Source of the DNA: Rhodospirillaceae bacterium
GTDB lineage: Bacteria; Pseudomonadota; Alphaproteobacteria; JAEUKQ01
Reading direction: 5' to 3'
Length of the DNA stretch: 64,000 nucleotides
Assembly: GCA_016722635.1 (NCBI GenBank)
Contig: JADKIX010000003.1
Coordinates: forward strand, 155,543-219,542
Shown: piece by piece, positions 1-64,000 of the stretch
Layout of the letters: every line of letters starts with the position of its first letter
Position numbering within the stretch: the first letter of the stretch is position 1
Made by a program: the position numbers and the translations under genes
Notes under the pieces: generated by a model
The model's input: only the letters and a program-made list of their open reading frames with translations
Told to the model about the DNA's origin: nothing
Databases searched by the model: none

Positions 1-58
1 GGGTAGATTTGCCTGATCCTTCTCCCCCTTCTAAAGTAATAAAAACACCAGTTGCCAT
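1..58 (-). CDS. tmk: thymidylate kinase, N-terminal 19 codons only (gene continues beyond window start)
   Basis: Reverse-strand ATG at 58 gives MATGVFITLEGGEGSGKST, a P-loop typical of Tmk N-termini; truncated by window edge. Confidence 0.4.
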   Translation of the reverse strand, partial: MATGVFITLEGGEGSGKST

Positions 59-105
59 TTTTAACTCATGATATAAATATTAAAATGTGTTGTTTTAATG
101 GAATA

Positions 106-1278
106 TTAGCGTTGCCTTTCCAAAATACTGACGTAATTGGCCACAGCAGACCCCCCCATATTATATATTCCCCCGATTTTGGGATTTCCTGCTAATTGCA
201 TTTCCCCCGCTTGGCCAACCAATTGCATCGAGGTAAGAACATGCATGGAAACCCCAGTTGCACCGATCGGGTGCCCTTTCGCTTTAAGACCGCCGGAAAG
301 ATTAATGGGTAATTTCCCATCCCGGTAAACCCAGCCTTCTTCAATCGCCTTCTTCCCCTCCCCTATTTTTGTCAAGCCCATCGCTTCATATTCGATTAAT
401 TCGGCGATGGTAAAACAATCATGGGTTTCAACTAAATTAATATCCTTTAAGGATAATTTAGACATAGCGAAGGCTTTTTGCCATGCCAATTTAGCTCCTT
501 CAAATTGTAAAATATCGCGTTTCGCCATAGGCAGGAAATCATTGACCTGCACAGCTGCCCGAAATCGGACTGCCTTATTCATAGACTGGGCTGTTTCAGG
601 ATCAGTTAAAATTAAAGCGGTCGCCCCATCTGATACCAAACTGCAATCGGTTCTTTTTAGGGGAAATGCCACCATCGGATTTTTATCAGAAAGCGTGCGG
701 CAGAATTCAAACCCTAAATCTTTGCGTAATTGGGCGTAAGGATTTTTCATGCCGTTCAAATGGTTTTTAGCTGCAATTTTTGCTAGAATATCCGTTTGAT
801 CACCATATTTTTGAAAATATTGCTTGGCAATGCTTGCAAATATGCCTGCAAATCCCCCTTCCGTAACAGCTTCTTGTTTTACATAGCTTGCCGCCAGCAA
901 CCCCTCCCCAATTTTATCGTTAGGCTGATCAGTCATTTTCTCAACACCAACGACTAAAACAAATCGGGCGGTTTTGGCATTGATGGACTTTAGTCCACTA
1001 AAAATCGCCGCACTACCTGAGGCACAAGCATTTTCGGTCCGTGTGAAAGGCTTAAAACGCAAAGCAGGTACTGTCTGCATAACAAGGGACGAGACAAAGT
1101 CTTGTTTAGAGAATCCGGGGTTGTAAAGCCCTATAAATCCCTCATCAATATCTTTTGCTTCAATGCCTGCATCCGCAATGGCCTGTGGAACAACCTTCGC
1201 CATTAAAGTTTCCAAACTATCTTCAGGATAGCGGCCAAACGGAAGATGCTTCCACCCGATAATACTACCTTGCAGCAT
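106..1278 (-). CDS. thiolase-family acetyl-CoA acyltransferase
   Basis: 390 aa ORF; thiolase-like motifs (NACASG active-site Cys region, C-terminal GHPIGATG, MGGS). Confidence 0.75.
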   Translation of the reverse strand: MLQGSIIGWKHLPFGRYPEDSLETLMAKVVPQAIADAGIEAKDIDEGFIGLYNPGFSKQDFVSSLVMQTVPALRFKPFTRTENACASGSAAIFSGLKSINAKTARFVLVVGVEKMTDQPNDKIGEGLLAASYVKQEAVTEGGFAGIFASIAKQYFQKYGDQTDILAKIAAKNHLNGMKNPYAQLRKDLGFEFCRTLSDKNPMVAFPLKRTDCSLVSDGATALILTDPETAQSMNKAVRFRAAVQVNDFLPMAKRDILQFEGAKLAWQKAFAMSKLSLKDINLVETHDCFTIAELIEYEAMGLTKIGEGKKAIEEGWVYRDGKLPINLSGGLKAKGHPIGATGVSMHVLTSMQLVGQAGEMQLAGNPKIGGIYNMGGSAVANYVSILERQR

Positions 1279-1298
1279 GTTTAACCTCGCTTAAAAAA

Positions 1299-2627
1299 TT
1301 ACAAAAAAGTAAGCGCTTTACCAGCTGGATTGCCAATTAATTCGCCATTTTGCACCACAATATTCCCCCCCACAATGGTCGTGTCTGGATAACCTTTCAA
1401 ATTCATCCCCTCAAAAGGAGACCACCCACATTTACTGGCCAACCATTTCTTATCAATTTTCCATTTTTTCTTTAAATCAACCAATACCAAATCAGCATCA
1501 TAACCCTTAGCGATTAAGCCTTTATTGTGAATACCAAATATTCGGGCAGAATTGCTGCTGGTCAATTGAACCAATTTTTCGAGTGATAACCGACCCAAAT
1601 TATAGTGGTTAAGCATCAAAGGCAATAATGTTTGGACGCCTGGCATGCCCGACGGGCTTTCCGCATAGGGACGTTTTTTTTCCTCCAAACTATGGGGGGC
1701 ATGATCGGAGCCTATCATATCGACTGTACCATCCTTTATTCCCTGCCATAACCCTTGTTGATGAATTTCATCCCGAATAGGTGGATTCATACGGGCGTAA
1801 TTTCCCAATTGCTCATAACAATCAGGTGCAACCAATGTTAAATGTTGGGGGGTAACCTCAACCGTTGCCAGATTACGGTAATTTCCTAAAATGGCTATTT
1901 CATCTTTGGTTGTAACATGCAAAATATGGACAGCTTTGTTCAGTTCTTTCGCAAAACTTAAAATCTTGCTCGTGGCTATAGTAGCTGTTAAAACATCACG
2001 CCAAATAGGGTGAGTTATTGCCGTCGAATCTTTGGTAACCAAGTATTTTCTTTCCTGCAAGCGCACTTCATCTTCCGCATGAAAGGCGACCCTTTTTTTA
2101 GTTACCCTTAAAATTTCTTTGATCAATTTGTCTTCAGAAACCAATAAATTTCCGGTTGAACTGCCAATAAATACCTTAATACCACAGCATCCAGGGACTT
2201 GTTCAAGCTCTGGTAATATATGTATATTATCAACTGTTGCACCACCATAAAAAGCAAAATTGGCCCAACTTTTTTTTGCCGCCCGGGACAATTTATCTTG
2301 AAGGTTAGTTATAGAAACGGTTGAAGGATTGGTGTTAGGCATTTCAAAATAACTGGTAACACCCCCTAAAACTGCTGCCGCGCTGCCTGTCGATAAATCT
2401 TCTTTATATTCATATCCCGGTTCCCGAAAATGCACTTGTGTGTCAATGATGCCAGGAATGATATGCAATCCTTTAGCATTCAAAAATGCAAAAGATTTAG
2501 CTGATGATAGATCGCCAATTTCGACTATTTTTCCATCTTTTATACCAATATCAACTTCAGCAATGCTAGCAACGACAAGCATTTTGGCTTGCCTAATAAC
2601 AAGATCATAACCGCTCTTTATCGCCAT
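1299..2627 (-). CDS. pyrC: dihydroorotase-like cyclic amidohydrolase
   Basis: 442 aa; DTQVHFREPG metal-binding motif and overall amidohydrolase layout typical of class I dihydroorotase/allantoinase family. Confidence 0.6.
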   Translation of the reverse strand: MAIKSGYDLVIRQAKMLVVASIAEVDIGIKDGKIVEIGDLSSAKSFAFLNAKGLHIIPGIIDTQVHFREPGYEYKEDLSTGSAAAVLGGVTSYFEMPNTNPSTVSITNLQDKLSRAAKKSWANFAFYGGATVDNIHILPELEQVPGCCGIKVFIGSSTGNLLVSEDKLIKEILRVTKKRVAFHAEDEVRLQERKYLVTKDSTAITHPIWRDVLTATIATSKILSFAKELNKAVHILHVTTKDEIAILGNYRNLATVEVTPQHLTLVAPDCYEQLGNYARMNPPIRDEIHQQGLWQGIKDGTVDMIGSDHAPHSLEEKKRPYAESPSGMPGVQTLLPLMLNHYNLGRLSLEKLVQLTSSNSARIFGIHNKGLIAKGYDADLVLVDLKKKWKIDKKWLASKCGWSPFEGMNLKGYPDTTIVGGNIVVQNGELIGNPAGKALTFL

Positions 2628-2852
2628 AAATCACCTGATGGATACGTTTTCAGCTAAATTTAACCCATTGTAGCACAATCATAATCAATTAAATTTTTCT
2701 TTGCATGAAATAAATTTCTGAACCTAAAATAAAAAACACCTGGTAGTAAAATTAAGAATCATTCATGTTTTTTAGCTGATTATTTAAGGCTCTATTTTGG
2801 CTTTTTATGCTTACTTCGGGCCCTTTAATAAAGCAGTTTAAATACACTGTTA

Positions 2853-3866
2853 TTGGGAGTATCAGAAATGTTAAAAAGATTGTTAATTGTTGCTACCACA
2901 TCTATCGTTGCATCTTCTTATGCCTTTGGACAAACGACAAAAACAACCACTACTGTAACAACCACTTCACAAACATCTGAAAATAATAGCTCAACCCAGG
3001 CTCAACCTCGTTTTATATTTTCTTTAGAGGGTATTTATACCATGACCCGTACAAATGAAATTGAGTATGGTCGTGTTGGGTTGTTTAATCCCCAGTCACG
3101 TAATATTTCTTTGGATAAAGGCTGGGAGATTAGAGGTACGGCCAGTTTCCGTCTTGATAATAATATTGAAATAGGACTTGGTTTGGGTTGGTCAAGACTA
3201 AATCCGGTTAAAGATAGTGGGCCAGGTGGATTCCTCGCTAGCGTCAATTTAGATCCTGATGTAACAATACCCGCAATTTTTTCAACCGGGACTCAGGCTA
3301 AATTAAAAGAAAGCCATTACGTGGTTGATGCCCAATTAGCATTTCCACTTGCTTTTAACTCTTTTAAGTTGAAAATTTTTGGTGGTATTCGGTATGCAAA
3401 TTTTGATGAAAAAATTAACGCCTCAGCCACTGCGTTATTTGGGTTGGTCAATATTGCCCAACAAAGAAAACAAGATTCCTGGGGAATTGGTCCACGCGTA
3501 GGGGTAGCTTTTGAGATGCCCATTTCATCGGGTGGTTTGAGTCTTGTGGGTGACTTTGGTGCCGCCGCTTTGTTTGGCAATCATAAAACCAAAACCAACA
3601 CAACCCTAAGTTTGTTAGGATTTCCGATCATCAATAGATCAGTTGCACAAAAAGACAATAGAACAGTTTATTCTTTGGAAGGTAATCTTGGTTTAGCATA
3701 CAATTTCGGTCAGTCTGGAATACAGATTGCTTTAGGGTACCATTTTGAAAGTTGGGTTAATGTTGATAATACCCAGACACGTCGTGTGGGTGGTTCGTTA
3801 GTTGGTGAAAAACAAAGCGATCGGCTACAGCATGGCCCATTTCTAAAAGTATCTTTTGGATTCTAA
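2853..3866 (+). CDS. outer-membrane beta-barrel (porin-like) protein with Thr-rich N-terminal linker
   Basis: Signal peptide (likely true start near 2868, MLKRLLIVATTSIVASSYA), alternating amphipathic beta-strand pattern, C-terminal aromatic F; followed by rho-independent terminator. Confidence 0.6.
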   Translation: MGVSEMLKRLLIVATTSIVASSYAFGQTTKTTTTVTTTSQTSENNSSTQAQPRFIFSLEGIYTMTRTNEIEYGRVGLFNPQSRNISLDKGWEIRGTASFRLDNNIEIGLGLGWSRLNPVKDSGPGGFLASVNLDPDVTIPAIFSTGTQAKLKESHYVVDAQLAFPLAFNSFKLKIFGGIRYANFDEKINASATALFGLVNIAQQRKQDSWGIGPRVGVAFEMPISSGGLSLVGDFGAAALFGNHKTKTNTTLSLLGFPIINRSVAQKDNRTVYSLEGNLGLAYNFGQSGIQIALGYHFESWVNVDNTQTRRVGGSLVGEKQSDRLQHGPFLKVSFGF

Positions 3867-3887
3867 ACCGAACCTAGAACGTTGAAA

Positions 3888-3930
3888 ATAAACTCTTCTT
3901 GTTAAAAACAGGAGGAGTTTATTTTTTTTA
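3888..3930 (+). terminator. rho-independent terminator after OMP gene
   Basis: Imperfect inverted repeat aaactcttc...gaggagttt followed by T8 run. Confidence 0.55.
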
Positions 3931-4012
3931 ATTCGAAACCTATTTTAAATTTTGATATACAACCTAAATATTAGATTGGTTCGTTAATGAATTTTTATGA
4001 TCAAAAATACTT

Positions 4013-4906
4013 GTGGAAAGAACAAATGTGCGCGCTTTAATTAAAATTGAAGGCTTAAATAGGAAAGAATTCCTCAACCGATTAGTTACCAACGATGTTA
4101 TGCGCGTTTCAACGAACCATACGGTATATTCTGCCTTACTCAATCCTCAAGGAAAATATTTACACGATTTTTTTATCATAGAAATACTTGAATATTTGTT
4201 AATTGATATTGCCGCCGATGAAAAAGAGGAGTTTATGAAGCGGTTAAGATTGTATCAATTAAAAAGCAATATTGAAATCACTGACGTCAGTCAAAATTGG
4301 AAAATACAATATTTAAAACTTAAGTACTTTCCAGACCTTCTTCCTCAGTTTGCAGAAAATGCTCTTGAAAGAGGAGATACTTTCTATGATGCCTCATACG
4401 GATGGTTTATTGTTGACCCTAGGCATCAAGAGCTTGGGTTGCGCTGGTTATCTAATGGGCAACTAACACAAAATGTTCCTGTTGATTATTTCTTTACACA
4501 TGAAGAGCAAGAAAAAAACAGGATGTCACTTTCTATCCCCAAGGGGCGGTTAGATTTAATAGCTGATAAATCGTTTCCTTTAGAGAATAATTTTGATGAA
4601 ATAGGTGCTATCAGTTGGAAAAAAGGCTGTTATGTAGGGCAAGAAGTAACCGCACGAATGAAATATCGGCTGATGCCCAAAAAGAAGTTGTTCCCTGTTT
4701 GGCTTGAACATCCAATTATATCGGAACGTCAAAAAATTATGACAAATGACCAACAGGAAGTTGGAGAAATTTGCTCAACCCATCTTACCTGTGGTTTGGC
4801 CTTATGCCGTTTAGAATATATAGTCAATACTTCACAATCCCATTCACCATCTTTCTTTGTTTTATTCCAAAACAAGCAAGTTAAGATAAAAATCCTTCAA
4901 TCATAA
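4013..4906 (+). CDS. ygfZ: YgfZ/CAF17-family folate-binding Fe-S cluster repair protein
   Basis: Hallmark KGCYVGQE motif near C-terminal third; aminomethyltransferase-like fold family; start codon uncertain. Confidence 0.6.
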   Translation: MERTNVRALIKIEGLNRKEFLNRLVTNDVMRVSTNHTVYSALLNPQGKYLHDFFIIEILEYLLIDIAADEKEEFMKRLRLYQLKSNIEITDVSQNWKIQYLKLKYFPDLLPQFAENALERGDTFYDASYGWFIVDPRHQELGLRWLSNGQLTQNVPVDYFFTHEEQEKNRMSLSIPKGRLDLIADKSFPLENNFDEIGAISWKKGCYVGQEVTARMKYRLMPKKKLFPVWLEHPIISERQKIMTNDQQEVGEICSTHLTCGLALCRLEYIVNTSQSHSPSFFVLFQNKQVKIKILQS

Positions 4907-5002
4907 AAATATTTACCATTATTATGGGTCACTACACTTGAAAACAAGTGATTGCCTGCTTATTAGTTACTGTGGCAATAGCATTAATGTAAGGAAAAGA
5001 AA

Positions 5003-5992
5003 ATGCTTGTGGAATTTTTAGATCAATTATTGTGGGGATCTTTTCTTGGCAAAGAAGGTTGGTTCTGGCTTATATTTTTCAGCCTGGTTACTTTTTTATT
5101 GATTCTTGATTTAGGTGTTTTTCATAAAAAAGATCATGAGATTTCTGTCAAGGAAAGCTTGTATACGAGCTTAGGATACATTGTCATTGCCCTGTTATTT
5201 GGAGCGTGGATTTGGTATTCGTTGGGGGATGAGGCAGGGAAAAACTATCTGACAGGATTTTTGGTTGAAAAAACTTTAGCCATAGATAACATTTTTGTTA
5301 TTTCGCTTATTTTCAGCTTCTTTGCTATTCCAAGGATTTATCAGCACCGAGTGCTTTTCTGGGGAATTATTGGAGTTATTGTTTTACGTGGCATTATGAT
5401 TGGGTTAGGATCCACTCTTGTGCAACAATATCACTGGGTTTTATATGTTTTTGGCGTGTTTTTATTGTTAACCGGCGTAAAAATGCTTTTGTTCATAAAC
5501 CATGAACCCCAATTAGAAAAGAACATTCTTATTAAATTGTTGCGCCGTCTGCTGCCGGTGACCAAAGAGCTCAGGGGAAATAGTTTTTTCTCAAGGGAAG
5601 CTACCCATGAAAACCCAGGAAAGAAACGTTTATTTGTTACGCCGCTATTCCTGGCTTTAATAATGGTTGAAATTATTGATTTAATTTTTGCGGTTGATAG
5701 TATTCCGGCAATTTTTGCTATTACCCAAGATACCTACATTGTCTACACAAGCAATATTTTTGCGGTTCTTGGTTTAAGGGCATTGTATTTTGCACTTGCA
5801 GCTATCATCCACAAATTTCATTACCTAAAATACGCTTTGGCCATGATTCTGATATTTATTGGTAGTAAGATTTTTGTCGCAGATTTGTTTGATGGTAAAT
5901 TTCCCGCTGAACTTTCTTTGGCTGTGACGCTTATATTACTGATTGGCGGGATTTTATATTCAATATTCAAAACAAGGCCTTCAAAGCTATGA
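5003..5992 (+). CDS. TerC-family integral membrane protein
   Basis: 329 aa, multiple TM helices, TerC/Alx family conserved segments. Confidence 0.7.
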   Translation: MLVEFLDQLLWGSFLGKEGWFWLIFFSLVTFLLILDLGVFHKKDHEISVKESLYTSLGYIVIALLFGAWIWYSLGDEAGKNYLTGFLVEKTLAIDNIFVISLIFSFFAIPRIYQHRVLFWGIIGVIVLRGIMIGLGSTLVQQYHWVLYVFGVFLLLTGVKMLLFINHEPQLEKNILIKLLRRLLPVTKELRGNSFFSREATHENPGKKRLFVTPLFLALIMVEIIDLIFAVDSIPAIFAITQDTYIVYTSNIFAVLGLRALYFALAAIIHKFHYLKYALAMILIFIGSKIFVADLFDGKFPAELSLAVTLILLIGGILYSIFKTRPSKL

Positions 5993-6049
5993 CAAAAACA
6001 TTGTCAACAGTTATTGTCCAATAATTCCTTGTGCGATTCAGGCTGAGCA

Positions 6050-6453
6050 TTTTTATCAGCTAAATTGCCCGTGGCGGTTTTTCCATCTCTATCGCTACTG
6101 TTTTCATTCCTTAAGGCAATTCCTTGTTGCTCGAAATACTCGCCATTCGTATTCATTAAAGCGTTTACAAACGCTACTGGCCGTTCAAGGCCTGTGTTTT
6201 GATCGCGAATACGAAAAATGTGTAAGTATTTGCATTGGTTTCCGCAATCATATATCGCCGCTAGATAGGATGCTCAAATGGTATTTCAATATTTGATATT
6301 GCTGGAATGCTTGGTCAAAGCGTTATGAGAATAACGGAACGATATGCAAAACATAAGCCAGATCATTTAAGAGATGCTGCATGGGGAATTTTAAGAAAAA
6401 GTGCGCCAAATGTACGCCAGTTGACTAAAACAACAAATGATAAAAAGTCTTAA
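6050..6453 (+). pseudogene. remnant of tyrosine recombinase (phage-type integrase) C-terminus, multiply frameshifted
   Basis: Frame at 6265..6453 encodes ...DIAGMLGQSVMRITERYAKHKPDHLRDAA (integrase C-terminal box with catalytic Tyr in ERY); upstream in another frame FHSLRQF resembles the HxLRHT box; lies next to 3' end of tRNA-Val. Confidence 0.5.
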
Positions 6454-6468
6454 AATCAGCCTTGTAAA

Positions 6469-6543
6469 TGGTGGGCGCGACTGGGATCGAACCAGTGACC
6501 CCTACGATGTCAACGTAGTGCTCTCCCGCTGAGCTACGCACCC
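6469..6543 (-). tRNA. tRNA-Val (anticodon GAC)
   Basis: Cloverleaf: GGGTGCG acceptor stem pairing with CGCGCCC, GCTCAGCGGGAGAGC D-arm, anticodon loop TTGACAT, GGTTCGATCC T-arm, CCA end encoded. Confidence 0.85.
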
Positions 6544-6685
6544 ACTTTACCTAAAGACAAATATAGAATTAGGCTAGGAGAAAATATAAGCCTGTTAAAA
6601 TTAGTCAAGTTCCTTTTTCAGATAAAAGTTTTTTTAAAGATTTACCCTAATATTAATAAGATAAAATTGTGCCCAAATCCTGTTT

Positions 6686-8028
6686 TTATTCTTTATCAAT
6701 AAGATGGATGAAAGATCCAATTGTTTTTTTGCGTTGTAATCCCGCTAAGCCTAATTGACCTGCCTGATTATCCAAGACACTATATAAATGCTGGTCTGAA
6801 GAGACATTAATTGAACTTGCATAATGAAATTCATGTCCCCTGTAACAACTGCCAGCCGGGCCCAATATAGTCTTTTGAAGTGTTTGAACCTGCCTATAAC
6901 CTAACACCAATTTTTTATGTTGCATTGAAGTCGTTAAATCAAATAGACCCGCCATCGGCCATAAATTTCCACTTTCGTCCTCAATATTTTGCCCCATAAC
7001 CATAAAACCACCACATTCCCCATAAATAACCGTTGATGAATCGTCTGAAAAAATTTTTAAGGCATTTAAAAATCCACGATTTTGAGAAATTTCCCTCAGA
7101 TAAAGTTCAGGATAACCGCCAGGTAAATAAACGGCATCAACATGAGAAGGCGGTTGTTGGTGGGCCAAAGGGGAAAATAAAAATATTTCTGCCCCTGCTA
7201 ATCTCCAAGCCTCAAGAAGAACTGGGTACACAAAACTAAAGGCCTCATCAAATGCAACCGCAATACGTTGCCCAAGGACAGGCAAAGAAACTTCAGGAAA
7301 AGGCAAAGGTTGTAGGGAGGGATTCTTTATCGAACTGTTTTTTCAATTATATTAATCAACCGATCAATATCTATATAATGTGCAACCAAATTGCTGATCA
7401 GCTCAAATTTTTCTTGAAAGTGCTGTATGTCAATAGGCTGATGCAACCCTAGATGTCGATGGTACAGTACTAAATCATTTAATCTTGGTAAATATCCTAA
7501 AATTGGCACCTCTATTTCTTGCAAGCTTTTAGATAAAATTTCTTCGTGACGCTTACTGCCCACCTGATTAAGTATAATTCCTGCTACCTTAAATTGCTTT
7601 TGAAAATTTAAAACCCCTTGGATTATGGGGAGAATGGTTTCTGCTAATCGGTGGCAATTCACAATTAAAATAATAGGAAGGTTCATTAAGGTTGCAATAT
7701 CAACCGTGCAAAAACCAACGCTTTGACTGCCATCAAATAATCCCATCACCCCTTCCCCCACCACCCAATCATTATGATCCAGCAAATATTCTACGGTTGC
7801 ATGAACCCTTGTTTGGGGCATCGCCCATAAATCAATATTAAAACAAATATTTTGGGTGATTTTTTGATGAAACATTGGATCAATATAGTCAGGCCCTACT
7901 TTAAAACTGCCGATTTTATATCCTTTTTTTTGTAATAAATTTATTAAAGCGGCGGTAATAACTGTTTTGCCCGAATCCGAACTCAGGGCACTGACAATAA
8001 ATCCTTTGTTAAAAAAATGTGGGTTCAT
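6686..8028 (-). pseudogene. cobB: cobyrinate a,c-diamide synthase (CobB/CbiA) split into N-terminal ATPase (7327..8028) and C-terminal glutamine amidotransferase (6686..7306) ORFs by a frameshift in a T6 tract (7338..7343)
   Basis: Two adjacent ORFs in different frames together equal full-length CobB (233+206 aa). A 1-nt insertion in the A6/T6 run restores a continuous reading frame. May be a sequencing artefact. Confidence 0.6.
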
Positions 8029-8050
8029 AATAATATCCCAAATGAAAAAA

Positions 8051-8851
8051 TTACGTTAATAAGTAATGGGATAGTTCTGTGTAATATTGGACAACTGGCC
8101 CCAAAATAATAATCGCGGGTGGGATAAGGGTTAACATATGTGCAGAACAATCATTTAAAAAATCTTCAATATTAATAACTAGAATCTTTTGATTATGGTT
8201 TGAAGCATGCCCGATAATGGCAATGGGATGATGCTTGCTATATCCACTTTGAATAAGGCAATGAAGGATGGCAGGTAAATTCTGCAACCCCATGTAAATA
8301 ACCATCACGGGGGGGGCAAGGCCAGTGGCAAAATTTTTTAATAACCCCTCTAATTCTTTAGATAAGATATGGCCGGTGACAAACGTTACGGACGAATTTT
8401 CTTCCCTAATAGTTAATGGAATAGGCATTGCAGCTGCGGCGGCAAGGGCTGCTGTAACCCCGGGTATAATATAAAAATGGATTTTTGCTTTTGCGAGCGT
8501 CAGTAATTCTTCACCCCCTCTTGCAAAAATGAGTGGATCTCCACCTTTTAAACGCAGTACTTTATTGCCTTGTTTTGCCCAATCAATTAATTTTTGTGAG
8601 ATATCCGATTGATTAGCGGAAGGTTTCCCCCCTCTTTTCCCAGCAAAATGTAATTTAGCTTTTGAAGGGGCCAGTTTTAAAATTTCTTCCGAAACCAAAG
8701 CATCATACACGATAATATCAGCTTCTTGTATGGCTTTATAGGCAGCAATAGTTAAAAGCGAAGGATCGCCAGGGCCCGCACCCACCAACCACACATTTCC
8801 AGCTTTAAAAATTGGCTTAAAAGGTACGTTTGAGAAAGTTTTTTCTACCAT
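8051..8851 (-). CDS. cobA: uroporphyrinogen-III C-methyltransferase (SUMT)
   Basis: 266 aa; VWLVGAGPGDP and tetrapyrrole methylase motifs. Confidence 0.75.
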   Translation of the reverse strand: MVEKTFSNVPFKPIFKAGNVWLVGAGPGDPSLLTIAAYKAIQEADIIVYDALVSEEILKLAPSKAKLHFAGKRGGKPSANQSDISQKLIDWAKQGNKVLRLKGGDPLIFARGGEELLTLAKAKIHFYIIPGVTAALAAAAAMPIPLTIREENSSVTFVTGHILSKELEGLLKNFATGLAPPVMVIYMGLQNLPAILHCLIQSGYSKHHPIAIIGHASNHNQKILVINIEDFLNDCSAHMLTLIPPAIIILGPVVQYYTELSHYLLT

Positions 8852-9057
8852 TGCTCTTTGATCATTATTTATAAATTGATTTTAATTATTTTTATAACTT
8901 ATATCCCATGAAATCATAACAACTTAATAAGAATTTTTTTTATTGTTTGTTTATATTAAATTTTGTGTTACTGATTCGTCGGATGCTGATGATAGTTCGT
9001 TTAAGTTTAATTGCTTAGTAAAATCGTACTAGTGAATTAAAAATTAAGGGTGGTAAA

Positions 9058-9315
9058 ATGAAGAAGAATTTTGCACTCGTAGCTTCGGCTTTTGCTGCGG
9101 CTTTGATAGTGAATAGTGTAACCCCGGTTATGGCGGAAGAAACTGCTCAGGAAAAATGTTATGGCATTGCCAAAAAAGGCAAAAATGATTGCCAAACAGC
9201 CAAATCTTCCTGCGCTGGCACTTCTACCCGTGATAGTCAAGGTGATGCTTGGATATATGTGCCAAAAGGAACATGCGAAAAAATAGTCGGCGGTAGTTTA
9301 ACTTTAAAGAAATAA
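9058..9315 (+). CDS. bufA: DUF2282 bufferin-type RiPP precursor peptide (Sec signal peptide, 4-Cys core)
   Basis: 85 aa; signal peptide ending VMA/EE; core [29 protein letters not shown] with conserved Cys spacing; strong SD AAGGGTGG; directly upstream of DUF692/DUF2063 genes. Confidence 0.75.
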
Positions 9316-9362
9316 TTGTTTTTCTAATTTCAATTAATCTAACTTAGATCTCAACAATAAGG

Positions 9363-9611
9363 ATGATAAAAATGAATAAATTATTAATTGCTTCTGCTAT
9401 CAGTGCTGCTTTTGCTTTAAGTGCCTGTACAACGACAGATAATAAAGCACATATGGAAAAGTGCATGGGCATTGCCAAAAAAGGCATGAATGACTGCAAA
9501 ACTGCTCTGCACGCATGTGCTGGCAAATCAACTGCTGACAAACAAGCCACTGATTGGATTTGGTTGCCAGAAGGCACTTGTGCTAAAACGGGTGGTAAAT
9601 TAAATAGGTAG
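9363..9611 (+). CDS. bufA: second DUF2282 bufferin-type precursor paralogue with lipoprotein signal (LSAC lipobox)
   Basis: 82 aa; lipobox L-S-A-C then TTT; core EKCMGIAKKGMNDCKTA..ACAGKST..GTCAK matching paralogue 1 residue-for-residue at the Cys motifs; SD AAGGA 8 nt upstream. Confidence 0.75.
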   Translation: MIKMNKLLIASAISAAFALSACTTTDNKAHMEKCMGIAKKGMNDCKTALHACAGKSTADKQATDWIWLPEGTCAKTGGKLNR

Positions 9612-9649
9612 TTTCAACTTAATTTTTAGTTGAATATGGAGGGAGATAT

Positions 9650-10495
9650 ATGGAAAATGATACCTATTCTCCCCCGCCTGTTTATGGTGCCGGAATAGGG
9701 TTGAGATATCAGCATCATGAAGATGTCTTACATAGTAAGCCCCGGATTAATTGGCTTGAAGTTCATAGTGAAAATTATTTTGGCGGCGGCTTAGCACTTG
9801 ATTATCTGAAAAAAATTCGTCTCGATTACCCAATCAGCCTGCATGGCGTTGGCCTTTCTCTTGGTTCTGCTGACAACCTATCACAGACCCATTTAGAAAA
9901 ATTTAAGCAATTAATTCATATTATCTCCCCTGCTTTGGTTTCAGAACATTTATCCTGGAACATCATTAATGGCGTTTATTTAAATGATTTAATTCCAACC
10001 CCTTATACCGATGAAGTGTTGGCCATTGTTTCTCGTCATGTTGATGAAACACAGAACTATTTCAAACGACAGATCTTAATTGAGAACCCCTCAACTTATT
10101 TAGAGTTCAATGTGGCCGATTACTCGGAAGCTGATTTTTTATCGGCCCTCGTTAAAAAAACGGGGTGTGGCTTATTACTTGATGTTAATAATATTTTTGT
10201 TAGTAGCAAGAATCATCGGTTTGATGCGAATGAATATTTACTGAAAATTCCAGTTGAAGCGGTTAAAGAAATTCACTTAGCAGGCCATACCAAAAAACAA
10301 TTCAAAAAAATTTCCATTCTGCTAGATGATCATGGCAGTAAAGTGGATGATGAAGTATGGGCCTTATACCAGCGTACACTACAAATAATGGGCCGAAAAC
10401 CTACTTTAATTGAGTGGGACAGCAACATCCCGGCTTTGAATGTAATATTAGAGCAAGCACGTATCGCAGAAAGTTATCTGGAGCGTGAGAACTAA
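9650..10495 (+). CDS. bufB: DUF692 (UPF0276) MbnB-like iron enzyme, predicted precursor-Cys-modifying enzyme
   Basis: 281 aa; N-terminal GAGIGLRYQHHEDVL..INWLEVHSENYFGGG typical of DUF692/MbnB TIM-barrel family; SD GGAGG. Confidence 0.75.
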   Translation: MENDTYSPPPVYGAGIGLRYQHHEDVLHSKPRINWLEVHSENYFGGGLALDYLKKIRLDYPISLHGVGLSLGSADNLSQTHLEKFKQLIHIISPALVSEHLSWNIINGVYLNDLIPTPYTDEVLAIVSRHVDETQNYFKRQILIENPSTYLEFNVADYSEADFLSALVKKTGCGLLLDVNNIFVSSKNHRFDANEYLLKIPVEAVKEIHLAGHTKKQFKKISILLDDHGSKVDDEVWALYQRTLQIMGRKPTLIEWDSNIPALNVILEQARIAESYLEREN

Positions 10496-10497
10496 TC

Positions 10498-11277
10498 ATG
10501 GAATTTATCAAGATCCAACAGCTATTCTTGCGGTATATTTTGTATGGGGAATATCACCCATCTTTAGATAAATTAATTAAAGGTGATATTATAAACCCTA
10601 TGGAGCGTCTTAATATTTACCGCAATAATACCTTCATTAGCTTACAAGAATGTTTGAAGTCCACTTTTCCCGTATCGCAGCAAATTCTTGGGGAAAAGTT
10701 TTTTACCCAAGCAGCTAGAAAATACATTATTGATTTCCCGCCAACCAATGGTTGTTTGATATTTTATGGGGAAAATTTTTCAAAATTTTTATCTTCCCTG
10801 ATAGAAATTAAGGATTGGCCCTATATCATTGATGTTGCATCTTTTGAATATGCGATGCAGCAATCTTTTTATGCAGAAGATTATCCAGTCTTAACAGCGG
10901 AAGATCTCTCCTTAATACCAGCAGAAAAATACGGCGACCTAGTGCTGAATTTTCAGCCTTCCTTGCAATTGATTCAATCGTTTTATCCTATTGATGACAT
11001 CTGGTCTATTCATAATGATCATTCAATCGAGCAAATGGTTGAATTGAAAATTATTAAGGCAAAGAACCCTGAAAACTATTTGGTTTACCGGCTAAATAAT
11101 ACAGTTTATTTTGAGAAAATTGATCAAGATGAGGCAGGTTTTATTCAGCATTTGAAACAAGGTATGACTTTTGAAAAAGCGTTTTCTGTTATCTCCAATA
11201 TTTACCCGAATTTTAATCTGACCAAAACGATCCGACGGTTGATCCAGTTTCAAGTCCTAACTAGTTATAATACTTAA
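10498..11277 (+). CDS. bufC: DUF2063 (MbnC-like partner) protein
   Basis: 259 aa; starts 3 nt after bufB stop; family invariably partnered with DUF692. Confidence 0.65.
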   Translation: MEFIKIQQLFLRYILYGEYHPSLDKLIKGDIINPMERLNIYRNNTFISLQECLKSTFPVSQQILGEKFFTQAARKYIIDFPPTNGCLIFYGENFSKFLSSLIEIKDWPYIIDVASFEYAMQQSFYAEDYPVLTAEDLSLIPAEKYGDLVLNFQPSLQLIQSFYPIDDIWSIHNDHSIEQMVELKIIKAKNPENYLVYRLNNTVYFEKIDQDEAGFIQHLKQGMTFEKAFSVISNIYPNFNLTKTIRRLIQFQVLTSYNT

Positions 11278-11295
11278 ATGAGGGAGTAGCTGATA

Positions 11296-11763
11296 ATGGA
11301 AGAACCTTCTCCGCCTTCAGTCAGGTGCCACAAAAATTTTATATTAAGTTTTTATAAAATATTAGAAATGATACCGGAAGCGATACCAGCTTTTATCCTA
11401 AGATTAGGGGTTTCATTAGTTTTTTTTCGCTCCGGTTTAGCCAAGCTACAAGAAAATAGTTGGGCTTTATCGCAACAAACCATATTTTTGTTCCGCGATG
11501 AATATCATATGCCATTTCCCGAGCTAACTGCTTATGTAGCTGCATCGGTTGAACTGTTTGCACCCTTAATGCTGTTATTTGGTATAGGTAGTCGTATAGC
11601 TGCCGCCGCCATGTTAGGAATGACCCTGGTAATCCAGATATTTGTTTACCCGGAAAGTTACCCTGATCATTTAATGTGGTTAGGCCCTTTACTATATATT
11701 GTCCTCCGTGGTCCAGGCGGTCTATCCTTTGATTATTTATTTCGTAAAACTATCGATAAATAA
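11296..11763 (+). CDS. DoxX-family membrane protein
   Basis: 155 aa, 3-4 TM helices, DoxX-like; SD GAGGGAG; last gene of the operon; true start may be the internal Met (MIPEA...). Confidence 0.6.
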   Translation: MEEPSPPSVRCHKNFILSFYKILEMIPEAIPAFILRLGVSLVFFRSGLAKLQENSWALSQQTIFLFRDEYHMPFPELTAYVAASVELFAPLMLLFGIGSRIAAAAMLGMTLVIQIFVYPESYPDHLMWLGPLLYIVLRGPGGLSFDYLFRKTIDK

Positions 11764-11795
11764 ACATCATGAGATTTTTTGATATTTTATTGAAG

Positions 11796-12551
11796 TTAGA
11801 CACTAGCCTGGACGAAAAAAATGGAAAGCTGCTGCAGCATTGATTTGGTATCGGCTATTGCTTGATCAATATGAATATTGTTTTTTCCCCGAAAAACAAT
11901 ATTTGTCATAGGCTTGCTGTTTTGCAGGAAAGGATAACTTCCAATATCAACATCTTGGTATTTATCCTGGATAGTTTGAAGTTCACCTGCAATTTTGCTT
12001 TCCCCGCTTTCAACTTTGAGCACTATAGAAACAATCGGGTTTCCTTGAATTAACGTTGGCAGAACATTATGTAACATCGCCTGCATAATAATGGGAACAC
12101 CTGCAAAAACATACACATTATTTAACTTAAATCCCGGCGCAGCGCTGATTGGGTTATCAATTAATTCGGCACCTTCTGGAAGGCAGGCCATTTTAAGCCT
12201 GGCATTATTCAATGATTCCGAATTGTAATATTTTTCTAAAATTTGCTTGGCTATAGGATTTAGAATGACTTTTCGCCGGAACGCTTCAGCAATTGATTCC
12301 GTGGTAATATCGTCATGTGTCGGCCCTATACCCCCGGTTGTGAAAACATAATTATATTTCATGGATAATTCTTGTACGGTCGCAATAATGTTGGATTTAA
12401 CATCAGGAATTACCCTCACTTCACGGAGATATATCCCCTTTTCTGCCAGTTTTATAGCAATGTATTGAAGGTTCGTATCTTGGGTACGCCCAGATAATAT
12501 CTCATTGCCAATAATGATAATTGCCGCTTCAATTTTTTTTGTTTCAGGCAT
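11796..12551 (-). CDS. CinA-like/MoaB-type molybdopterin-binding (MoCF_biosynth) domain protein
   Basis: 251 aa; IIIIGNEILSGRTQDTN and TTGGIGPTHDD motifs. Confidence 0.65.
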   Translation of the reverse strand: MPETKKIEAAIIIIGNEILSGRTQDTNLQYIAIKLAEKGIYLREVRVIPDVKSNIIATVQELSMKYNYVFTTGGIGPTHDDITTESIAEAFRRKVILNPIAKQILEKYYNSESLNNARLKMACLPEGAELIDNPISAAPGFKLNNVYVFAGVPIIMQAMLHNVLPTLIQGNPIVSIVLKVESGESKIAGELQTIQDKYQDVDIGSYPFLQNSKPMTNIVFRGKNNIHIDQAIADTKSMLQQLSIFFVQASV

Positions 12552-12691
12552 ATATTGTCCTTAATTATGATCTTATATAGGGTGTTATTCAGCTTACATG
12601 AATGATTCATTTATTGTGATTAATCTTTTGTTAATTGTTAATGATAAAAAAATAGATTTTTAAATAATTCAATAATTTTGCGAGGGATGCT

Positions 12692-13444
12692 TTGCCTGTT
12701 AAAATACACAATGAGAAAGATTTTGTTGGAATGAGCAATGCAGGTGCCTTAGCTGCGGCTTGTCTTGATTTTATTACTCCTCATGTCGTACCTGGAGTTA
12801 CAACTGAAAAGCTTAATGTTTTATGTCACGATTTTATTATCAATCACCAAGCCACCCCTGCCCCTTTGAATTATAAAGGATATCCTAAATCGATTTGCAC
12901 CTCTGTTAACCATGTGGTGTGTCATGGTATCCCTAGCGAACGTCCCTTGATTGAAGGCGATATATTAAATATTGATATTACCGTTATTTTAGACGGTTGG
13001 CATGGAGATACCAGCCGCATGTTCGCAGTGGGTAAAATCGCTTTAAAAGCTCAACGCCTCATCGATGTTACATATCAGGCAATGATGCTTGGCATTGCTG
13101 CAGCAATGCCAGGCAACACCTTAGGAGATATTGGTTATGCCATTCAAAATTATGTAGAAAAGCATCAGTTTTCGGTGGTTCGTGATTTCTGTGGGCATGG
13201 TATTGGCAAGGTTTTCCATGATGAACCAAATATCTTGCATTATGGATTACCATCAACTGGATTAAAACTGCAACCCGGAATGTTTTTTACCATTGAACCC
13301 ATGATAAATATCGGTAAACCTGATGTAAAGATTTTGGCTGATGGTTGGACGGCCGTTACGCGTGACCGCTCTCTTTCTGCACAATATGAACATACCATTG
13401 GTATTACTGAAACCGGTGCCATAATCTTTACCCTCTCTTCCTAA
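12692..13444 (+). CDS. map: type I methionine aminopeptidase
   Basis: 250 aa; pita-bread metalloprotease motifs (VCHGIP, D..D metal ligands, HTIGITE). Confidence 0.8.
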   Translation: MPVKIHNEKDFVGMSNAGALAAACLDFITPHVVPGVTTEKLNVLCHDFIINHQATPAPLNYKGYPKSICTSVNHVVCHGIPSERPLIEGDILNIDITVILDGWHGDTSRMFAVGKIALKAQRLIDVTYQAMMLGIAAAMPGNTLGDIGYAIQNYVEKHQFSVVRDFCGHGIGKVFHDEPNILHYGLPSTGLKLQPGMFFTIEPMINIGKPDVKILADGWTAVTRDRSLSAQYEHTIGITETGAIIFTLSS

Positions 13445-13463
13445 GACCTTAAAAGATAACCTC

Positions 13464-14189
13464 GTGAAATTTTTATATATGACAAACTTACAAGACAAAC
13501 CAACTTATTTAGGTCATCGGCAGCGGTTACGAGAAAAATTTATCCAAGGCATGGGAAATGGTCTGGCGGATTATGAATTATTGGAATTGGCCTTGTTCCA
13601 AGCCTATCCCCGGCAGGATGTCAAACCGATTGCTAAAAAACTGATGCAACATTTTGGTAGTTTATCCGCTGTCATCCAAGCATCTAGCGAAGAATTAAAA
13701 ACGGTTCAAGGTATTGGTTTAGCTTCAATTGTGGTTATTAAACTTATTCATGCCACATGCTTGCGAATGCTAAAACAAGATATGCAGCAATCCTTGATTT
13801 TTCATCAAAATACAGATGTTATCAATTACTACCACTTAAAATTAGCCCATGTTCAACGAGAAGAATTTCATGTTTTATTTTTAAATCATCAATTCCAACT
13901 ACTTCAAGATGAAGCCCTACAAACGGGAACAGTAAATTATATAAATATTTTTCCCAGAGAGTTAATTAAACGAGCATTAGAACTTTCCGCAAGTTATCTG
14001 GTCTTTATTCATAACCATCCTTCGGGGGATACCACACCATCAATTGAGGATCGGCAGACAACCGAGGAATTGCGTAATATCTTAAAAAAACTAGGTATCG
14101 AAATTATTGATCATCTGATCATTTCAAAATTGGGTTATTATAGCTTTAAAACAGATCAACAATTTAAACATTCACAGATGGAAAAATAA
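13464..14189 (+). CDS. radC: RadC-family JAB-domain protein
   Basis: HNHPSGDTTPSIEDRQTT JAMM-like motif, HhH N-terminal region. Confidence 0.75.
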   Translation: MKFLYMTNLQDKPTYLGHRQRLREKFIQGMGNGLADYELLELALFQAYPRQDVKPIAKKLMQHFGSLSAVIQASSEELKTVQGIGLASIVVIKLIHATCLRMLKQDMQQSLIFHQNTDVINYYHLKLAHVQREEFHVLFLNHQFQLLQDEALQTGTVNYINIFPRELIKRALELSASYLVFIHNHPSGDTTPSIEDRQTTEELRNILKKLGIEIIDHLIISKLGYYSFKTDQQFKHSQMEK

Positions 14190-15499
14190 TGGCCATTGAT
14201 CGTTATAGTCGCGCAGAAACAGCAAAAATTTGGTCCGATGAAAACCGGCTTGATTTGTGGAAAAAAATTGAATGTTTGGTAGCTAAAGCGCAGGCAAAAT
14301 TTAGTATTATCCCCATGAAGGCTGCACAAGATATTTGTCGTTTGGCCGATTACCAAATAAGCCGTATCAAAGAAATTGAACTTATTACCCAACATGAATT
14401 TAATGCTTTTTTAAAAAACTTGTCTGAAAATATTGGGCCTTCCGCCGCTTATTTACACCATGGAATGACCTCTTCGGACGTTTTAGATACAACTTTATCC
14501 ATCCAACTGACGCAAGCTGCTGATGCCATTTTAATACAACTTGAAAAATTACTGGCTGTTTTAAAGCGACGGGCGATTGAGTTCAAAGATACAGTTTGTA
14601 GCGGTAGAACACATGGGATCCATGCTGAACCTATGACTTTCGGACTAAAACTAGCTTCTCATTGGGCTGCTTTTTATAGAAATCGTCAACGATTAATACA
14701 TGCTAGGAAAGAAATTGCTGTAGGTGCAATTTCTGGGACGGTCGGAACGTATGCCACGATTGATCCACGCGTTGAAAACTATGTTATAAAGGAGCTCGGC
14801 TTAAGTTCTGAAACTATATCCACTCAAGTAATCCCCAGGGATCGTCATGCTATATTCTTTTGTACTTTAGCCGTTATCGCAAGTTCTATTGAAAATTTGG
14901 CAACAGAAATCCGTCATTTGCAAAGATCCGAGGTCCGGGAAGTGGAAGAACGCTTTGACAAAGGACAAACCGGCTCATCCGCCATGCCTCACAAACGCAA
15001 CCCCATTAAATGTGAGAATCTAACAGGATTATCTCGATTAATCCGTTCCGGTTGTATCGCGGCATTGGAAAATGTGACCTTATGGCATGAACGCGATATT
15101 TCTCATAGCTCAGTTGAGCGCGTTCTTTGTCCTGATGTCACTATTACGCTTGATTTTGCGTTATCCCGATTGGCTGAAGTGATGGATGGCCTGGTTGTCT
15201 ACCCAGATAAGATGTTAAAAAATATCTATAACTCGGGCGGCATTATCTTTTCTCAAAGAATCTTATTAAAACTCACAGAAAAGGGGTTAGATCGTCAAAA
15301 ATCATACCATTTAATTCAGCAACTCAGTCACGCATGCTGGCAAGAAGGTCAAAATTTCCTTCATCTATGCCAACAAAATCCAGAGATAAGAGAAATACTA
15401 AGCCTTGAGGAATTAGAAAACTTGTTTGACGTCGATTTTTATTTAAAGCAAATTCCCTTTATTTTTCAAAGAGTTTTTGAAGCGGACATAAATAGTTGA
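14189..15499 (+). CDS. purB: adenylosuccinate lyase
   Basis: 436 aa; fumarate lyase signature GSSAMPHKRNP. Confidence 0.85.
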   Translation: MAIDRYSRAETAKIWSDENRLDLWKKIECLVAKAQAKFSIIPMKAAQDICRLADYQISRIKEIELITQHEFNAFLKNLSENIGPSAAYLHHGMTSSDVLDTTLSIQLTQAADAILIQLEKLLAVLKRRAIEFKDTVCSGRTHGIHAEPMTFGLKLASHWAAFYRNRQRLIHARKEIAVGAISGTVGTYATIDPRVENYVIKELGLSSETISTQVIPRDRHAIFFCTLAVIASSIENLATEIRHLQRSEVREVEERFDKGQTGSSAMPHKRNPIKCENLTGLSRLIRSGCIAALENVTLWHERDISHSSVERVLCPDVTITLDFALSRLAEVMDGLVVYPDKMLKNIYNSGGIIFSQRILLKLTEKGLDRQKSYHLIQQLSHACWQEGQNFLHLCQQNPEIREILSLEELENLFDVDFYLKQIPFIFQRVFEADINS

Positions 15500-15516
15500 G
15501 AAAATTTTAATTTATA

Positions 15517-15859
15517 TTAAAATTTTCCAGCTTCTTTATCATTTAAAACTTGCTGTTTAGCTAACTGCCTCAAATCTTGCATTTGTTTGCGCAATGCAGC
15601 TTCAGACATTGAGAGTTTGTATTGCTTACAATCAGCCATTACTTTTTCTATCACATCATCATCCCCAGGTTTTTCAAAATCAGCCATCACAACGGCGGTG
15701 GCATACTCCTCGGATTTTTTTGAATTCCAACCAAATCATTGATATAGCAACCCACAAACCTAATAATTTATTTCTCCGTGCCGTAATTTTAAACTCCGTT
15801 TCTTGATCCATTTTATATTTTTGTTCAGCTGCTTTCTCGCGTCCATCAAAAGTTGTCAT
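15517..15859 (-). pseudogene. F1Fo-ATPase inhibitor zeta subunit homologue (DUF1476), frameshifted in a T7/A7 tract (15715..15721)
   Basis: Reverse strand from ATG at 15859: MTTFDGREKAAEQKYKMDQETEFKITARRNKLLGLW... then, after -1 shift at the A7 run, ...EEYATAVVMADFEKPGDDDVIEKV... Co-linear with Paracoccus zeta (MTTFDDRERAHEAKF...TVVTSDFDEPGDEDV) as I recall it. Not in ORF track because both pieces are <60 aa. Confidence 0.6.
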
Positions 15860-16127
15860 AATCTTTTTTTTCCTTCCTATTTATAGCACATCTTAGGTTT
15901 ATATAATGATATTCTATAATCATTGTCATCTTTAATGATATTGGCCTGCTACCGAAATTTACTACAGTTTTGATTAAAGTCTGTATTGTTTTTATAAGGT
16001 TAATGAGTTTTTTATGCAAGATGATGGCAACAGCGATTGTTATTCAATAAGATCATGGCCTATTGAATATTTTTCTTTTTGTTTCTATTTAACCTTCACC
16101 GAGCATATTTTTGTAAAGGAAAAATTG

Positions 16128-16370
16128 ATGGCAATGAACCCGGAAGAAATAACCCGATTAATTAAAAAATCTATTCCAGACGCTATTGTTGATATTATAG
16201 ATTTAGTTGGGGATAACAACCACTATGCGGCGACCATAACTTCATGCCGATTCATTGGAAAATCAAAAATTCAGCAACATCAGATTGTATATGCAGCTTT
16301 ACAAGGATATATTGGGGGTGCCTTACATGCTTTATCGTTAACCACGGTTACCCCCCTGCTAAATAAATGA
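16128..16370 (+). CDS. bolA: BolA-family protein
   Basis: C-terminal ~80 aa of the ORF match BolA fold; start set at internal Met (MAMNPEEI); adjacent to grx4 as in most proteobacteria. Confidence 0.65.
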   Translation: MAMNPEEITRLIKKSIPDAIVDIIDLVGDNNHYAATITSCRFIGKSKIQQHQIVYAALQGYIGGALHALSLTTVTPLLNK

Positions 16371-16420
16371 TATGATCTACACATGTATAAACCCCTGTTT
16401 TTAAAATTAGGAAAGATAAG

Positions 16421-16759
16421 ATGAATACAAAAAATGCCCTGGAAGTCATAAAAAAGGATGTCCAACAAAATGATGTAATCCTTTATATGAAAGGCACACC
16501 AAACCTTCCACAATGCGGTTTCTCCTCATTGGTTGTACAAGTGCTAAATCGTTTGGGGGTATCATTTAAAGGTGTTGACGTGTTACCAGATCCAGCTATT
16601 CGTCAAGCAATCAAAGATTTTGCAAACTGGCCAACTTTACCCCAATTATATATTAAAGGTGAGTTTATTGGGGGGGCGGATATTGTGAAAGAAATGTATG
16701 AAAGCGGCGAATTAAAAGACTTACTGGTCGCTAAGGGTATTAAAACGGTACAGAAATAG
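16421..16759 (+). CDS. grxD: Grx4-type monothiol glutaredoxin
   Basis: CGFS active site, 112 aa. Confidence 0.85.
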   Translation: MNTKNALEVIKKDVQQNDVILYMKGTPNLPQCGFSSLVVQVLNRLGVSFKGVDVLPDPAIRQAIKDFANWPTLPQLYIKGEFIGGADIVKEMYESGELKDLLVAKGIKTVQK

Positions 16760-17538
16760 TGCCGCATCATGAACCCATCTCTGTTCTGATTACAGGGGGC
16801 AGTAGTGGCATCGGCGAAGCGTTGGCTTTTCTTTACGCCAAACCTGGGTGTACGCTTTTTATTTGTGGCCTAAATAAATTGCGGCTAGTCCATGTTGCGG
16901 AGCAATGTGAGAAAAAAGGAGCAACTGTTTTCTGGCGCATTCAAGATGTTACGAACCAAAAGACAATGGAAAACTGGATTATAGAATCCGATCAAAAGCA
17001 ACCTATTGATCTGGTTATCGCTAACGCTGGGGTTTCGGGTGGAAATGATGGAGACATGGAAAGTGTAGACCAAACTATCCAAATCATGGAAACAAATTTT
17101 TTTGGTGTTTTGTATTCTTTGATTCCAGCCATTGAGATTATGAAAAAAAGAAGAAAAGGACAAATTGCCATTGTTAGTTCGTTAGCGGGGCTGAAGGGGT
17201 TTCCTGGGGCACCTGCTTATTGTGCCAGCAAGGCAGCCATCAAAGTCTGGGGAGATGCTTTGCGACCGTCTTTAAAAATGGAGGGAATAAATTTATCAGT
17301 TATTTGCCCGGGCTTTGTCGGCACCAGGATGACGGATCAAAATAAATTTCCAATGCCATTTTTGATGTCTGCGGATAAAGCCGCAAGAATCATTAAAAAA
17401 TCTCTTAAATCTTATAAACCTTTGATTGTTTTTCCAAAGATTACATATTTAGCGATCCGCTTTTTAAATTTTCTACCACCCATCATTACGGATAAATTAT
17501 TGTATCGCTTGCCAAAAAAACAAAAACTACCTGACTAA
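16759..17538 (+). CDS. SDR-family oxidoreductase
   Basis: TGGSSGIGEA Rossmann motif, YxxxK; GTG start overlapping grxD stop. Confidence 0.65.
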   Translation: MPHHEPISVLITGGSSGIGEALAFLYAKPGCTLFICGLNKLRLVHVAEQCEKKGATVFWRIQDVTNQKTMENWIIESDQKQPIDLVIANAGVSGGNDGDMESVDQTIQIMETNFFGVLYSLIPAIEIMKKRRKGQIAIVSSLAGLKGFPGAPAYCASKAAIKVWGDALRPSLKMEGINLSVICPGFVGTRMTDQNKFPMPFLMSADKAARIIKKSLKSYKPLIVFPKITYLAIRFLNFLPPIITDKLLYRLPKKQKLPD

Positions 17539-17573
17539 TATTTGGCGGTCCATAAATACTAAAATTACATAAA

Positions 17574-18572
17574 TCATGGATTGAGGATAGTGGGTTTGCG
17601 GATAATTTTCAACCATTCCTGAATATTTTTATTATGCTGTTCTAAATTTTCTGCAAAAGAATGCCCACCCTTGCCATCTGCTACAAAGAATAATTCCTTC
17701 GTCTGTAATGGATGTACAACAGCAATTATACTGGCTTTACCAGGATTGGCGATAGGTGTTGGTGGCAACCCAAAATTCGTATAAGTATTATATGGAGTTG
17801 GATTTTTTAAATCCTCGCGTTTCAGCGATCTTTCTAATTCAAAACGTCCCAAAGTTAACCCATAAATGACTGTCGCATCGGACTGAAGTTTTATCTTTTG
17901 CTTTAACCTATTAAAAAAAACAGCCGCAACCCTTGGTCTTTCTTCATTTTTGCCTGTTTCTTTTTCTACAATAGAAGCCAGCGCAATAAGATCGCGGGGA
18001 TTATTTAACGGAAAATCTGCTGGACGGCTGTTCCATACTTCATTTATCACTGTTTCTAGGGCAGCTTGCATACGTTGAAGCAACTTCAACCTATCTTCTG
18101 ATAAAGTAAAATAATATGTTTCTGGTAAAAAGCTGCCTTCAGGAAGTTTTTCCCAATATTCCGATGTGATAATACCCTCAAGATTGGGATGATTTTGTAG
18201 TAATTGGATAATTTGGTAATTGGTTAAACCCTCAGGGATAGTGATGCGGTACTGATCCACTTGCCCTAAATAAAGTCTTCTTAAAACATCCCGGGAAGAA
18301 ACTTGCCCTTTAAAAGTGTATCCGCCAGCCTTTAACGTTCGACCACCAGTTACTAGCCAATAAGTTAAAGTAAAATCTGTCGTGTTTTTAAAAACCCCTT
18401 CTTTAATTAGGGTTCTTGCAATAGACAAATTGGGCTGCCCATAAGGGATAACTATTTGGAATTCTTTGAAAATCTTATTGTTTGCAGCTGAATAGTAATG
18501 CCAATTTAAAAGAACGGCTGTAAGTAATATCACCTGAAATAGCCATCGGGCAATAGGCAGCACTAATTTCAC
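17574..18572 (-). CDS. mltG: endolytic murein transglycosylase MltG (YceG-like)
   Basis: 332 aa, N-terminal TM, YceG-like conserved region; positioned after fabF as in many bacteria. Confidence 0.75.
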   Translation of the reverse strand: MKLVLPIARWLFQVILLTAVLLNWHYYSAANNKIFKEFQIVIPYGQPNLSIARTLIKEGVFKNTTDFTLTYWLVTGGRTLKAGGYTFKGQVSSRDVLRRLYLGQVDQYRITIPEGLTNYQIIQLLQNHPNLEGIITSEYWEKLPEGSFLPETYYFTLSEDRLKLLQRMQAALETVINEVWNSRPADFPLNNPRDLIALASIVEKETGKNEERPRVAAVFFNRLKQKIKLQSDATVIYGLTLGRFELERSLKREDLKNPTPYNTYTNFGLPPTPIANPGKASIIAVVHPLQTKELFFVADGKGGHSFAENLEQHNKNIQEWLKIIRKPTILNP

Positions 18573-19838
18573 CTATCGAGGCAGTGGTGCAAAAATTAAA
18601 CTGGCATTTGTACCACCAAATCCAAATGAATTTGATAGAACATAACGAACTTGGCGTTTTTTAGCCTTATGGGGGACAAGATCAATGTCACAATTAGGGG
18701 ACGGATTATCTAAATTCAGTGTCGGTGGAACAATTTGACCTTGTAGAGCCAAAATAGAAAATATTGCTTCAACACTGCCTGCGGCACCAAGCAAGTGGCC
18801 GATAGCAGATTTTGTTGAAGACATAGAAAGCTTATAGGCGGATGGCCCAAACAGCCTTTTAACGGCATTTAATTCAATTTCGTCACCAAGTGGGGTAGAT
18901 GTACCATGGGCATTAATATAATCAATTTGCTCCGGTTTTATTCCTGCCCTTTTAATGGCGGCCTGCATCGCACGAAAAGCTCCATCACCATCTGGTGCAG
19001 GTGCCGTCATATGGTACGCATCCCCTGATAAGCCGTAACCGATTAATTCCGCGTAAATTTTAACTCCTCGGCGCTTGGCATGCTCTAATTCTTCTAAAAC
19101 AACAATACCCGCCCCCTCTCCCATCACAAACCCATCCCGATCAATATCCCAAGGCCGCGATCCTTTTTGGGGAGTATCGTTGAAAGCTGTCGATAAGGCT
19201 CGAAGCGCAGAAAAACCAGCCAAGCCGATCCTGTTAACGGAACCTTCTGCACCACCTGCAACCATTAAATCTGCATCCCCCAACGCAATCAGCCTGGCGG
19301 CGTCTCCTAGCGCATGGGCACCGGTTGAACAGGCGGTTACCACCGAGTGATTAGGACCCTTTAAACCGAATTTGATTGAGATATTGCCAGAAGCTAAATT
19401 AATCAAACATGAAGGGATAAAAAATGGACTGACACGCCTAGGCCCTTTTTCATGCAGAACGATGGAGGATTCGTAAATACCTTGCAGTCCGCCGATCCCT
19501 GAACCTACCATGACGCCCGTTTTACAACGATCTTCTTCACTTTGAGGGTCCCATTTTGCATCTTTCAACGCTTCTGCAGCCGCAGCAATGGCATATAGAA
19601 TAAATGGTTCTACTTTTTTTTGATCTTTAGGGGATAAATAGTTATCTGCAAAAAACTCATTCGGGGCATGGCCTGTAGGGATCTGCGCTGCTATCTTGCT
19701 TGGTAAATCAGCTACATCGAAAGAATCAATCTTCTTAATTCCTGATTGTCCTTGCAATAATCTTTCCCAAGTAACCTTAACCCCATTTCCCAATGGCGTT
19801 AATAACCCAAGACCAGTAACAACAACGCGCCTCAACAT
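18573..19838 (-). CDS. fabF: 3-oxoacyl-ACP synthase II
   Basis: 421 aa KAS-II; active-site Cys/His/His architecture; in fabD-fabG-acpP-fabF cluster. Confidence 0.9.
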   Translation of the reverse strand: MLRRVVVTGLGLLTPLGNGVKVTWERLLQGQSGIKKIDSFDVADLPSKIAAQIPTGHAPNEFFADNYLSPKDQKKVEPFILYAIAAAAEALKDAKWDPQSEEDRCKTGVMVGSGIGGLQGIYESSIVLHEKGPRRVSPFFIPSCLINLASGNISIKFGLKGPNHSVVTACSTGAHALGDAARLIALGDADLMVAGGAEGSVNRIGLAGFSALRALSTAFNDTPQKGSRPWDIDRDGFVMGEGAGIVVLEELEHAKRRGVKIYAELIGYGLSGDAYHMTAPAPDGDGAFRAMQAAIKRAGIKPEQIDYINAHGTSTPLGDEIELNAVKRLFGPSAYKLSMSSTKSAIGHLLGAAGSVEAIFSILALQGQIVPPTLNLDNPSPNCDIDLVPHKAKKRQVRYVLSNSFGFGGTNASLIFAPLPR

Positions 19839-19874
19839 TTTTAATATTATCCCTGCTATATAGGGTTACAGTAG

Positions 19875-20111
19875 CTATTTTGAGTTTTTCTGGATATAAC
19901 TGACCGCATCTTTAACGACAGAAAAACGTTCGGCTGCATCGTCAGGAATTTCACAACCAAACTCTTCTTCAAAAGCCATTACTAACTCAACTGTATCTAA
20001 GCTATCTGCACCCAAATCATCGGCAAAATTTGCATTGTCCGTGACTTTTGATTCTTCAACACCCAATTGTTCGACAATAATCCTTTTTACGCGTTGGGCA
20101 ATGTCAGTCAT
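19875..20111 (-). CDS. acpP: acyl carrier protein
   Basis: 78 aa, [12 protein letters not shown] phosphopantetheine site. Confidence 0.9.
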
Positions 20112-20298
20112 GTTTATGTCCTATAATGTTATGGTTAAAATTCACTGTATGATATTAAAATATTAATTAATATTTGTAACCTTTAATATTTATCAAAACA
20201 ATCATGTTATCTTAATGCAATTTGCTCGACGAGATCAATGGCTGAAATAAGCATCATTGCTGGTTTTACTGAAGTTACCGAAAAGTTCAAGTTTAAAA

Positions 20299-21039
20299 TT
20301 AAATCATTGCCATCCCACCATTAATATGGAGGGTCTGCCCCGTAATATAGCTTGCTTCTTCGCTCGCCAAGAAAGCAACAGACGGACCAATATCTTCGGC
20401 TATTCCTAATCTACCCATTGGGATCTGTTGTATCAATTTATCTTTTTGTTCCTGGGTTAGTTTATCTGTCATGGGTGTCACAATAAACCCTGGCGCAATA
20501 GCATTAATCGTAATATTACGTGACGCAACCTCTAAAGCCAAAGATTTTGTCATACCTATTAATCCAGCTTTTGCCGCAGCATAATTTGCTTGCCCAGCAT
20601 TTCCGGTAACCCCAACCACAGAACTGATATTAATGATTCTCCCCCAGCGGCGTTTCATCATTCCCCTTAATACTTGTCGCGCCAGTTTAAAACACACCGT
20701 TAAATTCAAATCAATAACAGATGCCCAATCTTCATCTTTCATGCGAATGGATAAATTGTCTTTGGTAATTCCTGCATTATTAACAAGGATATCAACTTCT
20801 TTCCCAAGAGCAATTTCAGCATTTTTTACCAAATTTTCAACATCGCCACCATGGCTAAGGTCAGCTACCACAAAATGGATTCGTTCTTTCAAATTGCCCG
20901 CAATTTTATTCAACGTATCAACTTTTGTTCCTGACATAATAACAGTGGCACCCTGTTGATGTAAGGAGGCGACAATAGCTTGGCCAATTCCGCCAGAAGC
21001 CCCTGTTACCAATGCTGTTTTTCCATCTAAATTAAACAT
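20299..21039 (-). CDS. fabG: 3-oxoacyl-ACP reductase
   Basis: 246 aa SDR, TGASGGIGQAI, NAG, YxxxK. Confidence 0.85.
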   Translation of the reverse strand: MFNLDGKTALVTGASGGIGQAIVASLHQQGATVIMSGTKVDTLNKIAGNLKERIHFVVADLSHGGDVENLVKNAEIALGKEVDILVNNAGITKDNLSIRMKDEDWASVIDLNLTVCFKLARQVLRGMMKRRWGRIINISSVVGVTGNAGQANYAAAKAGLIGMTKSLALEVASRNITINAIAPGFIVTPMTDKLTQEQKDKLIQQIPMGRLGIAEDIGPSVAFLASEEASYITGQTLHINGGMAMI

Positions 21040-21078
21040 CCAATTTTCCGCCTTCTATAAAAAATATTAGGTATGTGA

Positions 21079-22038
21079 TTATTGTTGCAAAAGCCATTGA
21101 GTAATTTGGCCTATGTCAGCAATATCTGTACAATTCATAGTGGTTAAATCTTTATCAATCCTTTTGATTAATCCTGATAACACTTTACCTGCACCAACCT
21201 CAATAAATTGGTTAACATTATTTTCTTTCATCGTTAACACTGATTCCCGCCATTTGACCATTCCGACGACTTGTTCCACCAATAACAGCTGAATTTTTGA
21301 AGGATCGCTGACTGGTTTAGCGTTAATATTTGCAATAATTGGTTTGGAAGGTTTTTTAAAAGTAACACTCTTTAACGCCTCTGCCATCCGATCAGCCGCC
21401 GGTTGCATCAAAGCACAGTGGAAAGGTGCACTAACAGGAAGTAAAATAGCTTTTTTAATACCATGTTTAGGAGCTAATTCCAATGCTTTGTCGACGGTGG
21501 TTTTTAACCCACTAATGACCACTTGTCCCGGACAATTATCATTCGCAGGGGTACAAATTCCACCCTTTTCCTCTTTTACCGCTTGATTGCAGATCGCTTG
21601 GGCTATTGCTAAATCGGCTCCTAATAAAGCGGCCATTGCCCCTATACCAACCGGTACTGCTGATTGCATGGCTTGTCCACGAATCTTCAATAGCTTAGCG
21701 CTGTCCGCCAAACTAAAAACTCCTGCCACAGTTAAGGCAGTATATTCACCTAACGAATGTCCAGCCAAGAAATCTGCTTTACGGATAACCGGATAACCTA
21801 CCTCCTGATCAAGCACCCGCATAAACGCCAAGCTAACAGCCATTAAAGCTGGCTGGGTATTTTCGGTTAGCATTAAGGCTGAATCTGGCCCTTCAACGAT
21901 AATTTTATATAAGGATTGGTTTAAAGAACTATCTACTTCTTGAAAAACCTCCCTTGCCACAGAAAAGTTTTTTGCAAGCTCTATCCCCATCCCCACAAAC
22001 TGCGATCCCTGTCCTGGAAAAATAAAAGCCAGCCCCAT
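21079..22038 (-). CDS. fabD: malonyl-CoA:ACP transacylase
   Basis: 319 aa, GHSLGE active site. Confidence 0.85.
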   Translation of the reverse strand: MGLAFIFPGQGSQFVGMGIELAKNFSVAREVFQEVDSSLNQSLYKIIVEGPDSALMLTENTQPALMAVSLAFMRVLDQEVGYPVIRKADFLAGHSLGEYTALTVAGVFSLADSAKLLKIRGQAMQSAVPVGIGAMAALLGADLAIAQAICNQAVKEEKGGICTPANDNCPGQVVISGLKTTVDKALELAPKHGIKKAILLPVSAPFHCALMQPAADRMAEALKSVTFKKPSKPIIANINAKPVSDPSKIQLLLVEQVVGMVKWRESVLTMKENNVNQFIEVGAGKVLSGLIKRIDKDLTTMNCTDIADIGQITQWLLQQ

Positions 22039-22073
22039 TTTTTCTTCTCCTTATTTTTATACCCAAAAGATTT

Positions 22074-22820
22074 TTAAGTCCGACCATAGTTTGATAAATT
22101 AATTAATTCTCCATGAATCTGACAACTATCCTCCGCTAAACCCAAAAAAGCAGACGCGATATCTTGAGGTGTTTGCAAACGCCCCGAATTTTCACCTGGG
22201 AAAGCTGATTTTCTCATATCTGTTCTGGTAGCGCCCGGATTGACTAAGTTCACCCGAATTTTGGTCATGCTGGTTTCAGCAGCATATATTTTTACCATCA
22301 TTTCCAAAGCTGCTTTGCTGATAGCGTAAGTTCCCCAATAGGGCCTAATTTGAGTGGCAACGGAAGATGTCAAAAATATTGCCCGCCCTGCTGAAGATAA
22401 CCGTAAAAGTGGGTCAAGCGCACGAATAATACGCCAGTTTGCAGTTAAATTAATTTTTAAAACTTTTTCCCACTCGCTCGGTTCAATTTGGGCAAGTGGG
22501 GTCAAGGTTCCTAAAACTGCAGCATTGCCCACCAAAATATCTAATCTTCCGAAGCGATCGTAAATAGCCTGGGTTAAGGCATCAATTTGATCGCATTGTT
22601 CTAAATCAAAAGGTAAAAGAGTGGGGTTATGTCCTTGGCTTTTAAACGTATCGTCAATTTTTTCTAAAGAACGTTGATTTTTTGAAAGCAAGATAATTTT
22701 AGCTCCAGCTTCCGCAAAAACTTGGGCAATCCCTAAACCAATTCCCCGAGAGGCGCCAGTAATTAAAGCAATCTTACCTAGCAGGCGCTGAGAGGAATTA
22801 CCGCTATTCATTTGATCCAA
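22074..22820 (-). CDS. SDR-family oxidoreductase
   Basis: TGASRGIGLGIA Rossmann motif. Confidence 0.6.
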   Translation of the reverse strand: MDQMNSGNSSQRLLGKIALITGASRGIGLGIAQVFAEAGAKIILLSKNQRSLEKIDDTFKSQGHNPTLLPFDLEQCDQIDALTQAIYDRFGRLDILVGNAAVLGTLTPLAQIEPSEWEKVLKINLTANWRIIRALDPLLRLSSAGRAIFLTSSVATQIRPYWGTYAISKAALEMMVKIYAAETSMTKIRVNLVNPGATRTDMRKSAFPGENSGRLQTPQDIASAFLGLAEDSCQIHGELINLSNYGRT

Positions 22821-22829
22821 ACGCTTATT

Positions 22830-23318
22830 TTACAAACTATTTGGTTGATCGGTTGGGATAAATGATCTAATCACTTCAACCCCTTTATCTAAATATGGCT
22901 TAGTAAAGCTGTGTTCTAAGAATGCACGATCCTCTTGTGCTGGGAAAATCCATAACGTCAACATATATAGAAGACAAACAATGACCACTCCCCTAACTAA
23001 CCCAAAAAGCAGGCCAAACCAACGATCAATAATGCTTGGTGACCCTGTAACCAAAGAATTGCCTATAGCGTATGTGATGATGAGGACAATGATCAACGTA
23101 ACAAAAAATACCCCTCCCCACGCTATCAATTGGGCGGCCAAATCATTGGTGATAAAGCTTCCAACCATCGGTAAAACCAACGGAGCAACGTAAATAGCGA
23201 CAACTACTGCTATTATCCAAGCCAAAAGACCTAAGATTTCTTTAATAAAACCGACGCTGAAAGCTAAAATTCCAGAAATAACTAAAATAACCATAACGAT
23301 GATATCGACCCAATTCAT
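22830..23318 (-). CDS. cvpA: CvpA-family membrane protein
   Basis: 162 aa, 4 TM, CvpA-like; upstream of radA. Confidence 0.6.
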   Translation of the reverse strand: MNWVDIIVMVILVISGILAFSVGFIKEILGLLAWIIAVVVAIYVAPLVLPMVGSFITNDLAAQLIAWGGVFFVTLIIVLIITYAIGNSLVTGSPSIIDRWFGLLFGLVRGVVIVCLLYMLTLWIFPAQEDRAFLEHSFTKPYLDKGVEVIRSFIPTDQPNSL

Positions 23319-23344
23319 TTCCCTCTCCTTAAGCTAACCCTACG

Positions 23345-24739
23345 TTATAAATTTATTTCTGGATTATTCATCAGTTTCAGTAATATTCCCAATGTGGCAA
23401 TTTCTTTGGTTTTAATCAAGTGTTCTATTTCTTTCATTTGCCCCTTAGGTTGGGTAGGAATATAAGATGTGTGAAAGCCTAACTTAACCGCTTCTTTTAG
23501 TCGAGCATTTATATGCCCAACGCTACGTATTTCGCCCCCTAAACCAACTTCGCCAAAAATGACCAATTTGTCATTTACAGCCTTTTTAAGGGCGGAAGAC
23601 ATTAAGGCAGCTGCCACCGCTAGATCAGCGGCAGGTTCTTGGATACGTAATCCGCCTGCCACATTCAAGTAAATATCATATGCTCCAAGTGGCAACTGGC
23701 ACCGAGTTTCTAAAACTGCCAGTATCATCGATAATCTCGAAGAATCCCACCCCACAACGGAACGGCGGGGGGTTCCAAACGAGGAAGGAGATATTAACGT
23801 CTGAATTTCCATTAATACCGGCCTTGTACCCTCAACTCCAACAAAAATACAACTGCCCGCGATTGGCAAACGGTCTTTGATAAAAAGGGCTGAGGGATTG
23901 ATGACTTCTTTTAAGCCAAGCTCGGTCATTTCAAAAACCCCAATTTCATCAGTCGCACCAAAGCGGTTTTTAACCGTACGCAATATGCGGAATTGGTGAT
24001 TGCGTTCTCCTTCAAAATATAATACGCAATCAACCATATGTTCCAAAACTCGTGGTCCTGCGATTGCCCCCTCTTTCGTTACGTGACCTACCAAAATTAA
24101 GCATATATCTTTTTGCTTGGCCAAACGGATCAATTCAGAAGCACAAGTCCTTACCTGCGCCACGGTACCTGGAGCAGATTCAAGCGCGTCCGTATACAAT
24201 GTTTGGATTGAATCAACCACCAAGACGGATGATTTTGGCATTTTATCCATGGCTTGCAGGATAGTTTGTAATTCATTGTTAGCAGCCAACAAGATATTTC
24301 TATTGCTAATTTCCAGACGCCGGGCCCTCATCCGGATTTGTTCAATCCCCTCCTCACCTGAAATATAGTAATAAACCAGTTCTTGTTGTTGGTTATGTTG
24401 AGATAAAGCGGCCAACACTTGCAACAATAGAGTGGATTTGCCAATCCCTGGATCACCACCGACCAGAATTGCTGAACCTTGCACCAACCCGCCACCGCAT
24501 ACCCGATCAAATTCGCCCAACCCACTTTCTAACCTTAAGGCTGGCACCGTAGTGCCTACTAAATCATGAAATTGAATATTGTCAGCTTTCGTTTTAGAAA
24601 GATGTTTTTTAATTTTTCCTTGCACCGCAATGGGTGCTTCTTCTGTAATGCTATTCCAAGCACCGCATTCATCACACTTACCACCCCATTTCCGAAAACG
24701 GGTGCCGCAATTTTGGCATTGATAAACCATGGCATTCAT
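23345..24739 (-). CDS. radA: DNA repair protein RadA/Sms
   Basis: N-terminal C4 zinc finger CQNCG..CDECG, Walker A GDPGIGKST, KNRFG motif, Lon-like C-terminus. Confidence 0.9.
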   Translation of the reverse strand: MNAMVYQCQNCGTRFRKWGGKCDECGAWNSITEEAPIAVQGKIKKHLSKTKADNIQFHDLVGTTVPALRLESGLGEFDRVCGGGLVQGSAILVGGDPGIGKSTLLLQVLAALSQHNQQQELVYYYISGEEGIEQIRMRARRLEISNRNILLAANNELQTILQAMDKMPKSSVLVVDSIQTLYTDALESAPGTVAQVRTCASELIRLAKQKDICLILVGHVTKEGAIAGPRVLEHMVDCVLYFEGERNHQFRILRTVKNRFGATDEIGVFEMTELGLKEVINPSALFIKDRLPIAGSCIFVGVEGTRPVLMEIQTLISPSSFGTPRRSVVGWDSSRLSMILAVLETRCQLPLGAYDIYLNVAGGLRIQEPAADLAVAAALMSSALKKAVNDKLVIFGEVGLGGEIRSVGHINARLKEAVKLGFHTSYIPTQPKGQMKEIEHLIKTKEIATLGILLKLMNNPEINL

Positions 24740-24758
24740 TTAATTTTTCCAGAACAAT

Positions 24759-25541
24759 TTACGAAAACATTTGACCAGGTATTTTGATTGGCCCTTCTGC
24801 ACGCCCATGAATGAATTGATCAACATATTCATTATGAGAATAGTCCATTTCCCTGACAGGGCCCTGCCAAACAACTTTACCTTGATAAAGCATAATGACC
24901 CGGTGAGCAATCTTCCGCGCACTCGCCAAATCATGGGTAATTGAGACCGCTGTGGCTCCTAATTTTTGCACCGTTTGGATGATTAAATCATTGATGACAG
25001 CGCTCATAATGGGATCTAAGCCTGTGGTTGGTTCATCAAAAAACATAATTTCCGGTTTTGTCGTGATCGCGCGGGCTAATCCTACCCTTTTCTGCATGCC
25101 ACCCGATAATTCTGCCGGTGACAAATCCGCAACCAACGCATCCAAACCCACCGTTTGCAAATTCTTAATTGCTTCCTGTTTTGCCTCCATCCGTGTTATT
25201 TTGGTTGTTTGCAACAAACCAAAAGCCACGTTTTCCCAAACTTTCAAACTATCAAATAAGGCTCCACCTTGAAACAACATCCCAATCTTTTTTAAATGCT
25301 TTTCCCTGGCCTTCCAAGGTTTCCCAACCATTTCTTCCCCATCGATTTTAATACTGCCTTGATCGGGCTGAAGAAGACCCAGAATACATTTTAATAATAC
25401 TGATTTTCCGGTACCAGATCCCCCAATAATCACGACTGATTCACCGGGCATAATATCCATGTCTACGCCCTGAAGAACTTCCTTCTTTCCAAAGCTTTTA
25501 TATAAATTCCTGATGGAAATCTTAGATGTCAAATCGGTCAT
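24759..25541 (-). CDS. mlaF: MlaF-like ABC transporter ATP-binding protein
   Basis: Start set at internal Met (MTDLTSK) immediately after mlaE stop; Walker A GGSGTGKS, LSGGMQKRV signature. Confidence 0.7.
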   Translation of the reverse strand: MTDLTSKISIRNLYKSFGKKEVLQGVDMDIMPGESVVIIGGSGTGKSVLLKCILGLLQPDQGSIKIDGEEMVGKPWKAREKHLKKIGMLFQGGALFDSLKVWENVAFGLLQTTKITRMEAKQEAIKNLQTVGLDALVADLSPAELSGGMQKRVGLARAITTKPEIMFFDEPTTGLDPIMSAVINDLIIQTVQKLGATAVSITHDLASARKIAHRVIMLYQGKVVWQGPVREMDYSHNEYVDQFIHGRAEGPIKIPGQMFS

Positions 25542-26323
25542 ATAGCAAAGAAAGCCTCTGTTAAGAAATAGTTGAATATTAAAATAAAAATAGAACTGGC
25601 AACAACCGCTTTGGTGGTTGCCATCCCCACCCCCTGCGCCCCGCCCTTGGAATAATATCCGTAATAACAACCCATCAATGTGATAATGAGGCCAAAAACC
25701 CCTGCCTTAACTAATCCAGAAACCACATCCATCACTTGCAAGAAACCCACTGTATTGTTTAAATAAGCCGCAGGATTAAAACCCAATTTGTAAACGCTAA
25801 CCACATACCCGCCCAGCACGCCAATAATATCCGCAATTAAAACCAATAAAGGCAACGTAATCAGACCTGCAATGATTCGGGGGACAACCAAATATTTCAT
25901 GGAATTGGTCGAAAGGGTTGCCAAAGCATCAATTTGCTCCGTTACACGCATCGTACCCAATTCAGCGGCAATAGCCGCACCAATCCGCCCCGCAACCATT
26001 AGCCCCGCCAAAACAGGTCCTAATTCACGGGTAATAGAAACGATAATTACGTTGGGGATAGCGGATTCCGCCCCCCCAATCCTTGAAAAACCTGTATAAC
26101 TTTGTAAAGCGAGAACCATGCCTGTAAAAATAGCAGTTAATCCCACCACCGGTAAGGAATAAAAACCAATTTCGATCATTTGTTTGATAATTAATCGCGG
26201 ATAAAAAGGCGGATATAAACAATGACCGACAGCTTTCAGGCAGAAGGTCACTAAATTTCCCAATGCCTCTAATCTGTTGATTGTTGTCCTACCTATTGAT
26301 GCGGGAAACCTTTGGATAAACAC
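25538..26323 (-). CDS. mlaE: MlaE-like ABC transporter permease
   Basis: 261 aa multi-TM, MlaE/YrbE family. Confidence 0.7.
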   Translation of the reverse strand: MFIQRFPASIGRTTINRLEALGNLVTFCLKAVGHCLYPPFYPRLIIKQMIEIGFYSLPVVGLTAIFTGMVLALQSYTGFSRIGGAESAIPNVIIVSITRELGPVLAGLMVAGRIGAAIAAELGTMRVTEQIDALATLSTNSMKYLVVPRIIAGLITLPLLVLIADIIGVLGGYVVSVYKLGFNPAAYLNNTVGFLQVMDVVSGLVKAGVFGLIITLMGCYYGYYSKGGAQGVGMATTKAVVASSIFILIFNYFLTEAFFAI

Positions 26324-26330
26324 TTGTGAT

Positions 26331-27407
26331 TTAACCTATATATTCACGTTGATACCGATTACCAAGTGAGGTTAGCATTTCATAACTTATTGTTCCAGCA
26401 AAAGAAGCTATATCATCAATTGGTTGATGAGTACCGATCAATTCAACCTCATCCCCTTCTTGCATTAAATGTTCGGGTAATGAAGTGATATCGATCGTAA
26501 TTAAATCCATGGAGATCCGTCCGATAATCGGTAATTTAAAATCCTTAAATCGCACATACCCTTTATTGCTCAAGCTGCGCAAAATGCCATCGGCATAACC
26601 GGCAGCAATGGTTGCAAGCCGACCCGCATGGGGATATTGATAGGTGCCATTATAACCAACCTTACAGCCCGCCCTAATTGTCCTTATTTGAATAACCGGG
26701 ATTTTTAAACTGATGACTGGCAACATCGGATTTAGTTTGGTTGGCGTCGGATTGCCACCCCATAAAGCAATACCTGGGCGCACCATATCAAAATGATAGG
26801 CTTTCCCAAGAAATATCCCAGATGATGCCGCCAACGAGAATTGGGCAGGATAAGCTTTCAATTGATTTTGACAATTTGTAAAAATATTCAATTGGTTAAT
26901 ATTTGAAGGATTATCAGGTTCATCGGCGCTGGCCAAATGGCTTAGGAACAAAGCAACTGGAAATGTTAAATGGGCCTTAATTTCCGTTAGTTGTTCTTGA
27001 ACGAAACCTAATCGATTGATCCCGCTATCGATATGAATAACAGCTTTTGTTTTAACTGGCTGGTTTTGCAGCCAGTTTTTCCATAACTTGATTTGGCCCA
27101 TTGTATTTAATACGGGAGTTAATTGGTGCGATTGGAAAAAAGATAAATTTTTAGGGGATGGGCCATACAATATATATATCTGCACATCGTTTTTAACAAG
27201 GTTCCTTAAGATGATCCCTTCATCAACAGTGGCCACGAAAAAATGCCGGCATCCTTGAAGGTAAAGATAAGGCGCAATTTTATGAATCCCTAATCCATAG
27301 GCATCCGCTTTGACAACTGCGGCGACCACAGCAGGTTGGGCCATTTGTATGATGCGCTGATAATTTTGGCCAATGGCCGCTAGATTAATAACCAGTTTTG
27401 CTTTCAT
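26331..27407 (-). CDS. alr: alanine racemase
   Basis: AVVKADAYGLG PLP-Lys motif. Confidence 0.8.
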   Translation of the reverse strand: MKAKLVINLAAIGQNYQRIIQMAQPAVVAAVVKADAYGLGIHKIAPYLYLQGCRHFFVATVDEGIILRNLVKNDVQIYILYGPSPKNLSFFQSHQLTPVLNTMGQIKLWKNWLQNQPVKTKAVIHIDSGINRLGFVQEQLTEIKAHLTFPVALFLSHLASADEPDNPSNINQLNIFTNCQNQLKAYPAQFSLAASSGIFLGKAYHFDMVRPGIALWGGNPTPTKLNPMLPVISLKIPVIQIRTIRAGCKVGYNGTYQYPHAGRLATIAAGYADGILRSLSNKGYVRFKDFKLPIIGRISMDLITIDITSLPEHLMQEGDEVELIGTHQPIDDIASFAGTISYEMLTSLGNRYQREYIG

Positions 27408-27420
27408 TTAACTTTATATT

Positions 27421-28936
27421 TTATTTTATTTGTCTGCGTTCATTGAGAGGCTGATGTTGCCGATCCATATTACCAAAACGGGTTAATGAGCCGTCAAAGA
27501 ACAATTCAACCGTACCGATTGGACCATGGCGTTGTTTCGCAATGTTAAGTTCTGCAATATTATGGACTTTAATGCCTCTTTCCTTCCAACGTTCATAACG
27601 AATGTTAAATTTGCCTTCATCTTCTTCGTTGCGTTGTTTCGGTTGTTCCCGCTCATGATAATATTGCTCCCGGTAAATAAACATGACCACATCTGCATCT
27701 TGTTCGATAGAGCCTGATTCGCGTAAATCAGCCAATTGCGGCCGTTTATCTTCCCTTGTTTCCACGGCACGACTTAACTGGGAAAGGGCAAGAACAGGCA
27801 CGTTTAATTCTTTGGCAACCGCTTTCAACCCCCCTAGTTATTTCTGAAACTTCTTGAACTCGGTTATCAGATCTGACGGGCCCTGAGGATTGCATTAATT
27901 GTAAATAATCGATCACGATTAGGCCGAGCCCATATTGTCTTTTAACCCTTCTTGCACGGGTACGAAGAGAGGCTACACTTAAGGCAGGTGTGTCGTCTAT
28001 GTACAAATTTAATTTGTTCAATTGCTTTGAGACTTCAATTATTTTCAGAAAATCATCGCCTTTAATATCGCCACGGCGAATACGATCCGAAGAAATTTCG
28101 CTTCTTTCGGCTAAGATTCGGGTCGCTAACTGCTCAGATGACATTTCGAGGGAGAAAAACAAGGTGACAGCACCGGCGGATGTGGGATCTACACCTTTTT
28201 TATCACCAGGTTCTAGCTTATATGCCTCAACCGCATTAACCGCAATATTCATTGCTAATGCCGTTTTACCCATCGATGGCCGACCTGCTAAGATAATCAA
28301 ATCGGAGGGATGCAATCCCCCTAGCTTGCGATCAAGATCAACTAATCCAGTGGTAACACCAGCAATTTTGCTAGTCCTACTGGCAGCGGCTTCCGCCGTT
28401 TTAATCGCATTATTTAAGGAAATGTAAAAAGGTTGAGCTTTAGATTCAATTTGACCGGTTTCTGCCAAGCTATATAAATTTTGCTCAGCCATCTCAATCT
28501 GCTTATGGGCGTTTTTTTCAGGCTCTTGAAAAGAAAAAGCCTGATTAACTACTTTTTCTCCAACATCAATGAGTTGTCGGCGGATGAACAAATCTTGAAT
28601 TTGGCGCGCGAAATCTTCCGCATTAATAATACTAATGACGGAGTCTTTTAATTGGGTTAGATATTTGGATCCACCCTGGCCCTTTAAAACCTCATCTTGG
28701 TCGAATTGGTTTTTTAAAGTCATGACATCGGCGATTTGTCCGCTTTGGATTAAACGGCCAATAGCCTGATATATTCGTCCATGCAAAGGATCAGAAAAAT
28801 GCTCAACTTTAAGAAATTCGGCAATTTTCTCATATACTAGGTTATTGACTAGCAAGGCCCCCAAAAATGCTTGCTCAATCTCATAATTAATTGGCAGATC
28901 TCTATCTTTCGTCAAGGGTGCTTGCTCTTTCATCAA
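27421..28936 (-). CDS. dnaB: replicative DNA helicase DnaB, reading frame interrupted by +1 G in a G6/C6 tract (27829..27834)
   Basis: ORFs 27746..28936 (N-terminal domain plus Walker [10 protein letters not shown]) and 27421..27828 (C-terminal ...[20 protein letters not shown]...) are contiguous DnaB. Removing one G of AGGGGGG gives [13 protein letters not shown] as in all DnaB proteins. Essential gene, so most likely a sequencing artefact. Confidence 0.85.
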
Positions 28937-29038
28937 TAACCCCTACAGGTAGATTTTTACCTTATAAACATTCGTTGCGCTAATAATAATGGCAGATTAC
29001 CCATATTGGACAATCTGCCATCAATAATGTAGCAGTTT

Positions 29039-29620
29039 TTAAGCTTCTGTCGTTTCTTCTTCAGCTTTTTCTTCAGTTTCTTCCAAAACAAACTCGTTTT
29101 GGATGTTACTTGCTTCTTTGCGATCACTGTTCCTAGGGATATAGCCGCCATTTTTCTGTTGCGCGGCAGCCTCTTCTAAGGATTGGGCAATATTAGCTGT
29201 TGCTTCAATTTTGACTTCGGGATGCAGTTGCACCTGGATAGGATATAAGCCAAGGGCTTTAATTGATTTATTCAAAACAATCTGTCTTTTATCGACGGTA
29301 AATCCCATTTCAACAATAGCATTGGCTAAATCACGCACCGTGACCGAACCATATAACTGACCAGATTCACCGGCTTGGCGGACAACCACTACCGTAAGAT
29401 TTTGCATTTTTGCAGCAACTTTTTCTGCTTCTTGCTTACGCTGTAAATTCGTGGCTTCTAATTGTTGGCGCTGCCCTTTAAAGAATTCCAGATTTTTATC
29501 TGTCGCCCGCAATGCCTTTTTCCTGGGCAATAAAAAATTCCTGGCAAAGCCAGCCTTAACATTAACCACTTCGCCCATTTGGCCAAGCTTTTCAACACGT
29601 TCTAAAAGAATAATTTGCAT
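29039..29620 (-). CDS. rplI: 50S ribosomal protein L9 (with acidic C-terminal tail)
   Basis: MQIILLERVEKLGQMGEVVNVKAGFARNFLLP. Confidence 0.9.
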   Translation of the reverse strand: MQIILLERVEKLGQMGEVVNVKAGFARNFLLPRKKALRATDKNLEFFKGQRQQLEATNLQRKQEAEKVAAKMQNLTVVVVRQAGESGQLYGSVTVRDLANAIVEMGFTVDKRQIVLNKSIKALGLYPIQVQLHPEVKIEATANIAQSLEEAAAQQKNGGYIPRNSDRKEASNIQNEFVLEETEEKAEEETTEA

Positions 29621-29634
29621 ATTATCACCCTTAC

Positions 29635-29922
29635 TTATTTCACGACATATGGCAGTAAGGCTAAAAAGCGGGAACGTTTGATAGCCTGGGATAACACACG
29701 TTGCTTCTTACAAGAAACTGCACTAATCCGACTGGGGACGATTTTCCCCCGTTCGGACACAAATTTTTGAAGCAACCGCACATCTTTATAATCAATCTTC
29801 GGTGCTTTATCGCCTGAAAAAGGACATATTTTCCGACGACGGAAAAACGGACGTCGGGTGTTGCCACCTTCGCGACCACCGGATTGGCTTGAATAATCTT
29901 CTTGTTGTGGTGCCGGTTTCAT
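29635..29922 (-). CDS. rpsR: 30S ribosomal protein S18
   Basis: [15 protein letters not shown]...KIDYKD; overlaps rpsF stop by 4 nt (ATGA). Confidence 0.9.
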
Positions 29923-30338
29923 GAATTTTCTCCGCTATCGATAAGGTTGATTTCCGTTTCAGAATCAGCGTTTTCAGAGCGAGGTTTAAATGAACCTTCC
30001 CGTGAATATTCACGGTTACGGCTTTGCATCATTGCCGATGGCTCGGTTTCCAATTCTTCGACCTTTATGGTTAAATGACGCAGCAAATCTTCACTTAAAC
30101 CCATGTTGCGCTCCATTTCCAAAATGGCCGCTGGCGGGGCATCTAAATTAAAAAGAACATAGTGACCTTTTTTATTCTTCTTAATTGCATAAGCAAGATT
30201 CCTCAATCCCCAATATTCTTTCTTTGTTACTTGGCCACCTTGGGTGGTAACAATTGACGAAAAACGCTCAACCAAACTATCAACTTGTGAAGTTGTTAGA
30301 TCTTGGCGGGCAATAAAAATATTCTCATATAAAGCCAT
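29919..30338 (-). CDS. rpsF: 30S ribosomal protein S6
   Basis: [13 protein letters not shown]... S6 N-terminus. Confidence 0.9.
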
Positions 30339-30526
30339 AAAATCTCCCTATGGATTGTGTTCAATCTGATTTTTACAGATATAGCCAATTAGATAATTAT
30401 ATACATACTGGCAAGGAGCTAAAATAATTAGCAGCACCGCAGGGTAACGATTTGCTTTTCATAAAGCAAGGATAAAAACGGCCTATATTATTTAATTTGA
30501 TTTTTGTCAAAAAGAACAAAAGCTAT

Positions 30527-31876
30527 TTAACGAAGTCTTTTCGTGAATCGCAACCTGATCGGCACACCACGCATATCAAATTCATCCCGCAATCTGTTCA
30601 CAAGATATTTTTGATAGGATTCCGGAAGATTTTCTGTCAGGTTTGATAATATCATGAGTGTTGGCGGGCGGGTACTGGTTTGTTTAATAGCCTTAATATT
30701 CCATTGACGCCGGCTTACAAGCGGTGGCGGCATATTATCAATTGATTGACCCAACCATTGATTTAGTTGTTGATTCGTGAAAGACATGTTCCAAACATCG
30801 TAAATCTGAATAACTTCTTGAAGCAATAATTCTAAATTAAAAGAGGTTTTTGCTGAAACAGGCACAAAACGTATCCCCCTGCTCTGAGGAAGAGAATTTT
30901 CTAATTTTTTACGGAAATTAACCATAAAACTATTCTTGTCGGAAATAAGATCCCATTTATTTAAAGCAATAATAAGGGCTTTGCCTTCTTTCTCCGCTTG
31001 ATTAGCGATTGATAAATCTTGTCCTTCCAATCCCGAATTAATATCAACAACCAGGACAACAATATTTGCTTGTTTAATGGCTTTTTCAGTTTCGTCAGTT
31101 GAAATTCTCTCAAGTTCATCAAGAACTTTTGCCTTTTTCCGTAACCCGGCTGTATCGATTAATTCCAATTGATGACCACGATAGTTCCATTTTAGCCAAA
31201 TGGTATCCCGGGTTGTTCCTGCTTCCGGGCTGGTAATAAGCCTTTCTTCTTTAAGAAAGGCATTAATTAAGCTCGATTTACCAACATTCGGCCTACCAAT
31301 AATGGCTAATTTAATTGGAAAAACTTTTTTTTCTTCAGCGTTCAGTGCAATCGATAAAGAAGGGGAAGCTGTTAAGAATTTTTGATAACCTTGATAAATT
31401 GTCTGGTAAAGATCTGCTAAGCCAAGGCCGTGCTCTGCCGAAACAAACAACCCTTCCCCTAAACCAAGGTTATTTAAAGAGGATATTAAATCCGGGTCTA
31501 TTTTTCCTTCAATTTTGTTGGCAACCGCGCGGATCGGCTTTGAAAGTTTCCGTAACCGGTTAGCAATATCCCTATCCTCACCAATGACCCCCACCCGGCC
31601 GTCAACAACAAATAGTATTAAATCTACATTCTTTAAAACATCCCAGCTAATCGTTTGGGCTTTAGCAGATAAGGGGCTAGAAAAATGATTTTGGAAACCA
31701 GCCGTATCAACCAGTTTAAACTCCATATCCCCCCAACTGACAGTTTCTTCTTGCCAGTCACGGGTAACGCCCGGCTGATCATATACAATGGCGGCTTTAT
31801 GGCCAACTAATCTATTAAAAAGTGTCGACTTGCCGACATTCGGTCTGCCAACGATGGCAACAGTAAAATGAGTCAT
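30527..31876 (-). CDS. der: ribosome biogenesis GTPase Der (EngA)
   Basis: Two tandem GTPase domains (GRPNVGKST twice) plus KH-like C-terminus. Confidence 0.9.
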   Translation of the reverse strand: MTHFTVAIVGRPNVGKSTLFNRLVGHKAAIVYDQPGVTRDWQEETVSWGDMEFKLVDTAGFQNHFSSPLSAKAQTISWDVLKNVDLILFVVDGRVGVIGEDRDIANRLRKLSKPIRAVANKIEGKIDPDLISSLNNLGLGEGLFVSAEHGLGLADLYQTIYQGYQKFLTASPSLSIALNAEEKKVFPIKLAIIGRPNVGKSSLINAFLKEERLITSPEAGTTRDTIWLKWNYRGHQLELIDTAGLRKKAKVLDELERISTDETEKAIKQANIVVLVVDINSGLEGQDLSIANQAEKEGKALIIALNKWDLISDKNSFMVNFRKKLENSLPQSRGIRFVPVSAKTSFNLELLLQEVIQIYDVWNMSFTNQQLNQWLGQSIDNMPPPLVSRRQWNIKAIKQTSTRPPTLMILSNLTENLPESYQKYLVNRLRDEFDMRGVPIRLRFTKRLR

Positions 31877-32028
31877 GTATGGTATGGGTGAATGTCCGTT
31901 AAATTATTAAAATATAAAGGTAATTTCATTTACTTGTTTTGGCAAGAAACTGTGGTCGCAACATAATAATGACTATTTAGCACCCACCCGCAAAGCTAGT
32001 TTTTATAATTTATTGCTCCGCAAAACAT

Positions 32029-33423
32029 TTATTTAAAAGCTATGATAGTGCCATTCTTCATTGTTAATAACATAATGTTGTTAACAATAATCGGAGCCAT
32101 AACGAATCCATTATTGATTTTTTGCTTTGATATCAAATGGCCATCTTGGGGAGAAAGATAAAGAATTTCCCCAACCGAATTGGTGATGATAAGATTTTCC
32201 TGTGCAATAACCGGCCCAAACCACTGAATATCCTGCCGTGTCTGTTTTTTATCCAAAAAATCAGGCAAAGATTTAGACCAATAGACGCGCCCACTGCCAC
32301 GTTGAACAGCCAGCAATTCCTTACGGTCAGTTAAAATAAACAAATGATCCCCTGCTATCCAAGGCGTCTGGTCAGAGCCAATCTGCAATTCCCACTGACG
32401 CCCTCCCCGTATGAGATCAAAAGCTACCAATAACGAATTATGGTTAATGACCAGTACTAATTCCTTATCAATGATAACCCCTGCTTTAACGCTGCTAAGA
32501 TTAGCAACCGACCCACCAAATTTGGAGGCGCTAATGCTGTCAGTCCACAACAACTGGCCGGTCTCTGCCCTTAACCCGAATATTTCCCCTGAATTAAATG
32601 CCACAACCACTATGTCTCCGGCAACAGCAACCGCCGGTGATCCAACCAATGTTGGATTTTCTTGTGAGCCTTTATAAAACCATAAAATACCGCCAGTATC
32701 TTCTTCTAGAGCAACCAAACGGCCGTCCATAGTGGTAATGAAGATTTTTTTATTATATAAGACAGGACTAGAATGAATAGGAGCCGCAAGATATGTTGCC
32801 CATAGTTTTTTCCCATTTTTAGCATCAAGAGCTATTATTTTGCCAAAAGGACTTGCGAGATATAGTGTCAGCCCATCTTCCTTTACGGATAATCCTACCC
32901 CCGTAAATTCATCTGTTTCCCCGTAAATTTTTAAATTCAGCCGCCATTTAATTCTTCCCGTACCTAAATCAAGGGCTGAAACAAACATATTACCATTGAC
33001 GATGAAGACGCTGTCATTCGCTACCACAGGCCCAGTTAATAAAAAATGTCGCCCGTCTTGCCCAAGGCCAATATTAGTCCGCCAAAATTCTTTAGGTTGG
33101 TCCGTAAAAGATAAATGATCAGGATTATGGCTTGCATTTGCATGAAACTGGGGCCAGTTTACTAAATTTTTCGGAGATGGCAAAATAATCTTTGTATGAG
33201 CCAATTCCCGATCACCTTCCGTACGACCTAATTCTTGTAAAACATCGATTCGTTCGCCCGGCAAATGGGGTTGTTTCTTCTCAGCACCCCACCAACCACA
33301 AGCTGATAATGTCAATAAAAACAGGCCTGATACAACCCAACCCTTGCAATGACTTCCCATTAACGAACCTTTCATCTTCAAATCTGAATTAATCATTCCA
33401 AACGCCCTAATTAGATTATTCAA
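32029..33423 (-). CDS. bamB: outer-membrane assembly lipoprotein BamB (PQQ-repeat beta-propeller)
   Basis: Lipobox LTLSAC; PQQ-like repeats; yfgM-bamB-der synteny; true start probably at internal Met (about 33375). Confidence 0.8.
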   Translation of the reverse strand: MNNLIRAFGMINSDLKMKGSLMGSHCKGWVVSGLFLLTLSACGWWGAEKKQPHLPGERIDVLQELGRTEGDRELAHTKIILPSPKNLVNWPQFHANASHNPDHLSFTDQPKEFWRTNIGLGQDGRHFLLTGPVVANDSVFIVNGNMFVSALDLGTGRIKWRLNLKIYGETDEFTGVGLSVKEDGLTLYLASPFGKIIALDAKNGKKLWATYLAAPIHSSPVLYNKKIFITTMDGRLVALEEDTGGILWFYKGSQENPTLVGSPAVAVAGDIVVVAFNSGEIFGLRAETGQLLWTDSISASKFGGSVANLSSVKAGVIIDKELVLVINHNSLLVAFDLIRGGRQWELQIGSDQTPWIAGDHLFILTDRKELLAVQRGSGRVYWSKSLPDFLDKKQTRQDIQWFGPVIAQENLIITNSVGEILYLSPQDGHLISKQKINNGFVMAPIIVNNIMLLTMKNGTIIAFK

Positions 33424-34075
33424 TTGTTTTTAACAATTCCGTTAACCGCCGACGCATATTAACAGGAGCGTTCGGATTGTCTATTATCCTTATAATCCCC
33501 TGCTTGGCCTCTAAGATTTGCCCAAGTTTCAGATGAAGCAAGATTCGCACCTCATTAATGGATAGGGCTAAAGCAAGAGGGGTGGGAGCTTTTAAAGACT
33601 TTTCCAAGGTTCTATTCATGTCGGCTAAGCTATCGGCATTTATTTCCGGCATTCCAATAAGCAATAAAGCCTGTTTGATCATGGATAGTTGACGGTAGGG
33701 ATAAAATACCCCTTGATCTTCGCTAATACCCTTATAAAGATTGATCGCTGCTTCTAGCTTACCCGATTTAACACGCAAAGCTGCTAATTCAAACCTTGCC
33801 AGCATAGAGTAGCCGTCTTCATACTTCACCAGATTTAGTAATAAATCTTCAGCGTTGGTGTAATTCCCGGAGGCAATGATGTCTTGTGCATTTTGATATA
33901 TTATTGCCCTTTCATACTGTCGGTTTTCCTGCTGTTGCCGCCACCAAACCAGAATAACAGTTAGTAAGATGATCGCTAAAATTATCGTTAGAAGCCAAGA
34001 TCCGTATTTCTTCCAAATTTTAGACATTTGGTCACGACGGATATCTTCTTCAATTTCTCTAAAAATTTCATTCAA
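33416..34075 (-). CDS. yfgM: YfgM-like membrane-anchored TPR protein
   Basis: N-terminal TM then TPR-like helices; located upstream of bamB-der. Confidence 0.6.
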   Translation of the reverse strand: MNEIFREIEEDIRRDQMSKIWKKYGSWLLTIILAIILLTVILVWWRQQQENRQYERAIIYQNAQDIIASGNYTNAEDLLLNLVKYEDGYSMLARFELAALRVKSGKLEAAINLYKGISEDQGVFYPYRQLSMIKQALLLIGMPEINADSLADMNRTLEKSLKAPTPLALALSINEVRILLHLKLGQILEAKQGIIRIIDNPNAPVNMRRRLTELLKTIE

Positions 34076-34457
34076 AAGTATCTCTCCTATCTTTGCGGCA
34101 TTATCTTATCGCAGTGGGACAAGAATTAAAAAACCTTTTTTTAATTAAATTTGGTGTGCCAACATTGGCGCAACATTATTCCAGTTACAATTTTTTAAGC
34201 TAAAATAGATTGCGTCCAATCAAAATATAGCCATATCCCATTGGATAAGAAAATTCTCAGCAAAATTAAACTTGGATTATAGATACGAATTTTGCAAATC
34301 AGGCAAGATACTTTTTGCATTATTTGTGATTAAAAAACTTGCTCTTCACTAAAATTTATATTTAGTATTAATAGTATATTGTTTAAAAAATAACACAACA
34401 TATAGCATGTTTTATTGGCAAACCTTTCGCGCAACAACCAACAAAGAAGTAATAGAA

Positions 34458-34829
34458 ATGGCCTGGACAGATCAACGCGTAGAAATGCTTAAGAAATTTT
34501 GGTTACAAGGGTTTTCTGCAAGTCAGATTGCTAAAAAGCTTGGGGGAGTTACAAGAAATGCGGTCATCGGCAAAGCCCATCGGATGGGTTTAACAGGAAG
34601 GCTGTCCCCCATTAAACGTCAAGAAGTGAAAACTTCAATTGAAATTTTTCAAACTGATTTAAAGCCGTTAGCAGATACGCAAGCTATTAAAAAACCTTGT
34701 ATGTGGCCAGTCGGTGACCCTAAACAGTCGGATTTTCATTTTTGTGGCCACGACTCGGAAGTTGGAAGACCTTATTGTACCGAACATTGTGTTATTGCAT
34801 ATAACCGAAAACATGAGTCAGCCGCATAA
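34458..34829 (+). CDS. gcrA: cell-cycle transcriptional regulator GcrA
   Basis: MAWTDQRVEMLKKFWLQGFSASQIAKKLGGVTRNAVIGKAHRMGL and C-terminal CMWPVGDP...FCG...PYCTEHC motifs are diagnostic GcrA; start set at internal Met. Confidence 0.85.
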   Translation: MAWTDQRVEMLKKFWLQGFSASQIAKKLGGVTRNAVIGKAHRMGLTGRLSPIKRQEVKTSIEIFQTDLKPLADTQAIKKPCMWPVGDPKQSDFHFCGHDSEVGRPYCTEHCVIAYNRKHESAA

Positions 34830-34921
34830 AAATTTATCGTTTAAATCTTATTTATTAAAAACGGTTTAAATCATAAGGCATTACTGAAAAAACATTCTCA
34901 GCAGCCTTACTTGAGGCTCTG

Positions 34922-35503
34922 CTAAGTTTTATATGATGATGGTGCTGGCTGGCCTAGATCTTGCATGGCTGGTAAATCGACATAATATTGACGACTTGCA
35001 GTTTCCGTTACCCCTTGAATCCCTACCAAAAGCATTCCCGGCTTATTCGGATCATCTACGCTAAGGGGTAACGTCATTCTTTCATAAACCAAGTATTTCT
35101 CACCACGTCGCTTAAGATTTACCCGATAAAAATTTGGAGCAGCTGTTTTGGCCGCCTCTTTAAAAGCATGGATAGTTGCATGACGTTGAAAATTATCACT
35201 TAGTTCGTTGGCCCAATGCCCCTGAAGACTACATCTGCTGATTTTATCAAGTTCCGCACCGCTTAAGCGGTAGCGAAAAAGAAATGGCTGGTTACCTGTG
35301 GGATCAGGGTAAATTTCAATTAGCAAAATCCAGCCCAACATAAAAACCAAGTCCACCGGGTTAACATCCGAACGTGCAGGCATAAGCCGCCCATTTCGTA
35401 AATTATTCCAGTAATCAAATAATTTCATTAATTTGTTGTTCTGTATTTCAGCCAAGCTCAGAACAGCCATTTCACCTTCGATTATATCATTTTCTTCAGC
35501 CAT
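34922..35503 (-). CDS. small PAS-domain protein (PAS_5-like)
   Basis: 193 aa, alphaproteobacterial stand-alone PAS family. Confidence 0.5.
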   Translation of the reverse strand: MAEENDIIEGEMAVLSLAEIQNNKLMKLFDYWNNLRNGRLMPARSDVNPVDLVFMLGWILLIEIYPDPTGNQPFLFRYRLSGAELDKISRCSLQGHWANELSDNFQRHATIHAFKEAAKTAAPNFYRVNLKRRGEKYLVYERMTLPLSVDDPNKPGMLLVGIQGVTETASRQYYVDLPAMQDLGQPAPSSYKT

Positions 35504-35593
35504 TCTAAATCCTCAGTATCTATGAATTAGAGGGTAGGGTATCTGCTAATTATTAACAAAAGGTTAACAAATTATTTCCAATGAAGTCTTTTG

Positions 35594-36931
35594 CTATTCT
35601 GTTTTCTTTTCCAATATTGCTCCAAAGAAACCATCTGTGTGATGGGTAAACGGTAAAAGTTTTAGATAATCTTCATTTTTTTGTGTCAAAGGCATTAAAG
35701 AAATTAGCTGGTGATAGTGAAGCCAGTCAGCAATTTTATAAAGTTTAAAGGACTGAGATTTTTGTAAAAATTTGTTAACAACGGCTTCGTTTTCCAAACT
35801 AAACAATGAGCATGTTGAATAAACAATTTGCCCCCCCTTTTTAACTAATTGTGCAGCATCCATTAAAAGCTTTTCTTGAATTGCGGATAAATCTTTGAGT
35901 TGAGATTCCTCTACCCGCCATCTTGCTTCTGGATTGCGCCGCCATGTGCCACTACCGCTGCAAGGAGCATCAATCAAAACAAGATCAAAATTTTCGATAT
36001 GCCTTTTCATCCATTGATTAGCATCTTCAGGAAGCAATTGGCATTTTGCATTATGTACCCCCGCCCTAGCCAGTCTTTTACGCGCCCTTTCAAGCCTATC
36101 TTCATGAATATCCAAAGCAAGGATAAAACCTTTATTTTGCATCATTCCAGCTAAAGCTAAGGTTTTTCCGCCTGCTCCTGCACAAAAATCTAGCACCCGC
36201 ATCCCGGGTTTTACCTGGGTTAATAAAGCAATAATTTGAGAGCCTTCATCTTGAATTTCCACCTCCCCTTTTTGAAATTCTGTTGATGCGGTAATACTAA
36301 TCTTATTTTTTATGCGCAAACCCCAGGGAGAATAAGGGGTTAAATTTACAGGAATTTTTTGTTCTGCTAATCTACGATAAATATCTTCTTTCTGAGCTTT
36401 AAGGGTGTTAACCCTTAAATCTAAGAAAGCTTGCTCAGAAAAGCTGCTTAACAATTCTTTTAAAACATGTGGATATTCAAGAGAAAGCAATTGGTAAACC
36501 CATTCAGGCACTTCAAAACGGACATATTCCGGTCCATTCATTAGTTTTTCTGCCCATTTGTGTCGTGCCAATATTTCAAGTAATTTTATTTCAGGTGCAG
36601 AGAGCATTTCTGGGCCAAATTGTTGGCCAAAATGGTTTTTTATCCTTTCAAAAGACTGATTTTTAATAACACTGAGATAGGTCAGCACCAACAAACGAAT
36701 TCGTTCCAATTGATTTTTTGGAAATACATTCGTTTGATTGATTACCCAATGCAACCTTGCATGGTGGCGCAGAACATCATAAACGAAATCACCCATATGG
36801 CGCCGATCATGACTGCCCATAAAATGATTGGCCCGAAAAAAAGATGTGCAAATTCTATCTGCAGCCTTACGTGTACTATATATTTCCTCTAGTAAAACAA
36901 TAACGGAGTGGATAAATGGCGCTTCTCTCAT
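35594..36931 (-). CDS. rsmB: RsmB/Sun-family RNA m5C methyltransferase
   Basis: DFCAGAGGKT SAM motif, DAPCSGSGTWRRNPE catalytic motif. Confidence 0.8.
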   Translation of the reverse strand: MREAPFIHSVIVLLEEIYSTRKAADRICTSFFRANHFMGSHDRRHMGDFVYDVLRHHARLHWVINQTNVFPKNQLERIRLLVLTYLSVIKNQSFERIKNHFGQQFGPEMLSAPEIKLLEILARHKWAEKLMNGPEYVRFEVPEWVYQLLSLEYPHVLKELLSSFSEQAFLDLRVNTLKAQKEDIYRRLAEQKIPVNLTPYSPWGLRIKNKISITASTEFQKGEVEIQDEGSQIIALLTQVKPGMRVLDFCAGAGGKTLALAGMMQNKGFILALDIHEDRLERARKRLARAGVHNAKCQLLPEDANQWMKRHIENFDLVLIDAPCSGSGTWRRNPEARWRVEESQLKDLSAIQEKLLMDAAQLVKKGGQIVYSTCSLFSLENEAVVNKFLQKSQSFKLYKIADWLHYHQLISLMPLTQKNEDYLKLLPFTHHTDGFFGAILEKKTE

Positions 36932-37206
36932 CTTTGGCCAACTTTTGTATTGTTGATATTTTTATACACTTTCTGCACCTTAAAAATCTCCTTTGCAAGT
37001 TAGTTTATAATAAAAAGCTTTAATTGTTTCATAAGACAGAGGCTTTAATTCTACTTTCGTTCAATGAATATTTTTACTGCAGCATTTTTACAAGTTGCTT
37101 TAATCACCATAACGCAAGGATATTTTTAATGCACTGTTCTTAATCTTTTAGTAACCGTATCGGTTTTAGGATGTTTTTTTATAATTTAGTACGTTAGTAT
37201 TGCATC

Positions 37207-38672
37207 ATGCCTAAACCATTTAAAATTTTATTTTTGATAGAACTGCTACTCTTACCTATTTTATGGGGCTGTACTTCTTCGAAAAACGATAGTTTAACTT
37301 CCACACAATCTTCTTCTAACCTCGATGAAAATTTATTAGAAGAAGGGATTATGGATGTTATCGATTTGCATCTTGAGGTCAGCGATCCGAAAACTCTGGT
37401 TGAACGGGCATTGAAAGGGGTTATCCAGCAATCTTCTTCGCTAAATATTATTACATATAAGAATGCGATTTTATTAGAAAAAAATCATCAATTTTTGGCT
37501 CGCTTTACATCTCCATATTCGCAAGATACGGAAGAATGGGTTAATTTTGCTAACACAATAATTGCCAAGGCGCGGCAATCTGATCCCCAACTATCTGCCA
37601 TGAGCCAGGATAGTTTGCACAAGGTTTTCTTTAACACCATACTAAAATCCTTGGATCCCTATTCAAGATATGTAGATCCTTTTGAAGCCCACGTTAACAG
37701 ATTGATGCGCGAAGGAAATAATCTAGGCATTCTAATATCAAAGAACCCTACCGGAATTGTGATTGCAGCCCTTATAGCCCAAGGCAGTGCTGCAAATGCA
37801 GGGTTAAAGAAGGAAGATTACATCATAGCTATCAATGGCAAATCTTTGCATGCACTGGACATTCCCCAAATTTATCAATTATTATATGATCCAAGTCTTA
37901 ATCCTCTTTCCTTAACTATTCAGCGCGATAGTTCCACGCCCTTTGAAATTACGATTGATCAATCACATAACAAAAATACATCGGTCAAGGTTTTTGTTCA
38001 GGACAAAATCCTTTACATAAAAATTACTAATTTCAACGAATTAACCGTACCACTTATATTGGATAAAACCACTCCTATCCTGGCAAATATGCAACAAGAT
38101 TTAGAAGGTGTTGTTTTAGATCTACGCAGCAATCCGGGGGTCTACTATTGCCAGCCGTTGAAGCGGCTGACTTATTCCTCGATCAAGGTGTTATCACTAT
38201 TGTCAAAGGGCGCAATCCACAAAGTTATCAATTTTTTGAAGCAACAGAGGGTGATCATTTCCATCGTTTGCCCACGGTAGTTATCATTAATGGCAGAAGT
38301 GCCTCTGCTGCAGAGATTCTTACCGCGGCTTTAAAGGATAATAAAAGGGCGATCATCATTGGTTCCACTTCCTACGGGAAAGGAACCGTCCAAACTATCC
38401 CCTCCCTATCAAATAACGCAGAAATATCCATTACCTGGGCAAATTTTTATTCGCCTAACGGTAGCCCCATTAATATTAAAGGAATTATTCCTCACTTTTG
38501 TACCCAGGATATAGTTGAAACAACCATTGACAAGCAACTAGAAGGCTATTACTTGCAAGAAAAGCCATCGAACGCAACATGCGCTAAAAGCACGGCGGTA
38601 CGCAACATAGAGGAATTGGTTGCCAAGAAATTAATAAAAAGTGGAAGATTTGCACAGCTATTACTTCAGTGA
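37207..38672 (+). CDS. ctpA: S41 carboxyl-terminal processing protease, frame interrupted in a G5 tract (38136..38140)
   Basis: ORF 37207..38280 (PDZ region, LDLRSNPG) and ORF 38148..38672 (AVEAADLFLDQGVITI...SASAAEI...SYGKGTVQ). Adding one G gives canonical LDLRSNPGGLLL-AVEAADLF. Confidence 0.75.
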
Positions 38673-38757
38673 ATTTGGCAAGTTATCCAATAAAGGCCTC
38701 ACCCTTTATCAATAATACGGCTTTACCCAATAAAAAAACTTGCCTCAGCTAAATCAT

Positions 38758-38925
38758 CTATTTAATTTTGGCTTCTTTGAAGTCCACATGCTTCTTAACT
38801 ACCGGATCATATTTACGGAATTGCAATTTTTCTGTTGAGGTGCGGGGATTCTTTTTGGTAACGTAGAAGTAACCCGTATCCGCCGAGCTAACTAATCTGA
38901 TCATTACACGACCTGTTTTTGCCAT
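38758..38925 (-). CDS. rpmG: 50S ribosomal protein L33
   Basis: Reverse-strand 55-aa [58 protein letters not shown]; below the ORF-track length cutoff. Confidence 0.85.
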
Positions 38926-39057
38926 AGAAATAAATCCCTTATCCGGTTAAAATAACACAAAGCGACTGCAGAAGAATTATGTGGTTTCCATATTCTGTCA
39001 AGCAAAATTCAACAATATTTTACTAAAAAACGTTTTAGTGGGTTTTATAGCGCAATT

Positions 39058-40434
39058 TTATGAAACAATAACTGACTGATCATTATCAGCAGGTTTTTGT
39101 TTAGCATCTAACAGTGCTTTTTCAGCTTTCTGTAAAAAACTGCCAGAAGTTAAGTTGGCCCCAGAAGATGAGGTAATGCCTAAAGAAATTTTTATTTTAA
39201 TTGCCTGTTGATCTTGAAACAAAGACTGCTTTACTAAATATTGTCTCAGTTTTTTTGCAAATTGTACGGCAACTTCCGTTGGGGTATCCATCGTTAAAAT
39301 TGCCAAATCATGAGAACCCATACGGATCAATAAATCTGAAATCGATATATAGGCAGAAATTTTTTTACCTATTTCACCCATCATCTTCTCTATGTCCGCA
39401 AGGGATGTTTTAGGGGTTGTCCCCTCACCTATAAAATCAATCGACATCATGATCAAGGAAACCGGCCTCGCCATTTGTATAGCATTCTTAATGGAGCCTT
39501 CTAAATATCGGAGTAAATATTTTTTATTATAAAGACCTGTTGAATGGTCAATAAAAGTTGCAGAAACGCTCATGTTCTGCAATGACTTTAATCTTTCTGA
39601 GCAGGAGCTTTTTCTTAATTGTGTCTTGCAGCGTAATAATACTTCAGCTTTTTCGATGGGCCTCAAGAAATAATCACTTGCACCCATATCTAACCCAGCT
39701 ACAAATTTTAATAATTGGCTTTCATCACCGGTCAATAAAATGGGTATACGGCGGGTTAAGTCTTCTGACCTTAAAAAAGATAAAAGTTCTAGATTTTTAT
39801 TATTTTCCAAGCCTAAACTTAAAATAATTAGAGAATAATCATGGGTATGGATTGCTTTAACTACATCTTGATCGTTATTTATATAGGTAACTTTGCTTTT
39901 GACGTCTTCTAAAGTTTTCTTTATCTTCTCCCCAGTTGAGCCGGATTCATGGATAAGTAAGATGTCATCATAGGCAAGATCATCCTCAATGCTTGTATTG
40001 CTGCTTGGAAGCAGATAAAAATCGCCTAAGGTTTTTTCTCTGGTATTTAGCTCATCAAGTAAAAATTTAAGCTGCAAGAGGGAACGTACCCTTGCGAATA
40101 AAGCAATGTCATTAATCGGCTTCGTTAAGAAATCATCTGCCCCTACCTCTAAACTACGCACGCGATGTTGGATGTCACCGAAGGCAGTTATCATTACCAC
40201 TGGTAAATCAGCTATCACACTATTAGAACGTATCCGTTGACATACTTCAAATCCATCCATTTCCGGCATCATCACGTCTAATAAAACCAAGTCCACATGC
40301 TGCTGATTAAGTATATCTAAAGCTTTCTGACCTGAATTAACCAAAATCACCTGGAAATTTTCAATAACTAATTTCGCTTCTAATAAGCGTAGATTTGGGA
40401 GGATGTCATCAACAACAAGAATACATGCTGGCAT
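39058..40434 (-). CDS. pleD: PleD-like response regulator (REC-REC-GGDEF) with degenerate GGDEF motif
   Basis: REC1 with DVMMPEMDG, adaptor REC2, C-terminal GGDEF-fold in which RYGGEEF is replaced by RMGSHDL; start set at Met 4 nt downstream of divK stop. Confidence 0.75.
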   Translation of the reverse strand: MPACILVVDDILPNLRLLEAKLVIENFQVILVNSGQKALDILNQQHVDLVLLDVMMPEMDGFEVCQRIRSNSVIADLPVVMITAFGDIQHRVRSLEVGADDFLTKPINDIALFARVRSLLQLKFLLDELNTREKTLGDFYLLPSSNTSIEDDLAYDDILLIHESGSTGEKIKKTLEDVKSKVTYINNDQDVVKAIHTHDYSLIILSLGLENNKNLELLSFLRSEDLTRRIPILLTGDESQLLKFVAGLDMGASDYFLRPIEKAEVLLRCKTQLRKSSCSERLKSLQNMSVSATFIDHSTGLYNKKYLLRYLEGSIKNAIQMARPVSLIMMSIDFIGEGTTPKTSLADIEKMMGEIGKKISAYISISDLLIRMGSHDLAILTMDTPTEVAVQFAKKLRQYLVKQSLFQDQQAIKIKISLGITSSSGANLTSGSFLQKAEKALLDAKQKPADNDQSVIVS

Positions 40435-40438
40435 AAAA

Positions 40439-40837
40439 TTAATCTTTCTTCGCAGATGCAGCAAGATGATGCTGGATTGTTTGTAAAAATGGCACAATGG
40501 ATATAGGCTTGGCAATATAGCCTTCACAGCCGCTTTCTCTTATTCGTTGTTCATCGCCTTTCATGGCAAAGGCCGTAACAGCTATAATGGGAATTTTCTT
40601 TAGTTTTTCATCATCTTTAATCCATTTTGTTACTTCAAGACCCGAAATTTCTGGAAGTTGAATATCCATTAATATTAAGTCAGGGAAGTGCATATGGGCA
40701 AGTTTAAGTGCTTCAATTCCTTGTCTAGCTTGAATAATTTCATATCCCTGGGCTTCAAGCAAATCGTTGAATAAGCGCATATTCAGCTCATTATCTTCAA
40801 CAATCAAAATTTTCTTTTTTATTGGGATTTTATTCAT
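40439..40837 (-). CDS. divK: single-domain response regulator DivK
   Basis: [16 protein letters not shown]...[14 protein letters not shown]...[16 protein letters not shown]; divK-pleD operon order. Confidence 0.8.
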
Positions 40838-40947
40838 TTTTAGAAACTTGTATGACCCTTTAATAAATTTCCTTATGGAGATTGATTGCCGCAAATTTTA
40901 TTGATCAATTACCCATTGTAATCCGGCATTTTCCTGTCTTATATTCT

Positions 40948-41994
40948 CTATTTTATTTGCACATCAGGATTAGGAATTACAAAGCCTGGTTGCTGCTGGG
41001 TAATACAATGAATACCGCCACCACCTTTGAAAATATCAATTGCAGGAACCTGAAGCACTTTTCTACCCGGATATAGTTTGCCAATAGCTTCAAAGGCCTT
41101 GTGGTCTTGATCATCTTTAAATGATGGCATGATGATTGCCCCATTTGCCAAATAAAAATTTAAATATGATAACGACATCCGACGTCCATCTGATAAATTT
41201 TGTGGGGCTGGCTGCTCTATCTCAACGATATTAAATTCTCTGCCTTTAGCATCCTTGGCTGATTTAATCCTATTAATATTTTCTTGTAAAACATGATAAT
41301 TGCCATCCCTTTTATCAGGGGTGGTCAGCATACAGAGAGCGGCTGGTTTAAAGAAACATGCAATCTCATCAACATGCCCGTCAGTATCATCATCTTGTAA
41401 ACCACCCGCTAACCATATGACCTTTTGAATTCCTAAATATTCTTTAAAAATTTCTTCAATATCTTGTTTATCCATATTAGGATTACGGTTTGGATTAAGC
41501 AAACAACTTTCCGTCGTGATCAGCGTACCCTCGCCATCCACATGGATTGCACCACCCTCCATTACCATGGGTGCGTTAAACCAACGAATTCCCAGATGGT
41601 TTAAAATAGCTTCTGAAACAAGAGCGTCTCTTTCATAACCAGGATACTTATTTCCCCAAGCGTTCCATTGCCAACGAATGGCTGCAACGCCTTTTTTCGG
41701 ATTTACCACAAAAGTTGGGCCATTGTCGCGCAACCAAGAGTCGTCGTGTAGGACTGCCAAGGTATTGACCTTGCCTTTACAACGGATAGAAACCTCAGCT
41801 ACATTTTTTGATTTAGCAATCATTGTTACAGGTTCAAACAAAGCAATTGCATGTGCAACTTCGGCATAGGCATTCCGAGCTGATTCCAAATGTTCGCCCC
41901 ATAATTCCTCACGCTCTGGCCAAGCCATCCAACATCTTGTATGATGCTGCCATTCAGCTGGCATATAAAAAGACTCATCGGTAGGGACAGTCAT
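40948..41994 (-). CDS. aguA: agmatine deiminase
   Basis: 348 aa; porphyromonas-type peptidylarginine deiminase family, C-terminal GGGIHCITQQ active-site Cys. Confidence 0.75.
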   Translation of the reverse strand: MTVPTDESFYMPAEWQHHTRCWMAWPEREELWGEHLESARNAYAEVAHAIALFEPVTMIAKSKNVAEVSIRCKGKVNTLAVLHDDSWLRDNGPTFVVNPKKGVAAIRWQWNAWGNKYPGYERDALVSEAILNHLGIRWFNAPMVMEGGAIHVDGEGTLITTESCLLNPNRNPNMDKQDIEEIFKEYLGIQKVIWLAGGLQDDDTDGHVDEIACFFKPAALCMLTTPDKRDGNYHVLQENINRIKSAKDAKGREFNIVEIEQPAPQNLSDGRRMSLSYLNFYLANGAIIMPSFKDDQDHKAFEAIGKLYPGRKVLQVPAIDIFKGGGGIHCITQQQPGFVIPNPDVQIK

Positions 41995-42042
41995 TTTGTT
42001 CCTTCAATTTTAATAAAACAACTTACTGACGGCATTCTATGC

Positions 42043-43833
42043 TTATTTCGCTTTTTTTTCAGCAGGTAAATCAAGCTTAATATGCAATTCCTTCATCCTG
42101 GCTGCAGGAACCTCTGCAGGTGCTTGCATCATTAAATCCATGGCTTGCTGATTCATCGGAAACGCGACTACTTCTCTAATATTTTTTTCTTCCGCCAACA
42201 ACATGACAATTCGATCAATACCCGGCGCTGACCCTCCATGGGGTGGTGCCCCATAACGGAAAGCGTTCAACATCCCCCCAAATCTTGCCTCCACTTCTTG
42301 GCGCGAATATCCGGCAATTTCAAAAGCTTTAAACATGATATCAGGACGATGGTTACGAATAGCTCCGCTGGATAATTCCACCCCGTTGCAAACAATATCA
42401 TATTGATAGGCTTTAATCGACAAAGGATCCTTTTGTTCTAAGGCCTCAAGCTCGCCTTGGGGCATAGAAAATGGATTGTGACAAAACTCTATTTTTCCAT
42501 TATCGGGGTTAAGCTCATACATAGGGAAATCCACAATCCAACAAAATTCAAATTTTTGGCGGTTGATTAAATCTAATTCCTCTCCCAATTTTGTGCGAAC
42601 AAGCCCGGCAATTTTAGAAATTTTATTGGCTTTTTCACAAACAAAGAAAATACTATCCCCAGGCTTCGCTTTAAACAAACTTTGCAAATGCTTTATTTTC
42701 TGCGTATCAAGATTTTTGGCTATCGGTCCTTTGGCTCCCTCGTCCGTGAAAGAAAGATAGCCAAGCCCTCCTAAACCTTGCTCACGCGCCCAGTCATTTA
42801 ATTTATCAAAAAAGCTTCTAGGTTTAGAAGCAGTATTGCTACAGTTAATCGCACGAACAGCAGAATTATTTTTAATTGCTTTTGTAAATAATTCAAAAGC
42901 TGAATCACGGAATATATCGGTAACATCCTGGATTTTAAGAGGATTACGTAAATCTGGTTTATCGGAACCATAATATAACATCGAATCATCATATGTAATT
43001 CGCGGGAAAGGCATGGAACTGACCATTTTGTCTTTTGCAAATTCTACAAATAATCCGTGTAAAACAGGTTCAATCGCCTGGAAAACATCTTCTTGGGTTA
43101 CAAAAGACATTTCAAAGTCTAACTGATAAAACTCCCCGGGAGAGCGGTCAGCCCGGCTATCTTCATCTCGAAAACAAGGGGCAATTTGAAAATATTTGTC
43201 AAATCCTGCAACCATCAGTAACTGCTTGAATTGTTGGGGCGCTTGCGGCAACGCATAAAATTTTCCTGGGTGCAACCGGCTTGGCACCAGAAAATCCCGT
43301 GCCCCTTCTGGGCTGCTTGACGTTAAAATTGGCGTTTGAAATTCAACAAAACCTTGTTTGATCATTCTTTGCCGTAAACTTGAAATAACCTTTGACCGCA
43401 ACAGAATATTATGGTGGACTTTTTCGCGCCTTAAATCCAGGAAACGATATTTTAAACGAATATCTTCATGGGCGTTTTCTTCGCTATTAACTTGCAGGGG
43501 TAGGTTTTCTGCAGAAGATAACAATTTTATATCCGATATTTTAACTTCTATATCCCCTGTGGGCAATTTTGGATTTACCGTCTCCAAAGGCCTTGCCACG
43601 ACTAGCCCCGTGACACAAATGACGCTCTCTGATTTTACGGTTTCCAATAATTTCAAATGGGCACTGGATATATCCGTCACACATTGGGTAATTCCATAAT
43701 TATCCCGTAGATCAATAAACAACAAATTGCCATGATCCCTTTTCCGGTGCACCCAACCGGATAAACGGCAAATCTTACCTATATCTGCTTTACGCAATGC
43801 CCCACATTGATGGGTACGATATTCATGCATCAA
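42043..43833 (-). CDS. aspS: aspartyl-tRNA synthetase
   Basis: 596 aa class II aaRS with OB-fold N-terminus, QSPQ motif region, GLDR. Confidence 0.9.
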
Positions 43834-43943
43834 ACTGAAATCCTTCTGTTTATTAAAATATCTTTGGCTAAAATTAAGTTTCCAGATAATGTCGTGATTA
43901 TTGTTATTTCCTTATCACCTAGCAAGAAACTTTTTATCACTCT

Positions 43944-45101
43944 ATGACAAAACGTTTTATTACAACAACAGATCAGCTTATAGCCTTTTGTGAACAATTT
44001 GCCAACCAACAAATGATTGGCCTTGATACAGAATTTGTGCGTCAACACACTTTCTGGCCACAAGCTTGTTTAATGCAAGTGGCGGGGGAACATGAAGTGG
44101 CGGTTATTGATATTTTATCATCCGAGTTAAGTTTAGACCCTTTAATTAAACTATTATTTGATCAAAAGAAAATTAAAGTGTTTCATTCTGCACGCCAAGA
44201 TTTGGAAGTTTTTTGGCATTTATGGAAAAGGATACCCTCGCCAATCGCTGATACACAGGTTACAGCAATGGCTTGCGGTTTTGGGGAATCGATCAGTTAC
44301 GAGAATTTAGTACAGAAAATTATTGGTGTTCCTTTAGATAAGTCTGCAAGGGTGAGTAATTGGCTAAAACGACCCTTGTCAGTTGAGCAAATTGAATATG
44401 CGGGCAATGATGTTTTATATCTACTGCCCATTCATAAACATTTACAAAATCTTTTATCCCAACTTCAAAGAGAGAGCTGGATCGAAGATTTTATTAATGA
44501 ATTGGTGCAACCGCAAACATATATTATAAAACCCCAAGAATCGTGGAAAAAAATCGGTCTGCGTCATATTAAAAGTAAAGATTTCTTTTTATTTAAAAAC
44601 CTTTGCGCCTGGCGTGAGGAAAAAGCAGCAGCAATTGATGTTCCTAGACAACACATGATCAGCGATGATCATATTATTAAGATCTGCGAGCGACCTTCTC
44701 AAGAAATGAAAAGAATGGAGCTTTATATATTACCTCAAAAAACGAGCTCTTATAAAAATCAATTTATTGCAGAAATTTGTGAGATAATCAAAAAGCCTAA
44801 AAAGCCTTTGGAAGACCTGCCGATAGAATTCAAAAACAGTAAAAATGAATATCTTTTTCTAGTTGAACTCATCAAAATTTACATGAAAATGAAGGCAGAA
44901 AATCTAAAAATTGCTGTGCGGGTTATTGGCACGCAACAGGATATTGAAAATATGGTTTTTCACCCCACCATCCCTAATCGTTTGTTAGAAGGGTGGCGCT
45001 ATGAGATTTTTGGGGCTGACGCATTTAAAATATTACTTGGGGAGAGCGGTCTGTTAATTAAAAAAGGAATGATAGAAACCTTCTCTTTACAAAAAAACTA
45101 A
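43944..45101 (+). CDS. rnd: ribonuclease D
   Basis: DEDDy 3'-5' exonuclease domain (GLDTEF), HRDC domain. Confidence 0.8.
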   Translation: MTKRFITTTDQLIAFCEQFANQQMIGLDTEFVRQHTFWPQACLMQVAGEHEVAVIDILSSELSLDPLIKLLFDQKKIKVFHSARQDLEVFWHLWKRIPSPIADTQVTAMACGFGESISYENLVQKIIGVPLDKSARVSNWLKRPLSVEQIEYAGNDVLYLLPIHKHLQNLLSQLQRESWIEDFINELVQPQTYIIKPQESWKKIGLRHIKSKDFFLFKNLCAWREEKAAAIDVPRQHMISDDHIIKICERPSQEMKRMELYILPQKTSSYKNQFIAEICEIIKKPKKPLEDLPIEFKNSKNEYLFLVELIKIYMKMKAENLKIAVRVIGTQQDIENMVFHPTIPNRLLEGWRYEIFGADAFKILLGESGLLIKKGMIETFSLQKN

Positions 45102-45171
45102 ATTCTATAAACAAATTTTTTACTTAACCTTTTGAGCTATAAAAATATCGTCATTTAAAATAGGGTGTGTC

Positions 45172-45990
45172 ATGTATTCGGAATTACGTGGAAAAGTAGT
45201 TATTATTACGGGATCAACATCAGGAATAGGTCGAGCCATTGCTTTAGGTTTTGCTAAAAAAGGATGTAAAATTATCCTTAATGGCTTGGAAAAAGCTGAG
45301 ATAGTCAAAAAAGTGATGGATGAGGTCAATAATGTAGCCCATACAGGAAAAGATCAAAATTCTTTACACCCACAAATTTTATTCCATCCTGCAAATATGA
45401 AAAAGCCTAATGAGATTGAAGACTTGGTAAATTTTGCCGTTAAAAATTTTGGTAAAATTGATATTTTAATTAATAACGCGGGTATCCAACATGTTAGCCC
45501 GATTGAGGATTTCCCAACTGATAAGTGGCAAGACATTATTGATATTAACCTGAGTGCCTGTTTCCATATGATTAAATATTCATTGCCATTCATGATGGTA
45601 AATGGCTGGGGCCGCATTATCAATATTGTTTCTGCCCATGGTTTAGTTGCCTCCCCCTTTAAATCAGCCTATGTTGCAGCCAAACATGGCCTTATAGGTT
45701 TAACCAAAACGGTTGCCTTAGAAACGGCACAAAAAAATATCACCTGCAATGCAATTTGCCCCGGTTATGTTCGGACTAGTTTAGTTGAAAAGCAGATTTT
45801 AGATCAGGCAAAAGCACACAACATTCCGGCCGAAAAAGTGGTGGATGACATTATCCTTGCCCCGCAACCCATAAAGAAATTTGTAGAAATGGAAGACATT
45901 GCGGAAGCGGCCATTTTCTTATCACTTTCTTCCGCCCGCTCTATTACAGGTATTGCCTTACCTATTGAAGGTGGGTGGACTGCAAGGTAA
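45172..45990 (+). CDS. bdhA: 3-hydroxybutyrate dehydrogenase-like SDR
   Basis: GKVVIITGSTSGIGRAIA, NNAG, YVAAKHG. Confidence 0.65.
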   Translation: MYSELRGKVVIITGSTSGIGRAIALGFAKKGCKIILNGLEKAEIVKKVMDEVNNVAHTGKDQNSLHPQILFHPANMKKPNEIEDLVNFAVKNFGKIDILINNAGIQHVSPIEDFPTDKWQDIIDINLSACFHMIKYSLPFMMVNGWGRIINIVSAHGLVASPFKSAYVAAKHGLIGLTKTVALETAQKNITCNAICPGYVRTSLVEKQILDQAKAHNIPAEKVVDDIILAPQPIKKFVEMEDIAEAAIFLSLSSARSITGIALPIEGGWTAR

Positions 45991-46027
45991 ATAAATTGCC
46001 TTAAAAAATTTTAGACTGTAAAGGCGA

Positions 46028-48151
46028 TTATAAAGCATGTTCTTTCAGCCATATCTCAACTGTGTAAGATTGGTTGTCGCTGTCCATAACTGTAATTCTC
46101 GCAAAACCAACATCTGCGGGAGTCCAAGATATTTTACGCCGATACCTAGGAAAATCGATTTGTTGCCCATTAACAAACCATAAAAAAGGTGGCTTTCCTC
46201 CACTTATTTCCAACATAATTGATTCGATTGCCGGTTGGGTCTTAACTTCAACAACGGACTTATCAAGCGGAAAATCAATTTTTATTTGATTGGCTTGAGA
46301 ATATAAACTGTTTAAAGACACGACGTTTTTTTTGTTATTAAAAAATTTTAACGCTGTGGGTAGGTCTTCCCACTTTATTTCTTGAAAATTATCAGGTTTT
46401 TTAGGTGAGCTTGAAGACAAAACAGGAAGCTGGTTAAAAACATCAAATAAAATTGGTGCAGCTTCTTCCCGGCCAATTTGATAAGGGGAAAAAGATCCAT
46501 CCGGTCTTCCCACCCACACCCCAACCGTATAATCCTGATCATACCCAATCGCCCAAGCATCCCTAAACCCATAAGAGGTGCCCGTTTTAAAGGCCACCTC
46601 CCGCCCCTGTTTCAAATATTTGGCCGCTATCATCCCTGGGGGCGAAGGGCTATCTTGCAAAATTTGCCGTATATACCATGCGGCAATGTCACCCATCAGC
46701 CTTACCCCTTCTGTTGCGGGGATTACAGGCGCATAATTTAAAGGCTTAACCCAACCATCATTAGCAAAACCAGTATAAAGGGTTACCAATTGTTCCAAAT
46801 TAATACCAATTCCACCCAAAGCAATTGGTAATCCCGCCCGCTGAACACCTGGTGGCAAATGAAAAACAATGCCAGATTTCTTAAGAATTTCTAAGAAATG
46901 GTCTGGCCCAAGCCGTTCAAGTATTAATACAGCAGGAATATTTAAAGATAATTGTAGCGCTTTTCTAGCATTAACATTTCCATGAAAATTTCGATCGAAA
47001 TTTTGCGGCGCATAATCTCCAAAACGGACAGGCGCATCATTGATCAATGTTTCCGGATGTAGAAAAAGTTGATCGAAAGCAATCCCATAAATTAAAGGTT
47101 TTAAAGTTGAACCAGGGGAACGAATGGCGCGAACCATATCATTTTGTCCAAGAATTTTTGGGTCATAGAAATTCCCAGAGCCAACATACGCTCGTACCAA
47201 CCTTGTTTTATTTTCTACCACCAAAATAGCTAATGTTGCCCCATTTTGCAGAAACGTTTGTTTGTTTTGTGCCAACTGTTCAACACTTGTCTGAATATTA
47301 ATATCCAAAGAGGTGGGAATAATCTGAAGAAGCGCTGATTTTTCTGCTGCTTTATATAACCGATAAGATAAATGGGGGGCTAGCCTTGGTACATTAAATC
47401 GGCGATAGGGTAAAGTTTGCGCTTGCCCTTGCATTGCCTCGTCTTTGGTCAACGCATCCGCTTTTGCCAATTTATCTAAAACAAAATCCCGAATAAGTTT
47501 TGCCTTTTCTGGGAAACGATCTGGACGGGTTGACTCGGGTGATTGTGGCAAGCCTATCAGTAAGGCAATTTCCGCATCACTAAGCACGAAGGGTTCCTTA
47601 CCAAAATATAATAAAGAAGCAGCGCGAAGCCCCTGAATATTACCTCCATAAGGGGTTAAATTCAGGTACATTTCCAAAATCTCTTGCTTGCTATATCCTA
47701 ATTCTAATTGCACGGCCCGAAACATTTCAACGATTTTTGATGCAAAATTACGCGGGCGAGGTTCAAGCAACCTAGCCGTTTGCATGGTAATAGTCGATGC
47801 CCCTGAAACAATTCTGCCGTTTGTTACTAATTGCCAACTAGCCCTCAAAAGAGCAATAGGATCAATCCCTGGATGTTGAAAAAACCTTTTGTCTTCAACC
47901 ACTTGTAAGAAGCGAACAAATTTAGGATCAATTTTATCTACCTTAACAGGCAGTCGCCAATATCCGTTTTTGGTTTGATAGATATGAATTGGCTGGCCCT
48001 GATAATCCGTTACGATCACGGAATATTCCTGCAGCTTTGTCGTATCAAGCGGAAATATGAAATTTAAAATAAAGAAAACAAGCCCTGTTAAAAACAGGGC
48101 TTTTAAGACTTTAGAATATACTCGTAAAATGTTAATAAAAATCCACATCAT
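46028..48151 (-). CDS. pbpC: penicillin-binding protein 1C (transglycosylase-transpeptidase)
   Basis: 707 aa; GT51 motifs plus transpeptidase SxxK; paired with alpha-2-macroglobulin gene. Confidence 0.8.
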   Translation of the reverse strand: MMWIFINILRVYSKVLKALFLTGLVFFILNFIFPLDTTKLQEYSVIVTDYQGQPIHIYQTKNGYWRLPVKVDKIDPKFVRFLQVVEDKRFFQHPGIDPIALLRASWQLVTNGRIVSGASTITMQTARLLEPRPRNFASKIVEMFRAVQLELGYSKQEILEMYLNLTPYGGNIQGLRAASLLYFGKEPFVLSDAEIALLIGLPQSPESTRPDRFPEKAKLIRDFVLDKLAKADALTKDEAMQGQAQTLPYRRFNVPRLAPHLSYRLYKAAEKSALLQIIPTSLDINIQTSVEQLAQNKQTFLQNGATLAILVVENKTRLVRAYVGSGNFYDPKILGQNDMVRAIRSPGSTLKPLIYGIAFDQLFLHPETLINDAPVRFGDYAPQNFDRNFHGNVNARKALQLSLNIPAVLILERLGPDHFLEILKKSGIVFHLPPGVQRAGLPIALGGIGINLEQLVTLYTGFANDGWVKPLNYAPVIPATEGVRLMGDIAAWYIRQILQDSPSPPGMIAAKYLKQGREVAFKTGTSYGFRDAWAIGYDQDYTVGVWVGRPDGSFSPYQIGREEAAPILFDVFNQLPVLSSSSPKKPDNFQEIKWEDLPTALKFFNNKKNVVSLNSLYSQANQIKIDFPLDKSVVEVKTQPAIESIMLEISGGKPPFLWFVNGQQIDFPRYRRKISWTPADVGFARITVMDSDNQSYTVEIWLKEHAL

Positions 48152-48174
48152 GGTAGATGGCTTACATCATTTCC

Positions 48175-51100
48175 CTATTTTTGAAGCTTAAAAGGGTTAA
48201 TGATTATTTTTAAGATTTCTCCACGCGCCCGAATTTCAGGTTGATACATGGCCTCAATTTGTACCGCTGGCAGCATATAAGTGCCAGGGGTAATAACACG
48301 GGCCATATAGGCAACTTTAAATTTCTGACCTTCTTGCGTTGTTAAAGCCGCTACAAACCGGTCATCCAAATATTCCACATGGTCAAGCACCGAGATATCA
48401 TCCTTTAACCATTCAATATCTTTTAAGGAATTAGTATTTGCCAAACGGGAATTTTCCAATTCCAGCCCAGCTGGCAACAAATCAACAATTAGGGTTTGAT
48501 TCCAAGGTTTATGCATTGCCATCCCTTCAATAACCACTACCACGATATCGGTTTGCTTCATATTAGACAGCTCAATTTCTTTCCCGTCTAAATCATAAAA
48601 CCTTTTACTGATGATGAACCCATTTGATAGGGCAGGCAGCGGTTGAACAGGTACACCGGTAACACTAGCGGCCACCCACATTGGGCTGCCAGCATTCGTT
48701 ACCGAGAACCCTTGCTTGCTTAAATCCGCAAAACTTTGGTTAGGCAAGCTGGGTTTCAGCCCGCTCATCTTCTGCGATTGATTAACAACCACGTTTAAAG
48801 GCTCATTTTCTCCTGCCAAAGAACGGGCAGCCATAACCAGCCATACCTGCTCCTGTGTGCTTAAATAATAGCGTTTTTGCAGTAACCCAACCAAACGGTT
48901 TAGTTCGGTACTATAGTTAATGGTCGGCACTTTGCTTTCGCTGGTTAAAGAAATGATCGCGGCAAGATCACGGATAGAACTGCCATAATCAGCCCAAGAA
49001 GCAATATTGCCTTCATAACGCGCCAATGCCATTTTAAACCCGGCTGTTGCCCGTTCTTGATCGCCATAAAGCGATAAGGCAGCGGCAACATGGGCGATAG
49101 ATAAGGCATCCGGCAAAGTCTTTAGATATGTATCATAGAAATACTTAGCTGTCGAAATATCTCCAGCCCCCGTATAGGCCAAAACATATAAGGCATAAGC
49201 ACGGGAAGATAAGGCCGAAGAATTGGTCAATTGGTAATCCTCCGCATGTTTTGCCAACCACGATAGCCCTTGGCGGTAAGATAGATCAGGAACGGCAAAA
49301 CCTTTTGCTTTCGCCCTTGCCATAAACTCGATGACATAGGCCGACAACCAAGGTTCAGGATTCGAGCCGGATGACCATAACCCAAAACTACCGTCAAAAC
49401 GCTGCTTTTCTGTTAATAATTGTAAAGCCCGTTCAATTTTACCCTTAATTTCCTCAGGATTATCCGTAATACCCACATCCCATTTCTGGGCAAGCTCAAA
49501 TAAATATACTAATGGTAAAGCACGGCTGGTTATTTGTTCTAAACAACCATACGGATAACGATCCAGTTCATCTAATAAACCAGCCACATCAAAATTAGGC
49601 CTGTTACTGATCGAAGGTTTAAAGGAAACCGTTTCAGGTACAAACCTTGTAAAATAGCTGGCTTCCAATTTAAAACTTTCACCCGTATTAAGTAATTGAA
49701 CCGTCCGCTCGGTTTGGGCGGCTTGGGCAGAACGAATACGGATGGCGAATTGACGTTCCAAGCTAAAGCCATTAGGCCCCTCAACCTTTAATTTGATGGA
49801 AGCAACACCTAACTTATCGGCTTGGACGGCGATTACTTGGTTAATTTGTTGGGACTGATTGAGCTCGGTTTGAAAAACCGCTTGTTGCTCACTCAGCTGG
49901 ATCTCTTTCCCTGGGCTGGTGAGCGATATTTTATATAACCCAGGAAGGGCATCCATATTTTGGATGGACAGGACAAACTGACTTTTATCCCCTAATGCCA
50001 AAAATCTTGGCATATTCATCGTTGTAACCAACGGCGAACGCACAATAAGGTTAGCACTGGCAGAGCCCACCTTATCTTGGGTATGCACAACCGCCATAAT
50101 CCTGAGTTTGCCATTATAATCCGGCAAATCAAATTTAACAGCGGCATTCCCTTGGGCATCTACCTGCACCATCCCAGAATACAAAGCAACCAGTTTAACT
50201 AGGGAAGGTGCGCCTTTTTCAGCTGACGCATCCCCACCCTCACGAATCTGTCCCCGACGCCTAGACTTTCCGTCAATCAATTGGCCGTATAAATCACGTA
50301 GATCAACCCCCAGCATCCGTCGGCCAAAAAAGTACTGAAGCGGATCGGGACTTACGAAATCCGTCAGGCTTAAGACCCCTTCATCGACAGCGGCCACCGT
50401 TATAAAAGCGGGCTGGCCATTTTGAAGCCCGGAAACTTTTACAGGAATAGTTATCTGTTGATTAGGTTCAACCTTGTCTGGAACACTGATGCTAACCCCA
50501 ATTTTATAAACATCTTTATTTAATCCCAACCAAGCAACTCCAATTGCACGGCCAGGACCTTTATCAGCCGTACTGCCAGGACGGAAAGCAGTGGCCACAA
50601 TATATGCCCCTGCGCCCCAATCTTTACTGACAGGGATTTCAACCACTACACCTTCTGGGGAAACAGCAACATTTTGGCTGCTAATGATTTTATCTGTTGC
50701 CACATTTAACAAAAGCTCGCCCTTAAATGGGGCGCGAATGGATATTTTTGCTTTTTCACCGGGTAGATAGGATGGTTTATCCGCGGCAATCTCTAATTTA
50801 TCCGGGGTATCCGCACTTTCTAGACCCCACCCCCAACCCGCATATAAGCGTATGCTGGAAGCGGATGTACCCTCTTCATTAAAAACTTCCAGGCGGTAGC
50901 GTCCCCAGCCAAATTTTGTTGATAAAATAGCAGGTGCATTTTCTGAACCCGACAACTTCCCGCTACCTACTTCTTCTTCTTGGATGGAGACTTTATAATC
51001 CCAATATCCAGAGTGATAAAACCATTGATAACGATAGTTTTCTTTTACCAAACGCCATTTTAGGTTGTCAAAATTCTGCTGTTTGCCATTTTGGCCAACC

Positions 51101-53436
51101 AAAATAACCTGGAAATCAGCCACGCTATTTTCAGTAACATCCGCCCCTTTATTTGATTTGATGCCAATCAACGGATGTATTCCCCTAACTGGGAACGTCA
51201 ATGAGCGCATGACAGGCCGACCGCTGGGTTCAATAACCGATACGCTTAATTGTGCCTGAAGCGGTTGCTGGCTATCTGGCAATTGGAGAGGTAAAGAAAT
51301 ATTGGCTGTGCCATCCTTTTCTGTAGTGGTGGCTTCGGTTTGAACGATGACGGATTTAAAAGGTTCTTCAACCAACCCAAACTTATAGCCAGCAAATTCC
51401 GGGTATGGATCAGAATTTTGTTTGAAAACAATTTGTGTTTTAGCAACCAAATCCGCAGCTGGCGCACCATATAAATAGTCCGCTTTTAAGCTCACTGCGT
51501 AATTTTTATTGGGTTGAACGATGATATCTTTAAAATCCGCAGCTAAGCTGACTTCTAATTGGGCCGGTATTACTTCTTCAACCAAATAGCTAACCGTACC
51601 CACGGCGTCGCTTTTTGGATCAACATACCCTAAAACCCGCCAACGGCCTGTCAAACTATCTGTATTGGTAGGAATAGAAACTTCATATCCCCCAATCCCA
51701 CGGTCATTCACGACGAATTGGCTAGCCAAAACACCGTCCGGGCGGATAATTTGTAAAATCAAAGGAAGTTTGGTAGCGGCCAACCCTTGATTATTCCTTA
51801 ATAACCCGGCTAAGCGGATTGTTTCCCCTGGTCTGTAAACCCCACGATCCGTATAAAAATACAGATCATAATTTTTTGTATAAGAACGGCCGTTGACCCC
51901 ACGGTCACTTAAGTCAAAAGCAGCTTTGTTTAAATCCAGGAAAGAAAAATCATCGGCTTTGGCCGAGGTCATCATCACCATAGCAGGCGATCTGCCGCCT
52001 TGGCCCAACATAACCCCTGAGGCAAAGGTGGCTACCCCATCATTATTGGTCGTTACTTCTGCCAATTGCTCATTGTTGGTTGCATATAACTGAACTTTTA
52101 CTCCGACAGCTGCCTTACCCGTTTCTAAAGAACGGGCTGCAACCGTCAAGCCATTATCACTGCTGTACGTACTGATGCCTAAATCAGTGACAATAATCCA
52201 CTGGGTTGCCAAGGAATAATAATCTTCTTCCTCCCCCGCAGATGCCTGATCTTTCATTCCATTTTTATTTACCACCGATTTACCAGCAGTTAAAATATAA
52301 ACGCCTGGTTTCAACTGGTTCTTTACCATCTCTAATAAGGGGATGGAGGTAGTAACCCGTTGATTTTTTTGGCTTTCGATGGTGACTGTACCGTTCCAAA
52401 CAAGTTCGCCATACCGGTCAGATATTTCAGTCACATTATATTTTGCAATGTTGGCAAGAAAGTTATAACTGACAAAATCGTTTAACAGATTGCGATCATT
52501 AATCCGTAACAACTTTAAATAGGCTTCGTTATAATTTACAGAAATTAGAGGGACACCCGTACTGCCAATTTTGGGCAAAACATAGGCAGCATTTTTAAAG
52601 CCCAGGGAAAATGAACGGTCCGCCGCTGCAACATCTAACGTCCGATTTCTGGACAAGCCTTCGCCAGCCGAATTAGGCAATCCTTTTAAAAGATTAATTT
52701 TATATGCTTTCCCGTAAGCCAACCCGTCAATACATAATGATTTTTCATTTTGAACGGTGACGGAAAATTTTACCGTTGGCTCAACACGGATATAATCAGA
52801 CCATCTCACCGTATGAATGGTTGATAAATTGTCATTAAAATTGATACAAGCTTGCCGCTCATCCCCCACTTCAACGGTTGTAATGTTTTTGGGGTTGAAT
52901 TCTAAAACTTCTTTTAAATCATTGATTTTCTTAGCGATAACGGTATTGAACTTAAGTTCATTCGCTTTTGTGTACAACTCAAGCGCTTCTTTAGCGCTCG
53001 ATTGGGTATTTTCTTTTATGAGCAAATCGGCAATTTTAATCAAAGCGGCAGATTTTTCGGCATCCGTTAGATTAGTTGATAAATGATACAATTGGATATA
53101 AGAGGCAACCGCATAATAGGTATTGTTTATTTTTTCATATAGATTGGCTAGCTGTTGCCAGGTTTTCAGGTTTTTATCATCAACCTTTAAAGCCTTTTCG
53201 GTGTTTCTAATCGCCCCCGATATATCCCCTGCTTTTAAATCATTCTCTGCCTGTTTCAACCAATCATTAGCGCTGACATCAGCTACATTATTTCTTTTAA
53301 TCTTATCCATCAAATATTCGCTGCGACTTAACAAACTTTTGCTAAATATGTCATTTTGTGGCGGAACTTGACCCAAGCCTTCCGTACTGCCATACGTAAA
53401 AAGGATAAAGATAAAAAGAGAAATGATTTTTCTCAT
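48175..53436 (-). CDS. yfhM: bacterial alpha-2-macroglobulin family lipoprotein (YfhM-like)
   Basis: 1753 aa; Ig-like MG domains; thioester-domain region (CLEQ-like motif GCLEQITS present); operon with pbpC. Confidence 0.8.
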   Translation of the reverse strand: MRKIISLFIFILFTYGSTEGLGQVPPQNDIFSKSLLSRSEYLMDKIKRNNVADVSANDWLKQAENDLKAGDISGAIRNTEKALKVDDKNLKTWQQLANLYEKINNTYYAVASYIQLYHLSTNLTDAEKSAALIKIADLLIKENTQSSAKEALELYTKANELKFNTVIAKKINDLKEVLEFNPKNITTVEVGDERQACINFNDNLSTIHTVRWSDYIRVEPTVKFSVTVQNEKSLCIDGLAYGKAYKINLLKGLPNSAGEGLSRNRTLDVAAADRSFSLGFKNAAYVLPKIGSTGVPLISVNYNEAYLKLLRINDRNLLNDFVSYNFLANIAKYNVTEISDRYGELVWNGTVTIESQKNQRVTTSIPLLEMVKNQLKPGVYILTAGKSVVNKNGMKDQASAGEEEDYYSLATQWIIVTDLGISTYSSDNGLTVAARSLETGKAAVGVKVQLYATNNEQLAEVTTNNDGVATFASGVMLGQGGRSPAMVMMTSAKADDFSFLDLNKAAFDLSDRGVNGRSYTKNYDLYFYTDRGVYRPGETIRLAGLLRNNQGLAATKLPLILQIIRPDGVLASQFVVNDRGIGGYEVSIPTNTDSLTGRWRVLGYVDPKSDAVGTVSYLVEEVIPAQLEVSLAADFKDIIVQPNKNYAVSLKADYLYGAPAADLVAKTQIVFKQNSDPYPEFAGYKFGLVEEPFKSVIVQTEATTTEKDGTANISLPLQLPDSQQPLQAQLSVSVIEPSGRPVMRSLTFPVRGIHPLIGIKSNKGADVTENSVADFQVILVGQNGKQQNFDNLKWRLVKENYRYQWFYHSGYWDYKVSIQEEEVGSGKLSGSENAPAILSTKFGWGRYRLEVFNEEGTSASSIRLYAGWGWGLESADTPDKLEIAADKPSYLPGEKAKISIRAPFKGELLLNVATDKIISSQNVAVSPEGVVVEIPVSKDWGAGAYIVATAFRPGSTADKGPGRAIGVAWLGLNKDVYKIGVSISVPDKVEPNQQITIPVKVSGLQNGQPAFITVAAVDEGVLSLTDFVSPDPLQYFFGRRMLGVDLRDLYGQLIDGKSRRRGQIREGGDASAEKGAPSLVKLVALYSGMVQVDAQGNAAVKFDLPDYNGKLRIMAVVHTQDKVGSASANLIVRSPLVTTMNMPRFLALGDKSQFVLSIQNMDALPGLYKISLTSPGKEIQLSEQQAVFQTELNQSQQINQVIAVQADKLGVASIKLKVEGPNGFSLERQFAIRIRSAQAAQTERTVQLLNTGESFKLEASYFTRFVPETVSFKPSISNRPNFDVAGLLDELDRYPYGCLEQITSRALPLVYLFELAQKWDVGITDNPEEIKGKIERALQLLTEKQRFDGSFGLWSSGSNPEPWLSAYVIEFMARAKAKGFAVPDLSYRQGLSWLAKHAEDYQLTNSSALSSRAYALYVLAYTGAGDISTAKYFYDTYLKTLPDALSIAHVAAALSLYGDQERATAGFKMALARYEGNIASWADYGSSIRDLAAIISLTSESKVPTINYSTELNRLVGLLQKRYYLSTQEQVWLVMAARSLAGENEPLNVVVNQSQKMSGLKPSLPNQSFADLSKQGFSVTNAGSPMWVAASVTGVPVQPLPALSNGFIISKRFYDLDGKEIELSNMKQTDIVVVVIEGMAMHKPWNQTLIVDLLPAGLELENSRLANTNSLKDIEWLKDDISVLDHVEYLDDRFVAALTTQEGQKFKVAYMARVITPGTYMLPAVQIEAMYQPEIRARGEILKIIINPFKLQK

Positions 53437-53690
53437 GTCAGGGTTCCTTCAGTAAATTCGCTATAATTTAGGTTAATAAAATTTCTAATTAATTACTTTA
53501 AATCTGCCTTAAATCCATATTCACGTAAAATGATCACTTTAATTTGGATATCATGTATATTAAATTCGCAATTGTGTCAAAAATGTGTTTACCAGGCTAT
53601 AATGGATATTCTTAATACTTGCCTATGATCCATATCATAAAATTTATTCAAAAAGACAGAGTTGTTGGGAAATTTGAATAAAAAAACTTC

Positions 53691-54959
53691 TTGAGTAAGC
53701 GCAAGTGGGGTAAAGAAATGATGGTTTTTCGTTGGGTTTTATTTAGTATTATTGTTGAGATTCTTTTCGCTTATGCCTTGCTTTTCGCGCAACAGCCACC
53801 TTTACATAACAAAGATTTTATAATGTGGATAAACCAGTTCCGCCAGGAAGCGGTAGAGGCTGGGATTAGCCAACAAACAATTGATTTAGCTTTTCATAAC
53901 ATTGCCTTACTACCCCAAGCGATAGCCCTTGATCAGAAACAACCGGAATTTTTACAGAGTTTTAACCAATATTATCAAATGCGCGTCACCAATAAGATAA
54001 TGTTAGAAGCCAGAAATTTACGTCAAAAAAACCGCTCGCTTTTAAGGCAGCTTTATAAAAACTATGGGGTGCCAGAGCAGTATCTCATAGCCTTTTGGGG
54101 ACTGGAGAGTCGTTTTAGTAAAATTATGGGAAATTTCCCTGTTATCCAGGCCTTAGCCACCTTAGCTTTTGAAGGAAGACGGGAGAAGTTTTTCAAAGCT
54201 GAGCTGATAGCAGCCCTCAAAATCATTGATCGGCAATTAATCCCTTTGGAAATATCACAGTTTAAAGGTTCATGGGCTGGGGCATTTGGTGGTATTCAAT
54301 TTATCCCAACCACTTTTCTTAAATTTGCCGTTGATTGGGATCGGGATAAGAAAATTGATCTATGGCATAACCCCCAAGATATTTTGGCTTCAGCTGCCAA
54401 TTATTTAAGTGCCATGGGATGGGATAAAAATATTAGCTGGGGGCAAGAAATTATTTTACCTAAGGATTTTCCTTATGAACTAGCTGAAACCGATATTTTA
54501 AAACCACTTTCATACTGGAAAAGCCTTGGAATTAAAGCCGCTGATCCAAAACCTTTTCCTGCCAATGATCCGATGGCTGCAGTGCTGATGCCGATGGGTG
54601 CCGACGGGCCGGTTTTTTTAATATATGCCAATTTTTATCTTATACTAAAATGGAATAACTCTCTTTACTATGCTTTAACTGTTGGAATTATGGCTGATAA
54701 AATTGTTGGTTATAAAGGGCTCAGCTGGGTTGTCCCGACATCCTTTCACCCAATATCTTTTAAAGAATTATTATTGGTTCAATGTTATTTAAACCAATCA
54801 AATTTATTGTCAGAAACAGCTGATGGTAAATTAGGCCTTAAAACACGTTTGGCAATCCGGGTACTACAAAAAAAACTGGGCCTTAGACAAGACGGTTATC
54901 CCAACAAAATTCTTTTGCAATATATCACATTAAACGCTTCGGATTCTTGCAAAGAATGA
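53691..54959 (+). CDS. lytic murein transglycosylase (MltB-like) with C-terminal peptidoglycan-binding domain
   Basis: Catalytic Glu region FWGLESRFS; C-terminal PG_binding_1 repeat DGKLGLKTRLAIRVLQKKLGLRQDGYP. Confidence 0.7.
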   Translation: MSKRKWGKEMMVFRWVLFSIIVEILFAYALLFAQQPPLHNKDFIMWINQFRQEAVEAGISQQTIDLAFHNIALLPQAIALDQKQPEFLQSFNQYYQMRVTNKIMLEARNLRQKNRSLLRQLYKNYGVPEQYLIAFWGLESRFSKIMGNFPVIQALATLAFEGRREKFFKAELIAALKIIDRQLIPLEISQFKGSWAGAFGGIQFIPTTFLKFAVDWDRDKKIDLWHNPQDILASAANYLSAMGWDKNISWGQEIILPKDFPYELAETDILKPLSYWKSLGIKAADPKPFPANDPMAAVLMPMGADGPVFLIYANFYLILKWNNSLYYALTVGIMADKIVGYKGLSWVVPTSFHPISFKELLLVQCYLNQSNLLSETADGKLGLKTRLAIRVLQKKLGLRQDGYPNKILLQYITLNASDSCKE

Positions 54960-55017
54960 AAAAACTATGATTTTTTCTAACAAATGCTTGGTTCGTTAAA
55001 TAAGGGGGGCTTAAAAC

Positions 55018-55746
55018 TTACCATTTGCCCCTAGCACCGCCGCCGCCAGATGAACCGCCGCGTCCAGAAAAACCACTTGACCGGGAACGATTCGATGAAG
55101 ATGGACCCATCATGGTATTTGGAAATCCCCCTCCACCGCCGCCCCTTCGGTTTCTTATAAAGAACATAATAAGGAAAAAGAATAAAAACGGCCCCAATAC
55201 AAACCAGGATATTTCATCATCATTTTCTTTTTGATTAACTGCTTTACCGGTTGCAATATACCCTCCATCCAATGCCAACATAATAGAGTTGACACTCTCA
55301 AAAATCCCTGCCTCATATTCGCCTTTTTTAAAAAATGGGATAATTTTTTCTTGGATAATATCATGGCTGATAGCATCGGTTAGGGTTCCCTCTAATCCAT
55401 ATCCAACCTCAATGTCTACTTCTCGATCATCAATTGATATCAATAAAAGGACACCGTTATTTTGCCCTTGAACACCTAATTGCCAGTGACGTAATAACCC
55501 AACCGCATATTCGGCGATATCATGACCTTCCAAAGAACGGACAATAGCAACCACTACCTGATTGGACGTTTTTTGCTCATGTTTTTCCAGAATAATCGAA
55601 AGTTGATCCTTCTGGGCAGGCGTCAAAATACCGGCTTGGTCAACCACTCGGCCGGTTAAAGATGGGTAAGTCGGTGGTGCCCCAAAAATATTTGGTGAAC
55701 TAAGGCTGCTTAAACAAAAAATTAAAAAGGCAAAAATATATTTCAC
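55018..55746 (-). CDS. TPM-domain (YgcG-like) protein with TM helix and Gly/Ser-rich C-terminal tail
   Basis: Signal peptide, TPM phosphatase-like domain, TM, GGGGGG/SSGGGG tail; downstream of lemA. Confidence 0.6.
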   Translation of the reverse strand: MKYIFAFLIFCLSSLSSPNIFGAPPTYPSLTGRVVDQAGILTPAQKDQLSIILEKHEQKTSNQVVVAIVRSLEGHDIAEYAVGLLRHWQLGVQGQNNGVLLLISIDDREVDIEVGYGLEGTLTDAISHDIIQEKIIPFFKKGEYEAGIFESVNSIMLALDGGYIATGKAVNQKENDDEISWFVLGPFLFFFLIMFFIRNRRGGGGGGFPNTMMGPSSSNRSRSSGFSGRGGSSGGGGARGKW

Positions 55747-55767
55747 GAAATATCCTTTGGTGCAACT

Positions 55768-56418
55768 TTAATTAAACTGTACGGTGGGTGCCGTTTGCAC
55801 CGCAGGATCGATGGTGAAGTTAGGCATGGGCTTCGCATCTGGATACAACCAGGCGGCAATCCAACGCCCGGGAATGGATAATATGGCAGTATTATATTGC
55901 TGAACAGCCAGAATAAAATCACGTCTAGCCACCGCAATCCGGTTTTCCGTTCCTTCTAATTGCGATTGCAACGCCAAGAAATTTTTATCGGCTTTTAAAT
56001 TCGGATAGCTTTCGGCAACCGCCATTAACCGGCTAAGGCTGCCTTGCAGCTGTTGTTGGCTTTCTTGGAAGACCCTCATGGCTTCAGGATTGGTGAGGGC
56101 ATCACCTGATAATTGAATGGTGCCAATTTTCGCCCGCGCTTCAACAACCGCCTGCAAGGTTGCCTGTTCATGACTAGCATACCCTTTAACCGTGGCTACT
56201 AAATTAGGTACCAAATCCGTACGACGTTGATAATTATTTAGAACTTGGCTCCATTTAGCCTGAACATCTTGCTGATAGGCAGGAATTTTATTTACTTGGG
56301 AAAATCCATAGGCTCCAACTGCTATAATAAGCCCCACAATGATGCCCAAAATGAGCCAGCCTTTTTTAGCAGGTTTTTTTTCAAGATTATCATCAGCTTT
56401 CACAATTGTTTTGTACAT
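55768..56418 (-). CDS. lemA: LemA-family protein
   Basis: N-terminal TM plus LemA four-helix region; conserved LemA-TPM gene pair. Confidence 0.7.
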   Translation of the reverse strand: MYKTIVKADDNLEKKPAKKGWLILGIIVGLIIAVGAYGFSQVNKIPAYQQDVQAKWSQVLNNYQRRTDLVPNLVATVKGYASHEQATLQAVVEARAKIGTIQLSGDALTNPEAMRVFQESQQQLQGSLSRLMAVAESYPNLKADKNFLALQSQLEGTENRIAVARRDFILAVQQYNTAILSIPGRWIAAWLYPDAKPMPNFTIDPAVQTAPTVQFN

Positions 56419-56668
56419 TTCAATTTCCCCCTATTTGTTGTTCGCATCTTAACATTTAATAAAGAATAATGATAGATATATACGGATATCTTCCTAGAAA
56501 TTCTGACCAAGAACGACCCCAATATAACGGTTTTAATTTATATGTTTCCCTATACTTTTTAATCCATTCATTTAATTTTTTTTAATTGCTGGCAGGACAA
56601 GCAACCTAGTTGCCAAATCACCTTTAAATAAACGCTTCTGCTATAAAGGTTTAAAAATCATTTTAAAT

Positions 56669-57316
56669 TTATTCGGCGTCTGGCTGATTTTGGGGAAGAG
56701 ATTTAAGAAAAGCGCTTTGTTTCAAACATTCTTGTTCAATCGATAATAAAGTTGGGTAGGTACCCATTGAGCAATTGAAGCGACGAGCGTTATAAAGCTG
56801 CGGAATCAAACAAATATCCGCCATACTCACCTGATCCCCGCAGCAAAAAATCCCTTTATATCTTGAAGTTGCAATAGTCTCTTCGAGTGGTTTTAAGCCC
56901 TGCTCAATCCAATGTTTATACCAAAGATTTACCTTGTCTTTTGGTTGCAACAGCTTTTCTTCCAAATATTTGAGCACCCGTAAATTATTCAAAGGATGAA
57001 TATCGCAAGCAATTTGATTGGAAATGGAGCGAACGTAAGCCCGTTGAACAGCATTTTTGGGTAAAATATGTGGCTTCGGATAAGTTTCCTCAATATATTC
57101 CAAAATTGCTAAGGATTGTGTTAGGGTATCTCCCCCATCCGTTTCCAAAGCGGGAACTAATCCTTGTGGGTTGATTTTTTTATAAGCATCCGTTTTTTGT
57201 TGCCCGCCATCTTTGGTTAAATGGATGGGGATTATTTGATAATCAATGTCTTTGACAGCCAAGGCTATCCTGACCCTAAAAGCGGCGGAGGAACGAAAAT
57301 AACTATAAAGCCTCAC
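56669..57316 (-). CDS. maiA: maleylacetoacetate isomerase (GST zeta)
   Basis: MRLYSYFRSSAAFRVRIAL...zeta-class GST N-terminus. Confidence 0.75.
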   Translation of the reverse strand: MRLYSYFRSSAAFRVRIALAVKDIDYQIIPIHLTKDGGQQKTDAYKKINPQGLVPALETDGGDTLTQSLAILEYIEETYPKPHILPKNAVQRAYVRSISNQIACDIHPLNNLRVLKYLEEKLLQPKDKVNLWYKHWIEQGLKPLEETIATSRYKGIFCCGDQVSMADICLIPQLYNARRFNCSMGTYPTLLSIEQECLKQSAFLKSLPQNQPDAE

Positions 57317-58128
57317 GCTGCAACCTTACGGTCTGAAGATAGAACATAGCCAGCCGGAATATCCGGTTTATCTTTCAATTCGTCGTAAATTGCCAATAGA
57401 TTCTGGCTTAATCCTTGGAAAAGCTGTTCAAAACTATCAATCACGAAATAACAATCTTGATATCTATCAATATAATAATCTGTCTGCATAACGCGCTTGA
57501 GGTCGAAAGCTATTCTTTTTGGCTTCGAATCTTCCAAGGAATAAATGGACTCGCCTTTTGACGAGACAATCCCTGCCCCGTAAATTCGCAATCCTTCCTT
57601 GCGCTTGATCAACCCAAATTCAATTGTATACCAAAATAACCGCGTCAGTTTTTTTAAATTTCCACTTTTCAAGGCCTGCAAGCCTGCCTGGCCGTAGGCT
57701 TGCATATATTCGGCATAAAAAGGTTGGGTCAGCAATGGTACATGCCCGAACGTATCATGAAAAACATCTGGTTCTTGCAGATAATCCATCTGATCTGGGC
57801 GACGGATAAAACAAGTGGAGACAAACCTTTTATTAGCCAAATGTTCGAAAAACACTTCATCCGGGATAATACAAGGCACTGGCACCACTTGCCAGCCCGT
57901 ATGCTTCATTAATATGTCACTTAAACGCCGAAAATCAGGAATCCCATTGGCAGCAACCTTTAACTTACTCAATCCATCCATAAATTCCGGAGTCGCCCGA
58001 TTCTTTAAAATTTCTGACTGTCGTTGGAATAAAGTTCTCCACATACCGTGTTCGGCGGAGGTATATTTTCCCCAATTTTGATCAATCGTCCAATCAGGAC
58101 GGTGTGGAATATCTTGATGCTGCATCAT
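57313..58128 (-). CDS. phhA: phenylalanine-4-hydroxylase
   Basis: Aromatic amino acid hydroxylase catalytic core with His/His/Glu iron ligands (HDTFGHVP...E). Confidence 0.8.
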   Translation of the reverse strand: MMQHQDIPHRPDWTIDQNWGKYTSAEHGMWRTLFQRQSEILKNRATPEFMDGLSKLKVAANGIPDFRRLSDILMKHTGWQVVPVPCIIPDEVFFEHLANKRFVSTCFIRRPDQMDYLQEPDVFHDTFGHVPLLTQPFYAEYMQAYGQAGLQALKSGNLKKLTRLFWYTIEFGLIKRKEGLRIYGAGIVSSKGESIYSLEDSKPKRIAFDLKRVMQTDYYIDRYQDCYFVIDSFEQLFQGLSQNLLAIYDELKDKPDIPAGYVLSSDRKVAA

Positions 58129-58234
58129 AATCCTCTCCGTTCAGGATATTTACATAGGTCAATCATTTGGGTTCATTATATGCCCTGGTCTTCTGATATG
58201 CAATATAACAAGGTAGTTTATAATAAACAGAACT

Positions 58235-60895
58235 CTACGAAACTAAATTCTGGATACGTTGCAATGCCTGAAGAATCTTTTTTTGTTTTTCTTCGGCTGC
58301 AGATAGTTTTTCCTTAACCTCTGTTACAACATCCTCATCAGCTTTTGCTAAAAATTGCTCATTAGCCAATTTGCCTGTTAATTTTTCTATGTCTTGGCCA
58401 TTGCGTATAGATTCTTTTGACAGACGGCTGCTTTCCGCCTGGATATCCAATACCCCTTGCAAATGTATGAAAACACTTACATCACCCAATACACTATGGC
58501 TTACCTGGCGTTCATTAAGGGGCTTTGTTACCCGTTCAATTTTTTCGACCCTGGCCAACCGTTTAATAATGGGTATGTAACTATCTAAACGTTGCCATTG
58601 CTTGACATCGGCTAACAACACACTGATGGCCAGAGTGGCTGCTGCTGGCACGTTCATTTCTGTGCGTATCGAGCGGATATGGGCAATTAAATCAATGATG
58701 AAATCGACATCTTCAATTGCTTGCGCGTCACTCTTTAATTTCAACTGCTCTGGCCATTTGGCAGAAATAAGCAATTGTTTGCCATTTGAAAAATGTTGCC
58801 AAAGTTCTTCTGTGACAAACGGCATGGATGGATGGAGCAATCTTAAAATATGGTTAAAGACCCATGCCACCGTTTTACGAGTTTCTTGCTGAATGTGAGG
58901 CTGAACATCCATTAACATGGGTTTGGCAAGTTCCAAATACCAATCGCAAAAGCGGCTCCAAACGAATTGATATAATATTTGGGCAGCGTCGTGAAAACGA
59001 TAACCGTTTAAGGCTTCGGTCATTTGCTTAATAACGGTTGATAAATGGGACAAAACCCACTGATTGATGGGTGATTGAACCGACTCAACATTAACCACTG
59101 CGTCATAGGCACATTCATTCATTTGGCAGAACCTGGCCGCATTCCAAATCTTGGTAACAAAATTACGGTGTCCTTCAACCCGTTCTTCCGATAATTTAAT
59201 ATCTTGGCCTGGCACTGCTTGCGAAGCCAAAGCAAAACGCAAAGCATCCGTTCCGTATTTATCAATCAAATCAATTGGATCGATGATATTTCCCTTGGTT
59301 TTAGACATTTTTTGGCCATGCTGATCCCGCACCAAAGCATTAATGTAAACGGTTTTAAAGGGTACTTCTTTCATAAAATACAGACCCATCATCACCATGC
59401 GGGCTACCCAAAAGAAAATGATATCAAAACCCGTAACCAAAACGTCGGTGGGGTAATACCGCTTTAAATCAGCTGTTTCTTCTGGCCACCCCAACGTTGA
59501 AAACGGCCATAAAGCAGACGAAAACCAGGTGTCTAACACATCTTCATCACGCTTTAGAGAAACATTCTTTTTATAATGGTTAAAGGCAAGCTTTTTCGCC
59601 TGATCTTCCGCTTCTGCAACAAATATCTTTTTATCCGGTCCATACCAAACCGGAATTTGATGGCCCCACCATAATTGTCTGGAAATACACCAGGGTTGGA
59701 TATTTTCCAGCCATTCAAAATAAACTTTTTCCCAATGCTGTGGCACAAAAACAATTTGGCCTTTCTTAACTGCATCAATAGCAGGTTGGACCAATTTTTT
59801 GGCATCCACATACCATTGATCAGTTAAGCGTGGTTCAATAATCACCCCGGAACGATCCCCCACGGGTATCATCAAGCCATGGTCTTCCACATGATCCAAC
59901 AACCCTAATTGCTCCAGTTCCTTTAAAACCAAATCCCTGGCTTTCTCACGGGATAATCCTATAAATTTCTGAGGGACTTGGTCATTCAAAATGGCTTGTT
60001 CGTTAAAAATATTGATTGGCTGTAATTTATGGCGTTGCCCAACCTCAAAATCGTTAAAATCATGGGCAGGGGTGATTTTGACAGCACCGGAACCTTTTTT
60101 AGGGTCACTATAGGCATCGGCAATAATAGGTATATGGCGGTCGGTTAAAGGCAATTTAAGCAGTTGACCCACGCTTTTGCGATAGCGTTTATCATCTGGG
60201 TTAATCGCCACTGCCACATCACCAAAAAGGGTTTCTGGGCGCGTCGTTGCCACCACAATATATTGGGTAGTGTCATTGAGATAAGGATAGCGTATAAAAT
60301 ATAATTTCCCCTTGGTTTCTTTATTAATGACCTCAAGGTCAGAAACCGCTGTTTGTAATTTAGGATCCCAATTAACCAGCCTTTTATCTCGGTAGATTAA
60401 TCCATCGTGATAAAGGGTGACAAATACCTTCGTAACAGCTTCACTTAGCCCTTGATCCATGGTGAACCGTTCACGCGACCAATCGGCTGAAGCCCCCAAA
60501 CGCTTTAATTGATCAACTATCATTCCGCCAGAATGTTCTTTCCATTCCCAAATTTTTTTTAAAAATTGGTCGCGCCCCATCTCGCGTCTTGATTGTTGTT
60601 TTTCCTCAAGCTGCCGTTCAACCACCATCTGCGTTGCAATGCCCGCATGGTCAGTACCTGCTTGCCATAAAACATCAAACCCCCTCATGCGGTGGTAACG
60701 GATTAAAATATCCTGAAGCGTAAAAGTTAGCGCATGCCCCATATGAAGACGACCCGTGACATTGGGTGGTGGCATCATAATGGTGTAAGGGGGAAGGTTC
60801 TTATTTTTTCCGGTTTTAAAACACAAGGAATCAGCCCAAATTTTGTACTGACGACTTTCACTATCTTTCGGTAAAAAGTGCTTATCAATAATCAT
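58235..60895 (-). CDS. valS: valyl-tRNA synthetase
   Basis: 886 aa class I aaRS; HMGH (PNVTGRLHMGHA) and KMSKT (QKMSKTKGN). Confidence 0.9.
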   Translation of the reverse strand: MIIDKHFLPKDSESRQYKIWADSLCFKTGKNKNLPPYTIMMPPPNVTGRLHMGHALTFTLQDILIRYHRMRGFDVLWQAGTDHAGIATQMVVERQLEEKQQSRREMGRDQFLKKIWEWKEHSGGMIVDQLKRLGASADWSRERFTMDQGLSEAVTKVFVTLYHDGLIYRDKRLVNWDPKLQTAVSDLEVINKETKGKLYFIRYPYLNDTTQYIVVATTRPETLFGDVAVAINPDDKRYRKSVGQLLKLPLTDRHIPIIADAYSDPKKGSGAVKITPAHDFNDFEVGQRHKLQPINIFNEQAILNDQVPQKFIGLSREKARDLVLKELEQLGLLDHVEDHGLMIPVGDRSGVIIEPRLTDQWYVDAKKLVQPAIDAVKKGQIVFVPQHWEKVYFEWLENIQPWCISRQLWWGHQIPVWYGPDKKIFVAEAEDQAKKLAFNHYKKNVSLKRDEDVLDTWFSSALWPFSTLGWPEETADLKRYYPTDVLVTGFDIIFFWVARMVMMGLYFMKEVPFKTVYINALVRDQHGQKMSKTKGNIIDPIDLIDKYGTDALRFALASQAVPGQDIKLSEERVEGHRNFVTKIWNAARFCQMNECAYDAVVNVESVQSPINQWVLSHLSTVIKQMTEALNGYRFHDAAQILYQFVWSRFCDWYLELAKPMLMDVQPHIQQETRKTVAWVFNHILRLLHPSMPFVTEELWQHFSNGKQLLISAKWPEQLKLKSDAQAIEDVDFIIDLIAHIRSIRTEMNVPAAATLAISVLLADVKQWQRLDSYIPIIKRLARVEKIERVTKPLNERQVSHSVLGDVSVFIHLQGVLDIQAESSRLSKESIRNGQDIEKLTGKLANEQFLAKADEDVVTEVKEKLSAAEEKQKKILQALQRIQNLVS

Positions 60896-60902
60896 CGATT
60901 TT

Positions 60903-61460
60903 CTATTTTTGCTTATGTTCTTTGGTTAATATTTGAATTTCGCGCTCAACAAGTTTCTCAACGATTGGCGTCAAATTCTTATTTAACCATTCTCGTAACA
61001 ATGGTTTTAAAGCTTCTTGCGCTAAGTCGTTAATTGTCATCGAGGGATTTTTTCCCTCGGTTTTTATTTTCTGCAACCGGTCAATCGTTCCCATTGCTTG
61101 TTTAATAGTTGATTGATCCAATAATAAATCCGGTGAACTTCGGGTATTTTGCGATGCTTGCGTTGCAGGTATATGTGGTGATTGATTGAAGGTTTCCGCT
61201 GGCTCCTTAAAAATAATGTCGCGCTCAGATAACATCAATAATTCATCATCATCATCCAAATCTTTTGGCGATTGCGAATGGTTATCAGGTTCTTTCAAAG
61301 GTTGCCCCACAGAACTGGGGGGGGATTCCTTAATGTTTGCACCCCTTAAGTTATCCGCATTTTGCTTTTGGGAGACCACTTCTTTAGCGACCATCTGGCG
61401 AATAGAGGCCAATATTTCTGACATCGATATCTCTGGTTTTTCATCTTTTTTATCAGTCAT
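60903..61460 (-). CDS. popZ: PopZ-like polar organising protein (DUF2497)
   Basis: Acidic/Pro-rich disordered middle and C-terminal DUF2497 helix LKPLLREWLNKNLTPIVEKLVEREI; conserved tolC-DUF2497-valS neighbourhood. Confidence 0.65.
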   Translation of the reverse strand: MTDKKDEKPEISMSEILASIRQMVAKEVVSQKQNADNLRGANIKESPPSSVGQPLKEPDNHSQSPKDLDDDDELLMLSERDIIFKEPAETFNQSPHIPATQASQNTRSSPDLLLDQSTIKQAMGTIDRLQKIKTEGKNPSMTINDLAQEALKPLLREWLNKNLTPIVEKLVEREIQILTKEHKQK

Positions 61461-61512
61461 TGTTAACTACAAAAATACAAGAAATGATTGCTATTTATTT
61501 TATAACGAAAGC

Positions 61513-62871
61513 CTATTTTATCGGCAGCGAAAGGTCATCTAAACTTAGTTTACCAATAGCTGCCAAGACACTATAAGAGGCAACAATTTCATCCCTTTTC
61601 GTAATTACCAAGGAAACTTGAGCATCAAGATATTCTTGCTCAGCGTCCAAAGAATCTAATAAGGTGCGTGAGCCGACCGCAGCTTCTTGCCGAATGCCTT
61701 CCAAAGCAATTTTAGAAGCGTGCACTTGCGATTCATAGGCCTTAGCTTGCGCGCGAACAGATATAAGTTCTTGCCAAGAACTAATGGCGCTTTGGATGGT
61801 AAATTCTTGTTGTGCACGTAATTCCTGCTGGCGTTGGTTAGCAATCAATTTTGACTCTCGCAAACGCGACTCTGGCAATCCCGCTTGATATAAAGGAATA
61901 GATATTTGGGCCATAATCGTACCTGTTTTCAGGCGGGTGTTACGGTTATCATGACGAAAATTATTTTCTTCCATTGAATAGGATCCAATTAAGGAAACAG
62001 TTGGCAACAATTCACCAAAAGATAAATCAATGCCATCCCTAGCTGCTTTCTCAAGGTAAGCAGATAACAACACTGCGGGATTGTTTGCAGCAGCCTGCAA
62101 TAGTTCTTCCTGGGTTTTCGGTAAATTGGCAGGTGCCAAGGGAGACCGCAAATTCTTTGGATCCACCCCAACGACACGAACAAAAGCAGCTTTAGAAATA
62201 GCGAGATTGCCTTCCGCCCTAATCCTTTGAGCGGTTGCACCAGACAGCCTTGATTCAGAGAGAGCAACGTCAGTTCTGGTTATTTCCCCTACCCTAAAGC
62301 GATCTTGCGAGGCCGACAATTGCCGACCAATCACTTGTTCATTGCTTTTTGTTAAGCTCAAAATGGCCTGGTCACGAACGACATCCATATAAGCCCTTAC
62401 CGTTTCCAACAAAATATTCTGTTCTGTGGATCTGAAACTAGCTTGTTGGGCAGAAACCAGATTTTTTGCCTGTTTGGTAGCCGCAATTGTTCGACCGCCG
62501 CGATATAATGGCTGCACAACAGTTATTTCAGCTTGCCAAGGATAAGTGTTGATTTTACTCGAATTGCCAATTGCACTATCAATAACTTGATACCCTCGCC
62601 CGATTGAACCTGTCACTGCAATATTTGGCTGCCATCCGGATAAGGCTTGGGGAATTTTCTGATTAACCGCTTGCAGTTCAGAACGGGCAGCCGCTAGCAC
62701 AGGGTTATTAAGATACGCTTGCGTTAAGGCCTCATTAAGCGTCTGTCCGCTAGAAACATGGCTATATAGGTTGGTTAGTAGAAAAGCGGTAATTAAGCTA
62801 GGAATCGTCTTATTTATTTTCGATGGTATGGATAAAAGAAGCTTCCCCTTTTTTAAGGTCAAAAATTGCAT
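61513..62871 (-). CDS. tolC: TolC-family outer membrane efflux protein
   Basis: 452 aa; signal peptide; two OEP repeats. Confidence 0.8.
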   Translation of the reverse strand: MQFLTLKKGKLLLSIPSKINKTIPSLITAFLLTNLYSHVSSGQTLNEALTQAYLNNPVLAAARSELQAVNQKIPQALSGWQPNIAVTGSIGRGYQVIDSAIGNSSKINTYPWQAEITVVQPLYRGGRTIAATKQAKNLVSAQQASFRSTEQNILLETVRAYMDVVRDQAILSLTKSNEQVIGRQLSASQDRFRVGEITRTDVALSESRLSGATAQRIRAEGNLAISKAAFVRVVGVDPKNLRSPLAPANLPKTQEELLQAAANNPAVLLSAYLEKAARDGIDLSFGELLPTVSLIGSYSMEENNFRHDNRNTRLKTGTIMAQISIPLYQAGLPESRLRESKLIANQRQQELRAQQEFTIQSAISSWQELISVRAQAKAYESQVHASKIALEGIRQEAAVGSRTLLDSLDAEQEYLDAQVSLVITKRDEIVASYSVLAAIGKLSLDDLSLPIK

Positions 62872-62911
62872 TCCTCAAACTCCTATGTTACCAAAATTAT
62901 ACAGAAAAGAA

Positions 62912-63577
62912 TTAAAAAACAAAAGATTTATGGACTTGGAAAGCCTTCAATAAAGGCAACGTTAAATCAAAAGCATCTGTGGTCATATGGTTATTATCTA
63001 ATTTAGAAATAATTTTAGCCTTCCCTAAAAATGGCTTTACATATTCTACATAAACAATGCGACCGCCATCACTTAATTGCTCCAAAAAAGACGGTGGCAA
63101 TATTTCAACAGCACCTTCGACAATTATACAATCAAAAGGGGCAGCATTGGCATAACCTGTTTTTAAATTAGCATGTTTGATGGTAACATTTTGAAGTCCT
63201 AAAGCCTTCATATTTTGGGCGGCTTCCACGCAAAAAGAATCAACATCATCAATTGCATAAACCTGACTGGCAAGCCCTGCCGCTATAGCACTCATATAAC
63301 CCGACCCACACCCAATCAATAATACCCGATCAATATCTCGGATCTTGGCCAATTGCAGTAACTGTGCAACTGCAATTGGTTGAAATAAATACCGATCGTT
63401 TCCTAAAGATACATATTGATCTATATAGGCTTTCCAACGATCGTCTTTTGGTAAAAACATCTCCCTTGGAACTTCCAAAACCCGATCCAAAAGCCGTTCA
63501 TCCTGAATTTTATTAGGACGCAATTGATTTGTTACCATATTACGTCTTGCAAACTCATAATTAATATTCGCCACCAA
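62912..63577 (-). CDS. pcm: protein-L-isoaspartate O-methyltransferase
   Basis: LLIGCGSGYMSA SAM motif; pcm-tolC synteny typical of alphaproteobacteria. Confidence 0.75.
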   Translation of the reverse strand: MVANINYEFARRNMVTNQLRPNKIQDERLLDRVLEVPREMFLPKDDRWKAYIDQYVSLGNDRYLFQPIAVAQLLQLAKIRDIDRVLLIGCGSGYMSAIAAGLASQVYAIDDVDSFCVEAAQNMKALGLQNVTIKHANLKTGYANAAPFDCIIVEGAVEILPPSFLEQLSDGGRIVYVEYVKPFLGKAKIISKLDNNHMTTDAFDLTLPLLKAFQVHKSFVF

Positions 63578-63838
63578 TTTTGCCTCTACCCGCCAGATAC
63601 CTAATTTATTACCTAGCTTTAAATTAACAAAAGTTTCGCTGAAAGAGATTTTTTAACCTATCACCAGAAAATAAAAAACTGAATTTTATATTCCCTTATT
63701 CCTATATCTTAATTTCTTAAGGAAAGCTAATAGCTTTTTCTATTCCCATGCCTTTAAAACTTTAAAGGCCAGAAATGATAAAAATTTATTTACAACATCT
63801 TCAGTTAATTATAAAAGCATGAGGTAGATTATTCAATT

Positions 63839-63912
63839 GGCCCGGTGGCAGAATGGTCATGCAGAGGACTGCAAATCCTTCAATGTCGGTTCGATTCCGG
63901 CCCGGGCCTCCA
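63839..63912 (+). tRNA. tRNA-Cys (anticodon GCA)
   Basis: GGCCCGG/CCGGGCC acceptor stem, anticodon loop CTGCAAA, GGTTCGATTCC T-arm, CCA encoded. Confidence 0.85.
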
Positions 63913-64000
63913 ATTAACAAAACTTGTGCCGTACATTTTCTTTTTTGTTGCACGTAAAGAAGTGGCGTTTTCTAAAACAAAATTAAAAATCCATTGTTTG

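Follow-up and report, generated by a model that had tools for sequence, protein, structure and literature searches.

A very probable Buf1-type bufferin operon with a soluble and a putatively lipid-anchored precursor in an uncultured alphaproteobacterium

Among the described systems, the buf1 operon of Caulobacter vibrioides (CCNA_03363-03366; BufA1-BufB1-BufC1-BufD1; Leprevost et al. 2024, PMC11626156), source of the founding bufferin, encodes a four-cysteine DUF2282 precursor that carries a Sec signal, a multinuclear non-haem iron oxidase (MNIO, DUF692), a DUF2063/RRE-like partner and a DoxX protein. Cysteines II and III are converted to 5-thiooxazoles, cysteines I and IV form a disulfide and copper is bound; BufB and BufC are necessary and sufficient, and DoxX is dispensable (PMC11626156; 10.64898/2025.12.15.693703). 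The gig operons of Cupriavidus metallidurans and Legionella pneumophila and a BvgAS-controlled operon of Bordetella pertussis have the same DUF2282, DUF692, DUF2063 and DoxX core, and their metal or virulence regulation is documented. Tandem precursor genes have been reported (PMC12452194), and lipidated bufferins and RiPP-lipoprotein hybrids, also associated with MNIOs and with an SPII lipobox directly before the core, have been predicted (PMC13056109); about 16 % of the Buf2 precursors are predicted to be lipidated (PMC12452194). The HvfABC-type systems (oxazolin, fontiphorin and gonophorin, with EGKCG precursors) share a related MNIO, a DUF2063 partner of the 3DEE fold, often a DoxX/HvfX protein, the 5-thiooxazole group and copper binding. 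Methanobactin MbnABC is also a copper-binding RiPP system with a distantly homologous MNIO and the same iron-ligand set, but it differs in its precursor, its partner MbnC in place of DUF2063, its oxazolone/thioamide chemistry, its export route and its role in copper acquisition.

In the window, the 64-kb stretch of DNA analysed here, five co-oriented genes fill positions 9058-11763 of the forward strand in the order bufA1a-bufA1b-bufB-bufC-bufD, as seen from the ORF list and the profile searches (Table 1). The corresponding GenBank proteins are MBL0337800-804, bufA1a being MBL0337800.1. The families and the gene order are those of the Caulobacter buf1 operon, which also belongs to an alphaproteobacterium, and the locus is very probably a Buf1-type bufferin (captophorin) operon on the chromosome of an alphaproteobacterium that is uncultured and AT-rich. 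The contig contains indel errors elsewhere, but the buf genes are intact and agree with their orthologues. When the five proteins were searched against the rest of the window with tblastn, no paralogues were found.

Table 1. Features of the bufferin locus and its surroundings, with positions in the window.
Feature	Position	Strand	Description
cobB	6686-8028	-	Upstream of the operon, divergent
cobA	8051-8851	-	Adjoins the operon upstream, divergent
28-bp block TTGTTTGTTTATATTAAATTTTGTGTTA	8943-8970	+	Upstream of bufA1a; candidate promoter or operator
bufA1a	9058-9315	+	85-aa DUF2282/BufA1 precursor; PF10048, 92.2 bits (cut-off 22.4), E 1.9e-26
bufA1a signal			Predicted signal-peptidase-I type, ...TPVMA/EETAQ; core cysteines C34, C45, C52, C73
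bufA1b	9372-9611 (most likely start)	+	79-aa DUF2282/BufA1 precursor; PF10048, 74.1 bits (cut-off 22.4), E 8.4e-21
bufA1b signal			Predicted lipoprotein type, lipobox A-L-S-A/C19; four further core cysteines C31, C42, C49, C70
bufB	9650-10495	+	281-aa MNIO (DUF692), bufferin-maturase subfamily; PF05114 / MbnB_TglH_ChrH (MNIO), 332 bits, E 2.9e-99
bufC	10498-11277	+	259-aa DUF2063 (HvfC_N) partner with RRE-like C-terminal domain; PF09836, 75.5 bits, E 4.1e-21
bufD	11296-11763	+	155-aa DoxX-family membrane protein, accessory gene; PF07681, 63.3 bits, E 3.4e-17

A preliminary description of the stretch had proposed a bufferin RiPP operon of DUF2282, DUF692, DUF2063 and DoxX genes. The profile searches assigned all five ORFs to these families (E 3.4e-17 to 2.9e-99), including the ORFs at 9650-10495 and 10498-11277 to DUF692 and DUF2063, and the proposal is borne out by the BufB equivalog match, the four-cysteine DUF2282 precursors with their signals and the MNIO-partner fold described below. 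Some of its details need adjustment. The gaps between the genes are 56, 38, 2 and 18 nt, so that the range of 2-47 nt given earlier applies if bufA1b begins at the ATG at 9363 (first gap 47 nt) but not with the likelier start at 9372. A Shine-Dalgarno-like purine-rich stretch precedes four of the five starts, and the one ahead of bufC is weak.

With 368 bits, BufB exceeded the cut-off of 310 set for the NCBIfam equivalog model NF050167 MNIO_BufB, and it remained below the NCBIfam cut-offs for HvfB, MbnB, ApyH and ChrH. The nearest solved structure is 3BWW (E 1e-37). Residues H65, H100, E145, D178, N181, H209, D226, H228 and E255 of BufB are each matched by the same amino acid in the aligned MbnB chains of 7DZ9/7TCR. 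These nine positions we take to be the iron ligands of MbnB, and judged by the alignment the multi-iron site of BufB appears to be retained. The distant relationship of the enzyme to MbnB (TIGR04159, 54 bits, E 1.4e-14) and to HvfB (219 bits) would also fit a methanobactin-like or oxazolin-like secreted chalkophore with oxazolone/thioamide groups that serves copper acquisition. Both scores are, however, far under the cut-offs of these models (325 and 360, respectively), while the BufB model was passed, and the precursors are folded DUF2282 domains of about 55-60 residues with Sec signals instead of MbnA or EGKCG repeats. No MbnA, MbnC or MbnT-type genes were found, and the oxazolin chemistry itself has now been revised to 5-thiooxazole (10.1101/2025.11.18.689057), which together make a chalkophore of this kind extremely improbable. 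The methanobactin-like oxazolone/thioamide chemistry mentioned in the preliminary description is not that of this subfamily, which is now assigned 5-thiooxazoles (10.64898/2025.12.15.693703).

The BufC protein is divergent, with 32 % identity to its closest relative beyond its own clade. Its near-full-length match to NF050145 HvfC was weak (47 bits against a cut-off of 142), and a sequence search of the PDB with BufC gave no match. In the fold search, the AF2 model of BufC, of moderate confidence (pLDDT 74.5), matched TglI (8HI7_A, 8HCI_A) and NGO1945 (3DEE) with E-values from 3e-6 to 1e-5; there was also a weak match to TbiB1, an RRE protein. The model thus supports a predicted fold like that of the known MNIO partners TglI and NGO1945. 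Also the DoxX protein matched its HvfABC-type counterpart model weakly (NF050144 HvfX, 46 bits against 80), and accordingly the HvfB, HvfC and HvfX models all stayed below cut-off, in addition to which the precursors here lack the EGKCG repeats of that type. The bufD gene is present in the related loci L001, L002 and L004 and missing from L005.

Both small proteins contain the motif EKC-G-x4-G-x-NDC-x6-CAG-x18-20-C. In an alignment of 57 DUF2282 sequences, consisting of bufA1a, bufA1b and 55 other proteins, the four core cysteines were invariant, in agreement with the earlier observation of four conservatively spaced cysteines in each precursor. Four core cysteines also distinguish the precursors from Buf2 (BUF_6/12Cys), which has six or twelve conserved cysteines, and against the BufA2 model NF050166 they scored 39 and 32 bits, below the cut-off of 60. 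The AF2 model of bufA1b has a core with block-mean pLDDT of 87-95, formed by a two-stranded sheet and a short helix as described for BufA1 (PMC11626156), and residues 4-19 are modelled as helical. Searches of the PDB with the precursor gave no match by sequence and nothing significant by fold. While word-indexed homologue searches with bufA1b and BufC returned just 3-4 matches, a full HMMER scan for DUF2282 relatives gave 1006 matches at E<=1e-3.

The signal peptides and the lipobox were called by inspection and conservation. The N-terminus of bufA1a begins with an MKK n-region, followed by a hydrophobic core and a predicted cleavage site between VMA and E. The open frame of bufA1b reaches further upstream to an ATG at 9363, but its start is most likely the ATG at 9372 (MNKLL...), because the orthologues in L001 and L002 begin at MNKLL. 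The lipobox of bufA1b, ALSA before the cysteine, is conserved in three orthologous loci, the orthologues in L001 and L002 keeping ALSAC, and among the 150 closest DUF2282 relatives about 9-12 show a lipobox-like motif. The preliminary description made no mention of this lipobox. Because bufA1b carries it in conserved form, a single BufBC pair probably serves two bufferins of the operon, one of them soluble and the other anchored in a membrane. An explicit description of soluble and lipidated Buf1 paralogues sharing an operon with one BufBC was not found in the literature consulted.

The order soluble A1a, lipobox-bearing A1b, B, C, D is common to the window, L001 and L002/L003, with 73-92 % protein identity. 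Purifying selection acts on each of the five genes (dN/dS 0.03-0.15), with values of 0.09-0.15 for bufA1a against L001 and L002 and of 0.03-0.13 for bufA1b. The two cores are only 62 % identical and differ in the flank of the third cysteine, SSC in bufA1a and HAC in bufA1b; furthermore, many DUF2282 genes lie apart from MNIO genes, and their products may be unmodified (PMC12452194). These points would suit a situation in which A1a is probably the sole substrate of BufBC and A1b an unmodified, disulfide-bonded protein, for example a metal sensor, a chaperone or an envelope protein. This is nevertheless quite unlikely, as A1b retains the conserved G/N/D positions besides the four invariant cysteines, HxC is the majority motif of the DUF2282 family in the 57-sequence alignment, and tandem precursors have been published as one enzyme with several substrates (PMC12452194). 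The position of bufA1b between bufA1a and bufB in three diverged loci and its dN/dS against L001, at 0.03 the lowest in the operon, also argue for two substrates.

Upstream of the operon, the block TTGTTTGTTTATATTAAATTTTGTGTTA is nearly identical in the window, L001 and L002/L003, although L002 has another gene upstream; the window contains a single copy, with 0 chance matches expected. The scan for sigma-70 promoters and terminators gave fewer promoter-like hits than in shuffled sequence, and none upstream of bufA1a or at TTGTTTGTTTATATTAAATTTTGTGTTA. An ECF-type motif (GTAACC...CGAA-like) and a MerR-type palindrome were sought by eye in 8852-9057 and nothing convincing was seen. An inverted repeat at 9006-9041 was set aside because L002 does not share it.

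The annotated ORFs of the window include no metal-responsive regulator, ECF sigma factor or NrsF, so copper induction is unsupported. The absence itself had been recognised in the preliminary description, where it was called unusual; the latter does not hold, since the related loci L001, L002, L004 and L005 have no ECF sigma/NrsF genes either and such genes, reported in a part of the Buf1 clusters and not in Buf2 clusters, are not counted as core genes (PMC12452194). The missing regulator, the position of the operon amid housekeeping genes and its equal GC content would be consistent with thiooxazole peptides that are made but serve another metal, oxidative or sulfur stress or constitutive envelope housekeeping. 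The homologous gig operons also react to gold and cadmium besides copper, and further stresses are suggested by MerC fusions and by DoxX (PMC11626156, PMC12452194). A role of this kind seems unlikely, however, in view of all the characterised members, which bind copper and/or aid under copper stress (PMC11626156; 10.1101/2025.11.18.689057), and a regulator may sit elsewhere in the genome.

The genes cobA and cobB lie directly beside the operon, upstream and divergent, as had been noted earlier, and the distance from cobA to bufA1a is 206 bp both in the window and in L001. A functional tie of the operon to these genes, such as cobalt buffering for cobalamin synthesis, would agree with this arrangement. 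In L002, a locus 73-80 % identical, a SurA-like gene nevertheless replaces cobA upstream while the downstream synteny is kept, no cob genes are present near L004 or L005, and the annotated ORFs of the window include no further ones. Because the adjacency is lost in L002, it is probably incidental, and the tie to corrin synthesis is highly implausible.

The modification chemistry, localisation, metal binding and physiological role of the two bufferins we infer by homology with the buf1 system of Caulobacter vibrioides. In the cytoplasm, a complex of BufB (multi-iron oxidase) and BufC (DUF2063/RRE-like) would bind both ribosomal precursors and, with O2, turn the middle cysteine pair of either core, C45/C52 of A1a and C42/C49 of A1b, into 5-thiooxazoles, with a loss of 4 Da each. 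The precursors would then be exported by Sec, and A1a would be cut by signal peptidase I after VMA26 to give a soluble periplasmic mini-protein. A1b would instead receive a diacylglycerol on Cys19, be cleaved by signal peptidase II and remain lipid-anchored, its destination probably being the outer membrane as the +2 residue is Thr rather than Asp. In the periplasm the outer cysteine pair would form a disulfide and the thiooxazole pair would chelate Cu(I)/Cu(II), buffering excess copper and possibly other soft metals. DoxX would be an accessory membrane protein, dispensable for modification. Two-compartment copper buffering, in which one BufBC serves two diverged Buf1 precursors, periplasmic and lipid-anchored, with an architecture conserved in an uncultured alphaproteobacterial clade and apparently without a dedicated metal-responsive ECF switch, is offered tentatively, with a chance somewhat below even.

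In comparison to the Caulobacter buf1 operon, the present one has a tandem pair of precursors where Caulobacter has a single one, its second precursor bears a predicted lipoprotein signal, and there is no adjacent sigF/nrsF. From the gig and Bordetella operons it differs by the extra, putatively lipidated precursor and the lack of a linked regulator, and from the lipidated bufferins predicted so far in that one BufBC stands in the same operon as both a putatively lipidated Buf1 and its soluble paralogue. The gene combination had at first been thought to be known from a few model bacteria and not from this lineage. That view has to be abandoned, as the founding bufferin likewise comes from an alphaproteobacterium (PMC11626156) and the members of the family have been put in the thousands (PMC12452194) and its clusters, under the name "captophorins", at more than 20,000 (10.1101/2025.11.18.689057).

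The operon is an ordinary intact member of the described bufferin clusters. Tandem precursors, clusters free of sigma/anti-sigma genes and lipidated bufferins are already described, and the sole unusual feature is the pair of a soluble and an apparently lipid-anchored precursor. As one more intact bufferin cluster, from an activated-sludge-type uncultured alphaproteobacterium, it changes little, since the family is very widespread. Acceptance of two substrates by BufBC and thiooxazole peptides in the lipoprotein pathway have been predicted bioinformatically, and no demonstration for Buf1 was found in the literature consulted; for both questions, whether BufBC takes two diverged substrates and whether thiooxazole peptides can travel the lipoprotein pathway, the soluble/lipobox Buf1 pairing would be a convenient natural system.

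The ORF listing and the raw sequence showed five plus-strand genes at 9058-11763, and in the Pfam search each ORF matched the family proposed for it in the preliminary description, with two DUF2282 proteins followed by DUF692, DUF2063 and DoxX proteins. The intergenic gaps were, in order, 56 (47 with the upstream ATG of bufA1b), 38, 2 and 18 nt. Ribosome-binding sequences rich in purines preceded four of the five starts; the one at bufC was weak. The GC content was equal within and beyond the operon (about 34-41%), so the operon does not look island-like, and tblastn detected no paralogues of the five proteins in the rest of the window. The proteins are identical to GenBank MBL0337800-804, which carry only generic DUF names there. 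The precomputed Pfam annotations of related loci name PF10048 "BufA1" and PF09836 "HvfC_N".

Coordinates and assignments of the features described (window positions)
Feature	Position	Strand	Assignment	Pfam E
bufA1a	9058-9315	+	DUF2282/BufA1	1.9e-26
bufA1b	9363-9611 as searched	+	DUF2282	8.4e-21
bufB	9650-10495	+	MbnB_TglH_ChrH (MNIO family)	2.9e-99
bufC	10498-11277	+	DUF2063	4.1e-21
bufD	11296-11763	+	DoxX	3.4e-17
28-bp AT-rich block	8943-8970	+	candidate promoter or operator
cobA and cobB together	6686-8851	-	cobA, uroporphyrinogen-III C-methyltransferase
cobB	6686-8028	-	cobyrinic acid a,c-diamide synthase; ORFs 7327-8028 and 6686-7306
dnaB	27421-28936	-	replicative helicase
Ctp-like protease	37207-38672	+	PDZ ORF 37207-38280, overlapping Peptidase_S41 ORF 38148-38672
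divK-pleD-like pair	39058-40894
alpha-2-macroglobulin and PBP1C-type genes	46028-53436	-	1753-aa bacterial alpha-2-macroglobulin; transglycosylase/transpeptidase
Outer-membrane protein	2853-3866	+	Legionella major-OMP family (PF05150)	3e-23

Among genome loci the closest is L001, which comes from an "Alphaproteobacteria bacterium" MAG (BufB 91% identical) and has the gene order of the window, including cobA and cobB upstream. In the more distant loci L002/L003 (73-82% protein identity over the five buf genes) the order A1a-A1b(lipobox)-B-C-D is kept, as is the cinA-like/map/radC/purB synteny downstream, but a SurA-like gene stands upstream in place of cobA, and the adjacency to corrin genes flagged earlier is therefore not a constant feature. 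At the Emcibacter locus L004 just one precursor accompanies B, C and D; at L005 one precursor accompanies B and C, and DoxX is absent. Sigma or NrsF genes were found in none of these loci. All five buf genes, both precursors included, are maintained by selection, since pairwise dN/dS against L001 and L002 was 0.03-0.15 and none of the five had internal stops. The 28-bp block upstream of bufA1a, TTGTTTGTTTATATTAAATTTTGTGTTA, was present also in L001 and L002/L003 despite the differing upstream neighbours and occurred once in the window; it may be a promoter or operator, although no known regulator motif could be matched to it. Other corrin-pathway genes were absent among the annotated ORFs of the 64-kb window, and cobB also gave a score, well under the cut-off, with the model for Ni-sirohydrochlorin a,c-diamide synthase.

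Judged by its sequence, BufB was decisively placed to subfamily by NCBIfam, scoring 368 bits on NF050167 "MNIO family bufferin maturase BufB" (cut-off 310). It fell below the cut-offs of the other MNIO equivalogs HvfB (219 bits vs 360), ApyH (71 vs 400), MbnB (54 vs 325) and ChrH (48 vs 600). When BufB was aligned with MNIOs of solved structure (3BWW, TglH and MbnB), its residues H65, H100, E145, D178, N181, H209, D226, H228 and E255 stood opposite identical MbnB residues, which we take to be the MbnB iron ligands. The sequence of BufC was divergent, with only four word-index homologues, the nearest beyond its own clade being from an Emcibacter MAG (32% identity), and a PDB sequence search gave no match. 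Its AlphaFold model, of moderate confidence (pLDDT 74.5; five-sequence alignment as input), matched TglI, a partner protein of an MNIO (8HI7_A, 8HCI_A), and NGO1945 (3DEE) with E 3e-6 to 1e-5, and the C-terminal domain showed weak likeness to the RRE protein TbiB1. The structure 3DEE is the DUF2063 partner named for captophorin clusters (10.1101/2025.11.18.689057).

The precursor cores were 62% identical and both included the family pattern EKC-G…G-NDC…CAG…G-C, whose four cysteines (CysI-IV; C34/C45/C52/C73 in A1a, C31/C42/C49/C70 in A1b) were invariant across a 57-sequence DUF2282 alignment. Being too short and Cys-poor, the precursors do not belong to Buf2: they scored 39 and 32 bits on the BufA2 model (cut-off 60), and neither has EGKCG repeats. 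The A1b AlphaFold model (pLDDT 82.7; core blocks 87-95) included strands 28-32 (holding CysI) and 62-66 and helix 69-72 (holding CysIV), and this predicted topology matches the published description of BufA1 (PMC11626156). A PDB fold search with the model gave no significant match among solved structures.

The start of bufA1b is most probably ATG 9372 (MNKLLIASAISAAFALSAC…) and not 9363 as originally read, because the L001 and L002 orthologues start there. Its signal ends with a canonical lipobox, A-L-S-A|C19, overlooked in the preliminary description, which is strictly conserved in the window, L001 and L002 and lies only about nine residues from the DUF2282 domain. In A1a the signal-peptidase-I site (VMA|EE) is an ordinary one; both signal peptides were called by inspection. 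Of the two bufferins encoded by the operon, one thus appears to be soluble and the other lipid-anchored. With A1b as query, a full HMMER scan over 1.8 billion representatives detected 1006 relatives (E<=1e-3), and a regular expression found a lipobox-like motif before the core in nine of the best 150 of these, with a few more seen by eye, so that lipidated Buf1 proteins are a minority, yet present beyond the window locus. The A1b relatives P0054 and P0052/P0053 from the scan include proteins of about 174 aa in which two DUF2282 domains are fused, and a single protein of 1082 aa that has 93 Cys and 13 DUF2282-like stretches and, if real, would be an extreme multi-domain bufferin.

The 557-kb MAG contig carries indel errors, as the essential gene dnaB is broken into two ORFs, one of 396 aa and one of 135 aa that lies in a different frame and carries the C-terminal part, and apparent pseudogenes in the window should therefore be treated with caution. 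The split of cobB, caused by the loss of 1 nt from an A-run compared with the intact 447-aa ORF of L001, is probably an assembly indel and not a pseudogene, and the split Ctp-like protease is likely another frameshift artefact. The buf genes were intact and colinear with their orthologues. Elsewhere in the window, the alpha-2-macroglobulin gene adjoins the PBP1C-type gene, a usual pairing that looks ordinary here. The Legionella-type outer-membrane protein stands in an otherwise alphaproteobacterial-looking genome, the divK-pleD-like pair fitting Alphaproteobacteria.

The features first called unusual are each already in the literature. Buf1 clusters number thousands across bacteria and have been described as the largest MNIO-associated RiPP group (PMC11626156, PMC12452194), and "captophorin" clusters in RefSeq exceed 20,000 (10.1101/2025.11.18.689057). 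The system was thought new to this lineage, but the founding bufferin system is alphaproteobacterial too. Sigma/NrsF genes, the lack of which had seemed odd, have been reported in Buf1 and not Buf2 clusters and are outside the core gene count (PMC12452194). Among Buf2 precursors, about 16% have been reported to bear lipoprotein signals (PMC12452194), and SPII lipidation is predicted for families that include the bufferins (PMC13056109).

In Caulobacter vibrioides, the conversion of BufA1 CysII and CysIII to 5-thiooxazoles (-4 Da each) requires BufB1 and BufC1, which together suffice for it; BufA1 is exported by Sec, loses its signal peptide and forms a CysI-CysIV disulfide (PMC11626156). The product has a very high affinity for Cu(II) (KD ~6e-15 M) and Cu(I) and aids growth under copper stress, DoxX being dispensable (PMC11626156); later work confirmed the assignment of the thiooxazoles (10.64898/2025.12.15.693703). 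By homology, we infer thiooxazole modification, export, disulfide formation and Cu binding for both window precursors. BufB and BufC would convert CysII and CysIII of A1a and A1b into 5-thiooxazoles, and A1a would be exported by Sec, lose its signal peptide, form the CysI-CysIV disulfide and bind Cu. A1b would differ in following the Lgt/LspA/Lnt route and staying membrane-anchored; Thr at +2 argues against an E. coli-type inner-membrane retention signal, as far as this E. coli-type rule applies by analogy to the lineage. The conserved combination of a single BufBC with two Buf1 precursors, one SPI and the other SPII, was not found described in the literature consulted, and it represents a modest variation.

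Follow-up and report, generated by a model that had tools for sequence, protein, structure and literature searches.

The window, by which we mean the whole stretch of 64,000 nucleotides analyzed here, carries a locus that is, judged by its gene content and motifs, a Buf1-type bufferin gene cluster of the order bufA-bufA'-bufB-bufC-doxX, in which the two precursor paralogues have different export signals. Both precursors have a predicted N-terminal Sec-type signal, of the SPI type in precursor 1 and of the SPII (lipoprotein) type in precursor 2. The best explanation, to which we assign a probability of about 70%, is that one BufB/BufC pair supplies the same copper-binding fold in both a diffusible and a membrane-bound form.

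Gene content of the bufferin locus

All genes of the cluster are on the forward strand. Precursor 1, a BufA1-type DUF2282 protein of 85 amino acids (9058..9315, +; MBL0337800.1), matches PF10048 with an E-value of 1.9e-26. Precursor 2, a DUF2282 protein of 79 amino acids with a lipoprotein-type signal (9372..9611, +; MBL0337801.1), matches the same profile with an E-value of 7.6e-21. The two precursor genes are directly followed by bufB (9650..10495, +), which encodes an MNIO-family bufferin maturase (NF050167, 368 bits against a cutoff of 310; PF05114, E-value 2.9e-99). Next come bufC (10498..11277, +), encoding a DUF2063/HvfC-type partner (PF09836, E-value 4.1e-21; the NF050145 match is below the cutoff of that model), and doxX (11296..11763, +), encoding a BufD-like DoxX membrane protein (PF07681, E-value 3.4e-17). 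The cluster is tight, and precursor 2 is separated from bufB by 38 nt. In a promoter and terminator scan of positions 8700-12000, no convincing promoter was found upstream of precursor 1 and no terminator was found between the precursor genes and bufB. An AT-rich hairpin of 7 bp (UUCAACU…AGUUGAA, 9613-9634) lies between the stop codon of precursor 2 and bufB, and its folding energy is indistinguishable from that of shuffled sequence (z = -1.5).

With the DUF2282 profile (PF10048, gathering cutoff 22.4), precursor 1 scores 92.2 bits and precursor 2 scores 74.3 bits. The initial annotation had labeled precursor 2 as BufA2. The label is suitable for a positional second copy and unsuitable for a member of the six-Cys BufA2 family, because both precursors match the NCBIfam BufA2 model NF050166 only below its equivalog cutoff of 60 bits (32.7 and 39.2 bits). 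For the same reason we regard both as four-Cys paralogues of the Buf1 type. Their core cysteines are at residues 34, 45, 52, and 73 in precursor 1 and at residues 31, 42, 49, and 70 in precursor 2, and C31, C42, C49, and C70 are invariant columns in the alignments A1, A3, and A4. The two cores had been described as nearly identical at every Cys motif. All four cysteines do align, but the identity of the cores is 62%, lower than this wording suggests.

The DUF2282 core of precursor 2 spans residues 28-76 (9453..9599, +) as delimited by the Pfam envelope. In an AlphaFold2 model of precursor 2 calculated from a 32-sequence alignment, residues 1-21 have pLDDT values below 50 and residues 28-79 have values of 70-83. 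The modeled domain contains a strand at residues 28-32 with Cys I, a second strand at residues 62-66, and a helix at residues 69-73 with Cys IV, and this predicted arrangement agrees with the fold described for BufA1 (PMC11626156). In bufferin 1, BufB/BufC convert only Cys II and Cys III into 5-thiooxazoles; the reaction takes place in the cytoplasm and does not need the signal peptide (PMC11626156). Cys I and Cys IV form a disulfide, Cu(II) is bound in a 2N/2S manner, and the peptide protects against copper stress (PMC11626156). By homology to this system, Cys II and Cys III of precursor 2 (residues 42 and 49) would be the thiooxazole sites, and Cys I and Cys IV (residues 31 and 70) would form the disulfide.

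The surroundings of the central cysteines are not the same in the two precursors. Precursor 1 reads K-S-S-C before Cys III (9190-9215, residues 45-52) and has no counterpart of the His present in at least 90% of DUF2282 sequences. Its orthologues in L001, L004, and L005 likewise have no His before Cys III. Precursor 2 retains this near-invariant residue (H47). From these residues, the paralogues may differ at the metal site as well as in targeting.

The N-terminus of BufB (MENDTYSPPPVYGAG) is without a hydrophobic signal, indicating that the maturase is cytoplasmic. A precursor with a predicted SPII-type signal is found beside a signal-less maturase, and together with the leader independence of the modification (PMC11626156) this is the combination that marks a RiPP-lipoprotein hybrid.

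Export signals of the two precursors

The signal of precursor 1 is 26 residues long, has a polar, Pro-containing c-region, and ends in …NSVTPVMA/EETAQEKC (a slash marks the predicted cleavage site). These are SPI hallmarks, in line with the initial annotation, which had read a classical signal ending in TPVMA/EE. The second open reading frame that it had reported, at 9363-9611 (+), is also present and carries the lipobox L-S-A-C followed by TTT. Translated from 9363, precursor 2 has 82 amino acids and reads M(IKM)NKLLIASAISAAFALSAC/TTTDNKAHMEKC…; translated from 9372, it has 79 amino acids and reads MNKLLIASAISAAFALSAC/TTTDNKAHMEKC…. The start is likely the ATG at 9372 rather than the in-frame ATG at 9363, because an AAGGA Shine-Dalgarno sequence at 9359-9363 is located 8 nt upstream of 9372, because the 82%-identical orthologue P0002 begins with MNKLL, and because most database members of the cluster of precursor 2 have the 79-aa form. 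An exact look-up of the 82-aa form (P0001) returned no contig on record, and that of the 79-aa orthologue P0002 returned three contigs. The lipobox rule described below holds from either start.

The signal peptide of precursor 2 comprises residues 1-18 (9372..9425, +). According to the hydropathy profile, it consists of the n-region MNK, with Lys3, and an h-region of 13 residues (LLIASAISAAFAL) that leads straight into L-S-A-C with no polar c-region. The lipobox L16-S17-A18-C19 is encoded by TTA AGT GCC TGT (9417..9428, +). We used a PROSITE PS00013-type rule, in which six uncharged residues are followed by [LVI][ASTVI][GAS]C, the Cys is at position 15-35, and a Lys or Arg is among the first 7 residues. 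Precursor 2 agrees with the rule at every point: it has L16-S17-A18-C19, Lys3, and uncharged residues at positions 4-18. Cys19 is predicted to be the diacylglyceryl acceptor and the mature N-terminus, and an 11-residue tether (TTTDNKAHMEK; 9429..9461, +) connects it to core Cys I.

Cys19 is the fifth cysteine of precursor 2. It lies outside the folded domain, and the first core cysteine follows 12 residues later. The initial annotation had noted that its lipoprotein prediction would fail if the Cys of L-S-A-C were one of the modified core cysteines; the four core cysteines align with Cys I-IV of DUF2282, and the lipobox Cys is not among them. A role of Cys19 within the core or as a ligand was also considered and rejected, given its position outside the fold and its variable spacing in relatives.

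The rule is rarely matched in the window. When any start codon was allowed, 4 of the 150 ORFs of at least 60 aa agreed with it. Besides precursor 2, these were a BamB homologue (32029..33375, -; PF13360, E-value 2e-51; signal …LFLLTLSAC/GWW) and two evident false positives, namely a methionine aminopeptidase when a TTG start is used and an MlaE protein when an internal start is used. The BamB homologue is a classical outer-membrane lipoprotein that shares the identical L-S-A-C lipobox with precursor 2 and serves as an internal control. Its presence suggests, from its sequence, that the host has a lipoprotein pathway. No lgt, lspA, or lnt gene was found among the 35 window ORFs scanned for them. 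The gene for the BamB homologue is flanked upstream by a TPR_21 (YfgM-like) gene (33416-34075) and downstream by the gene for the GTPase Der (EngA; 30527-31876). Elsewhere in the window, which has a GC content of 39.5%, there are a Legionella_OMP family porin (2853-3866, +) and, at 46028-53436 (-), a bacterial alpha-2-macroglobulin of 1753 aa that adjoins a PBP1C-type penicillin-binding protein, a known conserved pair.

Two sites in the signal of precursor 2, A-F-A/L (residues 13-15) and L-S-A/C, are formally acceptable to SPI, as both fit the -3/-1 rule. Precursor 2 might then be a soluble bufferin cleaved by SPI at AFA/LS or LSA/C, with Cys19 either incidental or present as an extra thiol for metal binding or an intermolecular disulfide. 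We consider this improbable. The signal of precursor 2 has no polar or Pro/Gly-containing c-region, unlike that of precursor 1, and the lipobox of BamB is the very same LSAC. Two further observations against SPI cleavage come from the relatives of precursor 2 and are given below.

Conservation and recurrence of the lipobox

Orthologous clusters were recovered by a genome scan with the narrow alignment A2 and by contig look-ups. The loci L001-L005 are all ordered SPI-DUF2282, lipobox-DUF2282, BufB, BufC, and DoxX, and their precursor 2 orthologues are 97% (L004), 82% (L001-L003), and 61% (L005) identical to that of the window. The lipobox is LSAC in L004 and L001-L003 and LAGC in L005, in which the signal has diverged (MNKLLVSSIIAAAVSLAGC) but still ends in the consensus L-A-G-C. 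The competing SPI site A-F-A is replaced by A-A-V in L005, in which the lipobox is kept, and this counts against the soluble, SPI-cleaved alternative. At the codon level, Leu is encoded by TTA, TTG, or CTA, position -2 by AGT or GCT, position -1 by GCC, GCT, or GGC, and Cys by an invariant TGT. The Leu and Ala codons differ synonymously among the orthologues. Between the window and L005, the identity in the core is 59% for precursor 2 and 89% for precursor 1. Precursor 2 thus evolves faster than precursor 1, and for this reason the retention of its lipobox is informative. With every SPII sequence hallmark present and the lipobox kept in orthologues, the earlier prediction of precursor 2 as a lipoprotein is well supported at the level of sequence.

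The T-T-T at positions +2 to +4 (9429-9437) is kept in L001, L004, and L005, and Gly or Ser occupies +2 in the lipobox forms of other lineages. The conserved T-T-T might act in sorting or be a target of modification. The closest relatives of the window are unclassified alphaproteobacterial MAGs, among which one isolate is named 'MBR_AS', and the MAG from which the window comes is labeled Rhodospirillaceae; this family label may be loose in view of those relatives.

The same data bear on whether precursor 2 is a real gene. A mis-called ORF or a decaying duplicate pseudogene with a lipobox arisen by chance would be suggested by the small size of the ORF and by nothing else. The ORF is intact and has a good Shine-Dalgarno sequence, it is found on dozens of contigs, and the same architecture is present in at least four diverged relatives. 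The strong Pfam match and the low number of window ORFs that follow the lipobox rule point in the same direction. The conservation effectively refutes this alternative, and we give it next to no weight.

To place the lipobox form in its family, we consider three samples, and the frequency of the lipobox strongly depends on the sample. With the core of precursor 2 as the query, a full HMMER scan against 1.84 billion cluster representatives gave 874 matches (E-values up to 0.001). Among the best 150 of these 874 matches, which are 50%-identity representatives, 145 have the core motif, and in 15 of the 145 (~10%) the h-region is directly followed by a lipobox. At genome loci outside the clade of the window, the lipobox is present in ~2% of DUF2282 ORFs. 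The consensus-biased profile A1, built from a diverse 18-sequence alignment, found consensus-like SPI forms only, with a lipobox in 0 of 119. A single-sequence word-index search gave only 3 matches. A profile of 14 lipobox forms recovered 23 further 90%-identity clusters with lipobox-like signals, most of them canonical (LLTAC/G, LTGC/G, AAAC/S, and LSAC/G). Lipobox DUF2282 proteins are, on these sequence counts, a recurrent minority.

Outside the lineage of the window, we inspected 38 lipobox-like DUF2282 proteins. In every one of them the Cys is at the end of the h-region, its distance to Cys I ranges over 10-55 residues, and 33 of them have Gly or Ser at +2. The variable spacing, together with Gly or Ser at +2, is the behavior of a tether and not that of a structural or ligand cysteine. 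It is not what would be expected if precursor 2 were a soluble SPI product in which Cys19 acts as an extra thiol, and it favors the lipid-anchored reading.

The pairing of a soluble and a lipobox form is also found outside the clade of the window. In the Thiotrichaceae locus L070, the order is SPI-DUF2282, lipobox-DUF2282, BufB, BufC, and DoxX, the same as in the window. The two L070 paralogues share 82% identity, but their identity to the peptides of the window is only ~60%. As they are closer to each other than to the peptides of the window, the soluble and lipobox pairing arose independently in L070. The loci L011 and L087 have an SPI and lipobox DUF2282 pair with DoxX and without adjacent BufB/BufC. 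In all three Thiotrichaceae loci (L070, L011, and L087) the SPI-type and lipobox-type genes are adjacent, as in the window. Their tethers are 22-36 residues long, rich in Gly, Asp, Lys, and Thr, and have Gly at +2, different from the window tether with its 11 residues.

Other members of the family show further arrangements. In the MAGs of L026 (Thiotrichaceae; 1386-3100) and L071 (Cocleimonas; 2072-3091), BufB is preceded by a row of 4-5 DUF2282-like genes. In each MAG, two of the copies have 'GKGDGK' in place of 'NDC…C' and so lack Cys II and Cys III, and for this reason they could not be thiooxazole-modified. P0007, P0009, and P0010 are fused two-domain DUF2282 proteins of 174-198 aa with lipobox-like signals at their start. 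In L084 (3501-3851), L085 (3501-3845), and L086 (3501-3806), a lipobox DUF2282 gene stands as an orphan, and the encoded tether is long and rich in Ala, Glu, and Pro. No MNIO or DUF2063 gene is present within 3.5 kb of these three genes. One neighbor of the gene in L086 encodes an FGE-sulfatase domain protein.

Because several lipobox DUF2282 proteins are orphans without a nearby MNIO gene, such a protein is not necessarily a modified RiPP. Precursor 2 itself might be a lipoprotein that is a poor substrate or a non-substrate of BufB/BufC and stays unmodified, for example with a thiol-dependent metal or redox function at the membrane. The orphans in L084-L086, the presence of DoxX alone beside the pairs in L011 and L087, and the faster evolution of precursor 2 would fit such a role. 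However, the gene for precursor 2 sits immediately next to bufB in a tight cluster, and all four cysteines and the near-invariant His are retained in it. Moreover, BufB/BufC recognize the core and not the signal (PMC11626156), and a recent study shows NedA to be both lipidated and modified by a BufB/BufC-like pair (PMC13056109). We therefore see little likelihood that precursor 2 escapes modification, and we prefer the reading in which one BufB/BufC pair serves both precursors.

Proposed maturation and relation to known systems

In the preferred reading, thiooxazole formation, lipidation, copper binding, and the final membrane are steps that we infer, partly by homology and partly from motifs. 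The single BufB/BufC pair probably modifies both precursors in the cytoplasm. By homology, the two central cysteines of each would become 5-thiooxazoles, and both modified precursors would be exported via Sec. The routes would then separate. The motif in precursor 1 suggests that signal peptidase I cuts after VMA and releases a soluble periplasmic metallophore. The lipobox of precursor 2 suggests that Lgt attaches a diacylglycerol to Cys19, that LspA cleaves between Ala18 and Cys19, and that Lnt N-acylates the new N-terminus. Mature precursor 2 would have 61 residues and be held at the membrane by the 11-residue tether. With Thr and no Asp at +2, it would by default be transferred by the Lol system to the inner leaflet of the outer membrane. 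This default is that of the E. coli sorting rule, and the alphaproteobacterial MAG of the window might not follow it.

The initial annotation had proposed two compartments for the product, the periplasm and the membrane surface. This is imprecise: one form is predicted to be free and the other tethered to a membrane, but both would be in the periplasmic space. [quoted passage not shown]

Bufferins are a very large family of copper-defense peptides, and the site of the chelator decides what is protected and whether the copper is exportable. The diffusible and lipid-anchored pair may represent an adaptive division of labor with two or more origins, one in this alphaproteobacterial clade and another in Thiotrichaceae. 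We put this forward tentatively, and think the odds are against it. If it were true, the free form might, for instance, buffer the copper of the bulk periplasm, and the tethered form might guard the membrane surface or load copper into outer-membrane vesicles for disposal. The locus is in any case a compact natural pair, with the same enzymes and the same fold under two targeting signals, and could be used to test how the placement of a chelator matters.

The closest characterized system is bufferin 1 of Caulobacter vibrioides (Leprevost et al., PNAS 2024, PMC11626156). It has the same four-Cys DUF2282 precursor with an N-terminal Sec signal, and the MNIO, DUF2063, and DoxX genes of the BufA1/BufB1/BufC1/BufD1 cluster are in the same order as in the window. 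The predicted small fold is also shared: a beta-sheet whose first strand carries Cys I is combined with a helix that carries Cys IV. The C. vibrioides precursor has an SPI signal and gives a soluble periplasmic peptide, whereas in the window there are two precursors and an SPII lipobox is present in one. Unlike the C. vibrioides cluster, that of the window is without adjacent SigF/NrsF genes.

Lipidated relatives are already known in other branches, and the initial annotation, which was not aware of any described lipidated form, is largely superseded on this point. In Antoine et al. (Microb Genom 2025, PMC12452194), SignalP 6 predicts ~16% of the Buf2 bufferins to be lipoproteins that are anchored in the membrane after Sec export. 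This figure concerns the six-Cys Buf2 bufferins (BUF_6/12Cys), and the peptide of the window is a four-Cys DUF2282 protein (Buf1). Tandem precursor genes and membrane fusions of MerC and bufferin are also noted there. A second study (PNAS 2026, PMC13056109; preprint November 2025, bioRxiv PMC12636315) demonstrates two triacylated MNIO-modified RiPP-lipoproteins, DybA and NedA, in E. coli. As presented there, the cytoplasmic modification comes first and is followed by Lgt, LspA, and Lnt. NedA is related to copper and is matured by the BufB/BufC-like pair NedB/NedC, and the mined bufferins include SPII examples. The same study summarizes the +2 rule, in which Asp at +2 causes retention and Thr is not a retention signal. 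Because DybA and NedA undergo both processes, MNIO modification and subsequent lipidation are compatible (PMC13056109). The two differ from precursor 2 in their cores: DybA carries a ChrH-type macrocycle at the C-terminus, EGKCG repeats are found in NedA, and neither has the DUF2282 fold. They were produced in E. coli rather than in a native host, and a soluble paralogue as partner is not discussed in the main text of PMC13056109.

In the main texts of PMC12452194 and PMC13056109, we found no explicit statement on lipobox forms of DUF2282 (Buf1) bufferins, no description of a soluble and lipidated pair in one cluster, and no experimental lipidation of any DUF2282 bufferin. The locus could yield the first experimentally lipidated DUF2282 bufferin. 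Its value would be that of a test case and not of a discovery, because lipidated MNIO-modified peptides, including predicted lipidated bufferins, have already been published. Compared with these systems, what seems modestly new here, as read from sequence, is that a lipobox precursor of the Buf1 type stands in tandem with its soluble paralogue and that this pairing recurs independently.
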